Origin: Candidatus Nomurabacteria bacterium
GTDB lineage: Bacteria; Patescibacteriota; Saccharimonadia; Saccharimonadales; HK-STAS-PATE-42
NCBI GenBank assembly: GCA_023898665.1
Contig: CP060233.1
Span: forward strand, 484,368 to 548,367
Length of the DNA: 64,000 nucleotides
Direction: 5' to 3'
Shown here: piece after piece, positions 1-64,000 of the stretch
How the letters are laid out: the number at the start of each line of letters is the position of its first letter
Numbering within the stretch: position 1 is the first letter of the stretch
Notes under the pieces: generated by a model
Databases searched by the model: none
What the model was told of the DNA's origin: nothing
The model's input: the letters and a program-made list of their open reading frames with translations, nothing else
Position numbers and translations under genes: made by a program

Positions 1-264
1 TTTAATTCCAAGAGCTTTGATTATTAAATCGTCAGTTGGTACTCCTGACACTCTAAACTCAAAAGTTCTGTCATCAAAAACTACTAGTTTTACAATTACG
101 TCATTACCACGTAGGTCTGCAGTTTCTGAGTTAAATGCATTTACAAAATCCATTGAGTTAAGCCCGTATTGACCCATAACTGCCCCTACTGGAGGCCCTG
201 CTGTTGCACCACCAGCTGGTACTCGCATTTTTAGATTAGCTACTATTTGTTTTGCAACTGCCAT
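1..264 (-). CDS. rplK: 50S ribosomal protein L11, N-terminal 88 codons (C-terminus lies beyond the window start)
   Basis: Absent from the ORF track because it runs off the edge. My translation of the minus strand from the ATG at 264 gives MAVAKQIVANLKMRVPAGGATAGPPVGAVMGQYGLNSMDFVNAFN...DRTFEFRVSGVPT. This fits the conserved L11 N-terminal pattern (PAG..P.PPVG..LGQ.G.N.M.F..AFN). Confidence 0.85.
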   Translation of the reverse strand, partial: MAVAKQIVANLKMRVPAGGATAGPPVGAVMGQYGLNSMDFVNAFNSETADLRGNDVIVKLVVFDDRTFEFRVSGVPTDDLIIKALGIK

Positions 265-379
265 ATTATTAATTTAATTAAACTTAATCTATTTAAGAAG
301 CGATTTAAGATTTATTTAGAATTGTCCAAATTCTTATATAATCTTTGTAACAGAGATTATTATAGCATATATTGTACAT

Positions 380-577
380 CTAAGAATAGTGGTTCCTGAC
401 TATATCTGTAAATAACGGTAATGCTAGCGTACATAGAGCGCCAATTTTTAAAGCGACACTTGAAGAGGCTTCAAAAAATACAGTAGAGTATGCATAGCCT
501 ACACAAAATCCAGCGACACTTGAAGTAATTGCTAAATCTCTTCTTTCTACCCTATTGTATTCTTGGGGTCTCTTCAT
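380..577 (-). CDS. small hydrophobic protein, tandem paralog of the upstream 75-aa ORF
   Basis: 65-aa ORF with one hydrophobic core. It has a similar layout (R..L....V.G...GY..S..FEA) to ORF 552..779 and overlaps it by 26 nt. Confidence 0.4.
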   Translation of the reverse strand: MKRPQEYNRVERRDLAITSSVAGFCVGYAYSTVFFEASSSVALKIGALCTLALPLFTDIVRNHYS

Positions 578-779
578 CGTAGTCTTCTAGTCTTGCTACA
601 AAGCCCGCCACCCCACCAAATCCACCTAATAGGGCTCCAGATAATAAACTTTCAGAAACTGATTTGCCAAAAAATGCCTCGAGAGAATAGCCTCCAAGTG
701 CACCAATAACTATTCCTGCTGGTAACGCAGCACGTTGTATAAAACTTAATTCAAATGCTTTCCTAATTCTTGTAGTCAT
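552..779 (-). CDS. small glycine-zipper-like membrane protein
   Basis: 75-aa ORF with G/A-rich hydrophobic stretches (GALGGYS, GALLGGFGGVAGF). Preceded by a motif promoter (817..827) with TTGCAC-N17-TATTAT. Confidence 0.5.
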   Translation of the reverse strand: MTTRIRKAFELSFIQRAALPAGIVIGALGGYSLEAFFGKSVSESLLSGALLGGFGGVAGFVARLEDYDEETPRIQ

Positions 780-816
780 CTTTGATCAAAATAATAATAC
801 TCCGTATAACTTAGTG

Positions 817-827
817 CAAGCTTAAGC
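817..827 (-). promoter_or_regulatory. CAAGCTTAAGC motif copy 1 (minus strand GCTTAAGCTTG fused to -35-like TTGCAC)
   Basis: Exact 11-mer. Minus-strand reading: GGCTTAAGCTTGCAC-N17-TATTAT, 11 nt before the ATG at 779. It overlaps the gltX stop codon (822..824). Confidence 0.55.
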
Positions 828-2231
828 CATAACTTTTAGAGAATTGTTTATTCTTTTAGTAACTCTATCTTTGCCTAAAACACTTAACATATCTGCTATC
901 CCAGGAGTGACTCGAGATCCGCTAACTGCGTTACGAATTAAAGCAAAGAGAATTCCTGGTTTGGTTTGGTGTACCTCTAAGAGCCCATTAAGTTTAGCTT
1001 GGATATCCTCTACTCCGAAACTAGAGTTTTGCAGTGTATCTAATGTGGATTCTAAAAGCTCTTTTGCAAAATCATCTTCTAGATTTTTTACATCCATAAG
1101 TTGTTCTTTAGTTAAGTTTGGTTCTTCAAAAAAGAAGTTAGTAAGTTCTGGGATCTCTTTTAAGAATTTAAGTCTTTCTTGGATTAAGGTTAAGACTTGC
1201 TTTTTATATTTTTCATTGGAGTTGTTAGCAGATTCTGACCAGAAGTCTTCAGAAAGTTCATATAATTCATCCACTGTTTTCATCCTTATATGATGACCGT
1301 TGATCCACTCTAGTCTTTTTATGTCGTAGTTTGCTCCTGATTTGCCTATACCATCAATTGAAAACTCTTTAATTAGTTCCTCAATAGAAAAAATCTCTTG
1401 TTTACTTCCTTTACCAGGATTCCAGCCGAGTAGTGCTAAAAAATTAAGAAGACCCTCTACTAGGACTCCATCTTGAAGGTATTCTAGAACGTCTTTAGCT
1501 CCATCACGTTTCCCGAGCTTTTTTTTACCGTTTTCAGCCATTATAGGTGCTAGAGTCACAAATTTTGGATGTTCGATCTCCAGAGCCTCATAAATATTTA
1601 GATATTTTGGTGTTGATGATATAAACTCATCCGCCCTAAATATGTGTGTTACACCCATCTCATAGTCATCAACTATGTGGCAGAAGTTATAAGTGGATAA
1701 TCCATCGGCTTTTATTAGAACTAAGTCGTCTATCGATTCAGGACCTGATGAGAGGTCACCCCTCACTTCATCATGCCAAGTATATTTTTTCGGATTTGAC
1801 TTAAGTCTTAGTGCATTTTTTCCATACTCCCAAGGTACGATTCTATCTGTAGTAATGTAATCTCTGTATAAAAACGGCTTTTTTTTACTCTGGGCATCGT
1901 TGCGCCAATCTGCTACTTCTTCTGGGGTAACATTATCAGCGTATGCTAAGCCTTTTTCATAAAGCATTTGGCCATACTTTTTGTGGACTTCTTTATTCTC
2001 TGATTGAAGAGCAAATTCATCCCAGTCTAAATTAACTGCTTGGAGTGTGTCTTTGATAATTTGTACCCCACCCTCGATTTCTCTTTTTTTGTCTGTATCT
2101 TCAATACGTAAGATGAACTTGCCTTTATTCTGCTTGGCTATCAACCACACAAATAGACCTGTCCTAACGGAGCCAATATGTATGGGACCGGTTGGGCTAG
2201 GACAAAAACGAACAACTACTTTTTCTGACAT
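822..2231 (-). CDS. gltX: glutamyl-tRNA synthetase
   Basis: 469 aa with the class I HIGH region (PSPTGPIHIGSVRTG), FILRIEDTD, and a KMSKS-like KKLGKRDG. Confidence 0.95.
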   Translation of the reverse strand: MSEKVVVRFCPSPTGPIHIGSVRTGLFVWLIAKQNKGKFILRIEDTDKKREIEGGVQIIKDTLQAVNLDWDEFALQSENKEVHKKYGQMLYEKGLAYADNVTPEEVADWRNDAQSKKKPFLYRDYITTDRIVPWEYGKNALRLKSNPKKYTWHDEVRGDLSSGPESIDDLVLIKADGLSTYNFCHIVDDYEMGVTHIFRADEFISSTPKYLNIYEALEIEHPKFVTLAPIMAENGKKKLGKRDGAKDVLEYLQDGVLVEGLLNFLALLGWNPGKGSKQEIFSIEELIKEFSIDGIGKSGANYDIKRLEWINGHHIRMKTVDELYELSEDFWSESANNSNEKYKKQVLTLIQERLKFLKEIPELTNFFFEEPNLTKEQLMDVKNLEDDFAKELLESTLDTLQNSSFGVEDIQAKLNGLLEVHQTKPGILFALIRNAVSGSRVTPGIADMLSVLGKDRVTKRINNSLKVMA

Positions 2232-2320
2232 CTTGAAGATTAATTATAGCAGAGCTGTACTATACTTGACTAGTTATACTTAGTCTTTTATAGTAAGATG
2301 TTTCACTTAGAAAAAAATTT

Positions 2321-2893
2321 ATGAGACATGTAAGTAAGGATGGACTTGCCCTAGCAAAAAGAGCAGCTTTAGTTTGTCCAAGTCAGAGCCTTTGTAGAGC
2401 CACATCAAATCCATTCGAAGCGCTAAACCCTCATGATGGGGCTAAGCGTGCTAACTGTATTGCAGGGGTTTTAATAATACAAGCCTTGAAACCGCATACA
2501 TACCCCCTCTTAACAGTTAGACATAGTGTTTATTACGGGCTCACTGGCCTTATCTCATCCCACTGGCTTGGTGCAAGCAGTTTTGGAGAATTTGTACATA
2601 TAGGCCTAGGTCCTGAGGTAGAAAACAGAAGGAGCTATGCTGAAAGGTATGAGGCATATTTAAGAAACAATGGCGAGATTGAAGAATTGACTGCAAAAGC
2701 AGCTTACTTAAGAGAGAGCAACCCAGTTGAGCAGATAGAGGTTTTGGATCGTGATGGTGAAATTGAGATTCACAGAATAGCCTTAACGGATGCTGATTTA
2801 TTACTCGATCATGTCGCAAATGGACGTACTATGGAAGAACTCAAGGAGATAGCCTCGGCCAAGTTAGAACAGACACTAAGAACTGTGTTATAA
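2321..2893 (+). CDS. hypothetical protein (true start uncertain; the N-terminal ~90 codons are atypical)
   Basis: 190-aa ORF in a GC-richer patch. The C-terminal half looks protein-like (GEIEELTAKAAYLRESNPVEQIEVLDRDGEIEIHRIALTDADLLLDH). TTGACT-N17-TATAGT lies upstream (~2254..2282). Confidence 0.4.
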   Translation: MRHVSKDGLALAKRAALVCPSQSLCRATSNPFEALNPHDGAKRANCIAGVLIIQALKPHTYPLLTVRHSVYYGLTGLISSHWLGASSFGEFVHIGLGPEVENRRSYAERYEAYLRNNGEIEELTAKAAYLRESNPVEQIEVLDRDGEIEIHRIALTDADLLLDHVANGRTMEELKEIASAKLEQTLRTVL

Positions 2894-2963
2894 TATTGTT
2901 TAACTTTGCCAGTGGTAAATTACTCTACTGGCTTTTTTAATCTCAATTTAACTCTCAAAACAT

Positions 2964-4775
2964 ATGGAAACAACAAAAATTAGAAATCTGGCGATTATCG
3001 CTCACGTCGATCACGGAAAAACAACTCTCGTAGATGGACTTTTAAAACAATCAAATACATTCCGAGATAATCAGTCGGAAATGAGCCAAAGCTTAATCAT
3101 GGATAAACTTGCTCAAGAAAAAGAGCGTGGAATAACTATCACAGCTAAGATTACGGCAATAAATCATGAGGACTATAAATTCAATATCATTGACACTCCT
3201 GGACACGCTGACTTTGGCGGTGAGGTGGAAAGAACTCTAGGTATGGCAGATGGTTGTCTTCTAGTGGTCGACGCCCAAGAAGGACCAATGCCCCAAACAA
3301 AGTTTGTACTTGGCAAAGCACTTGCTGCCGGACTTAAGCCAATAGTTATTATTAATAAGATTGATAAGGAAGGTTCTAGAATTGCAGAAGTTGAAGATGA
3401 GCTTGCTGATTTGTTCTTAGAACTCGCTACAGATGAAGATCAACTACATTACCCTATATATTATGCAATCGGACGGGATGCAAAAGCTTGGGAAAAATTG
3501 CCAACAGATCCAAGTGCTCCTGGAGATTTGTCTTGCATATTTAAAGCGATTGTTGAGAAGATTCCGGCCCCTAAAGTTGAAGATGGCCCAACTCAACTGC
3601 TAATAACAAGCTTAGAGTGGGATAATTTTAAAGGTAAATATACCGTTGGTAAACTTGGTAGGGGTGGAATTAAGAAAAACCAACAAATGGTTTTAATGAA
3701 GAAAGATGGACTCCAAGTTAAGTTTAAAGTGGTGGATCTATTCACTTTTAAAGGCCTAGGGAAAGAAGAAGCAAATGAGGTACCTGCCGGAGATCTAGTC
3801 GCTTTTACCGGTGCTGAAAAAGCAGAGATTGGCGAAACAGTCTGTGACGAATCTAGGCCAGAAGCATTACCTATTTTAGAAGTAGAAGCACCAACTTTAA
3901 AGATGTACTTGGGTCCAAATACATCTCCGCTTAAGGGACAAGAGGGTGAGTTCACGACTTCTAGACAAATTGGAGACAGACTCAAAAGAGAGCTTGAGAC
4001 AAATGTAAGTCTAAGAGTTAAAGACGATGGTATTGGATTTATTGTCTCAGGTCGCGGCGAACTACATCTAAGTGTACTGATTGAAGACTTAAGACGAGAA
4101 GGGTTTGAGCTCGAAGTTGGACGCCCTCAAGTTGTTACAAAAGAAGTTGACGGAAAAGTTATGGAGCCACTTGAAGAATTAACAATTGAAGTTCCTCAAG
4201 AGTTTGTTGGTGCAGTACAAACTGAGCTTGGTGCTAGGCGTGCTCAATTGCAATCTCAAGAAGTTAACCTAAGAGGAGTTAGGCTTGTTTACCAAATTCC
4301 TACAAGGGCTTTGATTGGCTTGAGAGGTTTAATGTTGACTGCTACAAAAGGTAACGCCGTAATGAGTAGTTTGACAATTGGATATCAGCCTCTTGGAGGT
4401 AATATCCCTCAAACTCGAAATGGTGCTCTTATTAGCTTTGAGACTGGCGTAGCCACACCTTATTCTTTAGAAAATGCCCAGGAGCGTGGAACTGTCTTTA
4501 TTAAGCCAACAGAAAAAGTTTACATGGGACAGATCATCGGCTTGAATTTACGTAAAGAAGATATGGAAGTTAATATCTGTAAAGAAAAGCATTTAACAAA
4601 TATCCGATCATCGAGTTCTGACGGCACTGTTCAGCTAACTCCAGCTACTATTTTAAGTCTAGAGGAGAGTTTAGACTTTTTAGAGGACGACGAATTACTA
4701 GAAGTCACTCCCAAAAACTTAAGACTACGAAAACGCTTCTTAAATGCCAACGAACGCAAGAAGAATAAGAAATAG
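2964..4775 (+). CDS. typA: translational GTPase TypA/BipA
   Basis: 603 aa with [10 protein letters not shown] (G1), [14 protein letters not shown] (G3), NKIDK (G4), and EF-G-like domain order. Confidence 0.95.
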
Positions 4776-5480
4776 TTACAGCTGCAGAGTTGATTGTTCT
4801 GAAGTAATAGCAGGGCCTTGTTGACGAACTTTTTTTGGTCGGTATTTTGACCACCAATCGAAAATGTGTTTGGAAGCAGATGCCTCCTGAATTTGCTCTT
4901 CTTTAGGTGCGGGCATCCCCGGTGGACGTACACTAAATGATTTATTAGAAAAGAGCTTAAATGCAGTCACCCCTGCTGGCTCTTTTTTAGGAGAGCTCTT
5001 GGATCGTATCTGTATGCCTATTAGTTCGGCAAATGCTGGTTCTGATATCTCAAAATCTAACATAGCTAATGGACACTTACCTAGCTCAGCTAGTATACAT
5101 GACCTCTTACATTCAGATACTCCATAAGCTTTTTCATTCTCAGTAACTGCAAGCCTGGCTAGCTTCCTTACATTAGTTATAATGCTGGCAAGGTTAATAT
5201 TACCTTCGTAAAACCTGTGCGGGGCCTGTGTTATCTCATGGAGGCACCTTTGAGTAGCTTCGCGGGCAAATGCTTGGCTCTTTTCTACTACACCAACAGA
5301 AAGATCAAAAAGTCTGTCGGGATCTTCCACCGGTAAAGGCGTTGCTGTTTCGTCTATTACAGTTTTTAGCCTATTATCTTCTTCGCCAGGTAGCACAGCT
5401 ATTATATCGCTGCCTACTGGACCACCAGGATCAATAAAATTGGGATAACCTCCACTTGGACCATCGGGGCCTTTTGCCAT
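4776..5480 (-). CDS. hypothetical protein (GC-richer orphan ORF)
   Basis: 234-aa uninterrupted ORF, convergent with typA and directly abutting its stop codon. No domain recognised. Contains ECKRSCILAELGKC. Confidence 0.55.
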   Translation of the reverse strand: MAKGPDGPSGGYPNFIDPGGPVGSDIIAVLPGEEDNRLKTVIDETATPLPVEDPDRLFDLSVGVVEKSQAFAREATQRCLHEITQAPHRFYEGNINLASIITNVRKLARLAVTENEKAYGVSECKRSCILAELGKCPLAMLDFEISEPAFAELIGIQIRSKSSPKKEPAGVTAFKLFSNKSFSVRPPGMPAPKEEQIQEASASKHIFDWWSKYRPKKVRQQGPAITSEQSTLQL

Positions 5481-5557
5481 TTCTTCTACCCTACTTTTGA
5501 TTTTTAAATACTTCTAACAAAGACTATAGCACTAGATCTAATATGTTACTAAGACTA

Positions 5558-6214
5558 TTAGCTACTAGTTGTTTGATCTACAAGGTTTTGTAAATTTTGG
5601 AGCTCTTGATATGGATCTGATGATTTATGTATAGAACCACCAACATAAAATACATCAATGCCTGCTTTTGCTAGATCTTCAATATTATCTTTATTGATTC
5701 CGCCATCCCATGCTATTTCTATATTAGACTTAATGTTCTTAATTTCTTTTATTTTAGAAATTAGATTTAAATCTGCGGTTCCTCCGTACTCGCCAAGGTT
5801 GCCAGAAAAAATCAACGCTTGATCAGCAAGTAATATTAGTTGAGAGAAATCTTTTGGATCTGACTTTTTGAGAAGTGCAATACCTAAAGAGCAAGAAGAA
5901 TCTTTAATTAGCTTAATTGATTCTATGAGATTACTATCATCTGATTCTACTTGCAAAATAATCAATTTTGGAGGATGAGTTAAGTTTAAAAGAAACTTAA
6001 TGACATCTAGAGGTTTCTGATACATAACATGTACTGAGTAAGTTAAAACAGGATCAAGATATGTATTTCTGAAATCTACTAGATTAGTAGAGCCTGAGAA
6101 GTCACTGCTTGCTAAATCTAAATGAGCGTAATCAGAAATACTGGAAATTAAATCTGTTTGAGTTGTAAAATCGTGGACACCAAGTGCGGTGATTGTGGGT
6201 ACTACTATCCTCAT
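5558..6214 (-). CDS. ribulose-phosphate 3-epimerase-like TIM-barrel protein (divergent)
   Basis: 218 aa. By-eye alignment to the Rpe pattern: HLDL..SDF (HVDVMDG.F), VHVM (DVHLM), LIFSGNLGEYGG (IMSVNPGFGGQ), IAWDGGIN (IEVDGGI), AGIDVFYVGGSI (AGA...V.GSAIF). Confidence 0.6.
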   Translation of the reverse strand: MRIVVPTITALGVHDFTTQTDLISSISDYAHLDLASSDFSGSTNLVDFRNTYLDPVLTYSVHVMYQKPLDVIKFLLNLTHPPKLIILQVESDDSNLIESIKLIKDSSCSLGIALLKKSDPKDFSQLILLADQALIFSGNLGEYGGTADLNLISKIKEIKNIKSNIEIAWDGGINKDNIEDLAKAGIDVFYVGGSIHKSSDPYQELQNLQNLVDQTTSS

Positions 6215-6234
6215 AAGTCTTTAATCTCAATTTT

Positions 6235-7257
6235 TTAAGTATTTAGTATTCCAATTACCGGTAGTTTATTCAAGACTCTTTTACCATGCGGTGATTGATT
6301 AATAAGAGAACTTAAGTCTTCACCACATTTAGCTTGTCCGCCAGACGGTCCATGCTCGCCGTTTCTCCACTGCTCATTGCTGCTGGCATCATATACATTT
6401 CCGTCTACAGCGACTAGACACTTATTCCCATTCAATCCATTACTTTTATTTAACTGCTCTAGAGTTATTCTTTCGTTTGATGATGAACTTTGGGTTATAT
6501 TACTTGAACTTACGTGATTATCGAGCGCAGCATCGTTTTTAACCCTGCTTTGACGAGATATTGCAAAGCTAATAAATAACATTCCCGCAAATACTAAGCT
6601 GATAATAAAAACTTCTATATATTTGGTAAGTTGTTTTTTATTAACGTATTTGTCGTAATAGAAAAACAATAAGCTTAGCCCATATAGTAGCCATACGTAC
6701 TTAAAATGTTCTGAGTTGATTACAAAACCTAATTTAAATCCATGAGCAATTATTAGTAGCATGGCTAAATCGTTAAGCTTAAGAACTGTATTCCAAACTT
6801 TTGGTTTAGATTTTAAATATTTTTTTAGTTCAAATGATAAGAATATAAAAAGAGATATAGTACCTAAAGAAATAAATAAGTAGCCTAAAGTGCCGGCATA
6901 ATTCTTTAGGCTTGAGGGAGGATTACCCAAACCTAGATTATTAAGGTGTAAAATAATACCTATTGGGTGAGCAATAATTGCTAGCAGAACAAATCTTTGA
7001 GAAATTTTAAATGTTTTAGATGTATCTAAGTTCGGATCAAAGTTTGTTTTTAAAAAACCTGAGAGATAGTGTACCCACATAAATCCAAAAGCTAGTAATG
7101 CAAGCAAGCTTGGTATAGAAAATCCACTAAGGTTACCCTTATAGACCTCATTCCACCCGAGTAGTGTTACCGAAATAACGGCTAGATAACTTGCATTTAT
7201 CAAATTCTTACTTTGATTAAAGTTTATTGGTTGTTTAATAGTTTTTTTAAAATTCAT
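6235..7257 (-). CDS. polytopic membrane protein with C-terminal cytochrome b5-like heme/steroid-binding-type domain
   Basis: 340 aa with about 7 hydrophobic helices. The C-terminus (CLVAVDGNVYDASSNEQWRNGEHGPSGGQAKCGEDLSSLINQSPHGKRVLNKLPVIGIL) resembles COG4892-type domains, judged from memory. Confidence 0.5.
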   Translation of the reverse strand: MNFKKTIKQPINFNQSKNLINASYLAVISVTLLGWNEVYKGNLSGFSIPSLLALLAFGFMWVHYLSGFLKTNFDPNLDTSKTFKISQRFVLLAIIAHPIGIILHLNNLGLGNPPSSLKNYAGTLGYLFISLGTISLFIFLSFELKKYLKSKPKVWNTVLKLNDLAMLLIIAHGFKLGFVINSEHFKYVWLLYGLSLLFFYYDKYVNKKQLTKYIEVFIISLVFAGMLFISFAISRQSRVKNDAALDNHVSSSNITQSSSSNERITLEQLNKSNGLNGNKCLVAVDGNVYDASSNEQWRNGEHGPSGGQAKCGEDLSSLINQSPHGKRVLNKLPVIGILNT

Positions 7258-7260
7258 ATC

Positions 7261-8811
7261 TTAATCTTTAAATTTAATTTCAGATATTTTATCTAAACCT
7301 GGCTGTACTTCATTTATTGTAATGGTTTTATTTTTACTCTTTATAAAGTAACTAAAGACTTGACTTGTTGATGTTATCTCGTTCAAATAATTTCCGTCAT
7401 AATCTATATAGAAGATTTTTTCATCAGTTGTTTTAAGTTGTAAGTGTTCTGAATCTATCCATGAGAAATCATTTATTTTCAAATTATTTAATGTGAAAGT
7501 TTGCGATGACTCTTTTTCGAAGTTGTATATAAAAAGTGTGTTTTCTGATAAATGTATAGCGATATATGTACCAGGCTGTGGCGAACCTTGAATGCTTTCT
7601 TTAATTTGATTTGACTTCATACTCTCAAACGTAGAAAGGAAAAGTGGATTCGATACTTTTGTATTATCATCCATAGAGTCTAATGGGTTTTTATAAATGA
7701 TAAGTTCTTTATTGTATAAATTTGATATTGATAGATAATAGTCTCTCCTATTAGCCGTATACTGAAAGTCTAGATCTTTCGGATTACCAACAAAAAGAGT
7801 GTTAACTAGTTTTGGGGAGTTTTGATCATCTTTGATTAATACTTGAATGCCTGGCTTCTCAGCATCTTTACTTGTTTTAGAGTAAACATATTTACTATTT
7901 CTAAAATTGTTAAAATCTAAAACTTCTATATCAATAATCTGCTCTTTAACTAAACTTACAGGGTTGTAAATTGCTAGTTCACCATTTTTATTTAAGTAAA
8001 GCTTTGATTTGTCGTCGTATCTGTACTGATTTATTCCTACTCCTACAGAATTAGTTAGATTAGTAGATTCTGCTGGAGCATCAACTCTTAGATTTATTAG
8101 TTCTTTATTATCATCAAAAGTGTGCTCTAAAAATATAGAGTCACCATTGGGGCTCCACTTATCGAATTTAATGTCACCCAAGCTCCCGTCAGCTTGTCGA
8201 GTAAAGATTTGACTTGGGACTATAATGGTATTACTTATGTTTGCAGGATCATCCTCTTTTAAGTTTAGCTCCTCAAATATGTAAGATTGAGCTAAGCTTA
8301 GACCACTTTTGGATACGGCTATTACTTTTGAGTCAGAGTTTAAACTTGAATAAGTCTTTTTAGGTATGTTTGTGAGAATGTCTTTAGAGACTAAACTATT
8401 AGGAATTAAATATGGATAATAAAACCACTCGACTTCTTCTGCTTTTATGCTAAAGTTTTTTTCCCACGTTCTGTAACCGTTAGCCTCTAGTCTTAAGTTG
8501 TGGCTCCCTTCATCAATCTCTAGTTTATAATCTGTTTTTTTACCGATGTCTTTACCGTCAATGTAAATTTTTGAAGATATGGGCGCAGAATTGATTAAAA
8601 GGATACCTCGTTTTTCTACTCTGCCATTTTTTGTAAATGTATAACCTTTTGCTCGGTAAAAGATTAATACGCTCAAAAAAATAGTTAGTGCTGTAAAAAA
8701 AGTATATAATGTGACTCTTTTTATAAATTTTGCACGAGGCTCATGAGCATAAGTCACCTTGTGATAGGAGTTTTTTCGCGGCTTTTTTGTTTTTGATATT
8801 TTTTTTGCCAT
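7261..8811 (-). CDS. membrane-anchored PEGA-domain protein
   Basis: 516 aa with an N-terminal TM helix followed by a PEGA-like segment (INSAPISSKIYIDGKDIGKKTDYKLEIDEGSHNLRLEANGYRTWEKNFSI). Confidence 0.7.
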   Translation of the reverse strand: MAKKISKTKKPRKNSYHKVTYAHEPRAKFIKRVTLYTFFTALTIFLSVLIFYRAKGYTFTKNGRVEKRGILLINSAPISSKIYIDGKDIGKKTDYKLEIDEGSHNLRLEANGYRTWEKNFSIKAEEVEWFYYPYLIPNSLVSKDILTNIPKKTYSSLNSDSKVIAVSKSGLSLAQSYIFEELNLKEDDPANISNTIIVPSQIFTRQADGSLGDIKFDKWSPNGDSIFLEHTFDDNKELINLRVDAPAESTNLTNSVGVGINQYRYDDKSKLYLNKNGELAIYNPVSLVKEQIIDIEVLDFNNFRNSKYVYSKTSKDAEKPGIQVLIKDDQNSPKLVNTLFVGNPKDLDFQYTANRRDYYLSISNLYNKELIIYKNPLDSMDDNTKVSNPLFLSTFESMKSNQIKESIQGSPQPGTYIAIHLSENTLFIYNFEKESSQTFTLNNLKINDFSWIDSEHLQLKTTDEKIFYIDYDGNYLNEITSTSQVFSYFIKSKNKTITINEVQPGLDKISEIKFKD

Positions 8812-8919
8812 CTAGTACTTAGATTTTAGCAAAAATAACTAAGAAATGTGATGATTATTTTTAATATGGCTTCTGTTAAACTTAAAAACATAAGAGTAAT
8901 ATATAAAGTGAACATATAA

Positions 8920-10173
8920 ATGCCTCAATCAACTCCTACAGCAAACAAAAAAAGGAGAGCAAAGAATAATTTAAATAATTTTGACATTAGTCAGATCGAG
9001 GCTGACTTAATGGCGGTGGAGGCAGAAACTCTAGATCTTGATAACTCTCCAGAAAAGAAAAAAGTGGGGATATCGACTAAAGAGAGTAATACAGCATCTT
9101 CTATCAACTCAAGTACACCTAAATCAGTATCCTACGACCCTCGTCCAGTTAACGTTGTAGATTTTAGCCCAGATAGTTCTAAACTGCTTCACAAAGTCTT
9201 AAGAGAAGATAAAAAACCTAAATCAACTTCTAGTGCTTCGAGCAATGTTGTAGCTCCAAAAAAACCACCTAAAAATTTAAAGTTTAATTCTTTCAAACCT
9301 TCAAATAAATTAAGCTTAGGAGGTATGGACGGATTCAAGAAGAACTCAAGTTTTTCAACTTCCTTTAGTGTTGAGCCATCCGCTAACCAATCTAACGGTG
9401 CTGAAACTGAGCCAGCAAAGACTTTGGTTAACGAGTCAATTGTCAACCCTTCTGTAAGTACATCTAATGTTGCGCTTGCTGGACTTAATAGAGCTAACCA
9501 GTTCAATAGATACATGCTCGAACAACATAAAACTTCACTGCAAAATCAAATTGAAAAAAAATCACTCTTTGAGCGAAGTCTAGATGGTGATATTGAAATT
9601 TTTGACAAAGGGCTACAGACAAACAATGGCAAAAAAGTTTACAATGTAAAAAGGAGAAAATCTATGTTAGGCGGAGTAGATCAATATGACCTAGGACCTG
9701 GAAGAGTCAAAAAAGCTCTTTCTTATCGACCTATGAGGTTTATACTGCCTGTAATTGCATTATTTATTGTGGGTACATATGTAATGTATCTGAATATACC
9801 TTCGATTAATATTAAAGTGGCTGAGAATAAATCTGGAGTAGCAGTCTCAGAACCGAGTTATACACCGGAGGGATACAAGCTCTCTAACTCAATTGAAGTA
9901 GAAACTGGAAAAGTCGAATTAAGTTTTAAGAAGAGTGATGGTGATGCATACAATGTGTCTCAAAAAGTAAGTGATTGGGACTCAAAAGCTCTTTTAGAAA
10001 ATAAAATACTTAAAGAAACTAAAGAATATAGTGCTTTTACGGATAGAGGCTTAACAATTTATGTTTACGATGATAAAGCAACTTGGGTAAACCAGGGCAA
10101 GGTTTATGAGATACAACTTGATGGTTCTAATATCGACACAGAAGAAATGGTTAGAATAGCTGGGAGTATGTAG
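8920..10173 (+). CDS. membrane-anchored protein with low-complexity N-terminal region (C-terminal DUF4367-like, from memory)
   Basis: 417 aa with an S/P/K-rich N-terminus, one TM helix (FILPVIALFIVGTYVMYL), and a globular C-terminus. Confidence 0.5.
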   Translation: MPQSTPTANKKRRAKNNLNNFDISQIEADLMAVEAETLDLDNSPEKKKVGISTKESNTASSINSSTPKSVSYDPRPVNVVDFSPDSSKLLHKVLREDKKPKSTSSASSNVVAPKKPPKNLKFNSFKPSNKLSLGGMDGFKKNSSFSTSFSVEPSANQSNGAETEPAKTLVNESIVNPSVSTSNVALAGLNRANQFNRYMLEQHKTSLQNQIEKKSLFERSLDGDIEIFDKGLQTNNGKKVYNVKRRKSMLGGVDQYDLGPGRVKKALSYRPMRFILPVIALFIVGTYVMYLNIPSINIKVAENKSGVAVSEPSYTPEGYKLSNSIEVETGKVELSFKKSDGDAYNVSQKVSDWDSKALLENKILKETKEYSAFTDRGLTIYVYDDKATWVNQGKVYEIQLDGSNIDTEEMVRIAGSM

Positions 10174-10176
10174 ATT

Positions 10177-11367
10177 TTATTCTAATGTTCTTTCTGGTTT
10201 AACTTTTGTAATTCTAAGTGATGTTAGCAATAAGATTAACATAAATACTGCTACGACTAAGAAGCTATACTGAAAAGCTATTCCAGTTAATATTAAGCCG
10301 AGCACTAATGTAAATATTCCTTCTCCAAATGAAGTTGCTGTTATAAATATTGGATAAGCACGCTCTTCTTCATCTTTGTCAGTTAAACTGAAGAAGAATA
10401 CGTCACCTAACGGATCCAGGAAAGCTAACGGAATTGAACCGAAAATTAGGAGAGCTATAACAACAGTTGGAGAATTTACGAAATAAGCAATAATAGTTAG
10501 TACTAAAAGAGTAAAGAAACAGCTACTAAATATACTTTTAAACGATAAATATCTTAAGCTTTTAAGCGTGCTAAATTCTCCCAAAACCAATGGTAGTTGG
10601 GTTAGGCCTAATGCGGTGCCAATCTGAAATAGAGAATAGTTCTGTTGAAGCATATAAAGTGGTAAAAAAGTAAAAATGAATGACCACCATACATCCTGAC
10701 CGGACCTAATTATATAGGCTACTTTTAAACCCTTAATCCTTGTAAAATATTTTATATTTTGTATTATATTCAAACTCGAATGAACCTCTTCTGTGATATG
10801 AGGGACTCTCTCAATATAGGCGACGACTGAAGCAATAATTAGTATCAGCCCACTTGTATACATTGCTGCTTCTGAAGTAAATTTATCCATAATTAAGCCT
10901 CCCATAACTGGCCCGATCATCCATGCAAATGCTATTAACCCACTTAAAGTACCTTGAGCCAATGTGTATACACTAACTCTTCTAAAGCTATCCCTAAACA
11001 TTACAGAAAAAGCACTTGATTTTAGATTGTTGAGCACACGAGTTACTAGAAATACTCCTGTAATTATAGTTATGACTGGTAGTCCTGCTAATAATGTTAG
11101 TGCCCCTGCGGTAAAGATACATAAAGGAAATATTTTTGACTCGTCATATTTTTCTAAAATTCTGGGGATCATCATTGAAGTTATTAAAGTAATAATTACT
11201 GCTCCTCCCTTTAGAATACCGATTTGGCCATCACTTAACCCTTGTTTGTAAAAAAGAATAGACCAAACACCCGAGACTAAAGCAAAGCCAAAATTCTCCA
11301 TAACCCGAGAGGAGATAAGTTCTGGAATTGCTTTATGTCTATATAACTCTTTATATCCTGATGCCAT
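10177..11367 (-). CDS. MFS-type transporter
   Basis: 396 aa, about 12 hydrophobic segments, very AT-rich coding sequence. Confidence 0.75.
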   Translation of the reverse strand: MASGYKELYRHKAIPELISSRVMENFGFALVSGVWSILFYKQGLSDGQIGILKGGAVIITLITSMMIPRILEKYDESKIFPLCIFTAGALTLLAGLPVITIITGVFLVTRVLNNLKSSAFSVMFRDSFRRVSVYTLAQGTLSGLIAFAWMIGPVMGGLIMDKFTSEAAMYTSGLILIIASVVAYIERVPHITEEVHSSLNIIQNIKYFTRIKGLKVAYIIRSGQDVWWSFIFTFLPLYMLQQNYSLFQIGTALGLTQLPLVLGEFSTLKSLRYLSFKSIFSSCFFTLLVLTIIAYFVNSPTVVIALLIFGSIPLAFLDPLGDVFFFSLTDKDEEERAYPIFITATSFGEGIFTLVLGLILTGIAFQYSFLVVAVFMLILLLTSLRITKVKPERTLE

Positions 11368-11447
11368 CAGTTATTATTAAATTCTAGATCTGAATATTAG
11401 TATAACAAAGCCCCTGTCCTCCCAGATGTTGATGATATTAAGTGCAT

Positions 11448-11510
11448 TGGTAGCTGAAGTAGAGTCGAAATGGAACCAGGTTAGAGAGGAGCTAGTGGGA
11501 TGGTAGCCTG
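11448..11510 (-). repeat. two degenerate tRNA 3'-end-like remnants (each ends GCTACCA on the minus strand)
   Basis: The + strand tggtagc occurs at 11448 and 11501. The region between contains ggttccatttcgac (T-arm-like). The following minus-strand GGCTTTGTTAT matches the array spacers. Confidence 0.5.
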
Positions 11511-11512
11511 AA

Positions 11513-12205
11513 TTATATTGGCTCAATCACCGAATCCCAATATGCATCATGGAAGGCTGCAAGAATAGCATCTGCCCTTTTATTGTCAGCAGTGTATGAT
11601 GTAGCGACCCTTCCACCAGCTTTTTCATCAAAAAGATCATACCCATCACCTGCAATAGTTCTAACTCTGAGGGTAGTTATGGTGTCACTAGAGGGTGCTA
11701 TAGTAACGGCAACCACACCTAGTCGTTCGCTACTTCTCTCGTCATACGTACGATATGGTAATTTGCCAAGTGTGTCGGGATCTACCCACCTTAAAAAAGC
11801 CTTTCTTAGGCTCACACCCACACCTATTTCGGGAGTTCCATCCACTTCTCTAGCTACTACGACAGGTTTTGAATACATATCAACACCACCACCGCGAGAT
11901 TTTTCATGCACTGAAGTTACTGGCTGGCTGCGATATATTAAGCGTCCGTATCTAGCAGGCTCTGTTGTACCTAACCTAAACCTAGTACCCACCGAGCCAA
12001 GCAGGCTCTGTATATATGCTTTATTGTGATGTGGTAGCCATCCTGCAAACCAAGGGGTTCCTACGTCACTAGACTCAAATACATTATCGGTCCCTTCTCT
12101 ACATAGGCCTTGACCATAGTGATTTCTAAGCCTTACCATCTCCGCATATTCTTCCGCAACTCTTTCTTTAAAAGTAGGTGCAGTGCTTAATGATTTTACT
12201 GGCAT
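11513..12205 (-). CDS. hypothetical protein (cassette 3 of the tRNA-Met array, GC-richer)
   Basis: 230-aa ORF with an AGGGGG Shine-Dalgarno-like element and the motif promoter at 12268..12278. Confidence 0.55.
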   Translation of the reverse strand: MPVKSLSTAPTFKERVAEEYAEMVRLRNHYGQGLCREGTDNVFESSDVGTPWFAGWLPHHNKAYIQSLLGSVGTRFRLGTTEPARYGRLIYRSQPVTSVHEKSRGGGVDMYSKPVVVAREVDGTPEIGVGVSLRKAFLRWVDPDTLGKLPYRTYDERSSERLGVVAVTIAPSSDTITTLRVRTIAGDGYDLFDEKAGGRVATSYTADNKRADAILAAFHDAYWDSVIEPI

Positions 12206-12267
12206 AATTTTACCCCCTAAATTCTTACCCTATATAGTTTAACTATCCCAGGAATCTAGTTAAGATT

Positions 12268-12278
12268 CAAGCTTAAGC
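12268..12278 (-). promoter_or_regulatory. CAAGCTTAAGC motif copy 2
   Basis: Exact 11-mer. Minus-strand reading AGAGGCTTCTTATTGCTTAAGCTTGAAT, 62 nt upstream of the ATG at 12205. Confidence 0.55.
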
Positions 12279-12318
12279 AATAAGAAGCCTCTTTTTTTCA
12301 CAGAAGTTAAAGGGCTTA

Positions 12319-12350
12319 TGGTAGCCTTGGAGTGGAGTTGTTGGATTCAG
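12319..12350 (-). repeat. degenerate tRNA 3'-end-like remnant (GGCTACCA)
   Basis: Minus-strand reading ...GAATCCAACAACTCCACTCCAAGGCTACCA, followed by a decayed hairpin and the promoter module. Confidence 0.45.
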
Positions 12351-12443
12351 ATTAAGAAAGAACTGGTTAGTATGGCTGGTATTGTTAAAGACTATAGGAA
12401 TAGCTTAACAGTTTAGAGTATAAGGGGCTTTGATGGAAGCAGC

Positions 12444-12722
12444 CTAGCACTCAATCATACCATCAGATACAAGAGTGGCGTATGTACATGATGCACATGC
12501 GGTAAAGTCTCCTATTTGCCTTAGCTCTTTAGCCTTAACGAGGGGGCAACCCTCAGGTGCATGAGGAATAATTTTTTCTTTATTATTAACCTGAAACGCC
12601 ATCCCAACTCTACCTTGCGTTAGCTCACCCTCTTCACTGGTCTCTATAACATCAGCTCCTCCAATTGCATCACAACCTATCTTTTCAATATCTTGACCAT
12701 AGCCACCTTTTAACTCTCCCAT
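12444..12722 (-). CDS. hypothetical small protein (cassette 2, GC-richer, Cys-containing)
   Basis: 92-aa ORF with an AAGGAG Shine-Dalgarno 9 nt upstream and the motif promoter at 12784..12794. Confidence 0.55.
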   Translation of the reverse strand: MGELKGGYGQDIEKIGCDAIGGADVIETSEEGELTQGRVGMAFQVNNKEKIIPHAPEGCPLVKAKELRQIGDFTACASCTYATLVSDGMIEC

Positions 12723-12783
12723 ACAGTGAATCTCCTTTTAATTTAGTTGATAGGAATAATAATAAACCAAAGTCACGCAAAAG

Positions 12784-12794
12784 CAAGCTTAAGC
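12784..12794 (-). promoter_or_regulatory. CAAGCTTAAGC motif copy 3
   Basis: Exact 11-mer. Minus-strand reading AGAGGCTTTGTTATTGCTTAAGCTTGCTT-N17-ATTATT, 61 nt upstream of the ATG at 12722. Preceded by the hairpin at 12804..12823. Confidence 0.55.
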
Positions 12795-12839
12795 AATAAC
12801 AAAGCCTCTAATTACACAGAGGTTAAAGCTTAGGCATAA

Positions 12840-12963
12840 TGGTAGCTCTCGTCGGTAAAAGTTGGAACCTACTTAGAGATGAGCTGATAGCTATATCTGA
12901 ATTAGTAGTGTGGGCTAGGGTTGCTAACAGTAGAAGTTACTAAATGAGTGGAATTGAACTGAC
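12840..12963 (-). repeat. degenerate tRNA-Met-derived remnants (a T-arm fragment plus a tRNA-like stretch ending GCTACCA)
   Basis: The 11-mer tggaattgaac at 12949..12959 is identical to 13458..13468 inside the intact tRNA. tggtagc occurs at 12840. Confidence 0.6.
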
Positions 12964-13331
12964 TAGTCTGTATACCTTGCAGATTGAATGTCCCTTGTAT
13001 CGATACAGCAAACTGTTCCATCACCTTTTGGACCAGGATTATCGCTTTCATTAGCTGATTTAACTACTGTTCTTAATGCGTATTCTGCTTCTCGAGCTAG
13101 AGTATAGCCACCATACTCAGTACTTATACTAAAACGTGCCGCCCTAGGTGTTTGAGGTAGCCACCACTCACCTGCTACTATAGTACAACCTAAAGCTTCA
13201 GCAAGATTGCAGCCTCTGCATTGTTCTGGAAGTTCCCCTAAAAGACGTTCGGCTATTTCAGAAACTCCATCCTCAACTGAAGTTGCACGCCTTGGTGTTT
13301 TTAAGTATTCTTTTGGTGAATCAATTGCCAT
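12963..13331 (-). CDS. hypothetical protein (cassette 1, GC-richer, Cys-rich)
   Basis: 122-aa ORF containing EQCRGCNLAEALGC. Motif promoter at 13387..13397. Confidence 0.5.
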   Translation of the reverse strand: MAIDSPKEYLKTPRRATSVEDGVSEIAERLLGELPEQCRGCNLAEALGCTIVAGEWWLPQTPRAARFSISTEYGGYTLAREAEYALRTVVKSANESDNPGPKGDGTVCCIDTRDIQSARYTD

Positions 13332-13386
13332 ATAAGTTTTTTATTATTTTAATTGATATTATTCTCTCAGCTTCTTTAGGGGGATG

Positions 13387-13397
13387 CAAGCTTAAGC
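13387..13397 (-). promoter_or_regulatory. CAAGCTTAAGC motif copy 4
   Basis: Exact 11-mer. Minus-strand reading GGTTTTGTTATTGCTTAAGCTTGCAT, 55 nt upstream of the ATG at 13331. Confidence 0.55.
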
Positions 13398-13405
13398 AAT
13401 AACAA

Positions 13406-13427
13406 AACCTCTGCTTTCAGAGAGGTT
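13406..13427 (-). terminator. hairpin plus T-rich tail downstream of tRNA-Met
   Basis: Minus-strand AACCTCT-CTGAAAGC-AGAGGTT followed by TTTGTTATT. It is conserved in decayed form at 12804..12823 and around 12285..12310. Confidence 0.55.
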
Positions 13428-13444
13428 GACAATCTTAAACGTAA

Positions 13445-13521
13445 TGGTAGCGGTGACTGGAATTGAACCAGTGACCTCAGGCTTATGAGTCCTGCGCTCT
13501 AACCAACTGAGCTACACCGCC
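13445..13521 (-). tRNA. tRNA-Met (anticodon CAT; elongator-like, though tRNA-Ile2/lysidine is not excluded), CCA encoded
   Basis: Reverse complement: GGCGGTGTAGCTCAGTTGGTTAGAGCGCAGGACTCATAAGCCTGAGGTCACTGGTTCAATTCCAGTCACCGCTACCA. It has a 7-bp acceptor stem, D and T arms, and a CTCATAA anticodon loop. Confidence 0.9.
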
Positions 13522-13629
13522 ATACCTTTATATCTACTCAGTAATTATATCAATTTTATTTACTAATTTTAAGTTAGAACTTGTTTAATAACGAGTATTA
13601 AGCTTATGATAATAGTAAAGTATGTATAG

Positions 13630-15894
13630 ATGAAACCAGTCAAAGAAAGATTATGGATAGTCCCTACAACAACAGTATTATTTACTGCTGCTCTTTTACT
13701 AACTGTTTTATCAAATAAAGGTGAACTTTCATTCAAGTTCTCTTACTTAAGTTTAATTCCGCTAGCTTCGGCTTTTGTTAATTCTTACTTATTATTTAAA
13801 ATTGCAAGAAGGAGAAGTCAGGTCAAATCGATACTGTGGTTTTGTATATTTATTATTTCGGTAATTTTCTGGTCAATTGCTGATATTTTAGCTTTTTCTG
13901 CTAACAACCCTGAAACAGGACTATTTGCAAGAAACTTTGTAGTAATACCCGCTGTTGTAGGAGCTCCCGCCTTTTATATATTTATCAAAGACACTATATC
14001 CGATAAGACAGAGAACTTAATAGGCTCTAGGATACTTTTACTAGCAAATTCCTTTTTTTATTTAGTTATAGCATTGTCTACAAATTACATATTTATTCGT
14101 GATCCTAATTCTTTAGCGCAAAGATTCTGGGGGTACGAAATTAAACTTGGTCATGCTGGCATTCCATACATTATTCTCACACAAATAATTATTTATATGA
14201 GCGCTGTGGCGGTGTACAGATACTACAGATCGCAAAAAGTTTCTGAGCAGAAGAAACAAGCAAAAATATTCTTATTAAGTATTGTTGTGCCGACAATTGG
14301 CATATCTGCTACTAATTTAATACCTGCGCTATTTGCTTGGCCATGGATTCCAATTGATAGTTTATATATGACTGTTATGGCGATTTTTATTGTCTATGGT
14401 CTTAATAAATACCAACTCTTTACAATTAACCCTACTCGTATTGCCAATAATATCTTAGAGACAATGTCAGAATCAGTCATTGTCACCAACAACTCTTTTG
14501 AGATCCATTATATGAACTACAGTGCAATAAAACTTTTAAACTATAATCCGCAAAAAGAATCTGAGCAAGCATATTTAAAGGATTTTGTCGCTGAAGATCA
14601 CTTTAAAAAGATAAAATATTTTATTAACAACAATAAGCTAATCAAGTCTAAAAAAAGATTTTCTGAATTAAATGTAATTGCAAAACATACAGGTAGTATT
14701 ACGCCGATTGATTTATCGGTAAATAGTGTTTTGGACGATAAAAAAGGAAGCGCCGGTTATGTATTTGTACTGTCTGACTTATCAGAGCTACAGAAAGCAT
14801 ATAGTCAGCTAGCCGAGCAAGAACAAAGGGTAGAGAAACAAGTACAGGAGAGGACTAAGCAGCTATACGAAGAGCATGCCAAGCTTGAAGCATCAATCTC
14901 TGGACTCCCTATCGGATTTATTATGCTCGATGAACACATGAAGATTATTGAGCAAAACGAAGTTGCTCGTAGTTTATTTAGAACAAGAGAAAATAACTTA
15001 TGGTATATACAGGACGCTTTGGAAGAAATGGGAGTAGAAAAAAGATTACTTAATAAACTATCAAAAGGCAATATAATTGATATCCCTGAGGTGGTTCGTG
15101 GTAACAGATTCTTACATATTATAATTTCTCCTATTGTTAGTGAAGGAAAAACTTTAGGTAGAGTTATTTTAATTGAAGATATCACCGATCAAAAAGCCGC
15201 AGAAAGAGAAAGAAATGAATTTGTTGTAACTGCGTCACATGAAATAAGAACTCCACTTAGTGTGATTCAGGGTAACTTGTCTAATGTTTTAGACTTAGAA
15301 GAGAAGATCGATCCAGTACTTAAGCCTTTAATCGGTAGTGCGTATAGGGCATCGAATCAGATATCTTCTTTATTCAATGATATATTGATTGTTTCGGATA
15401 TAGAAAATGAGGGACGGCCTAAGCCTAAGTTTGAGACAAAATTTACACTAAAAGATGCCGTAAAAGAGGTTATCGAACATCTTGAACCACTTGCCAAAGA
15501 GAAGAGACTTAATATTAGCTTTAAAAGTATTGGGCAAAAGGTTCAAGTCATCGGTGATAGAGATGAGATTAAAGAGTGTATCCTAAAGTTAGTTGATAAT
15601 GCTATTAAGTTTACAAAAGAAGGCTCAGTTGATATAAGCTTAAGAGTTAGGAATAACAATGCTATAGTTGAAGTTGCTGACTCAGGAAAAGGGATAAGTA
15701 AATCTGAAGAAAAGCGTTTATTTAGAAAGTTTATTAGACTAGATAATAGCTTAAAAAGAGAAGTTGGTGGTGCTGGACTAGGTTTATATATAGCCAAAGC
15801 TTTAGCCGAGAGAAATGGCGGAGAGCTTGTACTAGAGAAATCCAGTAATAAGGGGAGTGTTTTTTCTTTAACACTGGGAGTTGCAAAAAAATAG
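13630..15894 (+). CDS. membrane sensor histidine kinase
   Basis: 754 aa with about 7 N-terminal TM helices, PAS-like middle regions, the HisKA H-box (VVTASHEIRTPLSVIQGN), and HATPase_c motifs (DNAIKFT, DSGKGI, GGAGLGLYI). Confidence 0.9.
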   Translation: MKPVKERLWIVPTTTVLFTAALLLTVLSNKGELSFKFSYLSLIPLASAFVNSYLLFKIARRRSQVKSILWFCIFIISVIFWSIADILAFSANNPETGLFARNFVVIPAVVGAPAFYIFIKDTISDKTENLIGSRILLLANSFFYLVIALSTNYIFIRDPNSLAQRFWGYEIKLGHAGIPYIILTQIIIYMSAVAVYRYYRSQKVSEQKKQAKIFLLSIVVPTIGISATNLIPALFAWPWIPIDSLYMTVMAIFIVYGLNKYQLFTINPTRIANNILETMSESVIVTNNSFEIHYMNYSAIKLLNYNPQKESEQAYLKDFVAEDHFKKIKYFINNNKLIKSKKRFSELNVIAKHTGSITPIDLSVNSVLDDKKGSAGYVFVLSDLSELQKAYSQLAEQEQRVEKQVQERTKQLYEEHAKLEASISGLPIGFIMLDEHMKIIEQNEVARSLFRTRENNLWYIQDALEEMGVEKRLLNKLSKGNIIDIPEVVRGNRFLHIIISPIVSEGKTLGRVILIEDITDQKAAERERNEFVVTASHEIRTPLSVIQGNLSNVLDLEEKIDPVLKPLIGSAYRASNQISSLFNDILIVSDIENEGRPKPKFETKFTLKDAVKEVIEHLEPLAKEKRLNISFKSIGQKVQVIGDRDEIKECILKLVDNAIKFTKEGSVDISLRVRNNNAIVEVADSGKGISKSEEKRLFRKFIRLDNSLKREVGGAGLGLYIAKALAERNGGELVLEKSSNKGSVFSLTLGVAKK

Positions 15895-15895
15895 T

Positions 15896-16250
15896 ATGGC
15901 AGATCTGGATAAAGTCTATAAAACGAAATTTGGTGATATATACCCTCTATATGTTTCTAAAGCAAATAAAAAAGGATGAGATAAAGAGGAAGTTAATCAA
16001 GTAATATCCTGGCTAACAGGCTACTCTAATAATGATATCGATAATTTAATAAGTGAGAACAACAAATCATTTGAGGATTTTTTAGAAAGCCCCAGAATTG
16101 AACCCTAATCGAAGACTAATAACAGGACTAATTTGTGGGATTCGGGTTGAAGATATAAAAGAGCCGTTGATGCAAGAAGTTAGGTATTTAGATAAACTAA
16201 TTGATGAATTAGCCAGAGGAAAAAAGTTAGAAAGTATTTTAAGAAGTTAG
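15896..16250 (+). pseudogene. DUF2200-like gene disrupted by an in-frame TGA and a +1 frameshift
   Basis: My translation gives MADLDKVYKTKFGDIYPLYVSKANKKG*DKEEVNQVISWLTGYS...FLES. After a shift at the C4 run (16091..16094) it continues [52 protein letters not shown]. The TGA lies at 15977..15979. Family assignment is from memory. Confidence 0.7.
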
Positions 16251-16546
16251 GCGACGATTTCGTCTTCTAGATCTGATATTAAATCTTCGACTTCGTCGAA
16301 TAATCGATGGTGCTCCTTGATCTTATGATCTACTTCGTCGTAGCTACTTGGTACACCCTCTATATCTATTAATAAGTCAGAGATCTTCTGTAATGTTGGA
16401 TAATGTTTTGACCATTCTTTACAATGGTCATTGTCAACCAGACGAGCCAAGAGAACGCCAGCAGTGTTTTCGGGGTTATCCATATCAAAATTAGCTAGGT
16501 CACTTCTCCAGGCTATTAATAACTCGTCAATGGTCTCTGGTTGCAT
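16247..16546 (-). CDS. hypothetical acidic protein
   Basis: 99-aa ORF, no recognisable domain. Confidence 0.5.
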
Positions 16547-16573
16547 TAAACTTATTCTGTGTAATTAAAGTAT

Positions 16574-17302
16574 TTAACGACTTGCTTTTGATTTTGCTTC
16601 GTTTTTTAGCTCTCGAACACCGCCCTTTAAATCATTAATTGATAGCTTTTCTTTACCTGATCTATATGCATCCTCCAAAATTCGGCTAGCAAGATCTCTA
16701 CCGCCTAGACCAAAGCTTAATGCGAGCCCTAACGATAGTGAACCCATGATCGCTACGTAAGTTATATTTACTATGTCTCTAGCTATACCTAACTGATTAA
16801 GTATCATAAAGACGGCAATACTCATTACAATTGATGGTGAAACGGTACGCAATATATTAGAAGTAGGTGTATTACCGAGTACTCTTTTTATAAATTTAGC
16901 AGAGGCCGCTGATATAGTGCTGGCTACTAAGAAGATTGCCATTGCAGCGACAACATCTGGTACGTAGCTATAGATCCCGGATACTATTGTCGTTAATGCC
17001 GGTACATTTAATGTCGATACTGCGAATGACACAAATCCTAGCATTACCAGCCAAAAGGCAGTCTTACTAACAAATCTTGTTGGTCGGTCGATAACTCGAT
17101 GTACGGTGCTTCCTACTGGTGACGCCGAGATAGTGTGATCAAACCTTAGTTTAGTTAGAGCCTTTCTTGTAACCCTTTGTAGGATCTTAGCTATTACATA
17201 TCCTACGATTAGTAAAAGTAGCGCGCCGATTACTTGAGGTAGGTACTCAAATAATTTTGTAAAACCATTTTCTATAGATTGGCCTAGATCAAAACTTGAC
17301 AT
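16574..17302 (-). CDS. membrane protein (conserved TM-helix repeat type)
   Basis: 242 aa with 4-5 TM helices. The N-terminus (FTKLFEYLPQVIGALLLLIVGYVIAKILQRVTRKAL) is typical of TM_helix or MscS-N-like proteins, from memory. Confidence 0.55.
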   Translation of the reverse strand: MSSFDLGQSIENGFTKLFEYLPQVIGALLLLIVGYVIAKILQRVTRKALTKLRFDHTISASPVGSTVHRVIDRPTRFVSKTAFWLVMLGFVSFAVSTLNVPALTTIVSGIYSYVPDVVAAMAIFLVASTISAASAKFIKRVLGNTPTSNILRTVSPSIVMSIAVFMILNQLGIARDIVNITYVAIMGSLSLGLALSFGLGGRDLASRILEDAYRSGKEKLSINDLKGGVRELKNEAKSKASR

Positions 17303-17400
17303 AATTTAATCTCCTTAATTAATTTAGTCCACCTGGCTGCTAGTAAACAACATTAAGTCTATATGTTCTGTAAGAAAGCTAACATTCATTCAAATTCTTA

Positions 17401-17978
17401 TTAAACTGAAATAGATTTGCTATTTTTAAGGTAGAAACGCCAAGTTTTTTCTTTTTCTTTGCTTATGCCAATTCTTTTTGAAGAGCATATTAATTTACTG
17501 TCTATATTATCTATGATTAAGCGGAGTGGTAATTGATTTAAGTTGTGACCATTTAGTCTATTATCAATTTCTAAGGCCTGGCAAAGTTTGGCGGGTCCAT
17601 TAGTTAAGTCTCTATCCGACTTAGCCTTTCGATTTTTTTGAAGTATTTTAATAGATTCATTATCTATAGGTTCAACTGATCTTATTAAAACTGCAGCCCC
17701 ATAACCTTTTTTCTCCACCACGACATTACAGCAATAATGCATCCCATATGTAAAATAAACGTATAATCTTCCTGGAGGCCCAAACATAACCTCGTTTCGT
17801 CTAGTTATTCCCTTGTAACTATGACTAGCGCATCCGATTGATCATATGCTTCTGTCTCAACAATCTTCACCGTACATTTTGTACCATCATTGAATTCTCT
17901 CTCTATAAATGACCCCAGTAGAAGTTTTGCAGCTTCTGGTGCAGGTATTTGTAGAATTCTATCTAGGTTATCACTCAT
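17401..17978 (-). pseudogene. mpg: DNA-3-methyladenine glycosylase (Mpg/AAG family) with a 1-nt frameshift
   Basis: ORF 17401..17787 encodes MFGPPGRLYVYFTYGMHYCCNVV...NGPAKLCQALEI. The upstream frame from the ATG at 17978 encodes MSDNLDRILQ...VKIVETEAYDQSD. A third frame across ~17826..17835 gives ASHSYKGITRRNEV, so one base appears to be missing. Confidence 0.8.
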
Positions 17979-18099
17979 AATCTCAATGCTTAAGAGAGTT
18001 TAATTTTACACTATACTTTTATTTTATAAAGTAATAGATTACTATAGTATTACAATATATAAGTACAATCACTCAACTCTTACTTAATTTTAAAGCATA

Positions 18100-18762
18100 A
18101 TGAACATATACGAAAACACACAGCATATTGATGAGTGGCATGATTTTTTAAAAAAATGTAGTGCACATAAATATAAAAAAGGTGAGATTATTTTTTTAAA
18201 AAACGAAAATACAAAAAAAATTTGTATTATTAAATCTGGGATCGTAAAAGTTTACGACATAGATAATGAGGGTGAAGAGCAACAGGTAGCCTTAGACACT
18301 ATAACGGAAGTATTTCCAATAGGTGTTGGGCTAGGCATTCACAAAAATACTCTTTATTTCTATGAAGCATTTACAGATGTGGAGGTATACATTCTTGAAA
18401 GGAAAGATTTTTTAGAATATATTGCTGATAATCCAAGAATTGGTTATGAGATGTACGAGGGGCTTGCTAAAAGGTTTGTGTCAATGCAAACTCGTGTGTA
18501 TGCTTTAGAGCAGAAAAAAGCGCTTGATAAAATAGTTTTAACACTTTTATATTTATGCGAAAGATTTGGCACTCAATTAAATAGTAAGTCTGTTAAGATT
18601 GAGTTGCCTCTTTCTCATAAAGAACTATCAAATTTTATTGGTTTAACTAGAGAAACTATTAGTCTTACATTAAAAAAGCTATCAGACCAAAGTGCAATCT
18701 CTTATAAAGGAAAGTACTACACTATTGATACAAAAAAGCTAAAAGATATAATTGACCCTTAA
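18100..18762 (+). CDS. Crp/Fnr-family transcriptional regulator
   Basis: 220 aa with an N-terminal cNMP-binding-like beta-roll and a C-terminal HTH (SHKELSNFIGLTRETISLTLKKL). Confidence 0.85.
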   Translation: MNIYENTQHIDEWHDFLKKCSAHKYKKGEIIFLKNENTKKICIIKSGIVKVYDIDNEGEEQQVALDTITEVFPIGVGLGIHKNTLYFYEAFTDVEVYILERKDFLEYIADNPRIGYEMYEGLAKRFVSMQTRVYALEQKKALDKIVLTLLYLCERFGTQLNSKSVKIELPLSHKELSNFIGLTRETISLTLKKLSDQSAISYKGKYYTIDTKKLKDIIDP

Positions 18763-20467
18763 ACAAAGTTTAAAGTTTTTCTACCCAACTTAACTCCGTA
18801 GATAATTAAAGCTAGGCTGAAGAATAAATATATCAAGCTACTGGATCCTGTACTTGCCAGTTCATTAGACTCAAGAGTTTGAATGTTGTCTAGTTGGGCT
18901 AGACCAGAAGGGTCACGAACAACACCATCTGCTGTTCCGTCGTCATCGAACTCACCACCATCTGTGATTTGATACTGAACGAAGAAGACGGTTTGCTCCT
19001 CAAGAGGTAGACCTAAGAGATTGTAATCTAAAAAGGCTTTATAAGAACCGTCTGGCATCCATTTTCTTAAAGTGTAAGTTTCGGAGCCTTCAACGCCATA
19101 AAAATAATGTCTGATTGTAGCTGTCGTACCTGGCTCGTCACAAGTTATATGGAATGAAGCTAAGCCCATTGGATAAGTATATTGAGAATCTGCTTTTTCT
19201 GAAGACTCTGAGCCAACTTGGAACCCAGCGATGCTTGTGCAGTTTGCAGCCTCGAAGACTGCGTAATCATTTGTCAGAGGATTAATATAGGTTATAACGT
19301 TTGATTGTTGGTAATCTGGAGTTCCATCATCGTTTGCATCACCATCATTAGGAGAAAGGGCTTCTGTAATATTTGCCGTTCCGTCACCATCGAGGTCAGA
19401 ATCACCAGTAGTAGTTGCCTCTACTACTCCCCATGGGCTCGTTCCAATATTATCAACATATCTGAACCTAATTTGGTAATCGGTACCCTCTAATAAGCCA
19501 TTGATGGTTACGTCAAATTCTGTTCCATTCTGCGAACTTAAGTTTAGCCATTGGTCTGATTGAACAGCTTTATATTGAAGTTCCCAGACAGTGCCACCTT
19601 CCAGCGTTCTAGTTGAGGTACAGGATCCGGAAATTGAGTTATCAGTTGAGTTTGGAGCCTCGCATATTAATGTTGGGAGTTCAACTGGTCTTAAGCCTGG
19701 AAAGTTGCCGGGTCTTATATACCAAATTTCATCGAAGTCCCAAGGTTCGACCTCTTGACCTACCGTTAGAGATGAGGATGCAAAATTATCAGTCCCGTAA
19801 TACTGCGAGCCAGAACCAGAAATGCCACCGGATAATGAATTAGCTGTTATTATGGCTTCGGAGTAAGTATTTGCGAGGTCTGTTGGACCTGAGCCTATTT
19901 CTCCTACGATTCCTCCAACTTTTGAGTCTCCTTCAACCGTTCCTTGAAAGTATGAATCTGTGAGAGTGGACGGTCCGACCATTTGTCCGGCGATTCCTCC
20001 AACTCAATCAACAACGTACCATTAAGGGGGTTAGGAGCTATAGCAGTATTAGCCTGTGATCCTGGTTGGGAGTAGCCGTCTATGGTGAGGGTTTCTGTTA
20101 TTTGAGGTAGTGCAGATTGAGGAGAGATGGTGTAGCCATTTTGAGAGTTGTTAGTGAAGTCTGGAGTACCTGAGATATTAAAGAGAATGGTTGAGGCATC
20201 AGGATCTGAGTTAGCTTCTTGAATAGCTGCTCTTAGGGTACAGTTGCCATCTCCATCATCACAGGTTCCATCGCCAATGTTTGCATCTGCAGTATCTAGA
20301 GTGGAGTCTACGGTTATACCATCTGAGAAGTCATTATCAAGAGCAGAGACATTCTTGTTTTGTCTAGATAGAGCTAGGGAGAGGAAAGAGCCGAGAATTA
20401 GAAATCCGGTGAGAAAAAGAAGTTTAAGTTTTTTAGAAAGCATGGATTTTTTTAAAGATATATACAT
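18759..20467 (-). pseudogene. large secreted or cell-wall-anchored surface protein, split by a 1-nt frameshift (~19985..20010)
   Basis: ORF 19904..20467 has a signal peptide plus a CSLREA-type motif (GNCTLRAAIQEAN). ORF 18759..19982 has GLUG-like GGIVGEIG repeats, an FN3-like region, Asp-rich Ca-binding-like DSDLDGDG and NDGDANDDG, and a C-terminal LASTG followed by a TM helix and KLGRK (LAxTG sorting signal). The second frame extends upstream as VGGIAGQMVG to a TGA, so the two ORFs join if one base is restored. Confidence 0.7.
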
Positions 20468-20499
20468 GTTTTTTAGTTAAGTCTAAATCTAGGCTTATT

Positions 20500-20529
20500 T
20501 ATATGTATGAATAATTATTCATACATATA
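20500..20529. repeat. perfect 30-bp palindrome
   Basis: TATATGTATGAATAA|TTATTCATACATATA lies 33 nt upstream of the surface-protein ATG (20467). Confidence 0.9.
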
Positions 20530-20546
20530 TTAAGCTTATGGTTAGG

Positions 20547-20575
20547 ATTTTAACATGTTATGGGGGGGTGGGCAA
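20547..20575 (-). promoter_or_regulatory. candidate sigma70-type promoter with a C7 homopolymer in the spacer
   Basis: Minus-strand TTGCCC-ACCCCCCCATAACATGT(17 nt)-TAAAAT. The + strand G7 lies at 20562..20568. Confidence 0.5.
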
Positions 20576-20620
20576 TAAGTGTGAGTAAAGATAAAGTGGT
20601 TTACAGGAATATACATCTTC

Positions 20621-21145
20621 TTAAGAACTGATAAGACCTGAAGCAACGCTTAATAATATAAATACTGCAAGTGCTATACCTAGCCACTTTAAAACTTTGT
20701 TGGCATCACTAGAAGTACTACGAGACTTAATTAATATATTAGGATAATTTCTAGCCAGACTAATCCACTCTGTTATACCACTTTTTTTCATAAGGCTATC
20801 AGTTACCCTAGTTCCGATAACACTTGACATTGAAGCAATTATGCCTGCAGCGCCCACTGTGTTACCTGTTCCTCCCAATAGGTAGTTAAACTCTCCTGTG
20901 GTAGAAGTTATAATTAATAGGTTCATTCTGCTTTCAATTTGTTTTATATTGTCTATGCCTATCGAGGTTAACTCGGTACCCGACTCATCTTTAAAGACTA
21001 TAATATCGTTACTCAACCAGACTAAAGTTCCCTTTTTCCAGTTGTTTGCTGTACCATTTGACCATGTAGCTTCACTACTAATTTTATAACCAAGACTTTG
21101 TTGTTGAGGTTGTTGAGTTGTTTCGCTACCTGTAATATCATTCAT
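20621..21145 (-). CDS. hypothetical protein with C-terminal TM anchor
   Basis: 174-aa ORF with a Q-rich N-terminus, a PH-like beta segment (GTLVWLSNDIIVFKDESG), and a C-terminal helix. Confidence 0.5.
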   Translation of the reverse strand: MNDITGSETTQQPQQQSLGYKISSEATWSNGTANNWKKGTLVWLSNDIIVFKDESGTELTSIGIDNIKQIESRMNLLIITSTTGEFNYLLGGTGNTVGAAGIIASMSSVIGTRVTDSLMKKSGITEWISLARNYPNILIKSRSTSSDANKVLKWLGIALAVFILLSVASGLISS

Positions 21146-21308
21146 AAATATATTCTTTTATTAAAAATTCTTCCTTAGAATTATCTTATAATATTATTAC
21201 ACTTTAATAAATAATTATAGTTACTTAAGGCTAGAAAACATATGACTAATATATATAGGATTATAAAAAGCTATTATCAAAAAGACTTAAACAATCTACT
21301 CTTTACGC

Positions 21309-21758
21309 TTACTTAGTAAGATCCTGATCTGCACCATCAAAGAATGTAATTGATGGGTCGTTATTACAAATCTTATTCTTTAAAAATTTAATTCGGGTAG
21401 CAATAGTAAATGTACTTGAATAGAACTGAGGAATATAACCAAAGTTATCAGGTATAGAATTTGTTTTTAAGTTACGGGGCTGTATCCGAATCTTTAAGCG
21501 TCCATCTGGTGCTTCGTTAATTGTCATCGCTATACCCTGCCTACCTGTAAGAAAAGAAGATTGAGCAATAATTGGATTAGATTGATCAATAACTTTCCAG
21601 CCCCACCTTGTCATGCTACTTCGAAAAATATCTTTCAACCTATCACGCGATAAAGTTGTGTAAGCCATAATGGGGCGCATCCTGCGTAGTGACCAAAAAG
21701 TTGTAGCAAAGTATAGCCCAATCAGAAATATTACAGAAAAAAATAGTAAAGCTTCCAT
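21309..21758 (-). CDS. hypothetical protein with N-terminal TM helix
   Basis: 149-aa ORF. Confidence 0.5.
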   Translation of the reverse strand: MEALLFFSVIFLIGLYFATTFWSLRRMRPIMAYTTLSRDRLKDIFRSSMTRWGWKVIDQSNPIIAQSSFLTGRQGIAMTINEAPDGRLKIRIQPRNLKTNSIPDNFGYIPQFYSSTFTIATRIKFLKNKICNNDPSITFFDGADQDLTK

Positions 21759-21877
21759 AACCGTGTTATATGTTTTTGATTATTATATGCATTTTACATT
21801 TTCTGGTTAGATTCTATCACAAAAGTTTAATATTAGAACCAGAGAGTTCACAATAGATATTACGTTAACATAAAACT

Positions 21878-21889
21878 GCTTATGCTTGC
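21878..21889 (+). promoter_or_regulatory. one-mismatch variant of the motif in + orientation (GCTTATGCTTGC)
   Basis: It lies 34 nt upstream of the ATG at 21923 of a GC-richer + strand ORF, the same spacing class as copies 1, 5 and 6. Confidence 0.4.
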
Positions 21890-21922
21890 TTATAGGTATG
21901 TAAGTAATAATACTAGTGGGTA

Positions 21923-23010
21923 ATGGCCTATACAGTTGATCAGTTGGTAAGTTGGGCAAATCCTGGTATGAGTGAGTTTATTGGCTATGCCTTCTCTGAA
22001 GAGCATTGCGAGAGAATCACTAGTGAGGTAGCTCTCCGTCGAAGAGAATTTCTAGTCAGTGCTATTGGAGGACGTCTAAGTGGTCTGCCCGTAAGTAAAG
22101 AAGGAGATAGAGACGAGCTTGACTTCTCTACTATACCGTTGCGACCAATTATGGACCGTGAGGAGCACCTGGAAATAGCTAATGAGACATGGGTACGACG
22201 GCACCCAAATATTTTTCTCCAGACTGATATTAAATCATACTGGAAGATACTAGCGGATATTCAATCCCGATTAATGGGCCACCCTCCACACACAACTAAA
22301 AATAATAACTTTTACCTAGAAGCACTTTCACCAGATGGCCGATGGCTTAAGTCAGATGAGAAGAGGTTTAAAGACGCAGTTGCTGATGCTACATTCATAA
22401 AAGAGAGTGGGTATCCTATACGATTCTTAACAAAAGGGGTATCGTATGTTGTTAATTCTGGTCTTGACATGGATACCGTTGAGGCCTGGATAGAAACAAG
22501 GGTTAAGAAAGACTACTTTCCAATTTTTTATACTCCTCAAGGTTTTTGGCCAGCTATGGTTGAAGGCAAGCGCGCATACGACGAAGCAAGAGGTAGGAAT
22601 ACTTATGCTGACGTAGGTTTTTGGCCAGCTATGGTATGTATATAGCTCCCTATGTCGATGAAGCCATTGATGAATCTCCAGACTTTTTCCACTTTGATGA
22701 TATTTTTTTTAGAGCAGTACTAGAAAGGTCTGAAAGTAAAATGGCAACCAGAGCTCTACGCACAATTGTGAGACTTCTTTGTGGTGATGATAATGAAAAG
22801 TTTAACCGTTTAAACCTAAAGTACTTCCGCCAGCCTAGTAATGGAGGTTCTCCTGGAGCTATTTTTTTTAGAAAAGATATACTTCCAGCCGTTCTTGAGC
22901 GTGCGGAAGAGCAGGGTATACGTGGTAAAGTTATAGAGTTTATAGAGAGTTTAGCCAGAGAATACCTCTTGGAACCAGATGAATATGATGATCTAGTTTT
23001 TTCCAACTAA
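21923..23010 (+). pseudogene. GC-richer orphan gene split into two ORFs (21923..22645 and 22621..23010) just after an internal repeat
   Basis: A perfect 21-bp direct repeat (AGGTTTTTGGCCAGCTATGGT) sits at 22540..22560 and 22615..22635 and encodes GFWPAMV twice. The frame is lost right after the second copy. The total span of 1088 nt is not a multiple of 3. The second ORF has only a TTG start. Confidence 0.5.
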
Positions 23011-23136
23011 TCACTACTGCATAAACTTGCATTATATATCTTGTTCCTAATATGGCCCACGAGACTATTAACAATGTAATTAGTTAATACGACATCATGA
23101 TACTAATCAAAATAAAATAGCTACGTGGTGTCCGCT

Positions 23137-23180
23137 TTGGCTGAGCGTTATGGCCTTGAACATTAAACAGCCTGGAACCT
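23137..23180 (+). repeat. TTGGCTGAGC repeat family copy 1 (tRNA-Ser 5'-half-like fragment)
   Basis: ctTTGGCTGAGCGttatggCCTTGAAca resembles the tRNA-Ser D-arm and anticodon-arm pattern (TGGCCGAGCGG...GGTCTTGAAAACC), but it cannot fold into a tRNA. Confidence 0.4.
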
Positions 23181-23214
23181 TAACTAGAAATACGCTATAT
23201 TAATTATCAGTAGT

Positions 23215-24060
23215 ATGAAAAAATTAAAACTTCTAAACCTGAGTTGGTACGGAGCTTATGTCATTACCATAATAGGTAGCGTAATCTCAGTTTTGGCTTA
23301 TCGCAACATATCTAAGAATAGTTTCTTAGATATAAATAACCTTTCAAACATCTATATTTACTGGCTTGGAATAGCCTGTCTTAGTGGGATACTTATGACT
23401 ATTCACCTAGTTTTTAAGAACTATAAGATTCAGCGAAGAAACGAAGACCTCAAAGGTGATAAATCTTATGAAACACAGGTACCTAGGCTACCATCTGATG
23501 TTACCCAAAAGATACTAACAGCTGTTGCCTTTACTGCACCCGCTTTGACGTCACTAATCCTCTTGAAAACTGAGCTTGCCCTTTTGATGCTTCTTATATG
23601 GCCGATGATATTGTTATTAGGTCTATTATTTGGGTTCTTACTTGGTATATTCATCACCGTTTTTATATTGGCGGTTAGTAGTATTAAAAAAAATGTACTT
23701 ATAGTTTTTGATAGTAACGTTGCATCTCAAGTTAGAGTCCATGCTTTATCAAAAGCTATCTGTACTCTGGGGATAGTCTTAATTATAGGGACAATGATAT
23801 TTGCCCAAACGACTCTGGTGCAGTCAGGACATGGAGGGATATATCGAGCTAGGGCAACTGCATCCACGGCTATACTTGGATTAATATGGCCAAATTTCGC
23901 CTTAAACTCAGGTCGTGTAAATGTACTTGCTGCGGAAACACTCAAAACGCTAAGCATTTTATTCTGGATTGGTATAATAATGTTTGTTCAAAACTTTCTT
24001 ATAAGATCATTCCTACCCTCAACTAAAACTCCTGAAGATAAAAAGAGGCATAAGTCGTAA
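23215..24060 (+). CDS. polytopic membrane protein, hypothetical
   Basis: 281 aa with about 7 hydrophobic segments. Confidence 0.6.
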   Translation: MKKLKLLNLSWYGAYVITIIGSVISVLAYRNISKNSFLDINNLSNIYIYWLGIACLSGILMTIHLVFKNYKIQRRNEDLKGDKSYETQVPRLPSDVTQKILTAVAFTAPALTSLILLKTELALLMLLIWPMILLLGLLFGFLLGIFITVFILAVSSIKKNVLIVFDSNVASQVRVHALSKAICTLGIVLIIGTMIFAQTTLVQSGHGGIYRARATASTAILGLIWPNFALNSGRVNVLAAETLKTLSILFWIGIIMFVQNFLIRSFLPSTKTPEDKKRHKS

Positions 24061-24154
24061 TGACTAAAGCTTAGTAGTTATTTAATTGCTGAGAAACAAG
24101 TCTAGTCCTGAACTTGCTAATGCTACCAAATTTTTGTCTTACCCCTATCCTATT

Positions 24155-24163
24155 TTGGCTGAG
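24155..24163 (+). repeat. TTGGCTGAG repeat family copy 2 (short)
   Basis: ctatTTTGGCTGAGttat, immediately downstream of the stop of ORF 24175..24702. Confidence 0.3.
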
Positions 24164-24174
24164 TTATACAGTAT

Positions 24175-24702
24175 CTAGCAGAGTTCTTCGAGTGATCGAT
24201 AGCTCTGACTCGTATCAGATGACTGATCAGCAATCCATTCATCATAGCGTTCGCAAGCCACTTGTCCTGAGCGAGTAATTACAAAACTGAGCCCCTTCTC
24301 GTACGATTCACTAGAATGGATTGTACACAGCAACTCAGACCCATCATCAAGAGTACGGATCGTATCTTTGTGCTGGAACGTCCAGTTTGCATGATGTGCA
24401 GACTTGTCAGTTAAAGTGGTACCTGATGCTTCTTGGAATTTAAGAACCTCATGGATAAATCTACGTTCTGACAATTTAGGAGATATCACCGTGCCTTGAC
24501 TGTCTTCACTAAGACACGCCACGGGATCTGGTCCAACATAACCAGGGTCTTGATCATCTAAGTGAAGTAGCGAGTTAATACTCAAAACGCTAACGGCTGT
24601 CACAAACATTGTTGCTAAAGGTCCAACAGGGTGGCTGAATAGTACTTTTGAAAAACTATTCCTATGATTAAGCCGGTTTCTTCTACTCATGATATTTATC
24701 AT
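24175..24702 (-). CDS. hypothetical protein with N-terminal TM helix (GC-richer)
   Basis: 175-aa ORF. Confidence 0.5.
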   Translation of the reverse strand: MINIMSRRNRLNHRNSFSKVLFSHPVGPLATMFVTAVSVLSINSLLHLDDQDPGYVGPDPVACLSEDSQGTVISPKLSERRFIHEVLKFQEASGTTLTDKSAHHANWTFQHKDTIRTLDDGSELLCTIHSSESYEKGLSFVITRSGQVACERYDEWIADQSSDTSQSYRSLEELC

Positions 24703-24732
24703 AGTATACTAAGCTAGTATAGTCAAGTATCG

Positions 24733-24790
24733 TGGCTTGGCGTCGCAGTCTGAAAACTTCTAACAGCTTAAAACGAGACAAATGGGACAC
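24733..24790 (+). repeat. ~57-nt degenerate direct repeat, left copy (TTGGCTGAG family copy 3)
   Basis: tggcttggcgtcgcagtctgaaaacttctaacagcttaaaacgagacaaatgggacac aligns by eye to 36729..36785 at about 42 of 58 positions. Confidence 0.5.
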
Positions 24791-24872
24791 TAATAAATGT
24801 GCTAATTTTGTAAAATCTACATACACTCCTGTATTTTTTGTGGTTTAAGAGTTTTATAAGCAGCATTATTGT

Positions 24873-25055
24873 TTAATGGCCCATAAATATAACATCATCC
24901 CGATCATTAAAGTGCCTATTAGGTATAGCAATTGTCTGATCTGGGTTTGTAGCATGTATAAAGCCGACGTCTTCAAATTTTGTGTCTATTGTCGACTGTC
25001 TTGCAGTACCCATCCTTCTGGGACTCAGATCATAGGGTATCAGTTTAGGTAACAA
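24873..25055 (-). pseudogene. DUF952-like fragment (no ATG, C-terminally truncated)
   Basis: FEDVGFIHATNPDQTIAIPNRHFNDRDDVIFM matches the DUF952 core (EGFIH.S...Q) from memory. It ends after about 60 codons, where full-length members are about 115 aa. It is in frame with the TGA of the upstream hydrolase gene and immediately follows it. Confidence 0.4.
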
Positions 25056-25076
25056 TGATTGTACTAGCTGGTAACG

Positions 25077-25655
25077 TCATGAAAGCACTTCGCTTAAGAG
25101 TTCTGGGAATACTTCACCACCAAGAGTGCTCGTTACAAAATGCCCCTTATCGGTATATTCACGATAACTAATTCCATGCACCTTTTCTTTGAGTATTTCT
25201 ACTGACTTTACCACGCTTGGCTCGTCATCACTTGATATAAATACTGTGGTGCTTTGAGTTCGAGAGGGGAATTCCGGGTCTATATCAAAATCAAAGAAGT
25301 TGGCTGTGTCGGAGACTTCATACTCAAGCGGATTAACCCACGGTGCCACAAGAACAACTTTACCTACCTTTATATCTTTATGCTCGCTTAAATAACGTAC
25401 TAAAAATCCACCACCACAACTATGCCCAACCAGAATGGTATCGTTTGTTATATCAAATCGTTCAAACTCTTTTTTCCATTCGTTGTAACGAGGCCTAAAT
25501 GGGAATGGTGGCTCGATGGACACCGCATGGATATCTTTAAGTATTAATTGGCGCTTTAGCCAGCTAAACCAGTGATCCTCACTATTACTAGGGCGCTTGG
25601 GATCATAATGTTCATCTTTGTCGGGTCTTCCGGGGACAAGTATCGCGTTCTTCAT
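25077..25655 (-). CDS. alpha/beta hydrolase, YdeN/RBBP9-like serine hydrolase
   Basis: 192 aa with ILVPG, the nucleophile elbow GHSCGG, and VLVAPW. Confidence 0.7.
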   Translation of the reverse strand: MKNAILVPGRPDKDEHYDPKRPSNSEDHWFSWLKRQLILKDIHAVSIEPPFPFRPRYNEWKKEFERFDITNDTILVGHSCGGGFLVRYLSEHKDIKVGKVVLVAPWVNPLEYEVSDTANFFDFDIDPEFPSRTQSTTVFISSDDEPSVVKSVEILKEKVHGISYREYTDKGHFVTSTLGGEVFPELLSEVLS

Positions 25656-25729
25656 ATGTTCAATTATAGCTTACAGAACTACTCATTATCACTAACAATA
25701 TACTACTTAATCCAATACCTATTCTGCGA

Positions 25730-26353
25730 CTACTTTGTTACAAGCCAAGCTCGACTCCATACAGAAATAACGCCATGATAGCTATTCTCTATGGCAAAAC
25801 CAAAACTTAGTTGTTCCCTTGCGAAATTTCCATCACCACCAAACTTGCCGTTTAGAGTAGGGCTAGTAAAATAGGTCCCATGTTTAGCCTTCTCATCCTC
25901 TATGAAAGCCTTAACCAGCTCGGCTATGTCTAAAGGTTGCTCAGAAAAACTATCATAATCACCCTCTTCCAGACTACGGTACAAGAATCTTAGTGCAAAT
26001 CTATCTGCTATGACCAACTTTCTTAAGTAACCCAGTCTTGCCTCCATACCTTCTGGGGCATCAATAGCTTGTACACCATACATGGTTCTTCTTCTGTGCT
26101 CAGTACTTGCCATACCAGCCAAAGCTACTAGCATGTCTATGGACTCAGGACTAACATCAGTTGGAAGGAATAGAAAACCACCGGTATCTTCATTACGTGG
26201 TGCTAGCAACTCTGGTCGGGGATGTCCTTTATCCTGGTAGCCATACACACCATTGCCGTTTGGCATATCTACAGTAGGGTCTATCACATCGCCAGAAGGA
26301 ACCTGCAGTATTTGTGTTTCTCTAACTCCAGTCGATTCGAAGAGACCAGGCAT
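25730..26353 (-). CDS. hypothetical protein (GC-richer orphan, second gene of a two-gene operon)
   Basis: 207-aa ORF starting 10 nt after the stop of the upstream gene. Confidence 0.55.
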   Translation of the reverse strand: MPGLFESTGVRETQILQVPSGDVIDPTVDMPNGNGVYGYQDKGHPRPELLAPRNEDTGGFLFLPTDVSPESIDMLVALAGMASTEHRRRTMYGVQAIDAPEGMEARLGYLRKLVIADRFALRFLYRSLEEGDYDSFSEQPLDIAELVKAFIEDEKAKHGTYFTSPTLNGKFGGDGNFAREQLSFGFAIENSYHGVISVWSRAWLVTK

Positions 26354-26363
26354 AGGCTACTTT

Positions 26364-27392
26364 TTAGACTCCAACTCCGTCTTCGGCCAGGTTGAGTGTA
26401 CGCAGAACGGCACAACCTTGTTGAGCCCAAAGCATTCTTGCTCTGAGCTCCTTAAGCTCCTTGCCAAGCTCATGATTAGCCGGAGCTATATTCTTGGCCT
26501 TTAGAGCCTTTAGCTCAATAGCAAAGTCACGGTCTTTATCACCAGGGTGAGCACCCATAAAAGGATATGTCCTACTGCCGGGACCATGTCCTACTGGGTT
26601 ATAGACTAGACTGGCGGCTATTAATCCTTCTGCTGTTCTGGCCATTGTTACTTCGTGTGCATTGATTGATTCTCGTGCTGTTACGAAGGCATCTGGAACT
26701 TCTCCAGCAGGTATATCAGAATTGACCGTTAGCCTGCTAAGCATTAGCTCATCAGTCTCTATATTGGTCTGTAACTCAGTTATCACCTTACGAGCTGTCT
26801 CGATTTGCTGCTCTGTCGTGTTTGCCATCTCAGGATCGGCAATAAGCATTCCCGGGACTTCTGTCGTGCTAATTCTAGCCCTTTCTAAGAAAAAGCCATG
26901 GCACATTAAGCCATTCGTTAAATAATAAAGAGCAGGGTAGTGAGCAAAGATATCAGCTTCTTGCATGGCTTCTCTTATGGCATCTTTTAGCTCCGGCGCA
27001 GTGAGAGCCCATTGCTTATCAGCTTCTTCCATTTCTCGCACAACTCTACTGGCACCCCCAAGGAATAAACGACCTGTGTCGCCTCCCTTATCTTGCCTCT
27101 CGAAAGCATACCCATCATGAGGATGGATTCCTTCTGACCTTGACACGCTTGCTTCGATACTGAATCCGTTAACTATTCCTATTGTTGAGAGTTGATGGTA
27201 CCCCTTGCCTCCGCCAATTTCAGATAGATCAGCATAACTATACGTAGCGCCCTCTTCTCCAACTGTACCTACGGCCAGATTAACATGTACATAATCTGAA
27301 TCTTCTCTTTCATCTACTTGAGTGGTAACCCAGCCTACTCTTTGTCCAGCCATTTCAGGACCAAACTCTTTAACAATTACATCTCTACTCAT
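26364..27392 (-). CDS. hypothetical protein (GC-richer orphan, first gene of the operon)
   Basis: Track ORF 26364..27431. I place the start at Met14 (MSRDVIVKEF, ATG at 27392) because the motif promoter (27429..27439, TTGTGT-N17-AAGAAT) would lie inside the longer ORF. Confidence 0.55.
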   Translation of the reverse strand: MSRDVIVKEFGPEMAGQRVGWVTTQVDEREDSDYVHVNLAVGTVGEEGATYSYADLSEIGGGKGYHQLSTIGIVNGFSIEASVSRSEGIHPHDGYAFERQDKGGDTGRLFLGGASRVVREMEEADKQWALTAPELKDAIREAMQEADIFAHYPALYYLTNGLMCHGFFLERARISTTEVPGMLIADPEMANTTEQQIETARKVITELQTNIETDELMLSRLTVNSDIPAGEVPDAFVTARESINAHEVTMARTAEGLIAASLVYNPVGHGPGSRTYPFMGAHPGDKDRDFAIELKALKAKNIAPANHELGKELKELRARMLWAQQGCAVLRTLNLAEDGVGV

Positions 27393-27428
27393 ATTACTTA
27401 CAATTCTTGCACCTTTGTTTGGACAACA

Positions 27429-27439
27429 CAAGCTTAAGC
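27429..27439 (-). promoter_or_regulatory. CAAGCTTAAGC motif copy 5
   Basis: Exact 11-mer, 36 nt upstream of the ATG at 27392. Confidence 0.55.
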
Positions 27440-27730
27440 ATTAATTAAAAGCTTTCTTCGTAAAAAAGTGAATAATGAGTGAACTTATGTTATCCTTATG
27501 TTTATATACAGATTAATTATATCTGCTGAACCTGCCGGCTGTTAGGCATTAACAGAAAATATTGAAATTATAGAGTGCGACGGCACAAGCAGATAAATAC
27601 GTCCAAATACAAAAACAATACAAACATATTAATTATTAACCTGGATACCCTAAATAGGTAGTTCTTAGGTATTTTAGATGCGATTTAATCGTATTGTTTT
27701 AACGTTCTTAAAGAAAGGGAACAAAAAAGT

Positions 27731-29083
27731 ATGGACGAACAAATTAGAATACAGCACGTCGCTATAGACGTGCTTAAGGCCGCGGAATATAACCCGCGTA
27801 AGTGGAGTGAGGAAAAGATTCAGCAACTAAGCGAAAGCATTAGGAGTTTTGGGTTAGTAGATCCGATTCTAGTGAATGGAGCCGAGAAACGAAAGAACAT
27901 TGTTATTGGAGGTCATTTTAGACTTAAGGTAGCTAAAGACTTGGGGTACGATAAAGTTCCGGTTGTATACATCAATATAGAGGATGAAGCTAAAGAAAAA
28001 GAGCTTAATTTAAGGCTTAATAAGAACTTGGGGGATTGGGACTTGGAACTTCTTAAAGACTTCGACCAGAATCTACTCGTTGATGTTGGTTTTGATAGCG
28101 TTGAGCTTGATGAAATCTATACAGAAGATTTATTAAAAGAAGATACATTTGATCTAACTAAAGAACTTGAGAAGCTAGATATTAAGAAGATTACAGTTCA
28201 AAAAGGAGATGTCTATGCACTCGGTGATTCAAGGCTGATGTGCGGAGACTCAACTGTTGAGCAAGACTTCTCTACTCTAATGGGAGAGGATAAGGCGGAT
28301 ATGTGCATGACAGATCCGCCGTACATCCTAGACTATCTAAACGCTAAACATCATGGAAAACCAACGGAAGGTTTTGGCAATAAGCGAAATAGAAAATACT
28401 TAGAAACGGATGAAATTCCAGAAGACTTTACTGAACTTTGGATGGCTAATATTGCCAAGGCTGCAAAGCCGGACTTTTCTATCATATGTTATGAGAACTG
28501 GAAGAATGTTCGAACCATTTGGAATGAAATGGAGAAACATTGGAAAATTAAGAATATGATCGTTTGGCACCTTGCCAATAGGCACCAAAACTTTGCTGCG
28601 AAGTATAAGTTCTTTTCGAAACATGATATTGCCATGGTGGGAGGATCTGGAGAGGTTCAATATAACCACGAAGAAGAACCAGATGGTCTTCAAGAAGAAT
28701 TTGAGACAGCACTTTATGCAATCTCAGGAAGGCCTCAGTGGGAAGGATATGCAAAAGGCAAAGATAAGATGTTCCAGCCTACGGACTTTATTGAGTTTAA
28801 TTCAGATGATGAGAAGAACTCAGGCCAAGGAATTATCTTTGGCACTAAACCTTTGCAGATATTGATACCGTACATAAAGGTATTAACTAAGATAGGAGAT
28901 CTAGTGGTAGAGCCATTCTGTGGGTCTGGTTCTACTTTGATTGCCTCAACTAGATTGAAGCGGAGATGCTTCATTATGGAAAAGTCACCTGTTTATGCAG
29001 AAGTAGCACTTAGACGCTGGGAAAAGGAAACTGGACTGAAGCGTGAATTAATATCAAGGTTAAGTGAAAATGAGGAGAACTAA
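27731..29083 (+). CDS. ParB-like nuclease domain fused to a DNA methyltransferase (N6A/N4C beta-class), canonical motifs
   Basis: 450 aa with a ParB/Srx-like N-terminus (YNPRKW...GLVDPILVN...GGHFRLKVAKDLG), motif IV CMTDPPYILDY, and motif I VVEPFCGSGSTLIAS. Confidence 0.85.
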   Translation: MDEQIRIQHVAIDVLKAAEYNPRKWSEEKIQQLSESIRSFGLVDPILVNGAEKRKNIVIGGHFRLKVAKDLGYDKVPVVYINIEDEAKEKELNLRLNKNLGDWDLELLKDFDQNLLVDVGFDSVELDEIYTEDLLKEDTFDLTKELEKLDIKKITVQKGDVYALGDSRLMCGDSTVEQDFSTLMGEDKADMCMTDPPYILDYLNAKHHGKPTEGFGNKRNRKYLETDEIPEDFTELWMANIAKAAKPDFSIICYENWKNVRTIWNEMEKHWKIKNMIVWHLANRHQNFAAKYKFFSKHDIAMVGGSGEVQYNHEEEPDGLQEEFETALYAISGRPQWEGYAKGKDKMFQPTDFIEFNSDDEKNSGQGIIFGTKPLQILIPYIKVLTKIGDLVVEPFCGSGSTLIASTRLKRRCFIMEKSPVYAEVALRRWEKETGLKRELISRLSENEEN

Positions 29084-29597
29084 AAAACTAGAGAAAGAAT
29101 TGATAGAAGAATTAGAGAAAACCGGGATTATATCTAGTGCCTGCGGCAAGGTTAGATTGCCCCGTGCTACTTTTTATAGGTGGTATAACGAAGATCTTGA
29201 GTTTAGGTTTAAGATTAATGAAGCTATACAGCTAGGAAGATTTAATATGGTAGATTTCGCAGAGTCTAAGCTTTTTAAGAATATTGAAGGCAACAACCAA
29301 AGAGCAATTGAGTTTTACCTGAAGAATAATAGCGATATATACAGATCAATGAATAGCCGAGACTATAATGATGCACTGCAAAGACTTGAAGATAAAAATA
29401 GAAAAACATTTGGCTTCTTGTATTCCCTAGAAGAATACTTATGGAAGCTAGTTCCAACTGAAGTCTTGGAGAAGAAGTTAATTGAGGCGGCTAGCCAAGA
29501 GGAGAAGAAACAAAAAGGTACGCCCGTGGACGAGGAGGTTAATAGGTTATTGAGTGCTAAGTATATCTCGCATATTTTTGGGAGGAGTAAGAAATAG
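29064..29597 (+). CDS. HTH protein, terminase small-subunit-like (start at GTG 29064 or ATG 29070)
   Basis: 177 aa. ACGKVRLPRATFYRWYNEDLEFRFKINEAI is homologous by eye to 62193..62603, which directly precedes a large terminase. Confidence 0.55.
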   Translation: MKMRRTKKLEKELIEELEKTGIISSACGKVRLPRATFYRWYNEDLEFRFKINEAIQLGRFNMVDFAESKLFKNIEGNNQRAIEFYLKNNSDIYRSMNSRDYNDALQRLEDKNRKTFGFLYSLEEYLWKLVPTEVLEKKLIEAASQEEKKQKGTPVDEEVNRLLSAKYISHIFGRSKK

Positions 29598-29653
29598 TGT
29601 TGTCATAATGGATATTGCGTAGAATATGTATTTATTGCTATTAATATTAAGTA

Positions 29654-30223
29654 ATGAGCGTCTCTAGCTATAGACGTAATGTCGCTAATGGACACACTGG
29701 GCCAACAACCTCGACTTGTTTTCCTGCGGCGCTTGAACAGCTTTCACCACGACATGCATTTAGTGGAGATGTATACCGAAGATATAGAGATACAGTAGAT
29801 GTAGTCTGCTCTCTTGAAGGCCAAGGACTTAGAAGGGTCAATCCCATGTTGAAGGATTTGTATGGGTATTTAGCTACTGAACTAGGATACTCATATGATG
29901 ACATATCTTTTGAAAGACTTAGATCAATTGAGGAGTTTAGAGATAGGGTATGTGATCTTCTCTCGTCTTCTAGCAGGGTTGTAGTGGACATAATGACGGA
30001 GGGATGCCATGGAGGTGCTCAAGGATATGTCCATTCGGTAGGCATTTCTGCAGTAGGTAGCCTGAGCAATCAGATGGTTAGACTCAGGAGTACATGGTTA
30101 CCGCCTGAGCTTGCCGGTGTAATTCCGCTTGACTCAGTATTTCCGCATCTTGCCCAGCTAAAAGATCCGCCACGACAAAGATATGAATTTAATGATGCCA
30201 ACTTAGCTGCTCTACCATCTTAA
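29654..30223 (+). CDS. hypothetical protein (GC-richer orphan)
   Basis: 189-aa ORF. TTGTCA-N17-AATATG lies upstream. Confidence 0.5.
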   Translation: MSVSSYRRNVANGHTGPTTSTCFPAALEQLSPRHAFSGDVYRRYRDTVDVVCSLEGQGLRRVNPMLKDLYGYLATELGYSYDDISFERLRSIEEFRDRVCDLLSSSSRVVVDIMTEGCHGGAQGYVHSVGISAVGSLSNQMVRLRSTWLPPELAGVIPLDSVFPHLAQLKDPPRQRYEFNDANLAALPS

Positions 30224-30239
30224 GTTATGATTCTAGCGC

Positions 30240-30266
30240 TAGCTTAGCTTAAAACCTTTGCGGTAT
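30240..30266 (+). repeat. partial copy (left half) of the serine-recombinase upstream segment
   Basis: tagcttagcttaaaacctttgcggtat compared with 33980..34005 tagctttcctaaaaccttcgcggtat. The sequences diverge after ggtat. Confidence 0.45.
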
Positions 30267-30383
30267 ACTCTAAAATGTCTAGGACATCCAAACAAACAGA
30301 GTGACTCGATCATTTATGTAGTTGTGCCATTAAAAGGGCAGCTACGTAAAAAAGAATAGGCATAACTGCTTGTTTGGGTCCTA

Positions 30384-30410
30384 GACAGTCCAGCGTGGCT
30401 GTCCTTTTTT
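30384..30410 (+). terminator. candidate intrinsic terminator
   Basis: GACAG-t-CCA-gcg-TGG-CTGTC followed by CTTTTTT, downstream of ORF 29654..30223. Confidence 0.5.
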
Positions 30411-30476
30411 ATGTATATAAAGAGAAATAACCTCCTGGAAGTTAATTAATAAAGTTAATAACCAAAGGGAGGTTAT

Positions 30477-30791
30477 ATGGATCAAAAGTTAGCATCAGAA
30501 AAGGTGGTTGTCGCGGCACCAATGTCACTGGCTGGTTCTGCTGCTAGAATATGGAAGATTACAGACTTAGTACCAAATGTATTTGTTAAGTGGATACTAT
30601 TGGTTCCTGTGGCTCTCATGTTGATAGCGATGGCATGGATAGTAGTATTAGTATGGTACATAATATTCGGGATATTATTGGTGCCGTATAGATTGATCAG
30701 AAGATCTGGGAGAAAAGGTAAAAGGAATGCACTACAGCATAGGGAGCTAATGCAGGCTATTCGAGCTCAAGAAGAAAAACAGAGTAAATAA
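30477..30791 (+). CDS. small membrane protein, hypothetical
   Basis: 104 aa with a strong Shine-Dalgarno (AAAGGGAGG), two TM helices, and a basic C-terminus. Confidence 0.55.
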   Translation: MDQKLASEKVVVAAPMSLAGSAARIWKITDLVPNVFVKWILLVPVALMLIAMAWIVVLVWYIIFGILLVPYRLIRRSGRKGKRNALQHRELMQAIRAQEEKQSK

Positions 30792-30800
30792 ACGCTGAAC

Positions 30801-32093
30801 CTACCCTGAACTTTTTGCAAGTGCGTTAGACATTTTCCTCGCTACTTTAAATACTGATTTAGACTGAGTGTATAGATTAAAGAAAACATCTAGCTCTCCA
30901 GCATCCATTGAGCCTATTTTCTGAGATCTCATCCACATCAACTGACTAAGTGCTGCCCCGGTATAGTCCTGCAGCCAACCAAGGTAATCATCCCTGCTCT
31001 GATGGTTGAACTCTGTACCTTCATGAACATACCTATTACGAGCATTTAGTATTAGCCATCCCTGCTCCTTCCAATAATCATCCGTAGAGAATTTAGATAT
31101 AATTCGAATTATATCTTTCTGTGATCTAGTGGCACCATTGGAGTGCCGTGTGGCTAGCTCTATGCATCTCCAAAACGACAACATTCGTAAATGTGGGTCA
31201 TTTACATTCAAGGCTCTGTCAAACTCCATCACAAACTCCTTGATGCGCCTCTCTACTGGCGATGGGTTTGCTTTCCTCAAAATGTTTAGATAGCGTTTAT
31301 AAGCTTTAACTTTATATTCATTGCCCGTAAAGGTTAGGCTGGCTTCTGATAAATTGACTTCCGACCCAACCTCATTAAGGATACTATCAAAGCCATTTTT
31401 TGATTCGATCCAATATAGGACGCGTGGATTTTGGATTGGTTTCCTACTCTTTATCTTGTCACTTCCCATATATTGAACTTTTGTATTCCTCTCCTGTGCT
31501 ATTGAGGCGGCAGCGCTTAGTGTCGCAAATGCAGACATAACCTTATTCGCAGAAACGATGTAGTCTAATGACTCAGTAGTAGCCTTAAAATAAACAGATT
31601 GATCCTTAAGGATCAATCTTAGGGATGATTCACTTTTGTAGCCTATCTTCTTATAGTCTTCCTCAAGTTGCTTCAGGTAACTGTTGCTAGGAATCGATGC
31701 CACCTCGTGATAGGACGCTCTTCTTATGTTAACTCCACCGACATTCACTTCCTTTTTAAAAATAAAATCCGTGGTTTTTGACATCTTTACATGAATACCG
31801 AAATAAAACGAATGGGTTTCTACTTTCCTCTTATTGAGCCTAAGTTCGGAATCTTTTATAAAATCTTCCACCGCAAACATTTTTTTGTTTTTTATCCAAT
31901 CACTCAACTGATTCTTGTATATGCTATATCTAAGATTCAGCTCTTCAATCGGCATACTGGAATGTTCGTAAATAGACTGAAAAAGTGCTTCAGAGTATAC
32001 GTCAAAAGCATTACCCATGATGCTTCTGTTATCTTTCCAACAATCAACAGCTTTTGTATAAAGCTCTTCTGCTCTTATTCCTCTCTTATTCAT
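30801..32093 (-). CDS. hypothetical protein with C-terminal R-x4-H (HEPN-like) motif
   Basis: 430-aa ORF. The C-terminal region LILNARNRYVHEGTEF carries the R-x4-H signature typical of HEPN RNase domains in Abi-type proteins. No other domain recognised. Confidence 0.5.
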   Translation of the reverse strand: MNKRGIRAEELYTKAVDCWKDNRSIMGNAFDVYSEALFQSIYEHSSMPIEELNLRYSIYKNQLSDWIKNKKMFAVEDFIKDSELRLNKRKVETHSFYFGIHVKMSKTTDFIFKKEVNVGGVNIRRASYHEVASIPSNSYLKQLEEDYKKIGYKSESSLRLILKDQSVYFKATTESLDYIVSANKVMSAFATLSAAASIAQERNTKVQYMGSDKIKSRKPIQNPRVLYWIESKNGFDSILNEVGSEVNLSEASLTFTGNEYKVKAYKRYLNILRKANPSPVERRIKEFVMEFDRALNVNDPHLRMLSFWRCIELATRHSNGATRSQKDIIRIISKFSTDDYWKEQGWLILNARNRYVHEGTEFNHQSRDDYLGWLQDYTGAALSQLMWMRSQKIGSMDAGELDVFFNLYTQSKSVFKVARKMSNALAKSSG

Positions 32094-32115
32094 AGATATA
32101 TCTTAACCCATATTG

Positions 32116-32180
32116 TAGCTTTCTATATATCTTAGCGTTATGATTGTTGTTTACAACCACGTTGGACAAAAATACTCAAC
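32116..32180 (+). repeat. diverged copy of the serine-recombinase upstream region plus first codons
   Basis: By-eye alignment to 33980..34045 gives about 50 of 65 identical positions. The ATG is changed to ACG and homology stops after tactcaac. Confidence 0.55.
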
Positions 32181-32211
32181 CAAATAAGATAGCGCAGGGA
32201 TGAAAGTTAAG

Positions 32212-32787
32212 TTAAATTAGCACTGGTTCAAAGACTCTCACTATTTCCTGCGCAGACTCCATCAGAATCGAATATGGAACCGGCCATAATCCAACCTGGG
32301 TATTCATTAGGTCTACTATATAAGGGTCTGCCCAAGTTGCATGCTCCGACTCGGTAAAGTTGCTCATGGGATGAGTTCCCCCGAGCAAGTTTGCAGCTCT
32401 ATCTATAAAGACTTTGCGAGGAATGTCAGTAACAACTCCTTCGTGGACAACCCTGTACGATGAGCTATTGAGCCAACCTTCAAAAGACGTAGGCACAGGA
32501 GCTGGCATTGTGCTTCTACCCAACTCGTAAGCCTTCTTAACATCTTCTTGAGTGAGCTTACCGTAAGTTACTGTAACTTCAGATATTTTAATGCCCTTAG
32601 AGGAGGCTGCGCCAGGTAGGTGGAACAACTCACTTGATTTTCCGGCCATCATCTTTTTTATGTCCTTTGGGACGGTTTGCTTATTAAAGCTTAGGCTCCA
32701 ACCTTCAGTGGTGGCTAAGCTGTCTATAGTTTCGGCAAGCTGGACCCAATTCCTAAGACAGGCTGCCAAGTCTCTAGCGACAGCCAT
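32212..32787 (-). CDS. hypothetical protein
   Basis: 191-aa ORF, no domain recognised. Confidence 0.5.
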   Translation of the reverse strand: MAVARDLAACLRNWVQLAETIDSLATTEGWSLSFNKQTVPKDIKKMMAGKSSELFHLPGAASSKGIKISEVTVTYGKLTQEDVKKAYELGRSTMPAPVPTSFEGWLNSSSYRVVHEGVVTDIPRKVFIDRAANLLGGTHPMSNFTESEHATWADPYIVDLMNTQVGLWPVPYSILMESAQEIVRVFEPVLI

Positions 32788-32874
32788 ACTAAACCTCTTT
32801 TCCAGAAAGTTAACATGCCTCTTGAGACGCTTGAGCTCTACTTATAATTCCTTAATGGGGTGCATACTAGTGCC

Positions 32875-33561
32875 TTATGGGCTTTTTAAGATATTAATTA
32901 AGAGCATACCAGCACTTGTATAGTCAGCAGACTGAGGAGACAAAGCTGCTGATGATGTCATTCCTCTGCTCGCGAGCTCAGCGTCCCTATCGATTGATTT
33001 CTTTATCTCACTTATACTCTGGTTGCTGGAGTGCTTTAATCCGACGCGGAATAGTACCTCATCTGAGTATTCCCTACCTTCAGATAATCCCTTAAGTACG
33101 TTCGTGTAGCAACTCTCTACTAACTCTGTCAGATAAAACAGGTCTTCTACCGTCGATATTCTGCCACTAACGAATGCCCTGAGTAGCTTACCAATGACAG
33201 ATGCCTTGTACTCGTCATTAACTGAATCAACCATGATCACGAGCTTGTCCGCTAGCTTCTCTTCTATATTATTAGGACCGACCTTAATTCTCTTCAACCA
33301 CTCCTCGCGTTCGTTTGCGGCCAGCTTGTTAGCTTCTGCAAGAAACTTGGCAAACTTCTTTAAGAATATCCTATCTCTTATATCAACAGAACCCTTAACG
33401 ATGGCTACGAAAGACTTGACTGCCGGAATAGCGTCTACAAACTTACTGTCTGTAACGGCCTCTAGGCCAAGTTCTGCATAGTCTTGTAGTAAGTCTGAAT
33501 AATTAGGGTTAGTGGCGGTATCAACTAGCTCTTTCTTAAGATCTTCAGCTGCTATATCCAT
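32875..33561 (-). CDS. hypothetical protein
   Basis: 228-aa ORF, predicted helical, no domain recognised. Confidence 0.5.
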   Translation of the reverse strand: MDIAAEDLKKELVDTATNPNYSDLLQDYAELGLEAVTDSKFVDAIPAVKSFVAIVKGSVDIRDRIFLKKFAKFLAEANKLAANEREEWLKRIKVGPNNIEEKLADKLVIMVDSVNDEYKASVIGKLLRAFVSGRISTVEDLFYLTELVESCYTNVLKGLSEGREYSDEVLFRVGLKHSSNQSISEIKKSIDRDAELASRGMTSSAALSPQSADYTSAGMLLINILKSP

Positions 33562-33591
33562 ATTAATCTTTACTTAATAATTAAGTCTCCA

Positions 33592-33954
33592 TTAGCTAGA
33601 TACATTAGAGCAATTCACTAGCCATTCCCTAACCTGAATACCGGACGTGTTTGAGGCCGGTGACAGTATTTCGGACGCATGAGTCTGAAGCATCTTGTGA
33701 TTAAGTAGTCCAAGGTGCTCTATACCTAGGTCATCTCCTAGGTTGTCCTCTATAAATTCTTTGCTAATTCTGAAACTACTAGAATTAACAGCATGGTCAG
33801 AACCTATGGCACATGTCTGGACTCTTAATATGTAAAGATCCCTGTCAAAGTCGTATTTTACCCAAGACTCCAAAAGGTGCTCTACACCACTAATCTTCGT
33901 TTTACCTTTACGATGGGTACTTGTTTTTTCGTCTGTGGCCATATTACAAACCAA
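33592..33954 (-). CDS. hypothetical protein
   Basis: 120-aa ORF. The likely start is Met5 (MATDEKTS). Confidence 0.45.
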   Translation of the reverse strand: MVCNMATDEKTSTHRKGKTKISGVEHLLESWVKYDFDRDLYILRVQTCAIGSDHAVNSSSFRISKEFIEDNLGDDLGIEHLGLLNHKMLQTHASEILSPASNTSGIQVREWLVNCSNVSS

Positions 33955-34007
33955 TTATACATGCAAATGGATATCAGTCTAGCTTTCCTAAAACCTTCGC
34001 GGTATGA

Positions 34008-35294
34008 TTGTTCGTTGCAGCCATGCTGGACGACAATACTCAACAATTAAAATATTGCCTGTACGCAAGAAAATCATCTGAATCAGATGAGCGTCAGGCA
34101 ATGAGTATTGATTCTCAAATAAAGGAAATGAAAGCCCTCGCACAACGCGAGGGCTTGTTAATTACAGATACTAAATATGAAAGTAAATCTGCCAAGGAGT
34201 CTGGTCAACGAGACACGTATAATGAGCTTCTGTCTGGACTTAAAAACGGCGAGTTCAACGCGATACTTACCTGGGCGCCAGATAGATTATCACGTAATGC
34301 TGGCGACCTCGGATCAATTGTTGATCTTATGGACCAAAAGAAGCTGCTGCAAATACGAACTTTCTCACAAACATTCGGCAACAATCCGAATGAAAAATTC
34401 CTACTTATGATTCTCTGTTCTCAAGCCAAGCTAGAAAATGATAACCGTGGTATTAACGTAAAGCGTGGCATTCGGGCAAAGTGTGAAATGGGATGGCGAC
34501 CAGGAACGGCTCCGATTGGATATATAAATCGCTCATTTAGCGGAGTTAAAGATATAATTGTTGATCCTGATCGTGGGCACATAATAACTGAGCTATTTGA
34601 GAAAGCCGTAAAAGGTTGGAGTGGCCGGCAGATCAAACGATGGCTAGATGAAATAAAGTTTACTAATAAATCGGGCAAAGCAGTGACGCTCAGCCAGGTA
34701 TATGTGATTCTCAATAACCAATTTTATTATGGCGAGTTTGAATATCCAGAAGGGAGTGGCAAGGTTTATCAAGGTGCTCACGAGCCACTAGTTAGTAAAG
34801 CGCTTTTTGAACAGATTCAAGATACAAGGCTTATTCCACTAAAGGCTGCCTGGGGCACAAAGAACTTCGCCTTCAAAGAGATATTTAAATGCGGATCGTG
34901 CGGTGCAAGTATAACCGCAGAAGAAAAGTTTAAACACCTGCTGGACGGTAGCATTAATCGCCACGTATATTACAGGTGCACTCGAAAGGTTGATCCTGAA
35001 TGTTCTGAAAAGTTCATGAACGAGAGAGACCTAAAGGATCAGCTACTCGGCTTTATAGCCCAAAATACCGAAGATATAGAGATCACTGATGAGTTGGCCA
35101 GAAAAGCGCTCGCTCATACAGAAGTAGTAGAGGCGGCATTGCAGATTAGAGGCATGGATTACGGTCAGCTCGATCCAATGACTGAGTACTCAACGTACGT
35201 GCTAATGAAGGGCTCGTACAAGGAACAGGGTGCATTAGTAAAGGGTATAAAAAGTAGATTTGTTATACGAGACAGAACCCTCCAGACGCTTTAG
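34008..35294 (+). CDS. large serine recombinase (the track start is TTG at 34008; ATG at 34023 is more likely)
   Basis: Resolvase catalytic N-terminus (YCLYARKSSESDERQAMSIDSQ...TWAPDRLSRN), a recombinase domain, and a Cys-rich zinc-ribbon segment (CGSCGASITAEEK...YYRCTRK). Confidence 0.9.
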   Translation: MFVAAMLDDNTQQLKYCLYARKSSESDERQAMSIDSQIKEMKALAQREGLLITDTKYESKSAKESGQRDTYNELLSGLKNGEFNAILTWAPDRLSRNAGDLGSIVDLMDQKKLLQIRTFSQTFGNNPNEKFLLMILCSQAKLENDNRGINVKRGIRAKCEMGWRPGTAPIGYINRSFSGVKDIIVDPDRGHIITELFEKAVKGWSGRQIKRWLDEIKFTNKSGKAVTLSQVYVILNNQFYYGEFEYPEGSGKVYQGAHEPLVSKALFEQIQDTRLIPLKAAWGTKNFAFKEIFKCGSCGASITAEEKFKHLLDGSINRHVYYRCTRKVDPECSEKFMNERDLKDQLLGFIAQNTEDIEITDELARKALAHTEVVEAALQIRGMDYGQLDPMTEYSTYVLMKGSYKEQGALVKGIKSRFVIRDRTLQTL

Positions 35295-36436
35295 TGCCGT
35301 AGATCTAGCGGTTGTCCGTATGGATTAATGCCTGCATGTACGGTTGCAGCAATAATATCGTTATAATAAGCAATATCCTGCCTTGGTGTCTGGGCTACAA
35401 ATAATTTAGCGTTTTCGGGGTTAGGTGGCCTATCGAAGTGGTCATTAATGCTCCGTGCATTCTGAGATGCTTCAAACCAGTATGTCTGCATATACCAGAC
35501 CTGCTGTACAATCTCCGTGAACTCTTCTTCAGTAGCACCGTACGCATTTAGGAAGTAAGCGATACTTGGATTGTATGGCATCTTCAAGAACTCGTAATGG
35601 CCCCGATGAAACATCCCATTCACAGAGTGTAGTGGATGGGACAACTCAATCTCTAGTTGTTGCCGTCGTTCATCACCACCAAACTCACTTAGTGGCTTAC
35701 GTGGTATATCGAACTCTCGACGTGAGCCAGTATGATACCAGGCAAATACTCCTGCGGCGTTGAGTAGAGCCCTATATCGATGCTCCTCGGGTACAGGCAG
35801 ATCAGTGGTTTCTACTCCTCCTGCGTAAGCGCTGGTAATAAGTAGGACTAGATCTGCGTCAGCTCGTGACAAAAGATAGTCGCTACTGCTTCTCCAGGGC
35901 ATAGATTTTTCTTTTTCTGCTTCCGACTCATCTATATAACCTCTCAAGAACTCTAGAATCGTATCATTTCCAATAAATGCGAATGACCCCAAAGGCTGTT
36001 CTCTCAAAATCGCATCTAGCGCTATCCTGCCAAGTTCACCAGCTTGAGCTGTATCCGAGACTTCACGCGCTTTATGAGACTCCTCTAATACTCGCGTCTG
36101 AACAGGCACAATATCTACAAAGTGGGAATCAGAATACATGTATTCCGGGTACTTCTCCCAAAGATCTGAATAGTAATCAACACCTATCCGTGTGCCTATA
36201 ACAGGAACGCCAGGAAGTTGAGGCGCACGGATAAGGGGCTCCCCAGTTTCTTCTACAATCGGTGGTATGCCTGCGGTCCAGTACTCTCTGTATTGTACTT
36301 TTTCACGCTGACCCTCAATCTCTCTGTATCTTGTCGGACCCTGAGTCCGCATACCAAGATCATAGAGTGCAAGAATAGGTAAGTCTTGGAATCGCTCTAG
36401 ATGCTCAGGCCTTTCTGCAAAGTGGATTTCGCGCAT
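35291..36436 (-). CDS. hypothetical protein (GC-richer orphan)
   Basis: 381-aa ORF overlapping the recombinase stop by 4 nt (convergent). Motif promoter at 36473..36483. Confidence 0.55.
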   Translation of the reverse strand: MREIHFAERPEHLERFQDLPILALYDLGMRTQGPTRYREIEGQREKVQYREYWTAGIPPIVEETGEPLIRAPQLPGVPVIGTRIGVDYYSDLWEKYPEYMYSDSHFVDIVPVQTRVLEESHKAREVSDTAQAGELGRIALDAILREQPLGSFAFIGNDTILEFLRGYIDESEAEKEKSMPWRSSSDYLLSRADADLVLLITSAYAGGVETTDLPVPEEHRYRALLNAAGVFAWYHTGSRREFDIPRKPLSEFGGDERRQQLEIELSHPLHSVNGMFHRGHYEFLKMPYNPSIAYFLNAYGATEEEFTEIVQQVWYMQTYWFEASQNARSINDHFDRPPNPENAKLFVAQTPRQDIAYYNDIIAATVHAGINPYGQPLDLRH

Positions 36437-36472
36437 ATATACGTCATTCTGAGCTATTTAACATTGGTTTGA

Positions 36473-36483
36473 CAAGCTTAAGC
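36473..36483 (-). promoter_or_regulatory. CAAGCTTAAGC motif copy 6
   Basis: Exact 11-mer. Minus-strand GGCTTAAGCTTGTCA, 36 nt upstream of the ATG at 36436. Confidence 0.55.
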
Positions 36484-36509
36484 CTTATATTCAAACGTTT
36501 TTAATACAC

Positions 36510-36531
36510 TGGTCATGGAACGCGGTCGCGG
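36510..36531 (-). repeat. tRNA 3'-end-like remnant (...GCGTTCCATGACCA on the minus strand)
   Basis: It ends in ACCA 26 nt before the motif. The spacer ACGTTTGAATAT resembles ACGTTTAAGATT downstream of the intact tRNA-Met. Confidence 0.4.
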
Positions 36532-36727
36532 TCTGAGGTGTCCATTCGCTATAAGAGTTTACGGTCGAGTTAGAACCAAGTTTATCAGAGTTTGGAGAGA
36601 TAAAAACTGTACGTGAATACGGTTCGAACCTAATGTAAAGATAGGCAAAAGGATTCGAACTTAATTAACAGATCAGAGGTAAAACAAAACCCGATCATGG
36701 AACCGGGTCTACCTCTGTTACGAATTT

Positions 36728-36785
36728 TTGGCTGAGCATAGTGGTCTGAAACCTGTTACAGGGGTAAATGAGACAAATGAGACAC
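36728..36785 (+). repeat. ~57-nt degenerate direct repeat, right copy (TTGGCTGAGC family copy 4)
   Basis: ttggctgagcatagtggtctgaaacctgttacaggggtaaatgagacaaatgagacac. See the left copy at 24733..24790. Confidence 0.5.
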
Positions 36786-36812
36786 GAAACGGCTATATTT
36801 AGAGTGTCTCAT
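36777..36812. repeat. inverted repeat ATGAGACAC-N18-GTGTCTCAT
   Basis: 9-bp perfect arms. The left arm is part of the right direct-repeat copy. Confidence 0.7.
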
Positions 36813-36939
36813 AATTAAGGCAGTAGCTAGGTGGTATTTTGAGAAATATCGTCTCGAATTAAATTTACCAGGATACATAATTGCTTTAGTTTCAACTTTC
36901 TAGTTGACCAATCACTTGATAGTGGACACTAGAGTCGAG

Positions 36940-37359
36940 TTAATGTATATCGGGGTTGTTTTCTTGATCTTCTAACAAAAATCCCCATTCACTATACCAA
37001 CTCTTGAGCTGGTTAATATTGTCTATTTGGGTCTCTCTGGTGGAATCTGCAAATGCCTTAACTTCTTTCTTGTCAGCCTGTTCGGATGCGAAACTAGCCA
37101 TTGTTATAGCGTCTTGGCTACTACCCATCATTAGGGTGATAAACTCCTTGTCGAACTCCTTGCCTTGCTTTGAACGTAGTACTTTCATGTTTTCTGCAAA
37201 GGTTTTGACTTGATCAGAACCGTCACTATTAGTTTCTACTAGCTCAGCCTTATCCGTAGCAGCACTGTTAGATTTATCGACTACTCTTGTCCCAACAACA
37301 CCTACTCCAATACCTAGAACTAAACTCACAATTACTAGAACTATTAATTTAAATTTCAA
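36940..37359 (-). CDS. DUF305-like lipoprotein or secreted protein (His ligands partly replaced)
   Basis: 139 aa with an N-terminal TM or signal sequence. FDKEFITLMMGSSQDAITMA...QIDNINQLKSWYSEWGF parallels the D..F...M..HH..A..MA...Q..EI..M..W pattern. Confidence 0.55.
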   Translation of the reverse strand: MKFKLIVLVIVSLVLGIGVGVVGTRVVDKSNSAATDKAELVETNSDGSDQVKTFAENMKVLRSKQGKEFDKEFITLMMGSSQDAITMASFASEQADKKEVKAFADSTRETQIDNINQLKSWYSEWGFLLEDQENNPDIH

Positions 37360-37400
37360 AATAATCTCCTTATTGGCTGGAATTCATAGCTTAGTGAATA

Positions 37401-38189
37401 TTAACGAGCATATTTTACCGCATTCTGATTATCATTTAACCATAGTGCTCCTGGATTCAGCATGTCGACATCGTACTTATCGCCTGTAGACTTTAAATTG
37501 TACGGATCGAGAAGAGATTTCCCATTGACGTCATAATGAAATACCTCGAAGTGTAGATGGGGCTCATCCCAAGATGGATATGTTCTTGGATCTGGTCGGG
37601 AATCAGGTGTTTCATCGTAACCCCAAGATAGTCCAGAGTCACCTACATAACCTAGAAGGTCTCCTTTTTGGATAGTAGTCCCTTTAGATAACTGTTGTTT
37701 ATCGCGAAGCTGAGTTAGTGGGGTATTCCACTTCTTACCATCTTTTTCAGGTGTAATGTATGTGATATTTCCGGCAGTATTTTCGAAATGACTGTACAGT
37801 GTAAACGTATCAGTCTCTGGATCCCAGAGTTGCACAAATCTTCCGTAGCCCAGACCCACAATTTTACCTTTCCATTCACCGCTTGTTTCGTATTGGTACG
37901 AAGAGAAGGCAATACCGTCTGTTGCCGCATAGACTGGTGTGCCGCGATTTGCTGCAATATCAACTGCACCATGGAGTTGCTTCCCATGTATTTTTTGTTC
38001 GTCGTCTGAGTATATCCATCCCTCTGTGACTTCTATCTGTGCCCCTTGAGCGAATGGAAGACTCAGCATAGGTTTGTGAGCAGATAGAGCATCGTGCTGT
38101 CTCTGGTATATTAACAGACCAGTTACTGTAGATATACTCAGAATAAAGGCTATTAGCCAAAATTTGGTTTTCCTTATCCTTTTACGCAA
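37401..38189 (-). CDS. M23-family metallopeptidase
   Basis: 262 aa with a signal anchor, HGAVDIAANRGTPVYAATDG, GDSGLSWG, and PHLHFEVF. Confidence 0.8.
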   Translation of the reverse strand: MRKRIRKTKFWLIAFILSISTVTGLLIYQRQHDALSAHKPMLSLPFAQGAQIEVTEGWIYSDDEQKIHGKQLHGAVDIAANRGTPVYAATDGIAFSSYQYETSGEWKGKIVGLGYGRFVQLWDPETDTFTLYSHFENTAGNITYITPEKDGKKWNTPLTQLRDKQQLSKGTTIQKGDLLGYVGDSGLSWGYDETPDSRPDPRTYPSWDEPHLHFEVFHYDVNGKSLLDPYNLKSTGDKYDVDMLNPGALWLNDNQNAVKYAR

Positions 38190-38192
38190 AAT

Positions 38193-38717
38193 TTAACTTG
38201 CTCTCGGTTCCGGGCTTTTACCAATATTATTGGTGTAGTACGTGATAATTTGTTGTTCATCGTACTTATCAAGCTCTTGTGTTCTCCTCCACGAGGCAAG
38301 GAGAATGGGCGACTCTTGTCCACTTCTTGGCATTAGTATGACTTTAGTGGGCAAAAAGTTCTTATTACTAAAGGGCTTAGATAACAGTGCAGTCAGTTTT
38401 TCTACAGTTGCCTTATCGGCATCAGGCCTGTAGCTCACTACAACGCCACCATGCTCCATATTATGCACTATGGCCTCATCGGGTAGCTCGGTAGGAGAAA
38501 CGCCCCAAGCAGCTGGCTGAACGCTATGGGTACCTGATGTAGGTACTGTATTTTTGTAAGATACAATTTTACCAGTAGAGACATGCTCACGCCCTTCGTC
38601 ACTCTGTGCTGTACCTGGTCGTGGCTCGGTGCTGCCTTGAGATGACGTAAAGACATAGAGGGCAACAAAACCACCCAGCACCATCACTAAAATAATTATA
38701 AATCTAAGATTTTTCAT
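38193..38717 (-). CDS. DUF3105-like secreted protein
   Basis: 174 aa with an N-terminal TM helix. YKNTVPTSGTHSVQPAAWGV...IVHNMEHGGVVVSYRPD matches the family from memory. Confidence 0.6.
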   Translation of the reverse strand: MKNLRFIIILVMVLGGFVALYVFTSSQGSTEPRPGTAQSDEGREHVSTGKIVSYKNTVPTSGTHSVQPAAWGVSPTELPDEAIVHNMEHGGVVVSYRPDADKATVEKLTALLSKPFSNKNFLPTKVILMPRSGQESPILLASWRRTQELDKYDEQQIITYYTNNIGKSPEPRAS

Positions 38718-38741
38718 GTATTCCTCTAATTAATTGCTATG

Positions 38742-39875
38742 TTAAAAGTAGATGTAGGTGTAGCCACTACTAGAAATTATTCGTTCGGTGTAACGGCCAT
38801 CAACGTTAAAGTTATACTCACTTACTCGCATTCTGCCACCGCTTAACACTTCTTCCACCCACATGGAATGTCCATACGGACCTGCATACGATATAGCAAC
38901 CGACTGTGCACGAGGTACTGAGCCTGTAGAGATTCCGAAACTCTGAGCTGTTGAAGGCCACTCCTTGGCATTACCTCGTCCACCAAAGTAAGGCATTCTT
39001 TTACCAGATTGATATACTTTCCATGCCGTATAGCTTACACACTCTCTGTTATATAGCCCCCAGCTATCGACTAGTGAGTCCTGTGCTGCGTATGCCCATT
39101 TATCTGGGTACCCACCGCCACTTTGACCAGATGAAATAGTTTGTCCACCGCCACCACCGCCTGAAGACCTCTGATTAGCAGCTAACTGTTGCGCTCGTAA
39201 ACTGGCTATTTTGCTAGTTTTACTATTAACTGCTGCATCAAATGCAGATTTCTGTTGATTGGTTTGTGCCAGCTTAACATTAGCTTCACCTTGCTTTTGT
39301 GACAACGCCCCACTTAGAGACTTTTGTTCAGTTAAAATTCTAACCACTTCTTTCTCTTGTTCGCCTAGCTGTTTCTTTAGCCGCTCAATATCGTCCACTG
39401 TGTCAGAGATATTTTCTTTGATACGATCACGATATTCTTGTTTATCGACGAAATCACCAAGATTTTTACTTGAGGCTATCATCTCAAGTGGAGAAATATC
39501 GCCTTCGATATACATTGATCGAATATTAGCCGACAACAGATCTTTTTGCTCAACTAGCTTTAGCTGAGCAACATCAATCTCTTCGTTTAACTTGGCTTTT
39601 TTGCTAGTATTGCTGTCGATTTGTACCTGTATAGAAGCAATCTGGTTCTGTAGATCCGAAATTGTGTCTTGAATGCCGTCTGCCTGAGTGCCAAGTTGGT
39701 TTGAATTTGTTTCGTCGTTTGATCTTTGAGATTCAAGAGCTTTGATTTTAGCATCTATTGACTGCGCTCTGGCTAGTAGAGGTGTCGAAACGTTACTTAC
39801 AATCAAAATGATTGCTGCACACTTAAAAGTCGAGGCTTTGAGACGCTGTACTGATGACACGTTCGTATTTTTCAT
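38742..39875 (-). CDS. PcsB-like secreted coiled-coil protein with C-terminal CHAP amidase/peptidase domain
   Basis: The track ORF runs to 39938. I prefer the ATG at 39875 (MKNTNVSS, AAAGGAG Shine-Dalgarno, signal peptide). Long coiled coil, Gly linker, and a CHAP core (NRECVSYTAWKV...GHSMWVEEV). Confidence 0.75.
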   Translation of the reverse strand: MKNTNVSSVQRLKASTFKCAAIILIVSNVSTPLLARAQSIDAKIKALESQRSNDETNSNQLGTQADGIQDTISDLQNQIASIQVQIDSNTSKKAKLNEEIDVAQLKLVEQKDLLSANIRSMYIEGDISPLEMIASSKNLGDFVDKQEYRDRIKENISDTVDDIERLKKQLGEQEKEVVRILTEQKSLSGALSQKQGEANVKLAQTNQQKSAFDAAVNSKTSKIASLRAQQLAANQRSSGGGGGGQTISSGQSGGGYPDKWAYAAQDSLVDSWGLYNRECVSYTAWKVYQSGKRMPYFGGRGNAKEWPSTAQSFGISTGSVPRAQSVAISYAGPYGHSMWVEEVLSGGRMRVSEYNFNVDGRYTERIISSSGYTYIYF

Positions 39876-39897
39876 GACTCTCCTTTGTTGTTTTGTT

Positions 39898-40578
39898 TTA
39901 ATTTTTTGGGGTGTGAGGATTGTTTGAATTTTCTTCAAGAGAGTAGTTCCAAGCTGCTGCCCAATCAGTCATATCTATAATCTCTTTGGTTTGTGCAGTA
40001 ATAATTCTGTTGGCAAAGTCTTTTATCTCTACATGCTTAGCATTAGTCAGTGCAAGCTGTGCCATCTCAAGTGCACCACTGTGATGGATACTCATATCAG
40101 TTATAAACTGCTTATCTAGATCGTCGCCCTTCTTACCTTTGAGTGGAGCACTCATGGCATCTAGTGCTTGCTGAGACGGCTCTGTGAAGGTGTAGCCCCA
40201 TTGTTTTGCCCATTGTCTCATCTGGTCGATCTCTTTTTGTTGATCGGCTTTAATCGCAACCCCTAGTCTGCGTAACTCTTGGTGCTTAGCATCTGAAACG
40301 ACATAGCCAGCCATGTCGACTGCCCCGGCGTGATGTTCTGTCATAAGACTTAAGAACTTCTCATCAAAAGCATCGCCCTTTAACATTTCAAGCTCGGCAT
40401 TCATACTGTTCATACTGTGATCCATACCAGCCATTGCATTGGTATCGTTGACGGGTGACTGTGAGGCTACGGACTGTTTATCTGTGTTTCTACTTTGGTA
40501 GTAAACGTATAATCCACAAATTGTCATCGTTACAGCTACCGCAGCTAAAATTAAACCGATTGTTTTACTTTTCTTCAT
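39898..40578 (-). CDS. DUF305 protein (two repeats), copper-associated family
   Basis: 226 aa with DEKFLSLMTEHHAGAVDMA and DKQFITDMSIHHSGALEMA. Confidence 0.75.
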   Translation of the reverse strand: MKKSKTIGLILAAVAVTMTICGLYVYYQSRNTDKQSVASQSPVNDTNAMAGMDHSMNSMNAELEMLKGDAFDEKFLSLMTEHHAGAVDMAGYVVSDAKHQELRRLGVAIKADQQKEIDQMRQWAKQWGYTFTEPSQQALDAMSAPLKGKKGDDLDKQFITDMSIHHSGALEMAQLALTNAKHVEIKDFANRIITAQTKEIIDMTDWAAAWNYSLEENSNNPHTPKN

Positions 40579-40628
40579 ACTACTAAACCTACTACTTTTA
40601 AGTTAATAAAATGCGAGTAGAAGACTGT

Positions 40629-41000
40629 TTAAATTCGATATAACGAGTACTGTTTATATATAGGTACTTTAGTGATGCGTCTTGCTTGTTTAAGTAAATC
40701 GGGCAATAAATACACAGAGTAAACTACTCCTATTAGCCCTACGATTACCAAAAACGGCGCGATTGGGTCCTTATCATCATTCTCGGTCTGATTAATGATT
40801 TGCTTTTCACTACTTAGAACAGGACACTGCTGTGAACAATCAATAACCGACGTGGCTGCGTGTGAGGGCATACTTGGTTGATGTGCTGAGTGAGTAGTCG
40901 AAACTAGTAATGGATTCACAAAGTGAAGCAAGCCAGTCAGTACGAGCGTAGTTGCTAATATTGCTTTTACATATTTTGTAATACTATTAATTTTTTGCAT
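40629..41000 (-). CDS. hypothetical membrane protein
   Basis: 123 aa with two TM helices and a His/Cys-containing loop. Confidence 0.5.
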   Translation of the reverse strand: MQKINSITKYVKAILATTLVLTGLLHFVNPLLVSTTHSAHQPSMPSHAATSVIDCSQQCPVLSSEKQIINQTENDDKDPIAPFLVIVGLIGVVYSVYLLPDLLKQARRITKVPIYKQYSLYRI

Positions 41001-41044
41001 AAGCTTTTATATTATATATCAAATAATCGGAGTATCAAATTTGT

Positions 41045-41518
41045 TTACTCAGTTACAACGATAGTACCTGTGTGTCCTTGTTGATTGTGATTATGGAAAC
41101 CCCAACCGCCTACCTTGTCAAATGTGAATTCAGTTTCATCCCCAGGAGCGGGTAAGGTGCCCAAAATCTGTCCCGTGTCGAACTCTGGATAATCGGTGTG
41201 AGCGGGGTGAGGGTTAGAGGCGACCCAATTTGGGACTTCGCTTGTCGTAGTAAATTTTACTGTCTGTCCTTTTTTGACCTGGAGCATCCTGGGCTGATAG
41301 CCATCCTCGCCATAGTTGATAGTAAGTATGCTATTTTCCTCAGTTTGACTAGGTTCTATAGCCGGTTCGGTGGATTGTGATACTACGTCTTCTTGTTGCC
41401 TAGTGCTTTGTGGCTTTGTATCATCCTGGCTCAGTACGAAATTCACTATAACTGCCCCGCTAATCAGAGTTACGAGCAAGGCTGATGTGCTCAACAAGAC
41501 CTTCTTTCTTTTACCCAT
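41045..41518 (-). CDS. membrane-anchored cupredoxin-like protein
   Basis: 157 aa. YQPRMLQVKKGQTVKFTTTS...NPHPAHTDYPEFD...FTFDKVGGWGFHNHNQQGHTGTIVV. Confidence 0.6.
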   Translation of the reverse strand: MGKRKKVLLSTSALLVTLISGAVIVNFVLSQDDTKPQSTRQQEDVVSQSTEPAIEPSQTEENSILTINYGEDGYQPRMLQVKKGQTVKFTTTSEVPNWVASNPHPAHTDYPEFDTGQILGTLPAPGDETEFTFDKVGGWGFHNHNQQGHTGTIVVTE

Positions 41519-41542
41519 ATCTACTCCTCGCTTATTTTATTA

Positions 41543-43681
41543 TTATAACTCAACACGTCGAAGTAACTGAGCATTAGCAGCTACTATTATAGTGGAGAGC
41601 GACATAAGAGCCGCGCCGATCGCTGGTGATAGTACGAATCCAACTGATGCAAATGCTCCCGCAGCTGCCGGGACTGCCAGCAAGTTATAACCCGTTGCCC
41701 AGATAAGATTTTGGACCATTTTAGTGTACGTTTTCTTTGAGAGCTTGACGATCTTGGCGACGCCCCTTGGATCACTGCTAGCCAGGACTATTCCGGCCGA
41801 TTCAATCGCAACATCAGTACCAGCCCCAATAGCAATGCCGATATCTGCCTGGGTTAGAGCAGGGGCGTCATTCACACCGTCGCCAACCATGGCTACTATC
41901 GATCCATCGGATTGAAGCTTCTTAACTATGTCAGCCTTGTTTCCTGGCAGAACCTCTGCATAATACTCATCTAGACCTAGTTCGCTCGAGACCCACTTTG
42001 CAACGCCTTCAGAGTCACCTGTAATCATAGCAACACGTTTACCAGATTTTTGTAGCTCCTCGACTGCTTTGCGAGACTCTTCTCGAATGACATCGGATAT
42101 AAGTAATGCCCCGAGAGTTTGGTTGTTTTCAACAAGATAAATTATGCTTTGACCGTTTTCGTTAGCCTCACTTGTTGCCTTAGCAAAAGATGCACTTAGC
42201 GTAACTCCTAGTTCTTTCAACAGTTGTGGGCCGCCCAAATACAGTACCTTATTCCCGATCTTAGCTTTTGCACCACGGCCCTCTAGTGCCGAGAAACCCG
42301 TCACTTTAGCTGGCTTGAGCTTACGCTCATTTGCAGCCGCTACGATTGCCCGAGCAATTGGATGCTCTGACTCTTGCTCAACTCCGCTGGCAAGTTCTAA
42401 GATACGCTTAGAATCAGCTCCAATAACTTGTGTCACACCTTGTTCGCCCTTGGTAAGAGTACCGGTTTTGTCAAACAATACCACGTCTATATTACGGGCT
42501 GATTCCAGTGCCATTCGTTGGCGTACGAGTAGACCAGCATTGGCACCTTTTGAGGTGGAGATAGCTGTCACTAGCGGAATTGCCAAGCCCAGTGCGTGAG
42601 GGCAGGCAATGATTAGTACAGCGACGATACGCTCCAGTGTATAGTTGGCGCTGACATCACCAAACACAGTCCACGCAAAACCTGTGATAAACGCGGCAAG
42701 TAGAGCATAGTAAAAGAGATATGACGCGGCCTTATCGGCTAGCAACTGAGTTTTTGATTTAGTAGCTTGTGCGTCAGCAACCATCTTCATGATCCCAGAT
42801 AGTGCAGTATCATCGCCAACCTTTGTGATTTTTATCGTCAGTGAGCCACTGCCATTAATTGTGCCACCAATAACTTGATCATTTTTAGATTTTTCAACTG
42901 GCTTAGATTCTCCCGTAAGCATTGATTCGTTAACTTTGGATTCGCCTTTAACAACCAGTCCATCCATAGGTATGCCTGCGCCAGGTCGAACTAAAACCTT
43001 ATCTCCAACTTTTAGTTCACTAATAGATACGGTTTTAGTGCCACTAGTGGTAATGAGTTCAGCCTCATCAGGCAGTAACTTAGCCAGTTCTTTTAAAGCG
43101 CCTTGGGCATTGCTGATCGAGGCCATCTCCAACCAATGTCCGAGTAGCATGATGGTTATTAAAGAGGCTAACTCCCACCAGAAACTCATGCCGTCGACGA
43201 TGCTTAGAGTAATCAAAGAGCTATAGACGAAGGCAACTGAAATTGCCATAGAGATAAGCGTCATCATGCCAGGCTGTCGATTAGCGATCTCAGCTTTAGC
43301 ACTTTTCAAGAAAACCAGGCCGCCATAGAAAAATATGGTGATGCCCAAAATGGCAGGAATATACTGACTACCTGTAAACGAAGGTGCTGTAAAACCAATT
43401 AAATCCTGAATAGTCTGAGAAAAATATAAGACGGGCAAGGTTAGTAGGAGAGAGACCCAAAACTTCTGCTTAAACATGTTCGGGTTGTGACCGGCGTGTT
43501 TATCATGGTCTCCATGTTCGTGGCCTGATTCAATAGTTCTTTTTTCGAGTGCCATGTGACAGGTTGGACAGGCTCCACGTTGATCTTCTACTACATCAGG
43601 GTGCATTGGACAAATGTAGACTATCTTCTTCGTATTGGTTTGGTGTTCGTGTTTCATATTATCCTCCGCAGGTTGATTCAC
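41543..43681 (-). CDS. copper-translocating P1B-type ATPase (CPH motif, His-rich N-terminus; CopB-like)
   Basis: 712 aa with an N-terminal YICPMHPDV...CPTCHMAL metal-binding module, HEHGDHDKHAGH, TGES, CPHALGLAIP, DKTGTLT, and GDGVNDAP. Confidence 0.9.
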   Translation of the reverse strand: MNQPAEDNMKHEHQTNTKKIVYICPMHPDVVEDQRGACPTCHMALEKRTIESGHEHGDHDKHAGHNPNMFKQKFWVSLLLTLPVLYFSQTIQDLIGFTAPSFTGSQYIPAILGITIFFYGGLVFLKSAKAEIANRQPGMMTLISMAISVAFVYSSLITLSIVDGMSFWWELASLITIMLLGHWLEMASISNAQGALKELAKLLPDEAELITTSGTKTVSISELKVGDKVLVRPGAGIPMDGLVVKGESKVNESMLTGESKPVEKSKNDQVIGGTINGSGSLTIKITKVGDDTALSGIMKMVADAQATKSKTQLLADKAASYLFYYALLAAFITGFAWTVFGDVSANYTLERIVAVLIIACPHALGLAIPLVTAISTSKGANAGLLVRQRMALESARNIDVVLFDKTGTLTKGEQGVTQVIGADSKRILELASGVEQESEHPIARAIVAAANERKLKPAKVTGFSALEGRGAKAKIGNKVLYLGGPQLLKELGVTLSASFAKATSEANENGQSIIYLVENNQTLGALLISDVIREESRKAVEELQKSGKRVAMITGDSEGVAKWVSSELGLDEYYAEVLPGNKADIVKKLQSDGSIVAMVGDGVNDAPALTQADIGIAIGAGTDVAIESAGIVLASSDPRGVAKIVKLSKKTYTKMVQNLIWATGYNLLAVPAAAGAFASVGFVLSPAIGAALMSLSTIIVAANAQLLRRVEL

Positions 43682-44462
43682 TAAGTGGTACTAAATTATT
43701 GAATCGGTCTATAATTTGCTGCTCAGTTGGCTCACTTTTTTGTACAAAAATAACTACATTCCCTATAAGGTTGTTAATCGTGGATAGCTCTTCGTCAGTC
43801 TTTGTAGATTCCGGAGACATGTTACTGTTCTGCTTAGCTTCACCGTGTGCATACGCCTTCTTGAAGAATAAATCACTGATACTGAAGTTGGATGACTCAG
43901 TGCTAGTAGTAATCCTACTCTCCTTACTGAAGAAGTCTTCCATATTCGAGTTTAAAAATTCATTCCAATCCCTCTTTTGGTAGTTATCTGCATCGCCAGT
44001 GTATATGTAGAAGTTAGAATCTTCAGGTATAGATGGCAATAAGTTGCCATGTCTTTTAACGGTCTGCATGTTCATCATGCCCATATCGTAACGCCTGCCG
44101 ATCACATCATCGCTTCCACCTGTAAGATTCCAGCCGTAATACTTCAAGAACTGACCACCTGTCAGATTTTTCCAGTGCACGTGGGTCATCTGACCCATTC
44201 CATCGTGAAAGTCTACGGGTTCCGCTGGTATCTCCGCGCTACAAGAAGTGTCATCATAGGATTCTTGAAATTCTTTGTTTGTAAAGTCCACAGCCTGATC
44301 ATCGACAATTATTTGCGTACGCATGTGATAATGCTCATATTTTGGATTTCTAATATTAGATGGAGAAGTGGCGTATAAGTAGCCGTAGATACAGGACGCA
44401 ATGAATAAAACTCCAAATAATATACTCAACCCAATCAGATACTTTTTAGTCAGGCTCTTCAT
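43659..44462 (-). CDS. hypothetical membrane-anchored protein
   Basis: 267 aa with an N-terminal TM helix and a His-rich central segment (DFHDGMGQMTHVHW). Overlaps the ATPase start by 23 nt. Confidence 0.5.
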   Translation of the reverse strand: MKSLTKKYLIGLSILFGVLFIASCIYGYLYATSPSNIRNPKYEHYHMRTQIIVDDQAVDFTNKEFQESYDDTSCSAEIPAEPVDFHDGMGQMTHVHWKNLTGGQFLKYYGWNLTGGSDDVIGRRYDMGMMNMQTVKRHGNLLPSIPEDSNFYIYTGDADNYQKRDWNEFLNSNMEDFFSKESRITTSTESSNFSISDLFFKKAYAHGEAKQNSNMSPESTKTDEELSTINNLIGNVVIFVQKSEPTEQQIIDRFNNLVPLSESTCGG

Positions 44463-44725
44463 TACTTCACCTCGTTACTAAATAGCTGCAAACTCCAACC
44501 AAGAATATACCCTGTTAGCCACGCAGAGGCGACAATAGTAGCACCACCAAGCGCAAAGCTCCCGAAAGTAATGTTGTAACCAGATAGCTCCATGCCGTGC
44601 ACCCACCACTGAGTCACATCTCTTGAAAAGTCAGGAAGTAGTGCAACGATCCCCGAACACAAAACCCACAGTATACCCGTAGTTAATGCAAATGATTTGC
44701 TTAGACTTTGTTTTGTTAATTTCAT
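44462..44725 (-). CDS. small membrane protein (DUF5676-like, from memory)
   Basis: 87 aa with two TM helices. Its stop overlaps the next start by 1 nt. Confidence 0.5.
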   Translation of the reverse strand: MKLTKQSLSKSFALTTGILWVLCSGIVALLPDFSRDVTQWWVHGMELSGYNITFGSFALGGATIVASAWLTGYILGWSLQLFSNEVK

Positions 44726-44742
44726 GAGGAGACTCCTTCGTG

Positions 44743-45018
44743 TTACTTATTATTGAGGTTATACAAGCTTAAGAGCTCAGCGATAGATTCTTCTTGAACA
44801 GTTTCGGAATCTGAGCGTAGATTATCTTTAACATGAGTACGAATGTGATTTTCGAGGATAAGTTTATTTAATGACGACAAAGACTTCTGTATCGCAAGGC
44901 TTTGAATAAGTATATCCATACAATATTCTTCTTTTTCAATAGCCTTAATGAGACCTTTAAATTGACCTTCAATAATTTTTGATCGATGCGTTGCGCGTTT
45001 TTTAATATCTTGAATCAT
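44743..45018 (-). CDS. csoR: CsoR/RcnR-family metal-sensing repressor
   Basis: The track ORF starts at 45039. I prefer Met8 (ATG at 45018), because the promoter and operator occupy 45025..45053. Contains RSKIIEGQFKGLIKAIE..YCMDILIQSLAIQKSL...NHIRTHV. Confidence 0.8.
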   Translation of the reverse strand: MIQDIKKRATHRSKIIEGQFKGLIKAIEKEEYCMDILIQSLAIQKSLSSLNKLILENHIRTHVKDNLRSDSETVQEESIAELLSLYNLNNK

Positions 45019-45024
45019 ACTCTC

Positions 45025-45053
45025 AGTATATACCCCCATGGGGTATAATGCAA
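45025..45053 (-). promoter_or_regulatory. csoR promoter with a CsoR-type operator in the spacer
   Basis: Minus-strand TTGCAT-TATACCCCATGGGGGTA(17 nt)-TATACT. The G/C-tract inverted repeat TATACCCC-N3-GGGGTATA spans 45029..45047. Only 6 nt separate the -10 element from the ATG. Confidence 0.65.
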
Positions 45054-45132
45054 ACTTGAAATTAGCTGTATTAGAATATTGAATTAGTATCCTGAGGCTA
45101 TACCAGTGGAGACTGGAGTGCTCGATCTATAT

Positions 45133-46506
45133 TTAAGTTGACTTGGTGTTACGCAGGTAAAAACGCTCAAATCCTAGAATTGCTGAGAGGCCTAGAACTG
45201 CGGAGTAAATAACTAACGGATCGCTACTGAATTTTATAAATACAAATGCGCCAAGAACAACGACATCAAGGATAATTGCAGTAATTACTATATAGCTTTT
45301 GGAATTAACTTTGTCTTTAAGACGAGTCAGCAAGCCCCAATGAACCATCATATCCATAATTAGATAGAAGATAGCACCAAGCGACGCGATTCTACTGAGA
45401 TCAAAGAATATGGTTAAGAATATAGCTACTACAATGGTGTATACCAACGTGTGGGTTTGAATATCACCTGGTAGTTTAAAGTGTCGATGTGGAACGAGTT
45501 TCATTTCGGTTAGCATCGCTAACATGCGAGATACTGCAAAAGAGCTGGCAATGACGCTAGAGATAGTGGCAACTACTGCCAGTAGAACTGTGAACCATAG
45601 CCCGAAGCTCCCAAATGCAGGCCGAGCAGCTTCAGCAAGAGCGAAGTTTTTGGCTTGAATAATTTGAGGGAGTGGTAGGTTGCCTGCCACAGCTAAAGCT
45701 ACTAAAAAGTAGACAAGTACACATATAACTAAAGAGATTATTATAGCTCTACCAACGTTCTTATGTGGTTTCTTTATTTCTGAGCCACTATTAGTTATTG
45801 TGGTGAATCCTTTATAGGCTAGAATCGCTAAAGCAACGGCAGCGATTGAACCAGTTAGACCATAACTTGCTTCAGTCTCTGCGGAAAAGCTCGCAAAAGA
45901 GAACCCAGACAACCACAAACCCGCCAAAGCGAATGATGTAATACCGCCAATTTTAATAATTGAAAATAACAGCGAGACCTTACTAACCGCCTTATTGCCA
46001 AGGATATTGATGATGAAAGCAAAAATCAGCAAGCCAACGCCCAACAAAGATACAAGCCATCCAGTTTTTGATACATCAAATAATTGTAGGGTGTAGGTTC
46101 CAAAGGTCCTTGCTACGAGACTTTCATTTATGACCATTGAGAAGTACATGAGTAGCGCTCCAAAGGCAGTGATAGTACCCATGCCATAGGCTTCTTTAAG
46201 AAACATTGCGATTCCTCCAGCACTAGGGTACGTACTAGCAAGCCTTACATAAGAATATGCACTAAACGCAGTTACTATGGCACCGACGAGGAAGATAAGT
46301 GGAAACAGTGGTCCAGCTAGTTCAGCGATTTGTCCAGTAAGTGCAAAAATACCAGCACCGATAATCACAGCCGTACCCATTGATACTGCACCAGCCAACG
46401 ATAAGCTGTTCTTTTTGTATTGAGCCGTTCTGTTGTGATTTGAATGTTTCATATATTGTACAAAAAATTTAGTTGTAGTTTCATTGTATACCACCGCTAG
46501 CTTCAT
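45133..46506 (-). CDS. APC-family amino-acid permease (start possibly at ATG 46452)
   Basis: 457 aa with about 12 TM segments and GAGIF/GPLFP-type N-terminal helices. Confidence 0.75.
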   Translation of the reverse strand: MKLAVVYNETTTKFFVQYMKHSNHNRTAQYKKNSLSLAGAVSMGTAVIIGAGIFALTGQIAELAGPLFPLIFLVGAIVTAFSAYSYVRLASTYPSAGGIAMFLKEAYGMGTITAFGALLMYFSMVINESLVARTFGTYTLQLFDVSKTGWLVSLLGVGLLIFAFIINILGNKAVSKVSLLFSIIKIGGITSFALAGLWLSGFSFASFSAETEASYGLTGSIAAVALAILAYKGFTTITNSGSEIKKPHKNVGRAIIISLVICVLVYFLVALAVAGNLPLPQIIQAKNFALAEAARPAFGSFGLWFTVLLAVVATISSVIASSFAVSRMLAMLTEMKLVPHRHFKLPGDIQTHTLVYTIVVAIFLTIFFDLSRIASLGAIFYLIMDMMVHWGLLTRLKDKVNSKSYIVITAIILDVVVLGAFVFIKFSSDPLVIYSAVLGLSAILGFERFYLRNTKST

Positions 46507-46520
46507 TCTGTAAGTTTAGC

Positions 46521-47726
46521 TCACAGAATTACTTCTTTACCATCCGAAGTTTTGAATGTTCTGTTTTTCCAATCTTTAGGTTCATTAACGCCTGATTTGC
46601 TAGTTGTTTGTTTTGACTTCAACTTCTTGCTCTTCATAACCAGGTTCTTGATATCTTCCTCACGCTCATACGCTCGCAGCCTGCCATTCAGGTACCCGAG
46701 ACGATAAGAAATGCCATCACTCATTAAACGCCAGTTGGTATCCTTTAGGGCGGTGTCGACTAGCTTCTTGAGTGTTTTTCTACTGTCGTAGTCAATACGG
46801 TCAGATTTACTGTCCAAACAGCTGAAGCCAATGTACACATCTTTGCCCATTTCGGGTTTATCTAGACTCAGTTCAATGTAGCCAGCTTTTTCAAGACCAG
46901 GGGAAAGCAGTGAAATCAGTTCAGCAATCTTCGGCTTTTTCAGTTCTTTCATAGCATCGTAGATATGCTTGTTATCTTCTTTTTCTTTCATCTCTTTGCC
47001 AAATTCAGCCATTTGCTTGAGGCCACGCTGGATTTCAAAGAGCTTGTCTCTAAACTCTTTATCCAAAAGACAGAAGTGGATACGATCTTTCTCAAAGTCT
47101 GGGTCTTCTTTTTCCTTCTTGGTTGATACATCAAGTTTTTCTTTGAATACATGATCACAGGATGTACAGGTGTAGGTGACGGTTATGTATTTCTTAGATT
47201 TTGTAGTCTTATGGGTAACTTCTGATTGGCATTTTGGGCAGACAGTTGGCTTCACCTTCCAGGCAGTGCCATCTTCCCAGAATGCACTGTTTTTATCGCA
47301 GTGAGAACACGTGAGCATAAAGAGCACTTCTTCGGGATCGTCATATTTATGGTTCTCTTTACGGTGCATGAGAGATTTGTCTACAATCCGAAGACCTTGC
47401 TTGCCGCAGTGATGGCAATATGGCTCTTCGGATAGGCGAGCTGAGGCTATCTGTGCATCCTTAGCTTCGTCCTGAGCCATCCAGTCATTGATGTACTGCT
47501 CACGATTGTTATAGCGGCGAATAAGGTCGTTGCCGACAACGCTCATATAGAAGACGTTCAGCAGAAGCGCGTTGCCCGGGCGGTCGATAGTATCGTCTTT
47601 GGGGAGTTTCTTTTCAAATTCGGCGTAGAAATCTTCATACGATTTCATGCCATGTCTACCAGCTTCAACGGTGTGTTTATCGTAGATTTCTTCGTAGAAC
47701 TTGCGTTCTTGGAGATGAGTGTACAT
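46521..47726 (-). CDS. hypothetical protein with two predicted zinc ribbons
   Basis: 401 aa with four CxxC pairs (CHHC, CSHC, CPKC, CTSC) and a Lys/Glu-rich middle. It lies 25 nt downstream of the HNH gene. Confidence 0.55.
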   Translation of the reverse strand: MYTHLQERKFYEEIYDKHTVEAGRHGMKSYEDFYAEFEKKLPKDDTIDRPGNALLLNVFYMSVVGNDLIRRYNNREQYINDWMAQDEAKDAQIASARLSEEPYCHHCGKQGLRIVDKSLMHRKENHKYDDPEEVLFMLTCSHCDKNSAFWEDGTAWKVKPTVCPKCQSEVTHKTTKSKKYITVTYTCTSCDHVFKEKLDVSTKKEKEDPDFEKDRIHFCLLDKEFRDKLFEIQRGLKQMAEFGKEMKEKEDNKHIYDAMKELKKPKIAELISLLSPGLEKAGYIELSLDKPEMGKDVYIGFSCLDSKSDRIDYDSRKTLKKLVDTALKDTNWRLMSDGISYRLGYLNGRLRAYEREEDIKNLVMKSKKLKSKQTTSKSGVNEPKDWKNRTFKTSDGKEVIL

Positions 47727-47751
47727 ACACCCATTATAACTTTACGAGTCT

Positions 47752-48108
47752 TTAGCGCTCGTACTGCTCAATATAATCTTGAACGACCTGAGCTACACTA
47801 CTTTGAGTGATACCGCGATCTTTGCAGTATTTTGATTCAAACCAGCTCAGTAATGGCAAGCTACCCCGACTCGAATTACAGCTTCCGCAACAAATACCCA
47901 CGATTGAATCAACCGGTAGACCCTTACTAACAAAATCTTGAACACTATACCAATCTGCTCGATAGTTTAAATGTTCAATGGTAGCTGAATCAATACGATT
48001 ATTAATATCGTAGGGAGTGATCATCTTTTTGTGACAGTAGATGCAATTGGTATCTCGAGCAACGATTCTATCAAGATGATCTTGGGGTATGTCGTGCTTA
48101 GTTTTCAT
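47752..48108 (-). CDS. HNH endonuclease-like protein
   Basis: 118 aa with CIYC...ATIEHLN...CCGSCNSSRG (beta-beta-alpha-Me/HNH with Zn-binding Cys pairs). There is a 4-nt ATGA overlap with the upstream gene. Confidence 0.6.
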   Translation of the reverse strand: MKTKHDIPQDHLDRIVARDTNCIYCHKKMITPYDINNRIDSATIEHLNYRADWYSVQDFVSKGLPVDSIVGICCGSCNSSRGSLPLLSWFESKYCKDRGITQSSVAQVVQDYIEQYER

Positions 48109-49586
48109 ATAATTTCGCTTCTCAGTACTCTATATATCTCTAACATCGCGAATGTGTCGAGTTGACAGTAATCTCTTAAATCTTGCAGGATCTTATCCTT
48201 ATTTTCAATATGTTTGCCGTCTAGTACTGCTTGCATCCAGAGCCTCTGTGCGGAACCACCTTCTTGAATACCTAGTTCTTTATATGAAAGTTCAGGCACT
48301 AGTACTGGTAATACATTTTTAATACTCGCACTTCCCTTGAAGCGAAAATCAACATACGCACCGCTTGAGAATGGCACCATCAGATCAACCATACGTTTAT
48401 TGACGTCTTCCAGGAATTCTTTAGACTCGGGAACGAACTCAGCCAATGTATCGTTGCAACTTTTTTCAAAGCCCATATTCCAAGCAATGACAGAGCCGGT
48501 AGGTCCTATGTATGACTTCATTGCCTCAACAATAGACTTGGCGGGGTTAGAATTCTCGGTGTGAAGATATTCTTCGTGTCTATAATCACCATCCGGGTCA
48601 TCTAGTATGTGCAGCGAATACTGGAACGGATACTGCGCATACGGCTTCATGCCATCGAAATAGGGCACGAGACGGGCAAGTGTTTCGTAATCAAAAAAGT
48701 AGAGCGGGAATACGAGTGAATCGAGAAACTGCTTTAGGCGAAGCGTATCAATGATTGGCCCATTGTTTCGATAGGCGCGCATTTGTTTGTCGATACTAGC
48801 GTTGATTGGAAGATTTTCTGGGATATCCTCAATTGTTTGTATACCATAAGATTCGAATGTATCGAGCGCCTTGGCGTTAATACCACCAAGTTCATAAATA
48901 CTACCGAAGGTCTGCTTGTTGATTGCCTTATATATCTCGAGCCAATCTTTGAAGGCTCCAAGGCCAGCTAGCTGTGGCGACATATCTGGGCATGAATCTA
49001 AGGCCATGATCTCACGAGCCTTTGCAATATTTTGCTCGGTTGCAGCTGCCTTATCACGTACTTTTTCGGTGATATCTGTCGTAGTAGTTATTTTATCAGC
49101 TTCAATTGCGCCACTGCGTACATACTGATTATTTACGTGAATGACAGCAACGTTACGGACCGAAAAACCAAGTTTTTCTAGCACATGCACCTGGAAGGTG
49201 AGGTCATACGCGTGATCAAGCTTGGTGCTAGTGCTAGACTTTATTTCATACAAATCCAGCACCCCAGGCTCAACCACCTGGACGATATCGCAAATAAAAG
49301 TCAGACCCTCATACTCGAAGCGACCTTGGAATATGGTCAGGGCACCGTCATCTAACGCCTGCTTGGTTCTTTCGGGCAAAGTGCGGTATTCATCGAAGTC
49401 AGAAAAACCAAGCGTTACACCGCCCGGGAAGAGGCTCTCGGCATACTGCTCAAACTCATGACCCGTATCAAAGATAGCTTGTGTTGCGTCATCAACTGGT
49501 GGTAATTTTTTTGGGTCGTGTTTCTTGAACCAAAGCCATGCAGGGTGACGAAGTGAAAGCATGTAGTCTGATTTAGAAAGCTGCAT
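48105..49586 (-). CDS. DUF2779-like protein (PD-(D/E)xK nuclease-like N-terminus plus RNase H-like/exonuclease-like C-terminus)
   Basis: 493 aa with LSKSDYM...AWLWFKK, D(I)V...LYEIKSST, and FFDYETL...PYAQYPFQYSLHIL. Family call is from memory. Confidence 0.6.
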   Translation of the reverse strand: MQLSKSDYMLSLRHPAWLWFKKHDPKKLPPVDDATQAIFDTGHEFEQYAESLFPGGVTLGFSDFDEYRTLPERTKQALDDGALTIFQGRFEYEGLTFICDIVQVVEPGVLDLYEIKSSTSTKLDHAYDLTFQVHVLEKLGFSVRNVAVIHVNNQYVRSGAIEADKITTTTDITEKVRDKAAATEQNIAKAREIMALDSCPDMSPQLAGLGAFKDWLEIYKAINKQTFGSIYELGGINAKALDTFESYGIQTIEDIPENLPINASIDKQMRAYRNNGPIIDTLRLKQFLDSLVFPLYFFDYETLARLVPYFDGMKPYAQYPFQYSLHILDDPDGDYRHEEYLHTENSNPAKSIVEAMKSYIGPTGSVIAWNMGFEKSCNDTLAEFVPESKEFLEDVNKRMVDLMVPFSSGAYVDFRFKGSASIKNVLPVLVPELSYKELGIQEGGSAQRLWMQAVLDGKHIENKDKILQDLRDYCQLDTFAMLEIYRVLRSEII

Positions 49587-49591
49587 ATTAC

Positions 49592-52500
49592 CTAACTATT
49601 AACTACTTTCAGAAGTTCTGAATATGAGCTTATGGCACTGTATTTTACTGTATTGCTACTAATAGCAGCAAAGTGACGACGCGCGCATTCGATCTTGGCT
49701 TTTTCAATGTCACCAGTGTGACTTGTGAAACTCAGAGAATCTAGACTACCTTCACCCTTTGTTTCTGCTACGAAGTAAATATGCTTCACTGAGCCTTCTC
49801 TAAACGTAATTGCCCAGTCAGGGTTATATTTACCCATCGGAGTGTTGATAAAGAATCCGCTTGGTAACTTAATGTAGAGCTCAACATTTTCAGCTACATC
49901 GAGTTCAACTGCAAGATCTCGTTCTATACCCGAGTCGTAACGGAGTTTATCGAAAAGATGTTTCTTTGAGTCAATGATATTCTTCCCATACTCACCCGAG
50001 ATAGTTGGGTCCGCAAATATCTCTTCAGCGTTCCACGCTTCCTCAAGTCTGTCGTAGGTTATATGCTCAATGATGGTGCTGGCTTTTTGCTCATTGATCA
50101 GTTTGATTGCTTCACGGATAAACTCTTCAGGATTAGTCGCAAATAGTTTAAATACTGCCGGTTCGATGTTCTGAAGAATTGTTGCCACTGTCTTTCGAGT
50201 AAGCCTTGTAACCGTAGCGATTTCACCAACGAGATCGAAGGTAACGCTCTTTGATGCTATTTCTTCAATAGCAACTTCGCGGCCAACAAGTCGTTTCATC
50301 TCAGGGCTTTGATCTTGCTTTGTGGACTTCAAATAACCTTCAGTAATTACAATGAGAGTTTTAGTAACGCGGAGTTTTGTATTGAGTGCATTCACACACG
50401 ATTCAACAAGTTTATCTTCATCGAACGATACAGTATAGTAAGTCTTCGAATTAATTTTCTCCCAAAGATTCTTAAACTCTTTACTTGCAAACTTTTCTTG
50501 GTCTAAATGAAGTGTTGCCTTAGTGCGCGCATCGGATACAATCGGGTCCTTCTTCGGATCATAAACTGATTCAATAAGATTAAGCGCACTATCTACATAA
50601 GGCTCTAGATCTTTAGAAACACTGCCCAGAACTTCAGTAACTTTTTCAACTCTCAGCTCAGGAGACAAGTCATGGAACATATCTGTCAGCTGGCCCTCTT
50701 CAACAATACCGGCCTGTTTTAATGTAACGAATATTTCTGCTGCCTTACTGCTATCAATCTCGACTTCATTACCCGCATGATCAACCCAGACTTGGCCGGT
50801 GAAGAGGTCGGGGGTAACTGCCTTCGGACGATTCTTTATAACTTCGTAGAATTCATCTTGAAGTGCCTTTGCAAATGCTTCGTAGCTTTCATTGGCTATG
50901 ACAGTGAGGGAATTTACTTCATGAACACCGTGCACCCCAAGCACATCTGCGTCCATTCTATCGCCATTCTTGTTGACACTCAAACGAAGTCCGCGACCTA
51001 TTTCTTGTCGTTTTTTAATCTCACCGGTACTCATCCGGAGTGTACAGATTTGGAATACATTTGGGTTATCCCAACCTTCTCTGAGTGCAGAGTGACTAAA
51101 GATAAAGCGCACGGGCTCCTCGTTGCTTAAAAGACGCTCTTTGTTCTTCATGATGAGATCATATGCGTCAACATCAGCAGATTCGCTTTCACCACGCTTT
51201 ACGTCACTATCTACAGCTCTGCCTTTCTTATCAACGGAGAAGTAACCCGCGTGAATTCGATGGCTTTCGTCTCGCTCTAAGAATGTTCGGTATTCTTCGT
51301 CCTCTCCAAATGGCAGCTGTTCAAAAAACCGATCAATGGCATTTTTGTATTCTTCTTCAAATACTTTTGCATACACACCTTTTTGTTCACCAGAGTCGTC
51401 ATAGTATTTATACTTTGCAACCTCGTCGATGAAGAATAGAGAGAGCACCTTAATGCCTCTTTTGTACAGCTCACGTTCTTTTTCGAGGTGGCTCATGATT
51501 GTCTCACGAATTTGTATGCGCCGAATATCTTCTTCGCTTGTATCACCGACGACTTCGCCCAGCTGCAATCGCACGCCGTTGGTGAACTCGACATAGCCCT
51601 CGCTGGCATGTATGTCAGAGATCGTATAACCGTCACGGTAGGCTTCAATCTCACCAGAATGGTCATAAATATTATCGCCGTGACTGAACGTTTTAAGTTT
51701 TTTTACGATTCCCGATCCAGTAGCTGCGTTATGTTCAAACAAAACAGTGGCTGATGGGCTCTTATTTGGGTAAACATTAATCCGCTGGAGGTAGAGATAC
51801 CCGTTTGTAGCAGTCGTACCATTGACCGATATACCTTTTACAGTAATCTTTTTAACAAGCTGCTTCTGATAGGCATCGACTGCATCAAGTCGATACACCA
51901 TATTGAAGTTTTCTCGGTGAGTAGCGGAATAGTTGATATAAAAGAGCGGATTGAACTTTCCCAGTGAATCACGAGCAACATTTTTACTTGATACAGTACC
52001 AATAACACTCTGCGGCTCATCAATTATGACGATAGGGTTTACCGCTGCGATCACATCAATTGGGCGGCGAGACCGGAAAGAGTCCAGCTTCATGTAGATA
52101 CGACGAGCATCTTTGCCGGTAGCATTAAACGCCTGCGTATTAATGATCATCACGTTAATCCCAGAGTCGTCGGCGAACTGTTCAAGTTCATTCAAGCGAG
52201 AGGAATTGTAAATAAAGAATCGACAAGCTTTACCGTAGTCTTCTTTGAAGTGGTCGGCAGTAATCTGGAAACTTTTGTGTACGCCTTCACGGATCGCAAC
52301 ACTTGGCACGACGATAATAAACTTGCTCCAACCGTAGCGAGCATTCATCTCGTACATTGTCTTGATGTAAGTATATGTTTTTCCCGTACCAGTCTCCATC
52401 TCAACCGTGAATACTGGCTTGGTCACTGTCGATTTTTGGCCATTGCCCCAATCAACCTTACTAGTCATGTGCTCCAGTTTTGATGAAGGAAGAATGCCTT

Positions 52501-52729
52501 GTTCTTTCTGAACTGACCGAAGGTTTTTGAGTAAATCTTCTTCGCGGAGTCGAATATCTGGGTTGGCCCAACCAGTACGCGCAACATCCAATAGTGTAGC
52601 CTGAGTAGCGCTTGATTCGCCTTGGTCTACAAGGAACTTTCTAGTTTCGTTTGGCTGCCCAGCAAATACATCACAGACTGCATTAGTAGCATCTTCTTGA
52701 AACTTTTGGTGCTTAAACCGAAGTCTCAT
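49592..52729 (-). CDS. res: Type III restriction enzyme Res subunit (COG3587-like helicase-nuclease)
   Basis: 1045 aa with METGTGKTYTY (motif I), IIDEPQS (motif II), later helicase motifs (SHSALREGWDNPNVF), and a C-terminal PD..E.K element (YNPDWAI...FVAETKG). Confidence 0.85.
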   Translation of the reverse strand: MRLRFKHQKFQEDATNAVCDVFAGQPNETRKFLVDQGESSATQATLLDVARTGWANPDIRLREEDLLKNLRSVQKEQGILPSSKLEHMTSKVDWGNGQKSTVTKPVFTVEMETGTGKTYTYIKTMYEMNARYGWSKFIIVVPSVAIREGVHKSFQITADHFKEDYGKACRFFIYNSSRLNELEQFADDSGINVMIINTQAFNATGKDARRIYMKLDSFRSRRPIDVIAAVNPIVIIDEPQSVIGTVSSKNVARDSLGKFNPLFYINYSATHRENFNMVYRLDAVDAYQKQLVKKITVKGISVNGTTATNGYLYLQRINVYPNKSPSATVLFEHNAATGSGIVKKLKTFSHGDNIYDHSGEIEAYRDGYTISDIHASEGYVEFTNGVRLQLGEVVGDTSEEDIRRIQIRETIMSHLEKERELYKRGIKVLSLFFIDEVAKYKYYDDSGEQKGVYAKVFEEEYKNAIDRFFEQLPFGEDEEYRTFLERDESHRIHAGYFSVDKKGRAVDSDVKRGESESADVDAYDLIMKNKERLLSNEEPVRFIFSHSALREGWDNPNVFQICTLRMSTGEIKKRQEIGRGLRLSVNKNGDRMDADVLGVHGVHEVNSLTVIANESYEAFAKALQDEFYEVIKNRPKAVTPDLFTGQVWVDHAGNEVEIDSSKAAEIFVTLKQAGIVEEGQLTDMFHDLSPELRVEKVTEVLGSVSKDLEPYVDSALNLIESVYDPKKDPIVSDARTKATLHLDQEKFASKEFKNLWEKINSKTYYTVSFDEDKLVESCVNALNTKLRVTKTLIVITEGYLKSTKQDQSPEMKRLVGREVAIEEIASKSVTFDLVGEIATVTRLTRKTVATILQNIEPAVFKLFATNPEEFIREAIKLINEQKASTIIEHITYDRLEEAWNAEEIFADPTISGEYGKNIIDSKKHLFDKLRYDSGIERDLAVELDVAENVELYIKLPSGFFINTPMGKYNPDWAITFREGSVKHIYFVAETKGEGSLDSLSFTSHTGDIEKAKIECARRHFAAISSNTVKYSAISSYSELLKVVNS

Positions 52730-52731
52730 TG

Positions 52732-54567
52732 CTAAACAACTTTCACTTTAGTTTCGGGGGAGAGAATACGGAAGTGTTCCGCGAGGTTTACCTTTGCCTG
52801 GCTATCGGCAAATGACGATTCTCTAAAGACTGCTGTGAGTGGTTTGAGTTTTGCAATCTCTTTGATTGTTGCTTCACTGATATTTTCAGCAAAACAAGCT
52901 ATGAGACCAGATACCCCGCCGAAGTAGTCGTACTTATAGGTGGTTGAACCAGATAACTCGACAGTTTCAATAGGTCGGTTAAGCTCAAGAGCAGATTGAG
53001 TTAGTACGCCGTATAGAAGGTCGAGGTCACTGCGATCTTCTTTTATGTTATCAACCGCATCGAGTAGTTCGGCTTGTGAATATTGACCTGCGGATTTGTA
53101 TACTTCTTTGTAGTTCGTGTCGTCGATCAACAGCGATCGAAAACCGTAGTCAACTTTGGCGTCGGGGCGTTCGCTGGCAATTTTGTCACCAGCTCGATGA
53201 ATGCGTTCGCGAGAGATTTCTGGGATCGTTTTGTAGCCAGCCTTGAATGCTTCGGACTTCTCATCAGTTTCTTCTGGCAATTGCACCATGATCCATTTGC
53301 GATTGCCACCATCTTCGGCGTTGAGTTGCATGACGGCATGCGCAGTTGAGCCAGAGCCTGAGAAGAAATCTAGAATTAAATCATCTTCACCAGTAGTAAT
53401 GATAAGGCATTTCTTTATTAGGCCAACAGGTTTGGGATTAGTGAATACATTCTTGCCGACCAATTCTTTGACGGTGATGCTTGCTTTCTTATTACCCTCC
53501 ACGTCATCCCAAAGATTTGAAACTTGTTTGGTTCTGCCTTCGAGATAGTATTTAACGTATGGTTTATAAACACCTGTTTGATCTATCTTCCATTCAATCA
53601 TTCCTTCGGCCACCCATGAATCGAACTGCTTCCTTCCTGTCCTCCAACAACTCTCGTAGCCTCCTGGGCCGATAGGATATACTTCGCTCCCATCTGGTGC
53701 TATAAGTGGATAATACAAATTGGGACGGTCTTGACGACGGTCATTAGTTCCGGTCTTTCTGAATTGAAGAATAGAGTATTTACCCTTGTTGTCCTCAAGA
53801 CTAAATCGAGCTATGTCCTTTTCATTAAGCGGCAGGCCATTGGGTATATAGCGTGTCTTGTCTCTGGCAAATACTAACATGTAGTCAACGCTACTGCCTA
53901 TGTCATTGGCGTCTTGCCCTGTCGTGGTTCCCTTTGCAACGACAATATTCCCGACAAAATTATCTTCTCCAAAAACCTCGTCGCAAAGCTTTCTCAGGTT
54001 AGCCTGCTCGTTGTCATCAATTGATATAAATATCACACCGTCTTCGGTTAATAGGTTTCGTGCCAACTTGAGGCGAGGATACATCATACTCAACCAGTCG
54101 CTGTGGTAGCGACCGTTGGTCTTTTCGTTCTTTTTGAACTGGATGTTGCCCGCGTCGTCCTTGTATTCAGTATCTTCATCGTATTGCTCTGTGCTTGCCT
54201 TGAAGTTATCGTGGTACACGAAGTCTTTGCCGGTGTTGTACGGTGGGTCGATGTAGATCATCTTGACCTTGCCGAGGTAGCTTTCTTGCAGTAGCTTGAG
54301 GGCGTCGAGGTTGTCGCCTTCAATAAAGAGGTTTTTGGTAGTATTCCAGTTTTTACTAGCTTCTACATCTGGACGGAATGTTTTGTTGATCGGAGCACCT
54401 GCTTCGATAATAGACTTTCGTTTGCCAACCCATGTAAAGTCAAAGCTTTCGTCTTTATCATCAAGCCTGTCCAAAGCCTCGCCGAGTGATTCGAAGAATT
54501 CACGACTCCCACGCCAATCAACCTTGTCTAAATCAATTTTCTGAACCCCGTTGTCATCACTCATCAT
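52732..54567 (-). CDS. mod: Type III DNA methyltransferase Mod subunit (beta-class N6A/N4C)
   Basis: 611 aa with MIYIDPPYNTG (motif IV) before LDFFSGSGSTAHAV (motif I). The stop is 2 nt before the res start. Confidence 0.85.
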   Translation of the reverse strand: MMSDDNGVQKIDLDKVDWRGSREFFESLGEALDRLDDKDESFDFTWVGKRKSIIEAGAPINKTFRPDVEASKNWNTTKNLFIEGDNLDALKLLQESYLGKVKMIYIDPPYNTGKDFVYHDNFKASTEQYDEDTEYKDDAGNIQFKKNEKTNGRYHSDWLSMMYPRLKLARNLLTEDGVIFISIDDNEQANLRKLCDEVFGEDNFVGNIVVAKGTTTGQDANDIGSSVDYMLVFARDKTRYIPNGLPLNEKDIARFSLEDNKGKYSILQFRKTGTNDRRQDRPNLYYPLIAPDGSEVYPIGPGGYESCWRTGRKQFDSWVAEGMIEWKIDQTGVYKPYVKYYLEGRTKQVSNLWDDVEGNKKASITVKELVGKNVFTNPKPVGLIKKCLIITTGEDDLILDFFSGSGSTAHAVMQLNAEDGGNRKWIMVQLPEETDEKSEAFKAGYKTIPEISRERIHRAGDKIASERPDAKVDYGFRSLLIDDTNYKEVYKSAGQYSQAELLDAVDNIKEDRSDLDLLYGVLTQSALELNRPIETVELSGSTTYKYDYFGGVSGLIACFAENISEATIKEIAKLKPLTAVFRESSFADSQAKVNLAEHFRILSPETKVKVV

Positions 54568-54661
54568 AACCCTCCAAGCAGCTATTTGTTATCTGTTCGA
54601 TTAGAGAAATTATACCATAATATCGGGGCTTATTTTTATGTAGCTTGCTACAATTAATAGT

Positions 54662-56641
54662 ATGAGCAGAGAACGAGTGAGATTCTACAGTAACAGCGAT
54701 ATGTCGATTGGGTTTTATCTTGCTCGACTAAAAAAAGTTGTAGATGCTATTGATGCAACGAATAACAGTGTTAGGGATATAAATGAAGCCTTGGAGCTAT
54801 TCAATATCATTCAGTTCATAGACAATAATCTTTTTCATAAAGACTGGACAGAAGAATATACTGACAAGCTAAAATCAAAGAGTCCTCTGATAAAAAGTAC
54901 TGTCGCGAAATTCTTCAATAGTCTTACGCCAGAAAAGATTAGCGACAACATCAAGACTCTTCATAGAGAATATTATGATGATTTCATAGCGAATTTCTCT
55001 ACATATAAACTAGGAGAAAAGGTTAGCAACGAGGACTTTAAAAAGCTTTTAGAGGAGTCGGGCCTCTCCGTTATTGATGTAATGGAGTCCAAGTATCTCG
55101 TACAAAAATATCCGAATTCAATTAAAGATTTATTTTTATCAGACCCGCGAAATTTTGAGTCGTTCCTTAGTAACTTTACCTATTCACATAATAAGAGTAA
55201 ACTCCACATCCCCGGCAACATCACAAAAAAAGAAATGCTGGAGTTTTGCGATAAATATGTGGCATCTGAAAACGCTAACCCAAACTATCTCGACTTACTT
55301 GCAGGCTCAATAAAGGGGATTGAGAAATTTTTAGACATAGATACGTCCACAAAGATAAAAATAAAGAGACGAACGGAAGAAATTCAAGACAAACTTTTTG
55401 GTGACTTAACAAAAGGTGGTGGTTTAAAAGTCAATATTTCCATCCTCTCTTCAAAGGATGCGTATGAAAAAGAACTTAAGAAGAGTGCGGCAACTGACCT
55501 GGTCGCGTGCATTGACAGTAATTGGCTTGAGAAACATCACGACTATCCAACAATTCTTAATAATTTTCTGTATTTATATGAGTTATTCTCTGAGGACTTA
55601 ATATCTGAAATGCCAAGTTTTCCAAATAAGGAGATGGGAGCATTCATGAGGAGCATTGGGGTACGAACTGAGAATTCTTACGAAGTAGGTCAGTACTTTG
55701 ATTTGAAGCACCAGCTAGTCATAGGCAAAATTCATATGATCGAAGAATTACTTTCGAGACATAATGTTCGTCTCGAAGAAGTTATTGATTGGTTTTTCGC
55801 TACATATTCGAACTTAGAATTTGGAGTAGAGTGGCTTCCTCTGAATATGCCAACAAAAGATGAAAGTACAGGGAATAAAACTGCGACACTATTTCGAATT
55901 GAAGAGAGCATCCGGAAGCAATACGCAGCTCTTTCTGAACATGGAACCATTGACAGCGAATTCGTAAACCTTATGAACACGCCAGATGTAGAAAACTTAA
56001 CCAGTGCAATAAAAAAGAAATACATCTATACATCAGATACCGAAATATCTTGGTCTATCATGGGGCTTTTGTATTCTGATCAATCTTCAATTGTATACAT
56101 TGATGAAGCGAGAAGCGGACATAGTTTTGTTGAACTGATTCATAGACACCATCTAAAATTATCTGACTTTCATGATTACCAAAAGCCGAGAATACAATAC
56201 CTTATAGACCATAATGTCATAATAATTAAAGAAGATGGACTGCTTGGCTATTCTGATATTCACGAGTTGTATGTATACAAAAAGCTATTTACCGATGGTG
56301 TACTTGGCTACCACCACAACAGCAGAGAAATTCAAAAAGCAGTTGACATCATGTTAAAAAAAGGAAGGGTCATTGCAGGTGGCACTTTGTACGCCAAACA
56401 AGAATCAGACTACCTAAACTTCCTACTCAACAATAAGATTTTCGATAACAGCTGGGCTATTCGAAACTTATATCAACATGGGTCACCAACCTACAAGTCA
56501 GAAGATAGATATAAGTTTGACTATCATATAGCGATATTAATACTCGTGCATTATGTCATAAAAATAAATGATGAATTAGCTCTGAGGAAAATTGCCTCGA
56601 AAAAAGAGCCCGCATATGTAGAGTTTGACCTAGATCAGTAA
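54662..56641 (+). CDS. hypothetical 659-aa protein with C-terminal R-x4-H (HEPN-like) motif
   Basis: Long uninterrupted ORF, divergent from mod and convergent with the DUF4391-like gene (12-nt overlap). C-terminal segment DYLNFLLNNKIFDNSWAIRNLYQHGSPTY. No other domain recognised. Confidence 0.55.
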   Translation: MSRERVRFYSNSDMSIGFYLARLKKVVDAIDATNNSVRDINEALELFNIIQFIDNNLFHKDWTEEYTDKLKSKSPLIKSTVAKFFNSLTPEKISDNIKTLHREYYDDFIANFSTYKLGEKVSNEDFKKLLEESGLSVIDVMESKYLVQKYPNSIKDLFLSDPRNFESFLSNFTYSHNKSKLHIPGNITKKEMLEFCDKYVASENANPNYLDLLAGSIKGIEKFLDIDTSTKIKIKRRTEEIQDKLFGDLTKGGGLKVNISILSSKDAYEKELKKSAATDLVACIDSNWLEKHHDYPTILNNFLYLYELFSEDLISEMPSFPNKEMGAFMRSIGVRTENSYEVGQYFDLKHQLVIGKIHMIEELLSRHNVRLEEVIDWFFATYSNLEFGVEWLPLNMPTKDESTGNKTATLFRIEESIRKQYAALSEHGTIDSEFVNLMNTPDVENLTSAIKKKYIYTSDTEISWSIMGLLYSDQSSIVYIDEARSGHSFVELIHRHHLKLSDFHDYQKPRIQYLIDHNVIIIKEDGLLGYSDIHELYVYKKLFTDGVLGYHHNSREIQKAVDIMLKKGRVIAGGTLYAKQESDYLNFLLNNKIFDNSWAIRNLYQHGSPTYKSEDRYKFDYHIAILILVHYVIKINDELALRKIASKKEPAYVEFDLDQ

Positions 56642-57259
56642 ACGTTCAAGTGCGTGACGTTGGCGGGCAAGTTCTTGCTTCTTTGCTATCGAAGGTTCGC
56701 TAATGAGTTTTTTGCTAATCAGATCGATCTGTTTCTGGATCTTATCTTTTTCTTTGTTTATTTGGACCGCTGACTTTGCATCGTTTCGGCTTAGCTTATT
56801 TAGTTGTGGCGCTATCTGAAAAAGGAAATTCTTGTATATCTCGTCGACCGATCGGCCTTTGAGCTGGAGCTTTAATTCTTCTAACCACTGGGTTTCAAAG
56901 TACGTATCAACTTTCATCTGATTTTCGTTTTTTATTCCTTGCTCCTTGAAGGAGATGACGGCTTTTTGTAGATTGGATTTCTTAAGAACATACAAGATGG
57001 GGTATGGAATGAATGTATCGATGTGCTTCAGTAGACTTCTGCTTATCTCAGATGACTTTAGAATAATTTCGAATACCTGAAGCTCGCTGTATTCACCGCT
57101 CGTTATATTAAGCGTGTCGGGTGAGATTTTGTTTGTCCAACGAATCTTTTCAATCTCGTCAGTGAATCGTTGACGCAGCTGGCTACTTACACTGGTTTTT
57201 GTGTAGAATTTTTCCTTAGGAATAAATCTGTTCACTGTGGTGTTTGGAGGTAAATTCAT
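56630..57259 (-). CDS. DUF4391-like protein
   Basis: 209 aa. MNLPPNTTVNRFIPKEKFY...IEKIRWTNKISPDTLNI...LQVFEIILK...IPYPILYVL matches my memory of the DUF4391 pattern. There is a 1-nt stop/start overlap with the helicase gene. Confidence 0.6.
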   Translation of the reverse strand: MNLPPNTTVNRFIPKEKFYTKTSVSSQLRQRFTDEIEKIRWTNKISPDTLNITSGEYSELQVFEIILKSSEISRSLLKHIDTFIPYPILYVLKKSNLQKAVISFKEQGIKNENQMKVDTYFETQWLEELKLQLKGRSVDEIYKNFLFQIAPQLNKLSRNDAKSAVQINKEKDKIQKQIDLISKKLISEPSIAKKQELARQRHALERLLI

Positions 57260-60200
57260 TATTTTATCACTAGGAAATTAATTAGCTCGAAGTCATCAAG
57301 TCCTGATATATCACCCGTCAGGGCAGTAGTGCCACCTGCGCTGAATAGGCTGTCGGTATCGGCCTCTTCCTTTACGGTAACCATGGATTGGATAGCGGTG
57401 GTGAGTAGTGTTGTATAGTTGCTCATATCGGTTCCATCATTTGTAGCTGCGTTGAATTGCGCCACCAGGTCACGATCTGGTTCATCTGCACCCTTACCCA
57501 GGAGGCGGAGTTTGTCGAGTAGGTCTTTCGGTTGAAGGTGGTTGATAGCCACCTCGCCATCCTCGCTGATGTAAACGAGGTAAAACGGATGCAGGCGATT
57601 TTGCTTGTCGATATTAATGCCATGATTGATATTTTTTAGAACAAAAATTGCTCCTTTGGGAGTGTCTTCACTGGCCCTTGCGATGGCATGAATACCAAAC
57701 GGAGTACGGTCAGCATCACCATACTTCTTTAACAGTTCTTGTAGATCTAGGTGGAACTCATTGAGTCCGAGGTCCATGATGGAAACACCGCTATTCATGT
57801 CTTCGATGTCTACTACTTCACTTTGGATTTTTTCAAGTTGATTCTTTCGGTACTCAAGTTCGGCGTTGTCTGATTGATCGATTGGGTTATCACTACCGGT
57901 TGCAGTTAAGTTAACGAGCTTCATGCGGCCTTCAACTCGACCTTTAAGATTTATGTACTCGTCTAGTGAGATATTTGGCCAAAAGTTTGTGAGTTGAATC
58001 CTCTCGTTAATTGATCCGATACGGTCAATACGACCGAATCTCTGAATAATTCGGACCGGATTCCAGTGAATATCGTAGTTAATTAGATAGTCGCAGTCTT
58101 GGAGGTTTTGACCCTCAGATATACAGTCAGTTCCAATAAGAATATCGATATCACCAGGGTTATTCGCAAAAAGTGCATCGCGATTCTTTGACAGCGGAGA
58201 GAAAAGAGTAAGAATTGTGTTGAAGTCTGCATGTACACCCGAAACAGTAGTGGTTGGGTTCTTCGTACCCGTTACAACAGCACTGTTTATACCGTAGCTT
58301 TGCTTTAGGCGCTCAGCGAGTTCTGAATACAGGTAGCTTGCAGTGTCGGCAAAGGCCGTAAAGATAACTATTTTCTTATTTTCTGGGTTGATAGGGTTTT
58401 GAATCTTTTCTTGTATAACTTCGATGAGTTTTTGGAGCTTAAGATCGTGTTCATCAACTACAGGAGCAATCATGCCAAGAAGTTCATCAAGAATGGTCTT
58501 GTCTTGTTCTAGTTTTTCACGCCAACTAACATAATCCATATCCTCTAACGAGACTTTGAATTTTTTACCTACAGACCATTCACCGTCCGCATCTTCAGCA
58601 TCGAGGTCACTTGTATCAGCCTGCTCGATCTCTAAATCTTGTTTGATGCCGTGCTCATACCGATCAATGTTATCAATGGTTGAGTCAATAAGCTCCCATA
58701 TGTGTGTAGCGGTAAGCCTGAAGGCGTAAATACTACTTTCGATACGCTTGAGTAGATTGGTAACCATGAGAATGTTACGTCCCGTCTCACGGTTTGCCCA
58801 ACTTTTTCCCTTAGCCGAAGTGGTATCAACATACTTATCGATACGTGAAGGGTGTACATACTTTAGTGGGGTGTAGATATCCATATTGAGGGAGTCAATC
58901 CGGCGGAAAATCTCATTGAAATCCACGCCTGCAATATCGGTAAGGTCTGGTCGATGACTGATGGGTTTTAATCGCTCCGGGAACTTTCCAAGACTTGCAT
59001 CAGAATAGTATTTTTCAATATGCTTCCGTGAACGAGCAATTGTCACGCTATCTAGCAGTTCAAAGAAGTCGAAACGAAGCATTTCAAGCAGTTTCGCAGT
59101 TGTCCTTTCATCAGGACTGAGTGTTGCCCAGGCTTTAAACGCTGCGTCCGCATCACGAAATATTTTATCTACAGGATTTTCTGCATTTATGCTGCTATCG
59201 AAGGCTGTGCTATCTCCCTCTGCCGCGAGCATGAGCTGATTCCTAAGGTCTGTGAATCTAGTGTTGACGGGGGTTGCTGAGAGCATCAATACCTTTGTTT
59301 TTACACCCTGCTTGATTACTTTGTTAAGCAACTTTTGGTAACGATTCTCGTATATTTCATCTTCATTTCGGTGCGTCGAAGACTCACCGTTACGGAAGTT
59401 GTGTGATTCATCTATCACGACAAGATCGTAGTTTTCCCAATTCAACTTAAATAAATCGATTCCGTTGCTTTCACCTTGTTCACGGTTTAGATCGGTATGG
59501 TATAGCACGTCGTATCGTAAACGGTCTTCTACAAGTGGATTGTTCTTATAGTTGCCTTTAAATGTATTCCAGTTATCACTAAGTCGTTTGGGACAGAGGA
59601 CTAAGACGCTTTTGTTGCGTGATTCGTAGTATTTAATGACGCCCAGTGCAGAGAATGTCTTACCAAGACCAACAGAGTCAGCAAGAATGCAGCCATTATG
59701 TTTTTCAAGTTTTGAAATGCATCCAATTACAGCGTCACGCTGAAAGCCATATAGCTTGTTCCAGATTTGTGAGTTCTTAAAACCTGTCGCTTCATTAGGA
59801 AGAAAATCGGCGTTCAAATCTTCGAGAAATTCGTTGAATATATTGTAAAGAGCGGTGAAGTAGATGAGCTCGGGAGAATTTTCCTTGTACGCCGCGGTGA
59901 TGTTGTCAAGAACTGAATCTGTCACATCGGCCAGCTTTCCTGCTTCATTCCACACAGACTCGAATGTTTCGATAAATTGGCGAGACGCAGGAGCGTGAAT
60001 TTTTGTAGTGACGGAGTATGCGCTGTTACCACGATCAGCGCCAAGATCAGCCGTTGTGAAGTTATTAAACGGTACAAATGCTGCTTCGTCACCATCCAAG
60101 CGAACGGCCATAAATGGTGCCATGTGCTCACCAGATATATTTGACTTAAATTTTACTTTACTGCGAATCCACTCAGCGCACTCTTTGGCTATCGCTTGCT

Positions 60201-60516
60201 GATTGAGTTCATTACGTAACTTAATCTCAAAGTCCGTTCCGTACAGTGAGCGCTCAGCGTTTAGCCTAGGGATATAAAACTCGCGAGATTCACGGGGTGC
60301 ATTTTCGTTCGTAAATACTTCCCCCGTGAAGAGAAAGTTAAGTTCATCAATCTGCTCAAGCTCCTTCTTAAGGAGTTGGTAGGCATACATGGAGAAACTA
60401 GCTGCCGCTATGTCAACTTTGCTGCCTTTTCTAATGGTCATTTTTAAATCATCAATAACCCTGTTGGTTACATTATCGAAAAAAACTGGTGAATTATCTG
60501 AGCTCATTGAATTCAT
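57259..60516 (-). CDS. SNF2-family helicase with an ~270-aa N-terminal extension
   Basis: The track ORF runs to 60660. I prefer Met49 (MNSMSSDNS, ATG at 60516). Contains LYGFQRDAV, ILADSVGLGKTFSAL (I), VVIDESHNFRN (II), LMLSATPVNT (III), and GTDCISEGQNLQDCDYLINYDIHWNPVRIIQRFGRIDRIGS (V/VI). No HKD motif seen in the N-terminal region. Confidence 0.85.
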   Translation of the reverse strand: MNSMSSDNSPVFFDNVTNRVIDDLKMTIRKGSKVDIAAASFSMYAYQLLKKELEQIDELNFLFTGEVFTNENAPRESREFYIPRLNAERSLYGTDFEIKLRNELNQQAIAKECAEWIRSKVKFKSNISGEHMAPFMAVRLDGDEAAFVPFNNFTTADLGADRGNSAYSVTTKIHAPASRQFIETFESVWNEAGKLADVTDSVLDNITAAYKENSPELIYFTALYNIFNEFLEDLNADFLPNEATGFKNSQIWNKLYGFQRDAVIGCISKLEKHNGCILADSVGLGKTFSALGVIKYYESRNKSVLVLCPKRLSDNWNTFKGNYKNNPLVEDRLRYDVLYHTDLNREQGESNGIDLFKLNWENYDLVVIDESHNFRNGESSTHRNEDEIYENRYQKLLNKVIKQGVKTKVLMLSATPVNTRFTDLRNQLMLAAEGDSTAFDSSINAENPVDKIFRDADAAFKAWATLSPDERTTAKLLEMLRFDFFELLDSVTIARSRKHIEKYYSDASLGKFPERLKPISHRPDLTDIAGVDFNEIFRRIDSLNMDIYTPLKYVHPSRIDKYVDTTSAKGKSWANRETGRNILMVTNLLKRIESSIYAFRLTATHIWELIDSTIDNIDRYEHGIKQDLEIEQADTSDLDAEDADGEWSVGKKFKVSLEDMDYVSWREKLEQDKTILDELLGMIAPVVDEHDLKLQKLIEVIQEKIQNPINPENKKIVIFTAFADTASYLYSELAERLKQSYGINSAVVTGTKNPTTTVSGVHADFNTILTLFSPLSKNRDALFANNPGDIDILIGTDCISEGQNLQDCDYLINYDIHWNPVRIIQRFGRIDRIGSINERIQLTNFWPNISLDEYINLKGRVEGRMKLVNLTATGSDNPIDQSDNAELEYRKNQLEKIQSEVVDIEDMNSGVSIMDLGLNEFHLDLQELLKKYGDADRTPFGIHAIARASEDTPKGAIFVLKNINHGINIDKQNRLHPFYLVYISEDGEVAINHLQPKDLLDKLRLLGKGADEPDRDLVAQFNAATNDGTDMSNYTTLLTTAIQSMVTVKEEADTDSLFSAGGTTALTGDISGLDDFELINFLVIK

Positions 60517-60735
60517 TATACATCCCCAAGAGATAATCACTGGGCTTTGTAAGAGTTTGCTAGACTTTGTAAGAGTTTGATTGCATAGTATTGACTTAGG
60601 GATTCCGTATGTATATATTGGTAGTTGAGCGAAAGCTCTAAACGTTAACAATCGAATCATACAGTTTCATTACGGGATCAGAAAAAGGCGGCGGCTTCAG
60701 AAAAGAGGAATCTCATCTGAGGTACAAATAAAAGG

Positions 60736-60805
60736 GCCAATCGTAAGGAATTGATCACAGACACTTAGTGTGTCTCTGTGATTAATTCTTTGTGATTGGC
60801 TTTTT
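60736..60805 (+). terminator. 65-nt compound hairpin followed by T5 (terminator-like or regulatory)
   Basis: Outer stem GCCAATC/GATTGGC (60736..60742 and 60794..60800), imperfect inner stem TCACAGACAC/GTGTCTCTGTGA, then TTTTT. TGTGATT occurs three times nearby. Confidence 0.45.
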
Positions 60806-60864
60806 GTGTTCTCAAGAAGCAACAACAAAGGGTTTTGTGATTTTTTAAATCATAAGGAGGAAGC

Positions 60865-62196
60865 ATGAAAGCTTCAGAACACAAACCTAACATAGTGATG
60901 GTTAAAGCCAGTGCGCTCAAACCATCAGTCTACAATCCTCGTCGCTGGAACGAGCAAGCAGTAGCAGGTCTAACCGAAAGCATTAAACGCTTTGGTTTAG
61001 TCGATCCTCTGCTAGTTAATGGCGCTAAGGAGCGTAAGAATATCATCATAGGGGGTCATTTCAGATATAAAATTGCGCGCGATCTCGGCTACAAGGAGGT
61101 GCCAGTAGTATATCTCGATATACCCGACGAGACAACAGAGAAGGAGCTCAACATTAGGTTAAACAAAAACCAGGGTGACTGGGACTACGAGCTGCTAGCA
61201 GAGTTTGACGAGTCACTACTGGCGGACGTGGGATTCAGCTCGGAAGAACTCGATGATATTTTCGAGATAGACCTAGAAGAGTCTGAGACTTTTGATCTTG
61301 AAAAAGAGCTGAAGAAGCTGGATATCAAGAAGATTACGGTTCAAAAAGGTGATGTGTATCAGCTGGGAAAATCGAGGTTCATGTGTGGTGATTCAACCGT
61401 TGAAGCAGACTTTGACAAGCTCATGAATGGTCAGCTTGCAGATATGTGTTTAACAGATCAGCCATATCGCCTGAGCTATATGAAGGGTGGCATTCGTCAA
61501 GGCAAGCCAGTGGAAGGTTTTGGTGCTAAGCGAAACCGTAAGTACCTTGAGACTGACGAGCTGCCAGAAGACTTTGTAAAGCTGTGGATGGCAAATGTAG
61601 CCAAGCACGCAAAAACAGACTTTTCCATCATAGCCTACGAAGCATGGCATAACATGAGGGAGATGTGGGACTGCATGGCAGAGCATTGGACTATCCGCAA
61701 TATGCTCATATGGCATGTACCGACGAGGCACCAAGGCTTTGCCGCCAAGTACAAATTCTTCAGTAAGTATGATATTGCAATGGTTGGAAGTAGCGGAACA
61801 GTCAAATACAACCATCAGAGCGAACCTGAAGGGCTACAAGAGGAGTATGAGTCGGCACTGTACGCTACAAGCGGAAAACCACACTGGGAGGGATACAAGG
61901 GAGGCAAGAAAATTCAGCCAACTGACTTTGTATCGTTTCCAGCCAATGACGAGAAGAGTTCAGGACAAGGCGTAATCTTTGGTACTAAGCCACTAGAGAT
62001 ACTCATTCCATACATTAAGGTGCTCACTAAACGGGGTGATTTAATAGTTGAGCCCTTTGCGGGTAGCGCATCTACGTTAATTGCGGCCACCATGTTGAAG
62101 CGGCGATGTTACATCATGGAAAAAAGCCCGACATATATGGAGATTGGCCTAAGGCGCTGGGAGAAATTGACCGGCCAAAAAAGGGTGAAGTTATGA
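60865..62196 (+). CDS. ParB-like domain fused to a methyltransferase-like domain with non-canonical catalytic and SAM motifs
   Basis: 443 aa, collinear paralog of 27731..29083. Motif IV reads CLTDQPYRLSY (DQPY instead of DPPY) and motif I reads VEPFAGSASTLIAA (GSAS instead of GSGS). Confidence 0.8.
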   Translation: MKASEHKPNIVMVKASALKPSVYNPRRWNEQAVAGLTESIKRFGLVDPLLVNGAKERKNIIIGGHFRYKIARDLGYKEVPVVYLDIPDETTEKELNIRLNKNQGDWDYELLAEFDESLLADVGFSSEELDDIFEIDLEESETFDLEKELKKLDIKKITVQKGDVYQLGKSRFMCGDSTVEADFDKLMNGQLADMCLTDQPYRLSYMKGGIRQGKPVEGFGAKRNRKYLETDELPEDFVKLWMANVAKHAKTDFSIIAYEAWHNMREMWDCMAEHWTIRNMLIWHVPTRHQGFAAKYKFFSKYDIAMVGSSGTVKYNHQSEPEGLQEEYESALYATSGKPHWEGYKGGKKIQPTDFVSFPANDEKSSGQGVIFGTKPLEILIPYIKVLTKRGDLIVEPFAGSASTLIAATMLKRRCYIMEKSPTYMEIGLRRWEKLTGQKRVKL

Positions 62197-62603
62197 GCCG
62201 GGATCAAAATCTCTACAAAAAGCGACTACTGGAACAGCTCCAGAAGACACCAATTGTTGAAGCGGCTTGTAAAAAGATTGGCCTGCCTCGCTCAACTTAC
62301 TACCGTTGGCGGAAAGAGGACGATGAGTTTGCTGATGCCTGCGATGAAACCATTGAGCTGAGCATTGGTCGGATAAATGATTTGGCAGAGTCACAGCTTA
62401 TTAACGCCATCAAAGAAAAAAACATGTCGGCGATTACCTTCTGGCTGAAACATCACCATTCGGGATATCGAAATAAGCTACAAATTGATGCTCGCGTGTC
62501 GAGTGTCCAACAAGAATTAACCCCGGAACAGGCGGAGATCGTCAGTAATGCACTTCGTCTGGCTGGCTTAACTAATCAGGAGAATGAAAATGAGCAAGAA
62601 TAA
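62193..62603 (+). CDS. HTH protein, putative terminase small subunit
   Basis: The track ORF starts at 62106. I prefer the ATG at 62193 (MSRDQNLY), which overlaps the upstream TGA (ATGA). ACKKIGLPRSTYYRWRKEDDEF. It lies directly upstream of the large terminase. Confidence 0.6.
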   Translation: MSRDQNLYKKRLLEQLQKTPIVEAACKKIGLPRSTYYRWRKEDDEFADACDETIELSIGRINDLAESQLINAIKEKNMSAITFWLKHHHSGYRNKLQIDARVSSVQQELTPEQAEIVSNALRLAGLTNQENENEQE

Positions 62604-64000
62604 TAACGAACTGCAGCAAAAACTGTTTACGAATCAGCAGCTAAGAGCTGAGGTAACCCGCAAAAGCCATGAATGGTTCTTTGCGACCTACTTTGCCGGG
62701 CACATTAAGTATGCCAATGCACCGCTCCATAAAGATCTATTTCGGATCAGTGAAGACCAAGACCTTGAGCTAGCAGTCATTATGGCCTTTAGAGGTTCTG
62801 CTAAATCGACAATCATGAGCTTGTCGTATCCGATCTGGGCGATCCTTGGCGTACAGCAAAAGAAGTTTGTGCTGATAGCCAGCCAAACACAGTATCAAGC
62901 ACGGGTGCACCTTTTGAATATTAAACGCGAACTTGAAAATAATAAGTTGCTTGAAAACGACCTTGGTCCGTTTATGGAGCAGCGTGAAGAGTGGGGCTCG
63001 ACCTCACTCTTCATACCAAGATTTAACGCCAGGATTACGGCAATATCTGCAGAACAAAGTGTTCGCGGTATCCGTCACGGAGCGCATCGACCAGACCTGA
63101 TCATAGCCGATGACGTTGAAGATACTCAATCGGTAAAGAGCCCGGAAGGTCGCAACAAAACCTATGATTGGTATACGAGCGAAATAATCCCAGCTGGTGA
63201 TCCTGACACAAAGCGAATTGTGGTTGGCAACCTGCTCCATGAGGACTCCCTACTGATGCGGCTCAAAGAGCGAATCGAGCATGGAGATATCGATGGCCAG
63301 TTTATTGAATACCCGATCGCAAAAGATGGCGTATCCTTTTGGCCCGGCAAGTATCCTGATGCGGCTTCGCTAGAGAAGCAACGTCGCTCCGTTGCTAACC
63401 GTATTGCTTGGGAGCGTGAATACATGTTGAATTTAGTTCCCGATGACGAGCAAATCATATCTCGTGACATGATCCACTATTACTCAACACTGCCCGATGC
63501 ACTCCGAGGAGAGTCGACCAGAATTGTTCTGGGAGTAGACCTTGCCATATCTGAAAGCGATAAAGCTGATTTCACCGCGATCATTTCTATTGATGTGAGA
63601 GGCCGTGGCGACAACATGCGAATGTACATTAAACCCTTCCCGGTCAACAAAAGGATGTCATTCAACTCAACGGTTGAAATGCTCAAAGACCTAGACTCCT
63701 TCTATTACCAACCGAAGATCTACATTGAGCAGACAGCTTACCAAGCTGCGGTTGTACAGGTGCTCAAAGCCGATGGGCTTGATGTGCAGGGCGTAACACC
63801 GAAAGCAGATAAACGCTCTCGGCTGAGTATGATCGCCGATAAGATCGAGCGTGGCGTAATTCTGTTCCCTGAAAAAGGTGCAGACATCCTGATAGACCAG
63901 CTAGTAGGATTTGGAATTGAAAAGCATGATGACTTAGTGGACGCCTTAACCATTGCGGTTCTCGAGCATGTGCGAAATACATCGAAGGGTGGAACGTTTT
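62585..64000 (+). CDS. phage terminase large subunit (partial; continues beyond the window end)
   Basis: Absent from the ORF track (no stop inside the window). My translation gives MKMSKNNNELQQKLF...VIMAFRGSAKSTIMS (Walker A-like)...RPDLIIADDVED (Walker B-like)...IVLGVDLAISESDKADFT...GIEKHDDLVDAL (RNase H-like nuclease acidic residues). 472 codons are open to the edge. Confidence 0.8.

Follow-up and report, generated by a model that had tools for sequence, protein, structure and literature searches.

The locus is located in a 64-kb stretch of DNA from a Candidatus Nomurabacteria bacterium, which was analysed as a whole and is referred to here as the window. It is anchored by a tRNA-Met(CAT) gene on the minus strand (13445..13521), identified by ARAGORN and by Rfam (70.9 bits); neither program detected a second tRNA in the 64-kb window. 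The tRNA gene is followed on the same strand by three single-gene cassettes, ORF1 (12963..13331, 122 aa), ORF2 (12444..12722, 92 aa) and ORF3 (11513..12205, 230 aa), and all four genes are present as the original prediction had described them. ORF1 and ORF2 are ORFans; for ORF1, Pfam, PHROG and NCBIfam gave no match, and a search of 5.8e9 proteins retrieved only itself. ORF3 is the sole window cassette with homologues (76, 60 and 57% identity), all of which are located within arrays of other genomes; its AlphaFold model is of low confidence (pLDDT 52.7). An MFS transporter gene (10177..11367, minus strand) either flanks the array distally or is its last unit. This gene is missing from the syntenic locus L008 described below, and no spacer is present beyond it in the window. 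It had been proposed that the cassettes are richer in GC than their surroundings. The flanking MFS and histidine-kinase genes are indeed unusually AT-rich (GC 0.34), but the cassettes are not compositionally foreign, as their GC contents (0.425-0.444) are within one SD of the window mean (0.40 +/- 0.043).

Directly 3' of the tRNA-Met lies a module (module 0, 13384..13444, minus strand) that begins with TTACGTTTAAG and contains a terminator-like hairpin followed by a T-run (13406-13427), and GCTTAAGCTTG (13387-13397) 55 nt upstream of ORF1. The final bases of the tRNA-Met and the T that follows (GCTACCAT) are found where the other units have the repeat core, and the repeat profile aligns to this locus from CACCGCTACCAT onward (E 1.5e-12). 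The predicted repetition of the module, consisting of the hairpin, TTTGTTATT and GCTTAAGCTTG, holds: there are three copies (13386-13427, 12783-12824 and 12267-12308), the other two being 88% and 74% identical to the middle one. Decay increases away from the tRNA-Met, module identity going from 88% to 74%, after which the promoter motif is absent. This motif, GCTTAAGCTTG, is not specific to the cassettes, because three of its six exact copies in the window are located outside the array (817, 27429 and 36473), each likewise ~36 nt upstream of an ATG.

The spacer repeats

Three spacers, all on the minus strand, accompany the cassettes. S1 (12782..12963) is a full-length repeat (nhmmer E 8e-42) composed of a T-loop-like left end (12945-12959), the core with GCTACCA (12840-12846), a hairpin (12805-12822) and GCTTAAGCTTG (12784-12794). 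Its left end is identical in 14 of 15 bases to positions 13454-13468 of the tRNA-Met, which corroborates the T-arm fragment reported after ORF1. S2 (12265..12444) is also full-length and belongs to a divergent subtype; it contains GCTACCA (12319-12325) and GCTTAAGCTTG (12268-12278). A spacer of contig JAUPUA010000009.1 matches it at 88% identity, and the shared unit of ~160 nt is located there between unrelated genes. S3 (11395..11520) is the truncated and most decayed copy; it has a core with GCTACCAA (11447-11454), a weak hairpin and a 3' end reading TTTGTTATACTAATA, without GCTTAAGCTTG. The terminal copy of L008 (copy D) is of the same type. The GCTACCA at 11501, previously interpreted as a separate remnant, sits inside S3 at a place where other copies read ...CAGCCAT.... 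The window contains 12 occurrences of this heptamer, compared with an expectation of 5.5; five of them are in spacers or in the tRNA-Met, and the one at 12032 is a chance match within ORF3.

An nhmmer profile constructed from 16 copies of other genomes only gave exactly four significant matches in the 64 kb, all in the array: S2 (E 1.3e-17), S1 (E 9.6e-14), S3 (E 2.1e-12) and the tRNA 3' end with module 0 (E 3.7e-6). The next-best match had an E value of 0.46, and no spacer copy was found in the remaining 62 kb. The boundaries between the cassettes are therefore repeated, as predicted, but at 110-180 nt they extend much further than had been described. Each repeat starts 0-25 nt from a stop codon, and full-length copies contain, in this order, the T-loop-like left end, a micro-ORF on the opposite strand, the core, a short hairpin with a T-run, and a promoter-like element for the next gene, which is either GCTTAAGCTTG plus TTG or an extended -10 (TGnTATAMT). 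On the basis of these motifs it is plausible that each cassette has its own candidate promoter. The core is a near-invariant segment of ~30 bp that finishes in GCTACCAT and resembles the T-arm and acceptor end of the tRNA-Met; across copies, cores end in (G/C)CTACCA(T), with T-loop-like segments nearby.

The view that the boundaries are decayed tRNA ends has to be revised. Identity to the tRNA is confined to the last 8-12 nt and the T-loop-like pieces, and most of the rest is the conserved micro-ORF. The stretches described as degenerate tRNAs are not recognized as tRNA genes or pseudogenes, since ARAGORN and Rfam (E up to 10) call only the true tRNA and their folds are no better than those of shuffled sequences (z -0.5 and -1.4). 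The tRNA-sense strand of the spacers is C-rich, contains 10-17% G and is unstructured. RNAalifold predicted a consensus fold with 0 pairs for 15 copies, and an attC-like imperfect palindrome was not found; what is conserved instead is the sequence. Hairpin stability is low (-7 to -8 kcal/mol, not above shuffles), the arms being 6-7 bp and the loops 4-8 nt long.

Spacer subtypes are 88-94% identical between genomes, compared with 69-74% at the DNA level for their ORF3 and DUF4367 genes. The modules are closer in sequence within one genome than across genomes, which may be due to gene conversion and not to mobility. Conservation peaks in the core, with a mean pairwise identity of 0.81 as compared with 0.63 for the left side and 0.61 for the right side, and the similarities of the two sides are uncorrelated (r = 0.16, 325 pairs). 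Reassortants illustrate this: the identity of J9_8378 and L012_2217 is 0.84 on the left side, 1.00 in the core and 0.60 on the right side, and that of J9_734 and J9_4833 is 0.59 on the left side and 0.93 on the right side. Due to this independent reassortment on its two sides, the core looks like a crossover point, although ordinary homologous recombination could also have produced the pattern. The tRNA locus and the spacers are homologous from a sharp left edge at GCTACCAT rightward through the module, as is predicted for an attL-type site beside P-core-P' junctions.

A conserved micro-ORF on the opposite strand

The micro-ORF has 28-36 codons and the pattern MVAEVASKWNLIR.ELI.MAEIV...R, and its start codon is the complement of the CAT that ends the core. 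In the window, it is intact in S1 (12839..12943, plus strand, 34 aa, MVALVGKSWNLLRDELIAISELVVWARVANSRSY), where it is convergent with ORF1, and in S2 (12318..12416, plus strand, 32 aa, MVALEWSCWIQIKKELVSMAGIVKDYRNSLTV), and it is truncated in S3, where a frameshifted remnant of 19 codons with a TTG start is left (11447..11506, plus strand). At L022, the copy nearer the tRNA has an intact micro-ORF and the distal copy a dead one. Each micro-ORF faces the upstream cassette in convergent orientation, and the coordinates indicate that the 3' UTR of that cassette would overlap the whole frame.

The frame is open through 27 codons in 22 of 26 copies; about four of the 26 are frameshifted and yet have been kept. 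For codons 11-27, the mean BLOSUM62 score of differing codons is +1.00, versus -0.88 +/- 0.31 for column shuffles, none of the 300 reaching +1.00; there are zero stops in the 22 copies, and diversity by codon position is 0.44/0.37/0.58. Judged by these sequence statistics, the micro-ORF is under purifying selection at the protein level, and it is predicted to be translated. Codons 1-10, which match the tRNA end in three genomes, lack an excess of third-position changes, and the constraint there is therefore at the DNA level. The predicted peptide is amphipathic and charged, and not of the membrane-toxin type. Ten relatives of 31-54 aa have been called as genes in other metagenomes, and a longer protein with the N-terminus of the micro-ORF was not found among 1.84e9 representatives.

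Arrays in other genomes

The spacer family is present in tightly packed, co-oriented arrays on several Patescibacteria contigs. Contig JAUPUA010000009.1 (9.7 kb) contains nine significant copies and a weak tenth, co-oriented and 0.6-1.6 kb apart, with ORFs abutting the spacers at 1-60 nt. Five copies are present at L008, one of them unseeded in the profile, and further copies are found at L012 and L020-L025. A full tRNA-Met stands at one end of the array in the window, at L022 and at L024, three genomes in all; the array begins at the 3' end of this tRNA and contains direct repeats of the 3' part of the gene. At L010, a parallel array is anchored at a tRNA-Trp, and its spacers end in that tRNA's own ...CTGCCA. 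Homologues of ORF3 are found in arrays anchored at different tRNAs.

A unit consists of one gene and one spacer; the gene is usually in the tRNA direction and sometimes reversed, and the orientation of the spacer is unchanged where the adjacent gene is reversed. The cargo across arrays includes GNAT, GrpB, histidine phosphatase, shikimate-DH-like, dCMP deaminase and DUF2268 genes as well as many unknowns, and is integron-like. The window and L008 are syntenic and have the flank DUF4367-PEGA-Rpe-BipA in common; of the array genes, however, they share only ORF3, and in place of ORF1, ORF2 and ORF3, L008 has a dCMP deaminase gene, the ORF3 homologue and a gene for a 171-aa protein. Gene order in relatives is thus not fixed, in line with the cassette variability that had been suggested. 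Orthologous ORF3 cassettes do not share a spacer subtype on either side, indicating that the association of a gene with one spacer is not stable. Within the species no polymorphism is seen, as all nine contigs with an identical ORF3 have the order ORF1-ORF2-ORF3.

No tyrosine recombinase was found within ~8 kb of the window array (Pfam table) or among the ~35 window ORFs that were scanned or looked up. The sole recombinase in this set is a large serine recombinase located 21 kb from the array, a type not expected to leave tRNA-end repeats. Likewise, no recombinase was detected in or beside any array of the other loci examined, the ~30 units of 10 loci contained no integrase fragment or replication gene, and neither an excised circle nor an empty site was observed.

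Discussion

The array described here confirms what the original prediction had observed, namely a tRNA-anchored series of single-gene units with repeated boundaries and no integrase within. Spacer similarity far beyond chance (E 1e-17 to 4e-6 with the profile made without window copies, at the four array sites only) and a gene order that varies among relatives were the two points on which that prediction depended, and both hold; the interpretation given to it is partly supported. We consider the chances about even that the locus is the tRNA-proximal end of an integron-like cassette array, of a kind that a group of Patescibacteria (CPR) genomes have in common. In such an array, the genuine 3' end of the tRNA-Met would act as the core for the first unit, and cassettes would be gained, lost and reshuffled via crossing-over in the core. 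Crossing-over may be site-specific, mediated by a recombinase encoded elsewhere, or may proceed by homologous recombination, with the core as portable homology. New units would enter beside the tRNA while older ones decay distally, and the spacer would both insulate and express each cassette.

The arrays are similar in several aspects to chromosomal (sedentary) integrons and CALINs: they are packed and co-oriented with a minority of reversed cassettes, contain mostly single unrelated genes, many of them GNAT-type or of unknown function, have a repeat of ~60-180 bp between genes that is more alike within than between genomes, and have a fixed entry site at one end, with older units more decayed. 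They differ in that neither IntI nor attI was found at the array, the entry site being a tRNA 3' end, and in that the spacers appear to bear the candidate promoter of the next gene, promoter-like motifs being present in each spacer, and encode a predicted micro-protein. CALINs are attC clusters without an integrase, whereas the spacers described here are conserved in sequence and have no attC-like fold. Moreover, unlike an integron cassette and its attC, the gene is not fixed to one spacer subtype.

The locus also resembles the tycheposons of Prochlorococcus and the tRNA-bounded hypervariable regions of SAR11, in which the genome is streamlined and the island begins with a full tRNA and contains direct repeats of the tRNA end. 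For these islands it has been proposed that earlier insertions are displaced inward by newer ones and persist as integrase-less remnants, and the situation here is similar. Tandem elements separated by partial tRNAs, plus degenerate remnants, have been documented in Prochlorococcus islands (10.1101/2020.12.28.424599). This precedent favors the view that the array is passive debris of serial tRNA-Met-targeting elements (tycheposon, island or prophage-like) that were stripped of their integrase and most of their genes, the spacers being functionless attR-type scars; so do the start of the array at the tRNA 3' end, the tRNA terminal bases and T-loop-like pieces in the direct repeats, and the growth of decay with distance from the tRNA. 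However, scars are expected to decay neutrally, while these spacers are better conserved across genomes than coding DNA and hold an ORF under purifying selection. The absence of integrase fragments and replication genes from the ~30 units, the packing of single-gene units within a few nt of the spacers, and a tRNA-identical part that is shorter than the usual att duplication also argue against debris. Tycheposons, furthermore, span several kb, encode a tyrosine or large serine recombinase as well as replication genes, and have partial tRNAs that are plain att copies, whereas the units here are 0.3-0.9 kb in size, lack element genes and carry a conserved composite repeat whose match to the tRNA is limited to 8-12 nt and the T-loop-like pieces. 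We regard debris as an unlikely explanation.

Two other systems bear on how units without an integrase may move. CIMEs (cis-mobilizable elements), as known from the accretion of integrative elements, are integrase-less units with att flanks that lie in tandem and could be mobilised by a recombinase acting in trans, and in this they are like the array. No cognate ICE or IME was identified for the array, however, and its units are far smaller and more numerous, with spacers that encode a micro-ORF. The pdif modules of Acinetobacter plasmids are also comparable, being small gene modules with short sites that are moved by housekeeping Xer proteins encoded elsewhere. The 28-bp XerC/XerD sites of pdif modules alternate in orientation; the sites of the array differ in being direct repeats that are longer and tRNA-like.

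The repeat may instead be primarily a small gene, that is, an amplified micro-protein gene that is selfish or addictive (type I toxin-like, and silenced by the convergent cassette transcript) or MITE-like, its tRNA likeness being incidental or the mark of a first insertion. In agreement with this, the coding signal is strong, stand-alone relatives of 31-54 aa exist without any longer protein sharing the N-terminus, and the ~160-nt unit that is 88% shared with another genome is discrete and lies there between unrelated genes. As in type I toxin-antitoxin loci, a tiny ORF in multiple copies is wholly overlapped by a convergent transcript, here that of the upstream cassette as deduced from coordinates, and toxin-antitoxin genes adjoin one array. 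Unlike in those loci, however, the peptide is not hydrophobic but amphipathic and charged, and no antitoxin RNA is defined. The features expected of a MITE or dispersed repeat were not found: the copies are co-oriented within each array, clustered and absent from the other 62 kb of the window; nor were terminal inverted repeats or target duplications seen. A pure small-gene model also does not require the DNA-level constraint on codons 1-10, which match the tRNA end in three genomes, or the retention of about 4 of 26 copies despite a frameshift. In our opinion, this explanation is improbable.

Very improbable is the view that the spacers are non-mobile regulatory repeats, acting as insulators (a terminator combined with a promoter, or a Rho-loading region rich in C and poor in G) in a fast-evolving, vertically inherited cluster: the base composition and lack of structure of the tRNA-sense strand, the hairpin with T-run followed by promoter-like motifs, and the identical gene order on all conspecific contigs fit it, but spacer orientation is kept when the adjacent gene flips, gene content is completely different between related genomes, ORF3 homologues occur in arrays at different tRNAs, and the tRNA anchoring and the invariant 30-bp core would be left unexplained.

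In CPR bacteria, whose genomes are very small and in which few mobile elements can be recognised, the acquisition of accessory genes is little understood. Going beyond an integron-like array as such, we tentatively propose, while considering it rather unlikely, that the arrays represent an undescribed gene-capture system of CPR/Patescibacteria. This would be an analogue of the integron in which the 3' end of the tRNA-Met is the entry site and the recombination sites are sequence-conserved, tRNA-derived cores of 30 bp rather than folded attC sites, each cassette coming with a terminator, a promoter and a selected gene for a micro-protein of ~30 aa that starts inside the core. If so, the position of the start codon would couple the state of the site to the expression or function of the micro-protein, whose role might lie in recombination directionality, cassette addiction or regulation. 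The micro-ORF is, in addition, another conserved gene of less than 40 aa in repeat DNA that appears to be intergenic, and together with the 30-bp core this family provides a handle to search for the recombinase and to mine metagenomes for cassettes. If verified, the CPR lineage would have a dedicated gene-shuffling platform that is compact, tRNA-anchored and equipped with a self-expressing spacer, which would constitute a second, independent answer to the problem solved by integrons.

The tRNA-Met locus and its cassettes

Read along the minus strand, the locus consists of a histidine kinase gene (+), tRNA-Met (-), ORF1, ORF2, ORF3 and an MFS gene (all -), followed by DUF4367 (+), PEGA, Rpe, BipA and GltX. 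All the features listed in the original prediction are present at the positions it gave, including tRNA-Met(CAT) at 13445-13521(-), the sole tRNA found in the window, and the three ORFs downstream of it (ORF1, 12963-13331; ORF2, 12444-12722; ORF3, 11513-12205; all minus strand). The module composed of a hairpin, TTTGTTATT and GCTTAAGCTTG is repeated three times (identity 88% and 74%), and the T-loop fragment past ORF1 matches tRNA-Met in 14 of 15 bases. The GCTACCA at 11501, read earlier as a separate remnant, is located inside spacer S3 (11395-11520, -), which follows ORF3. The tRNA itself may be either an elongator tRNA-Met or a tRNA-Ile2 (lysidine); in the Rfam alignment its first pair is G1-U72 and its anticodon stem is closed by a non-canonical A-G pair.

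The similarity between the spacers, which start immediately past each stop codon and are 110-180 nt long, is above chance. An independent nhmmer profile, built from 16 spacer copies that all come from genomes other than that of the window, gave four hits in the 64 kb searched (E 1.3e-17, 9.6e-14, 2.1e-12 and 3.7e-6), each of which lies in the array and on the minus strand, the next-best hit having an E value of 0.46. The cassettes had also been described as GC-richer than their flanks. The flanks are AT-rich, but the cassettes are not compositionally unusual (GC 0.425-0.444 vs a window mean of 0.40 +/- 0.043), so that the anomaly lies in the flanking genes, and the GC content near the window mean rules out compositional foreignness of the cassettes.

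None of the three ORFs has a Pfam, PHROG, NCBIfam or PDB sequence match, and ORF1 and ORF2 have zero homologues among 5.8e9 proteins. ORF3, whose AlphaFold model is poor (pLDDT 52.7), has three homologues, and their loci carry the same spacer. The motif GCTTAAGCTTG, an 8-bp palindrome plus TTG, is conserved upstream of the ORF3 homologues in three other loci (L008, L012 and L010). Three additional exact copies exist in the window (817-827, 27429-27439 and 36473-36483, all minus strand), each with an ATG about 36 nt downstream that opens an ORF of 75, 342 or 381 aa, respectively, none with a Pfam match; all six window copies share one strand. In this window the promoter-like motif is thus not confined to the array; it has the look of a promoter or operator element specific to the lineage.

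The window contains other elements of note. A large serine recombinase (34008-35294, +) with Resolvase, Recombinase and Zn_ribbon_recom domains lies among ORFs without family matches and beside a ParB-N/DNA-methylase fusion (27731-29083, +); the region 25000-37000 probably represents an integrated mobile element of its own. Another paralogue of the ParB-methylase is located at 60865-62196, and a defence-like cluster at 48105-60660 encodes a DUF2779 protein, a 1045-aa helicase with a RE_endonuc domain, 611-aa and 659-aa ORFs, DUF4391 and a 1133-aa SNF2 helicase.

Anatomy of the spacers

An alignment of 20 copies, read in the tRNA direction, revealed a common organization. Full-length copies begin with a tRNA T-loop-like left end (RGTTCAATYCC...CTTAAG), followed by about 50-95 nt that are variable yet alignable, a core of about 30 nt (GTTCCATTTCGACGCTACCTCAGCTACCAT) that looks like a T-arm plus acceptor end, a hairpin of 6-7 bp with a T-run, of which there are two sequence types, and finally either TTATTGCTTAAGCTTG or TGnTATAMT with the next ATG within a few nucleotides. 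The core is identical or near-identical in most copies across several genomes. The boundaries are more than decayed tRNA ends. The spacers are undetectable as tRNA, they fold no better than shuffled sequences, and no consensus secondary structure was found on the tRNA-sense strand, which rejects them as tRNA-like or structured RNAs. They are not attC-like sites either, as the palindromic fold is absent and the tRNA-sense strand is G-poor (10-17% G). The spacer hairpins are weak, and the promoters are putative, being consensus-like in sequence. Several cassette ORFs of contig JAUPUA010000009.1 (L013+L014; for example at L014 1973, 2592 and 3237) begin 1-7 nt past TGnTATAMT, a motif that resembles an extended -10 and lies where the spacer ends on the right; as this leaves no room for a Shine-Dalgarno leader, it suggests that these cassettes produce leaderless mRNAs.

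A micro-ORF on the opposite strand

The complement of the CAT that terminates the core is an ATG, which in most copies opens a frame of 28-36 codons with the consensus MVAEVASKWNLIR.ELI.MAEIV...R. In the window, such micro-ORFs are located on the opposite strand at 12839-12943 (34 aa) and 12318-12416 (32 aa), together with a frameshifted remnant at 11447-11506. In 22 copies, codons 11-27 contain zero stops, and differing codons have a mean BLOSUM62 score of +1.00, whereas the remaining five frames score between -2.1 and +0.5; column shuffles average -0.88 +/- 0.31, and 0 of 300 reach +1.00. Diversity in this stretch is 0.44/0.37/0.58 over the three codon positions, and the coding signal is strong. 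Codons 1-10, which make up the tRNA-like core, have no third-position excess (0.20/0.29/0.25), and this part is therefore constrained as DNA. A spacer-spanning ORF on the tRNA strand was rejected: its frame is open but scores far below the opposite-strand frame.

When a profile made from the window peptides was run on 1.84e9 protein representatives, it recovered ten relatives, all of them stand-alone ORFs of 31-54 aa. The only other matches were two long proteins, aligned over stretches of about 10 residues; none of the longer proteins thus has this N-terminus, and the idea that the micro-peptide is the start of, for instance, an integrase was rejected. The micro-peptide has no Pfam or NCBIfam match.

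Arrays in other genomes

The 744-kb contig L008 shares the DUF4367-PEGA-Rpe-BipA flank with the window and carries five co-oriented spacers between a dCMP deaminase gene, the ORF3 homologue, a 171-aa ORF and two reversed ORFs. JAUPUA010000009.1, a 9.7-kb contig of a Patescibacteria MAG that was reached via an exact 21-mer from the core, has nine significant spacer copies and a weak tenth, all on a single strand, with ORFs 1-60 nt from the spacers; its cargo includes GrpB, GNAT, a shikimate-DH-like protein, a histidine phosphatase and many unknowns, and no recombinase. A small, very basic ORF (MAKHKNWHGASRKRALKKKLKALKKK) is present at the edge of an array or inside it on both contigs (L008 13237-13317; L013+L014 joined coordinates 1442-1576), with 74% DNA identity between them.

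More spacer copies, in loci L020-L025, were reached through the micro-protein. In two of these, L022 (GCA_964397855.1) and L024, the array again starts directly downstream of tRNA-Met(CAT). L020 (JGI Ga0490044_010250) is a mirror-image palindrome with the same genes on both arms in opposite orientation; it is probably an assembly artefact, and its copies were therefore treated cautiously. In L023 (4608-7100), the spacer-bearing array adjoins a PemK/MazE toxin-antitoxin pair and an rve-family transposase. Toxin-antitoxin cassettes stabilise large integron arrays, and the neighbour in L023 recalls these. An analogous array in L010 (6742-10850) is headed by tRNA-Trp(CCA). Its two spacers of about 180 nt belong to a different family and end in ...GAGTCTCTGCCA, the end of that tRNA-Trp; the same kind of hairpin plus TTTTGCTTATGCTTG module follows both the tRNA and the spacers, and the array genes encode 250 aa and 227 aa (the ORF3 homologue).

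How the arrays may be built

Several observations fit gain and reshuffling of cassettes. (i) The homology that the spacers share with the tRNA locus has a sharp left edge at ...GCTACCAT and continues rightward through the module, as predicted for a site-specific tandem array in which the tRNA carries an attL-type site and the inner junctions are of the P-core-P' type. (ii) When 26 copies were split into left (micro-ORF body), core and right (hairpin region) parts, the mean identity of the core was 0.81 vs 0.63 and 0.61 for the left and right parts. (iii) The similarities of left and right parts are essentially uncorrelated (r = 0.16, 325 pairs), and clear reassortants around the core are found. 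(iv) The homology of the ORF3 cassette between the window and L008 begins at TTATTGCTTAAGCTTG and ends at the stop codon. (v) Spacer S2 of the window (12265-12444, -) recurs in JAUPUA01 at 88% identity between unrelated genes. (vi) In both the window and L022, decay grows with distance from the tRNA. Crossing-over in the core would thus allow cassettes to be gained and reshuffled, with new cassettes entering next to the tRNA. We give this reading of the array, as a recombination platform, about an even chance. The reassortment would be accounted for just as well by homologous recombination in which the core serves as portable homology. No recombinase was found in or near any array in all the loci examined, in line with the earlier observation that the array lacks an integrase, and the only one found among the window ORFs examined is the large serine recombinase; moreover, cassette order is the same in 9/9 conspecific contigs, and no excision product was seen.

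That the arrays arose by amplification of small genes or addiction units is possible but rather unlikely. An equally doubtful explanation is that the spacers are passive scars of integration, against which stands the coding signal of the micro-ORF, which indicates that they are units under selection rather than debris in decay. In agreement with this, subtypes of the spacer share 88-94% identity across genomes in which orthologous coding DNA is 69-74% identical. The observation itself is thus confirmed and broadened, and the original prediction, which envisaged serial tRNA-targeted insertions or an accretion of cassettes duplicating the tRNA end, is supported in part.

Relation to known systems

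Compared by blastn with 50,697 phage records and 72,556 plasmid records, the 2-kb array gave no match, and a phage or plasmid origin was rejected; pattern scans of IMG/VR gave nothing or GC-rich chance matches only, and the sole match of a metagenome scan, L015, was due to chance. Judged by titles and abstracts, the papers retrieved on Patescibacteria with integrons and gene cassettes are resistome and ecology works, none visibly on such an array, and those retrieved on CPR genomic islands do not mention CPR.

In its logic, with single genes unrelated to one another lined up in one orientation and entry fixed at one end, the array resembles integrons and CALINs, whereas their defining features (IntI, attI and folded attC) were looked for here and not found. 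The tycheposon islands of Prochlorococcus and the tRNA-bounded hypervariable regions of SAR11 are likewise anchored at tRNAs, and there too older units are proposed to be pushed inward. However, the SAR11 regions consist of multi-kb elements that have integrases and whose partial-tRNA repeats are plain, as do the tycheposon-built islands in Prochlorococcus (10.1101/2020.12.28.424599). We regard the locus as a variant of the cassette-array and tRNA-island systems already described. Its distinctive and previously unnoticed features are a sequence-conserved core that appears to be derived from a tRNA and a micro-ORF under selection that starts inside this core.
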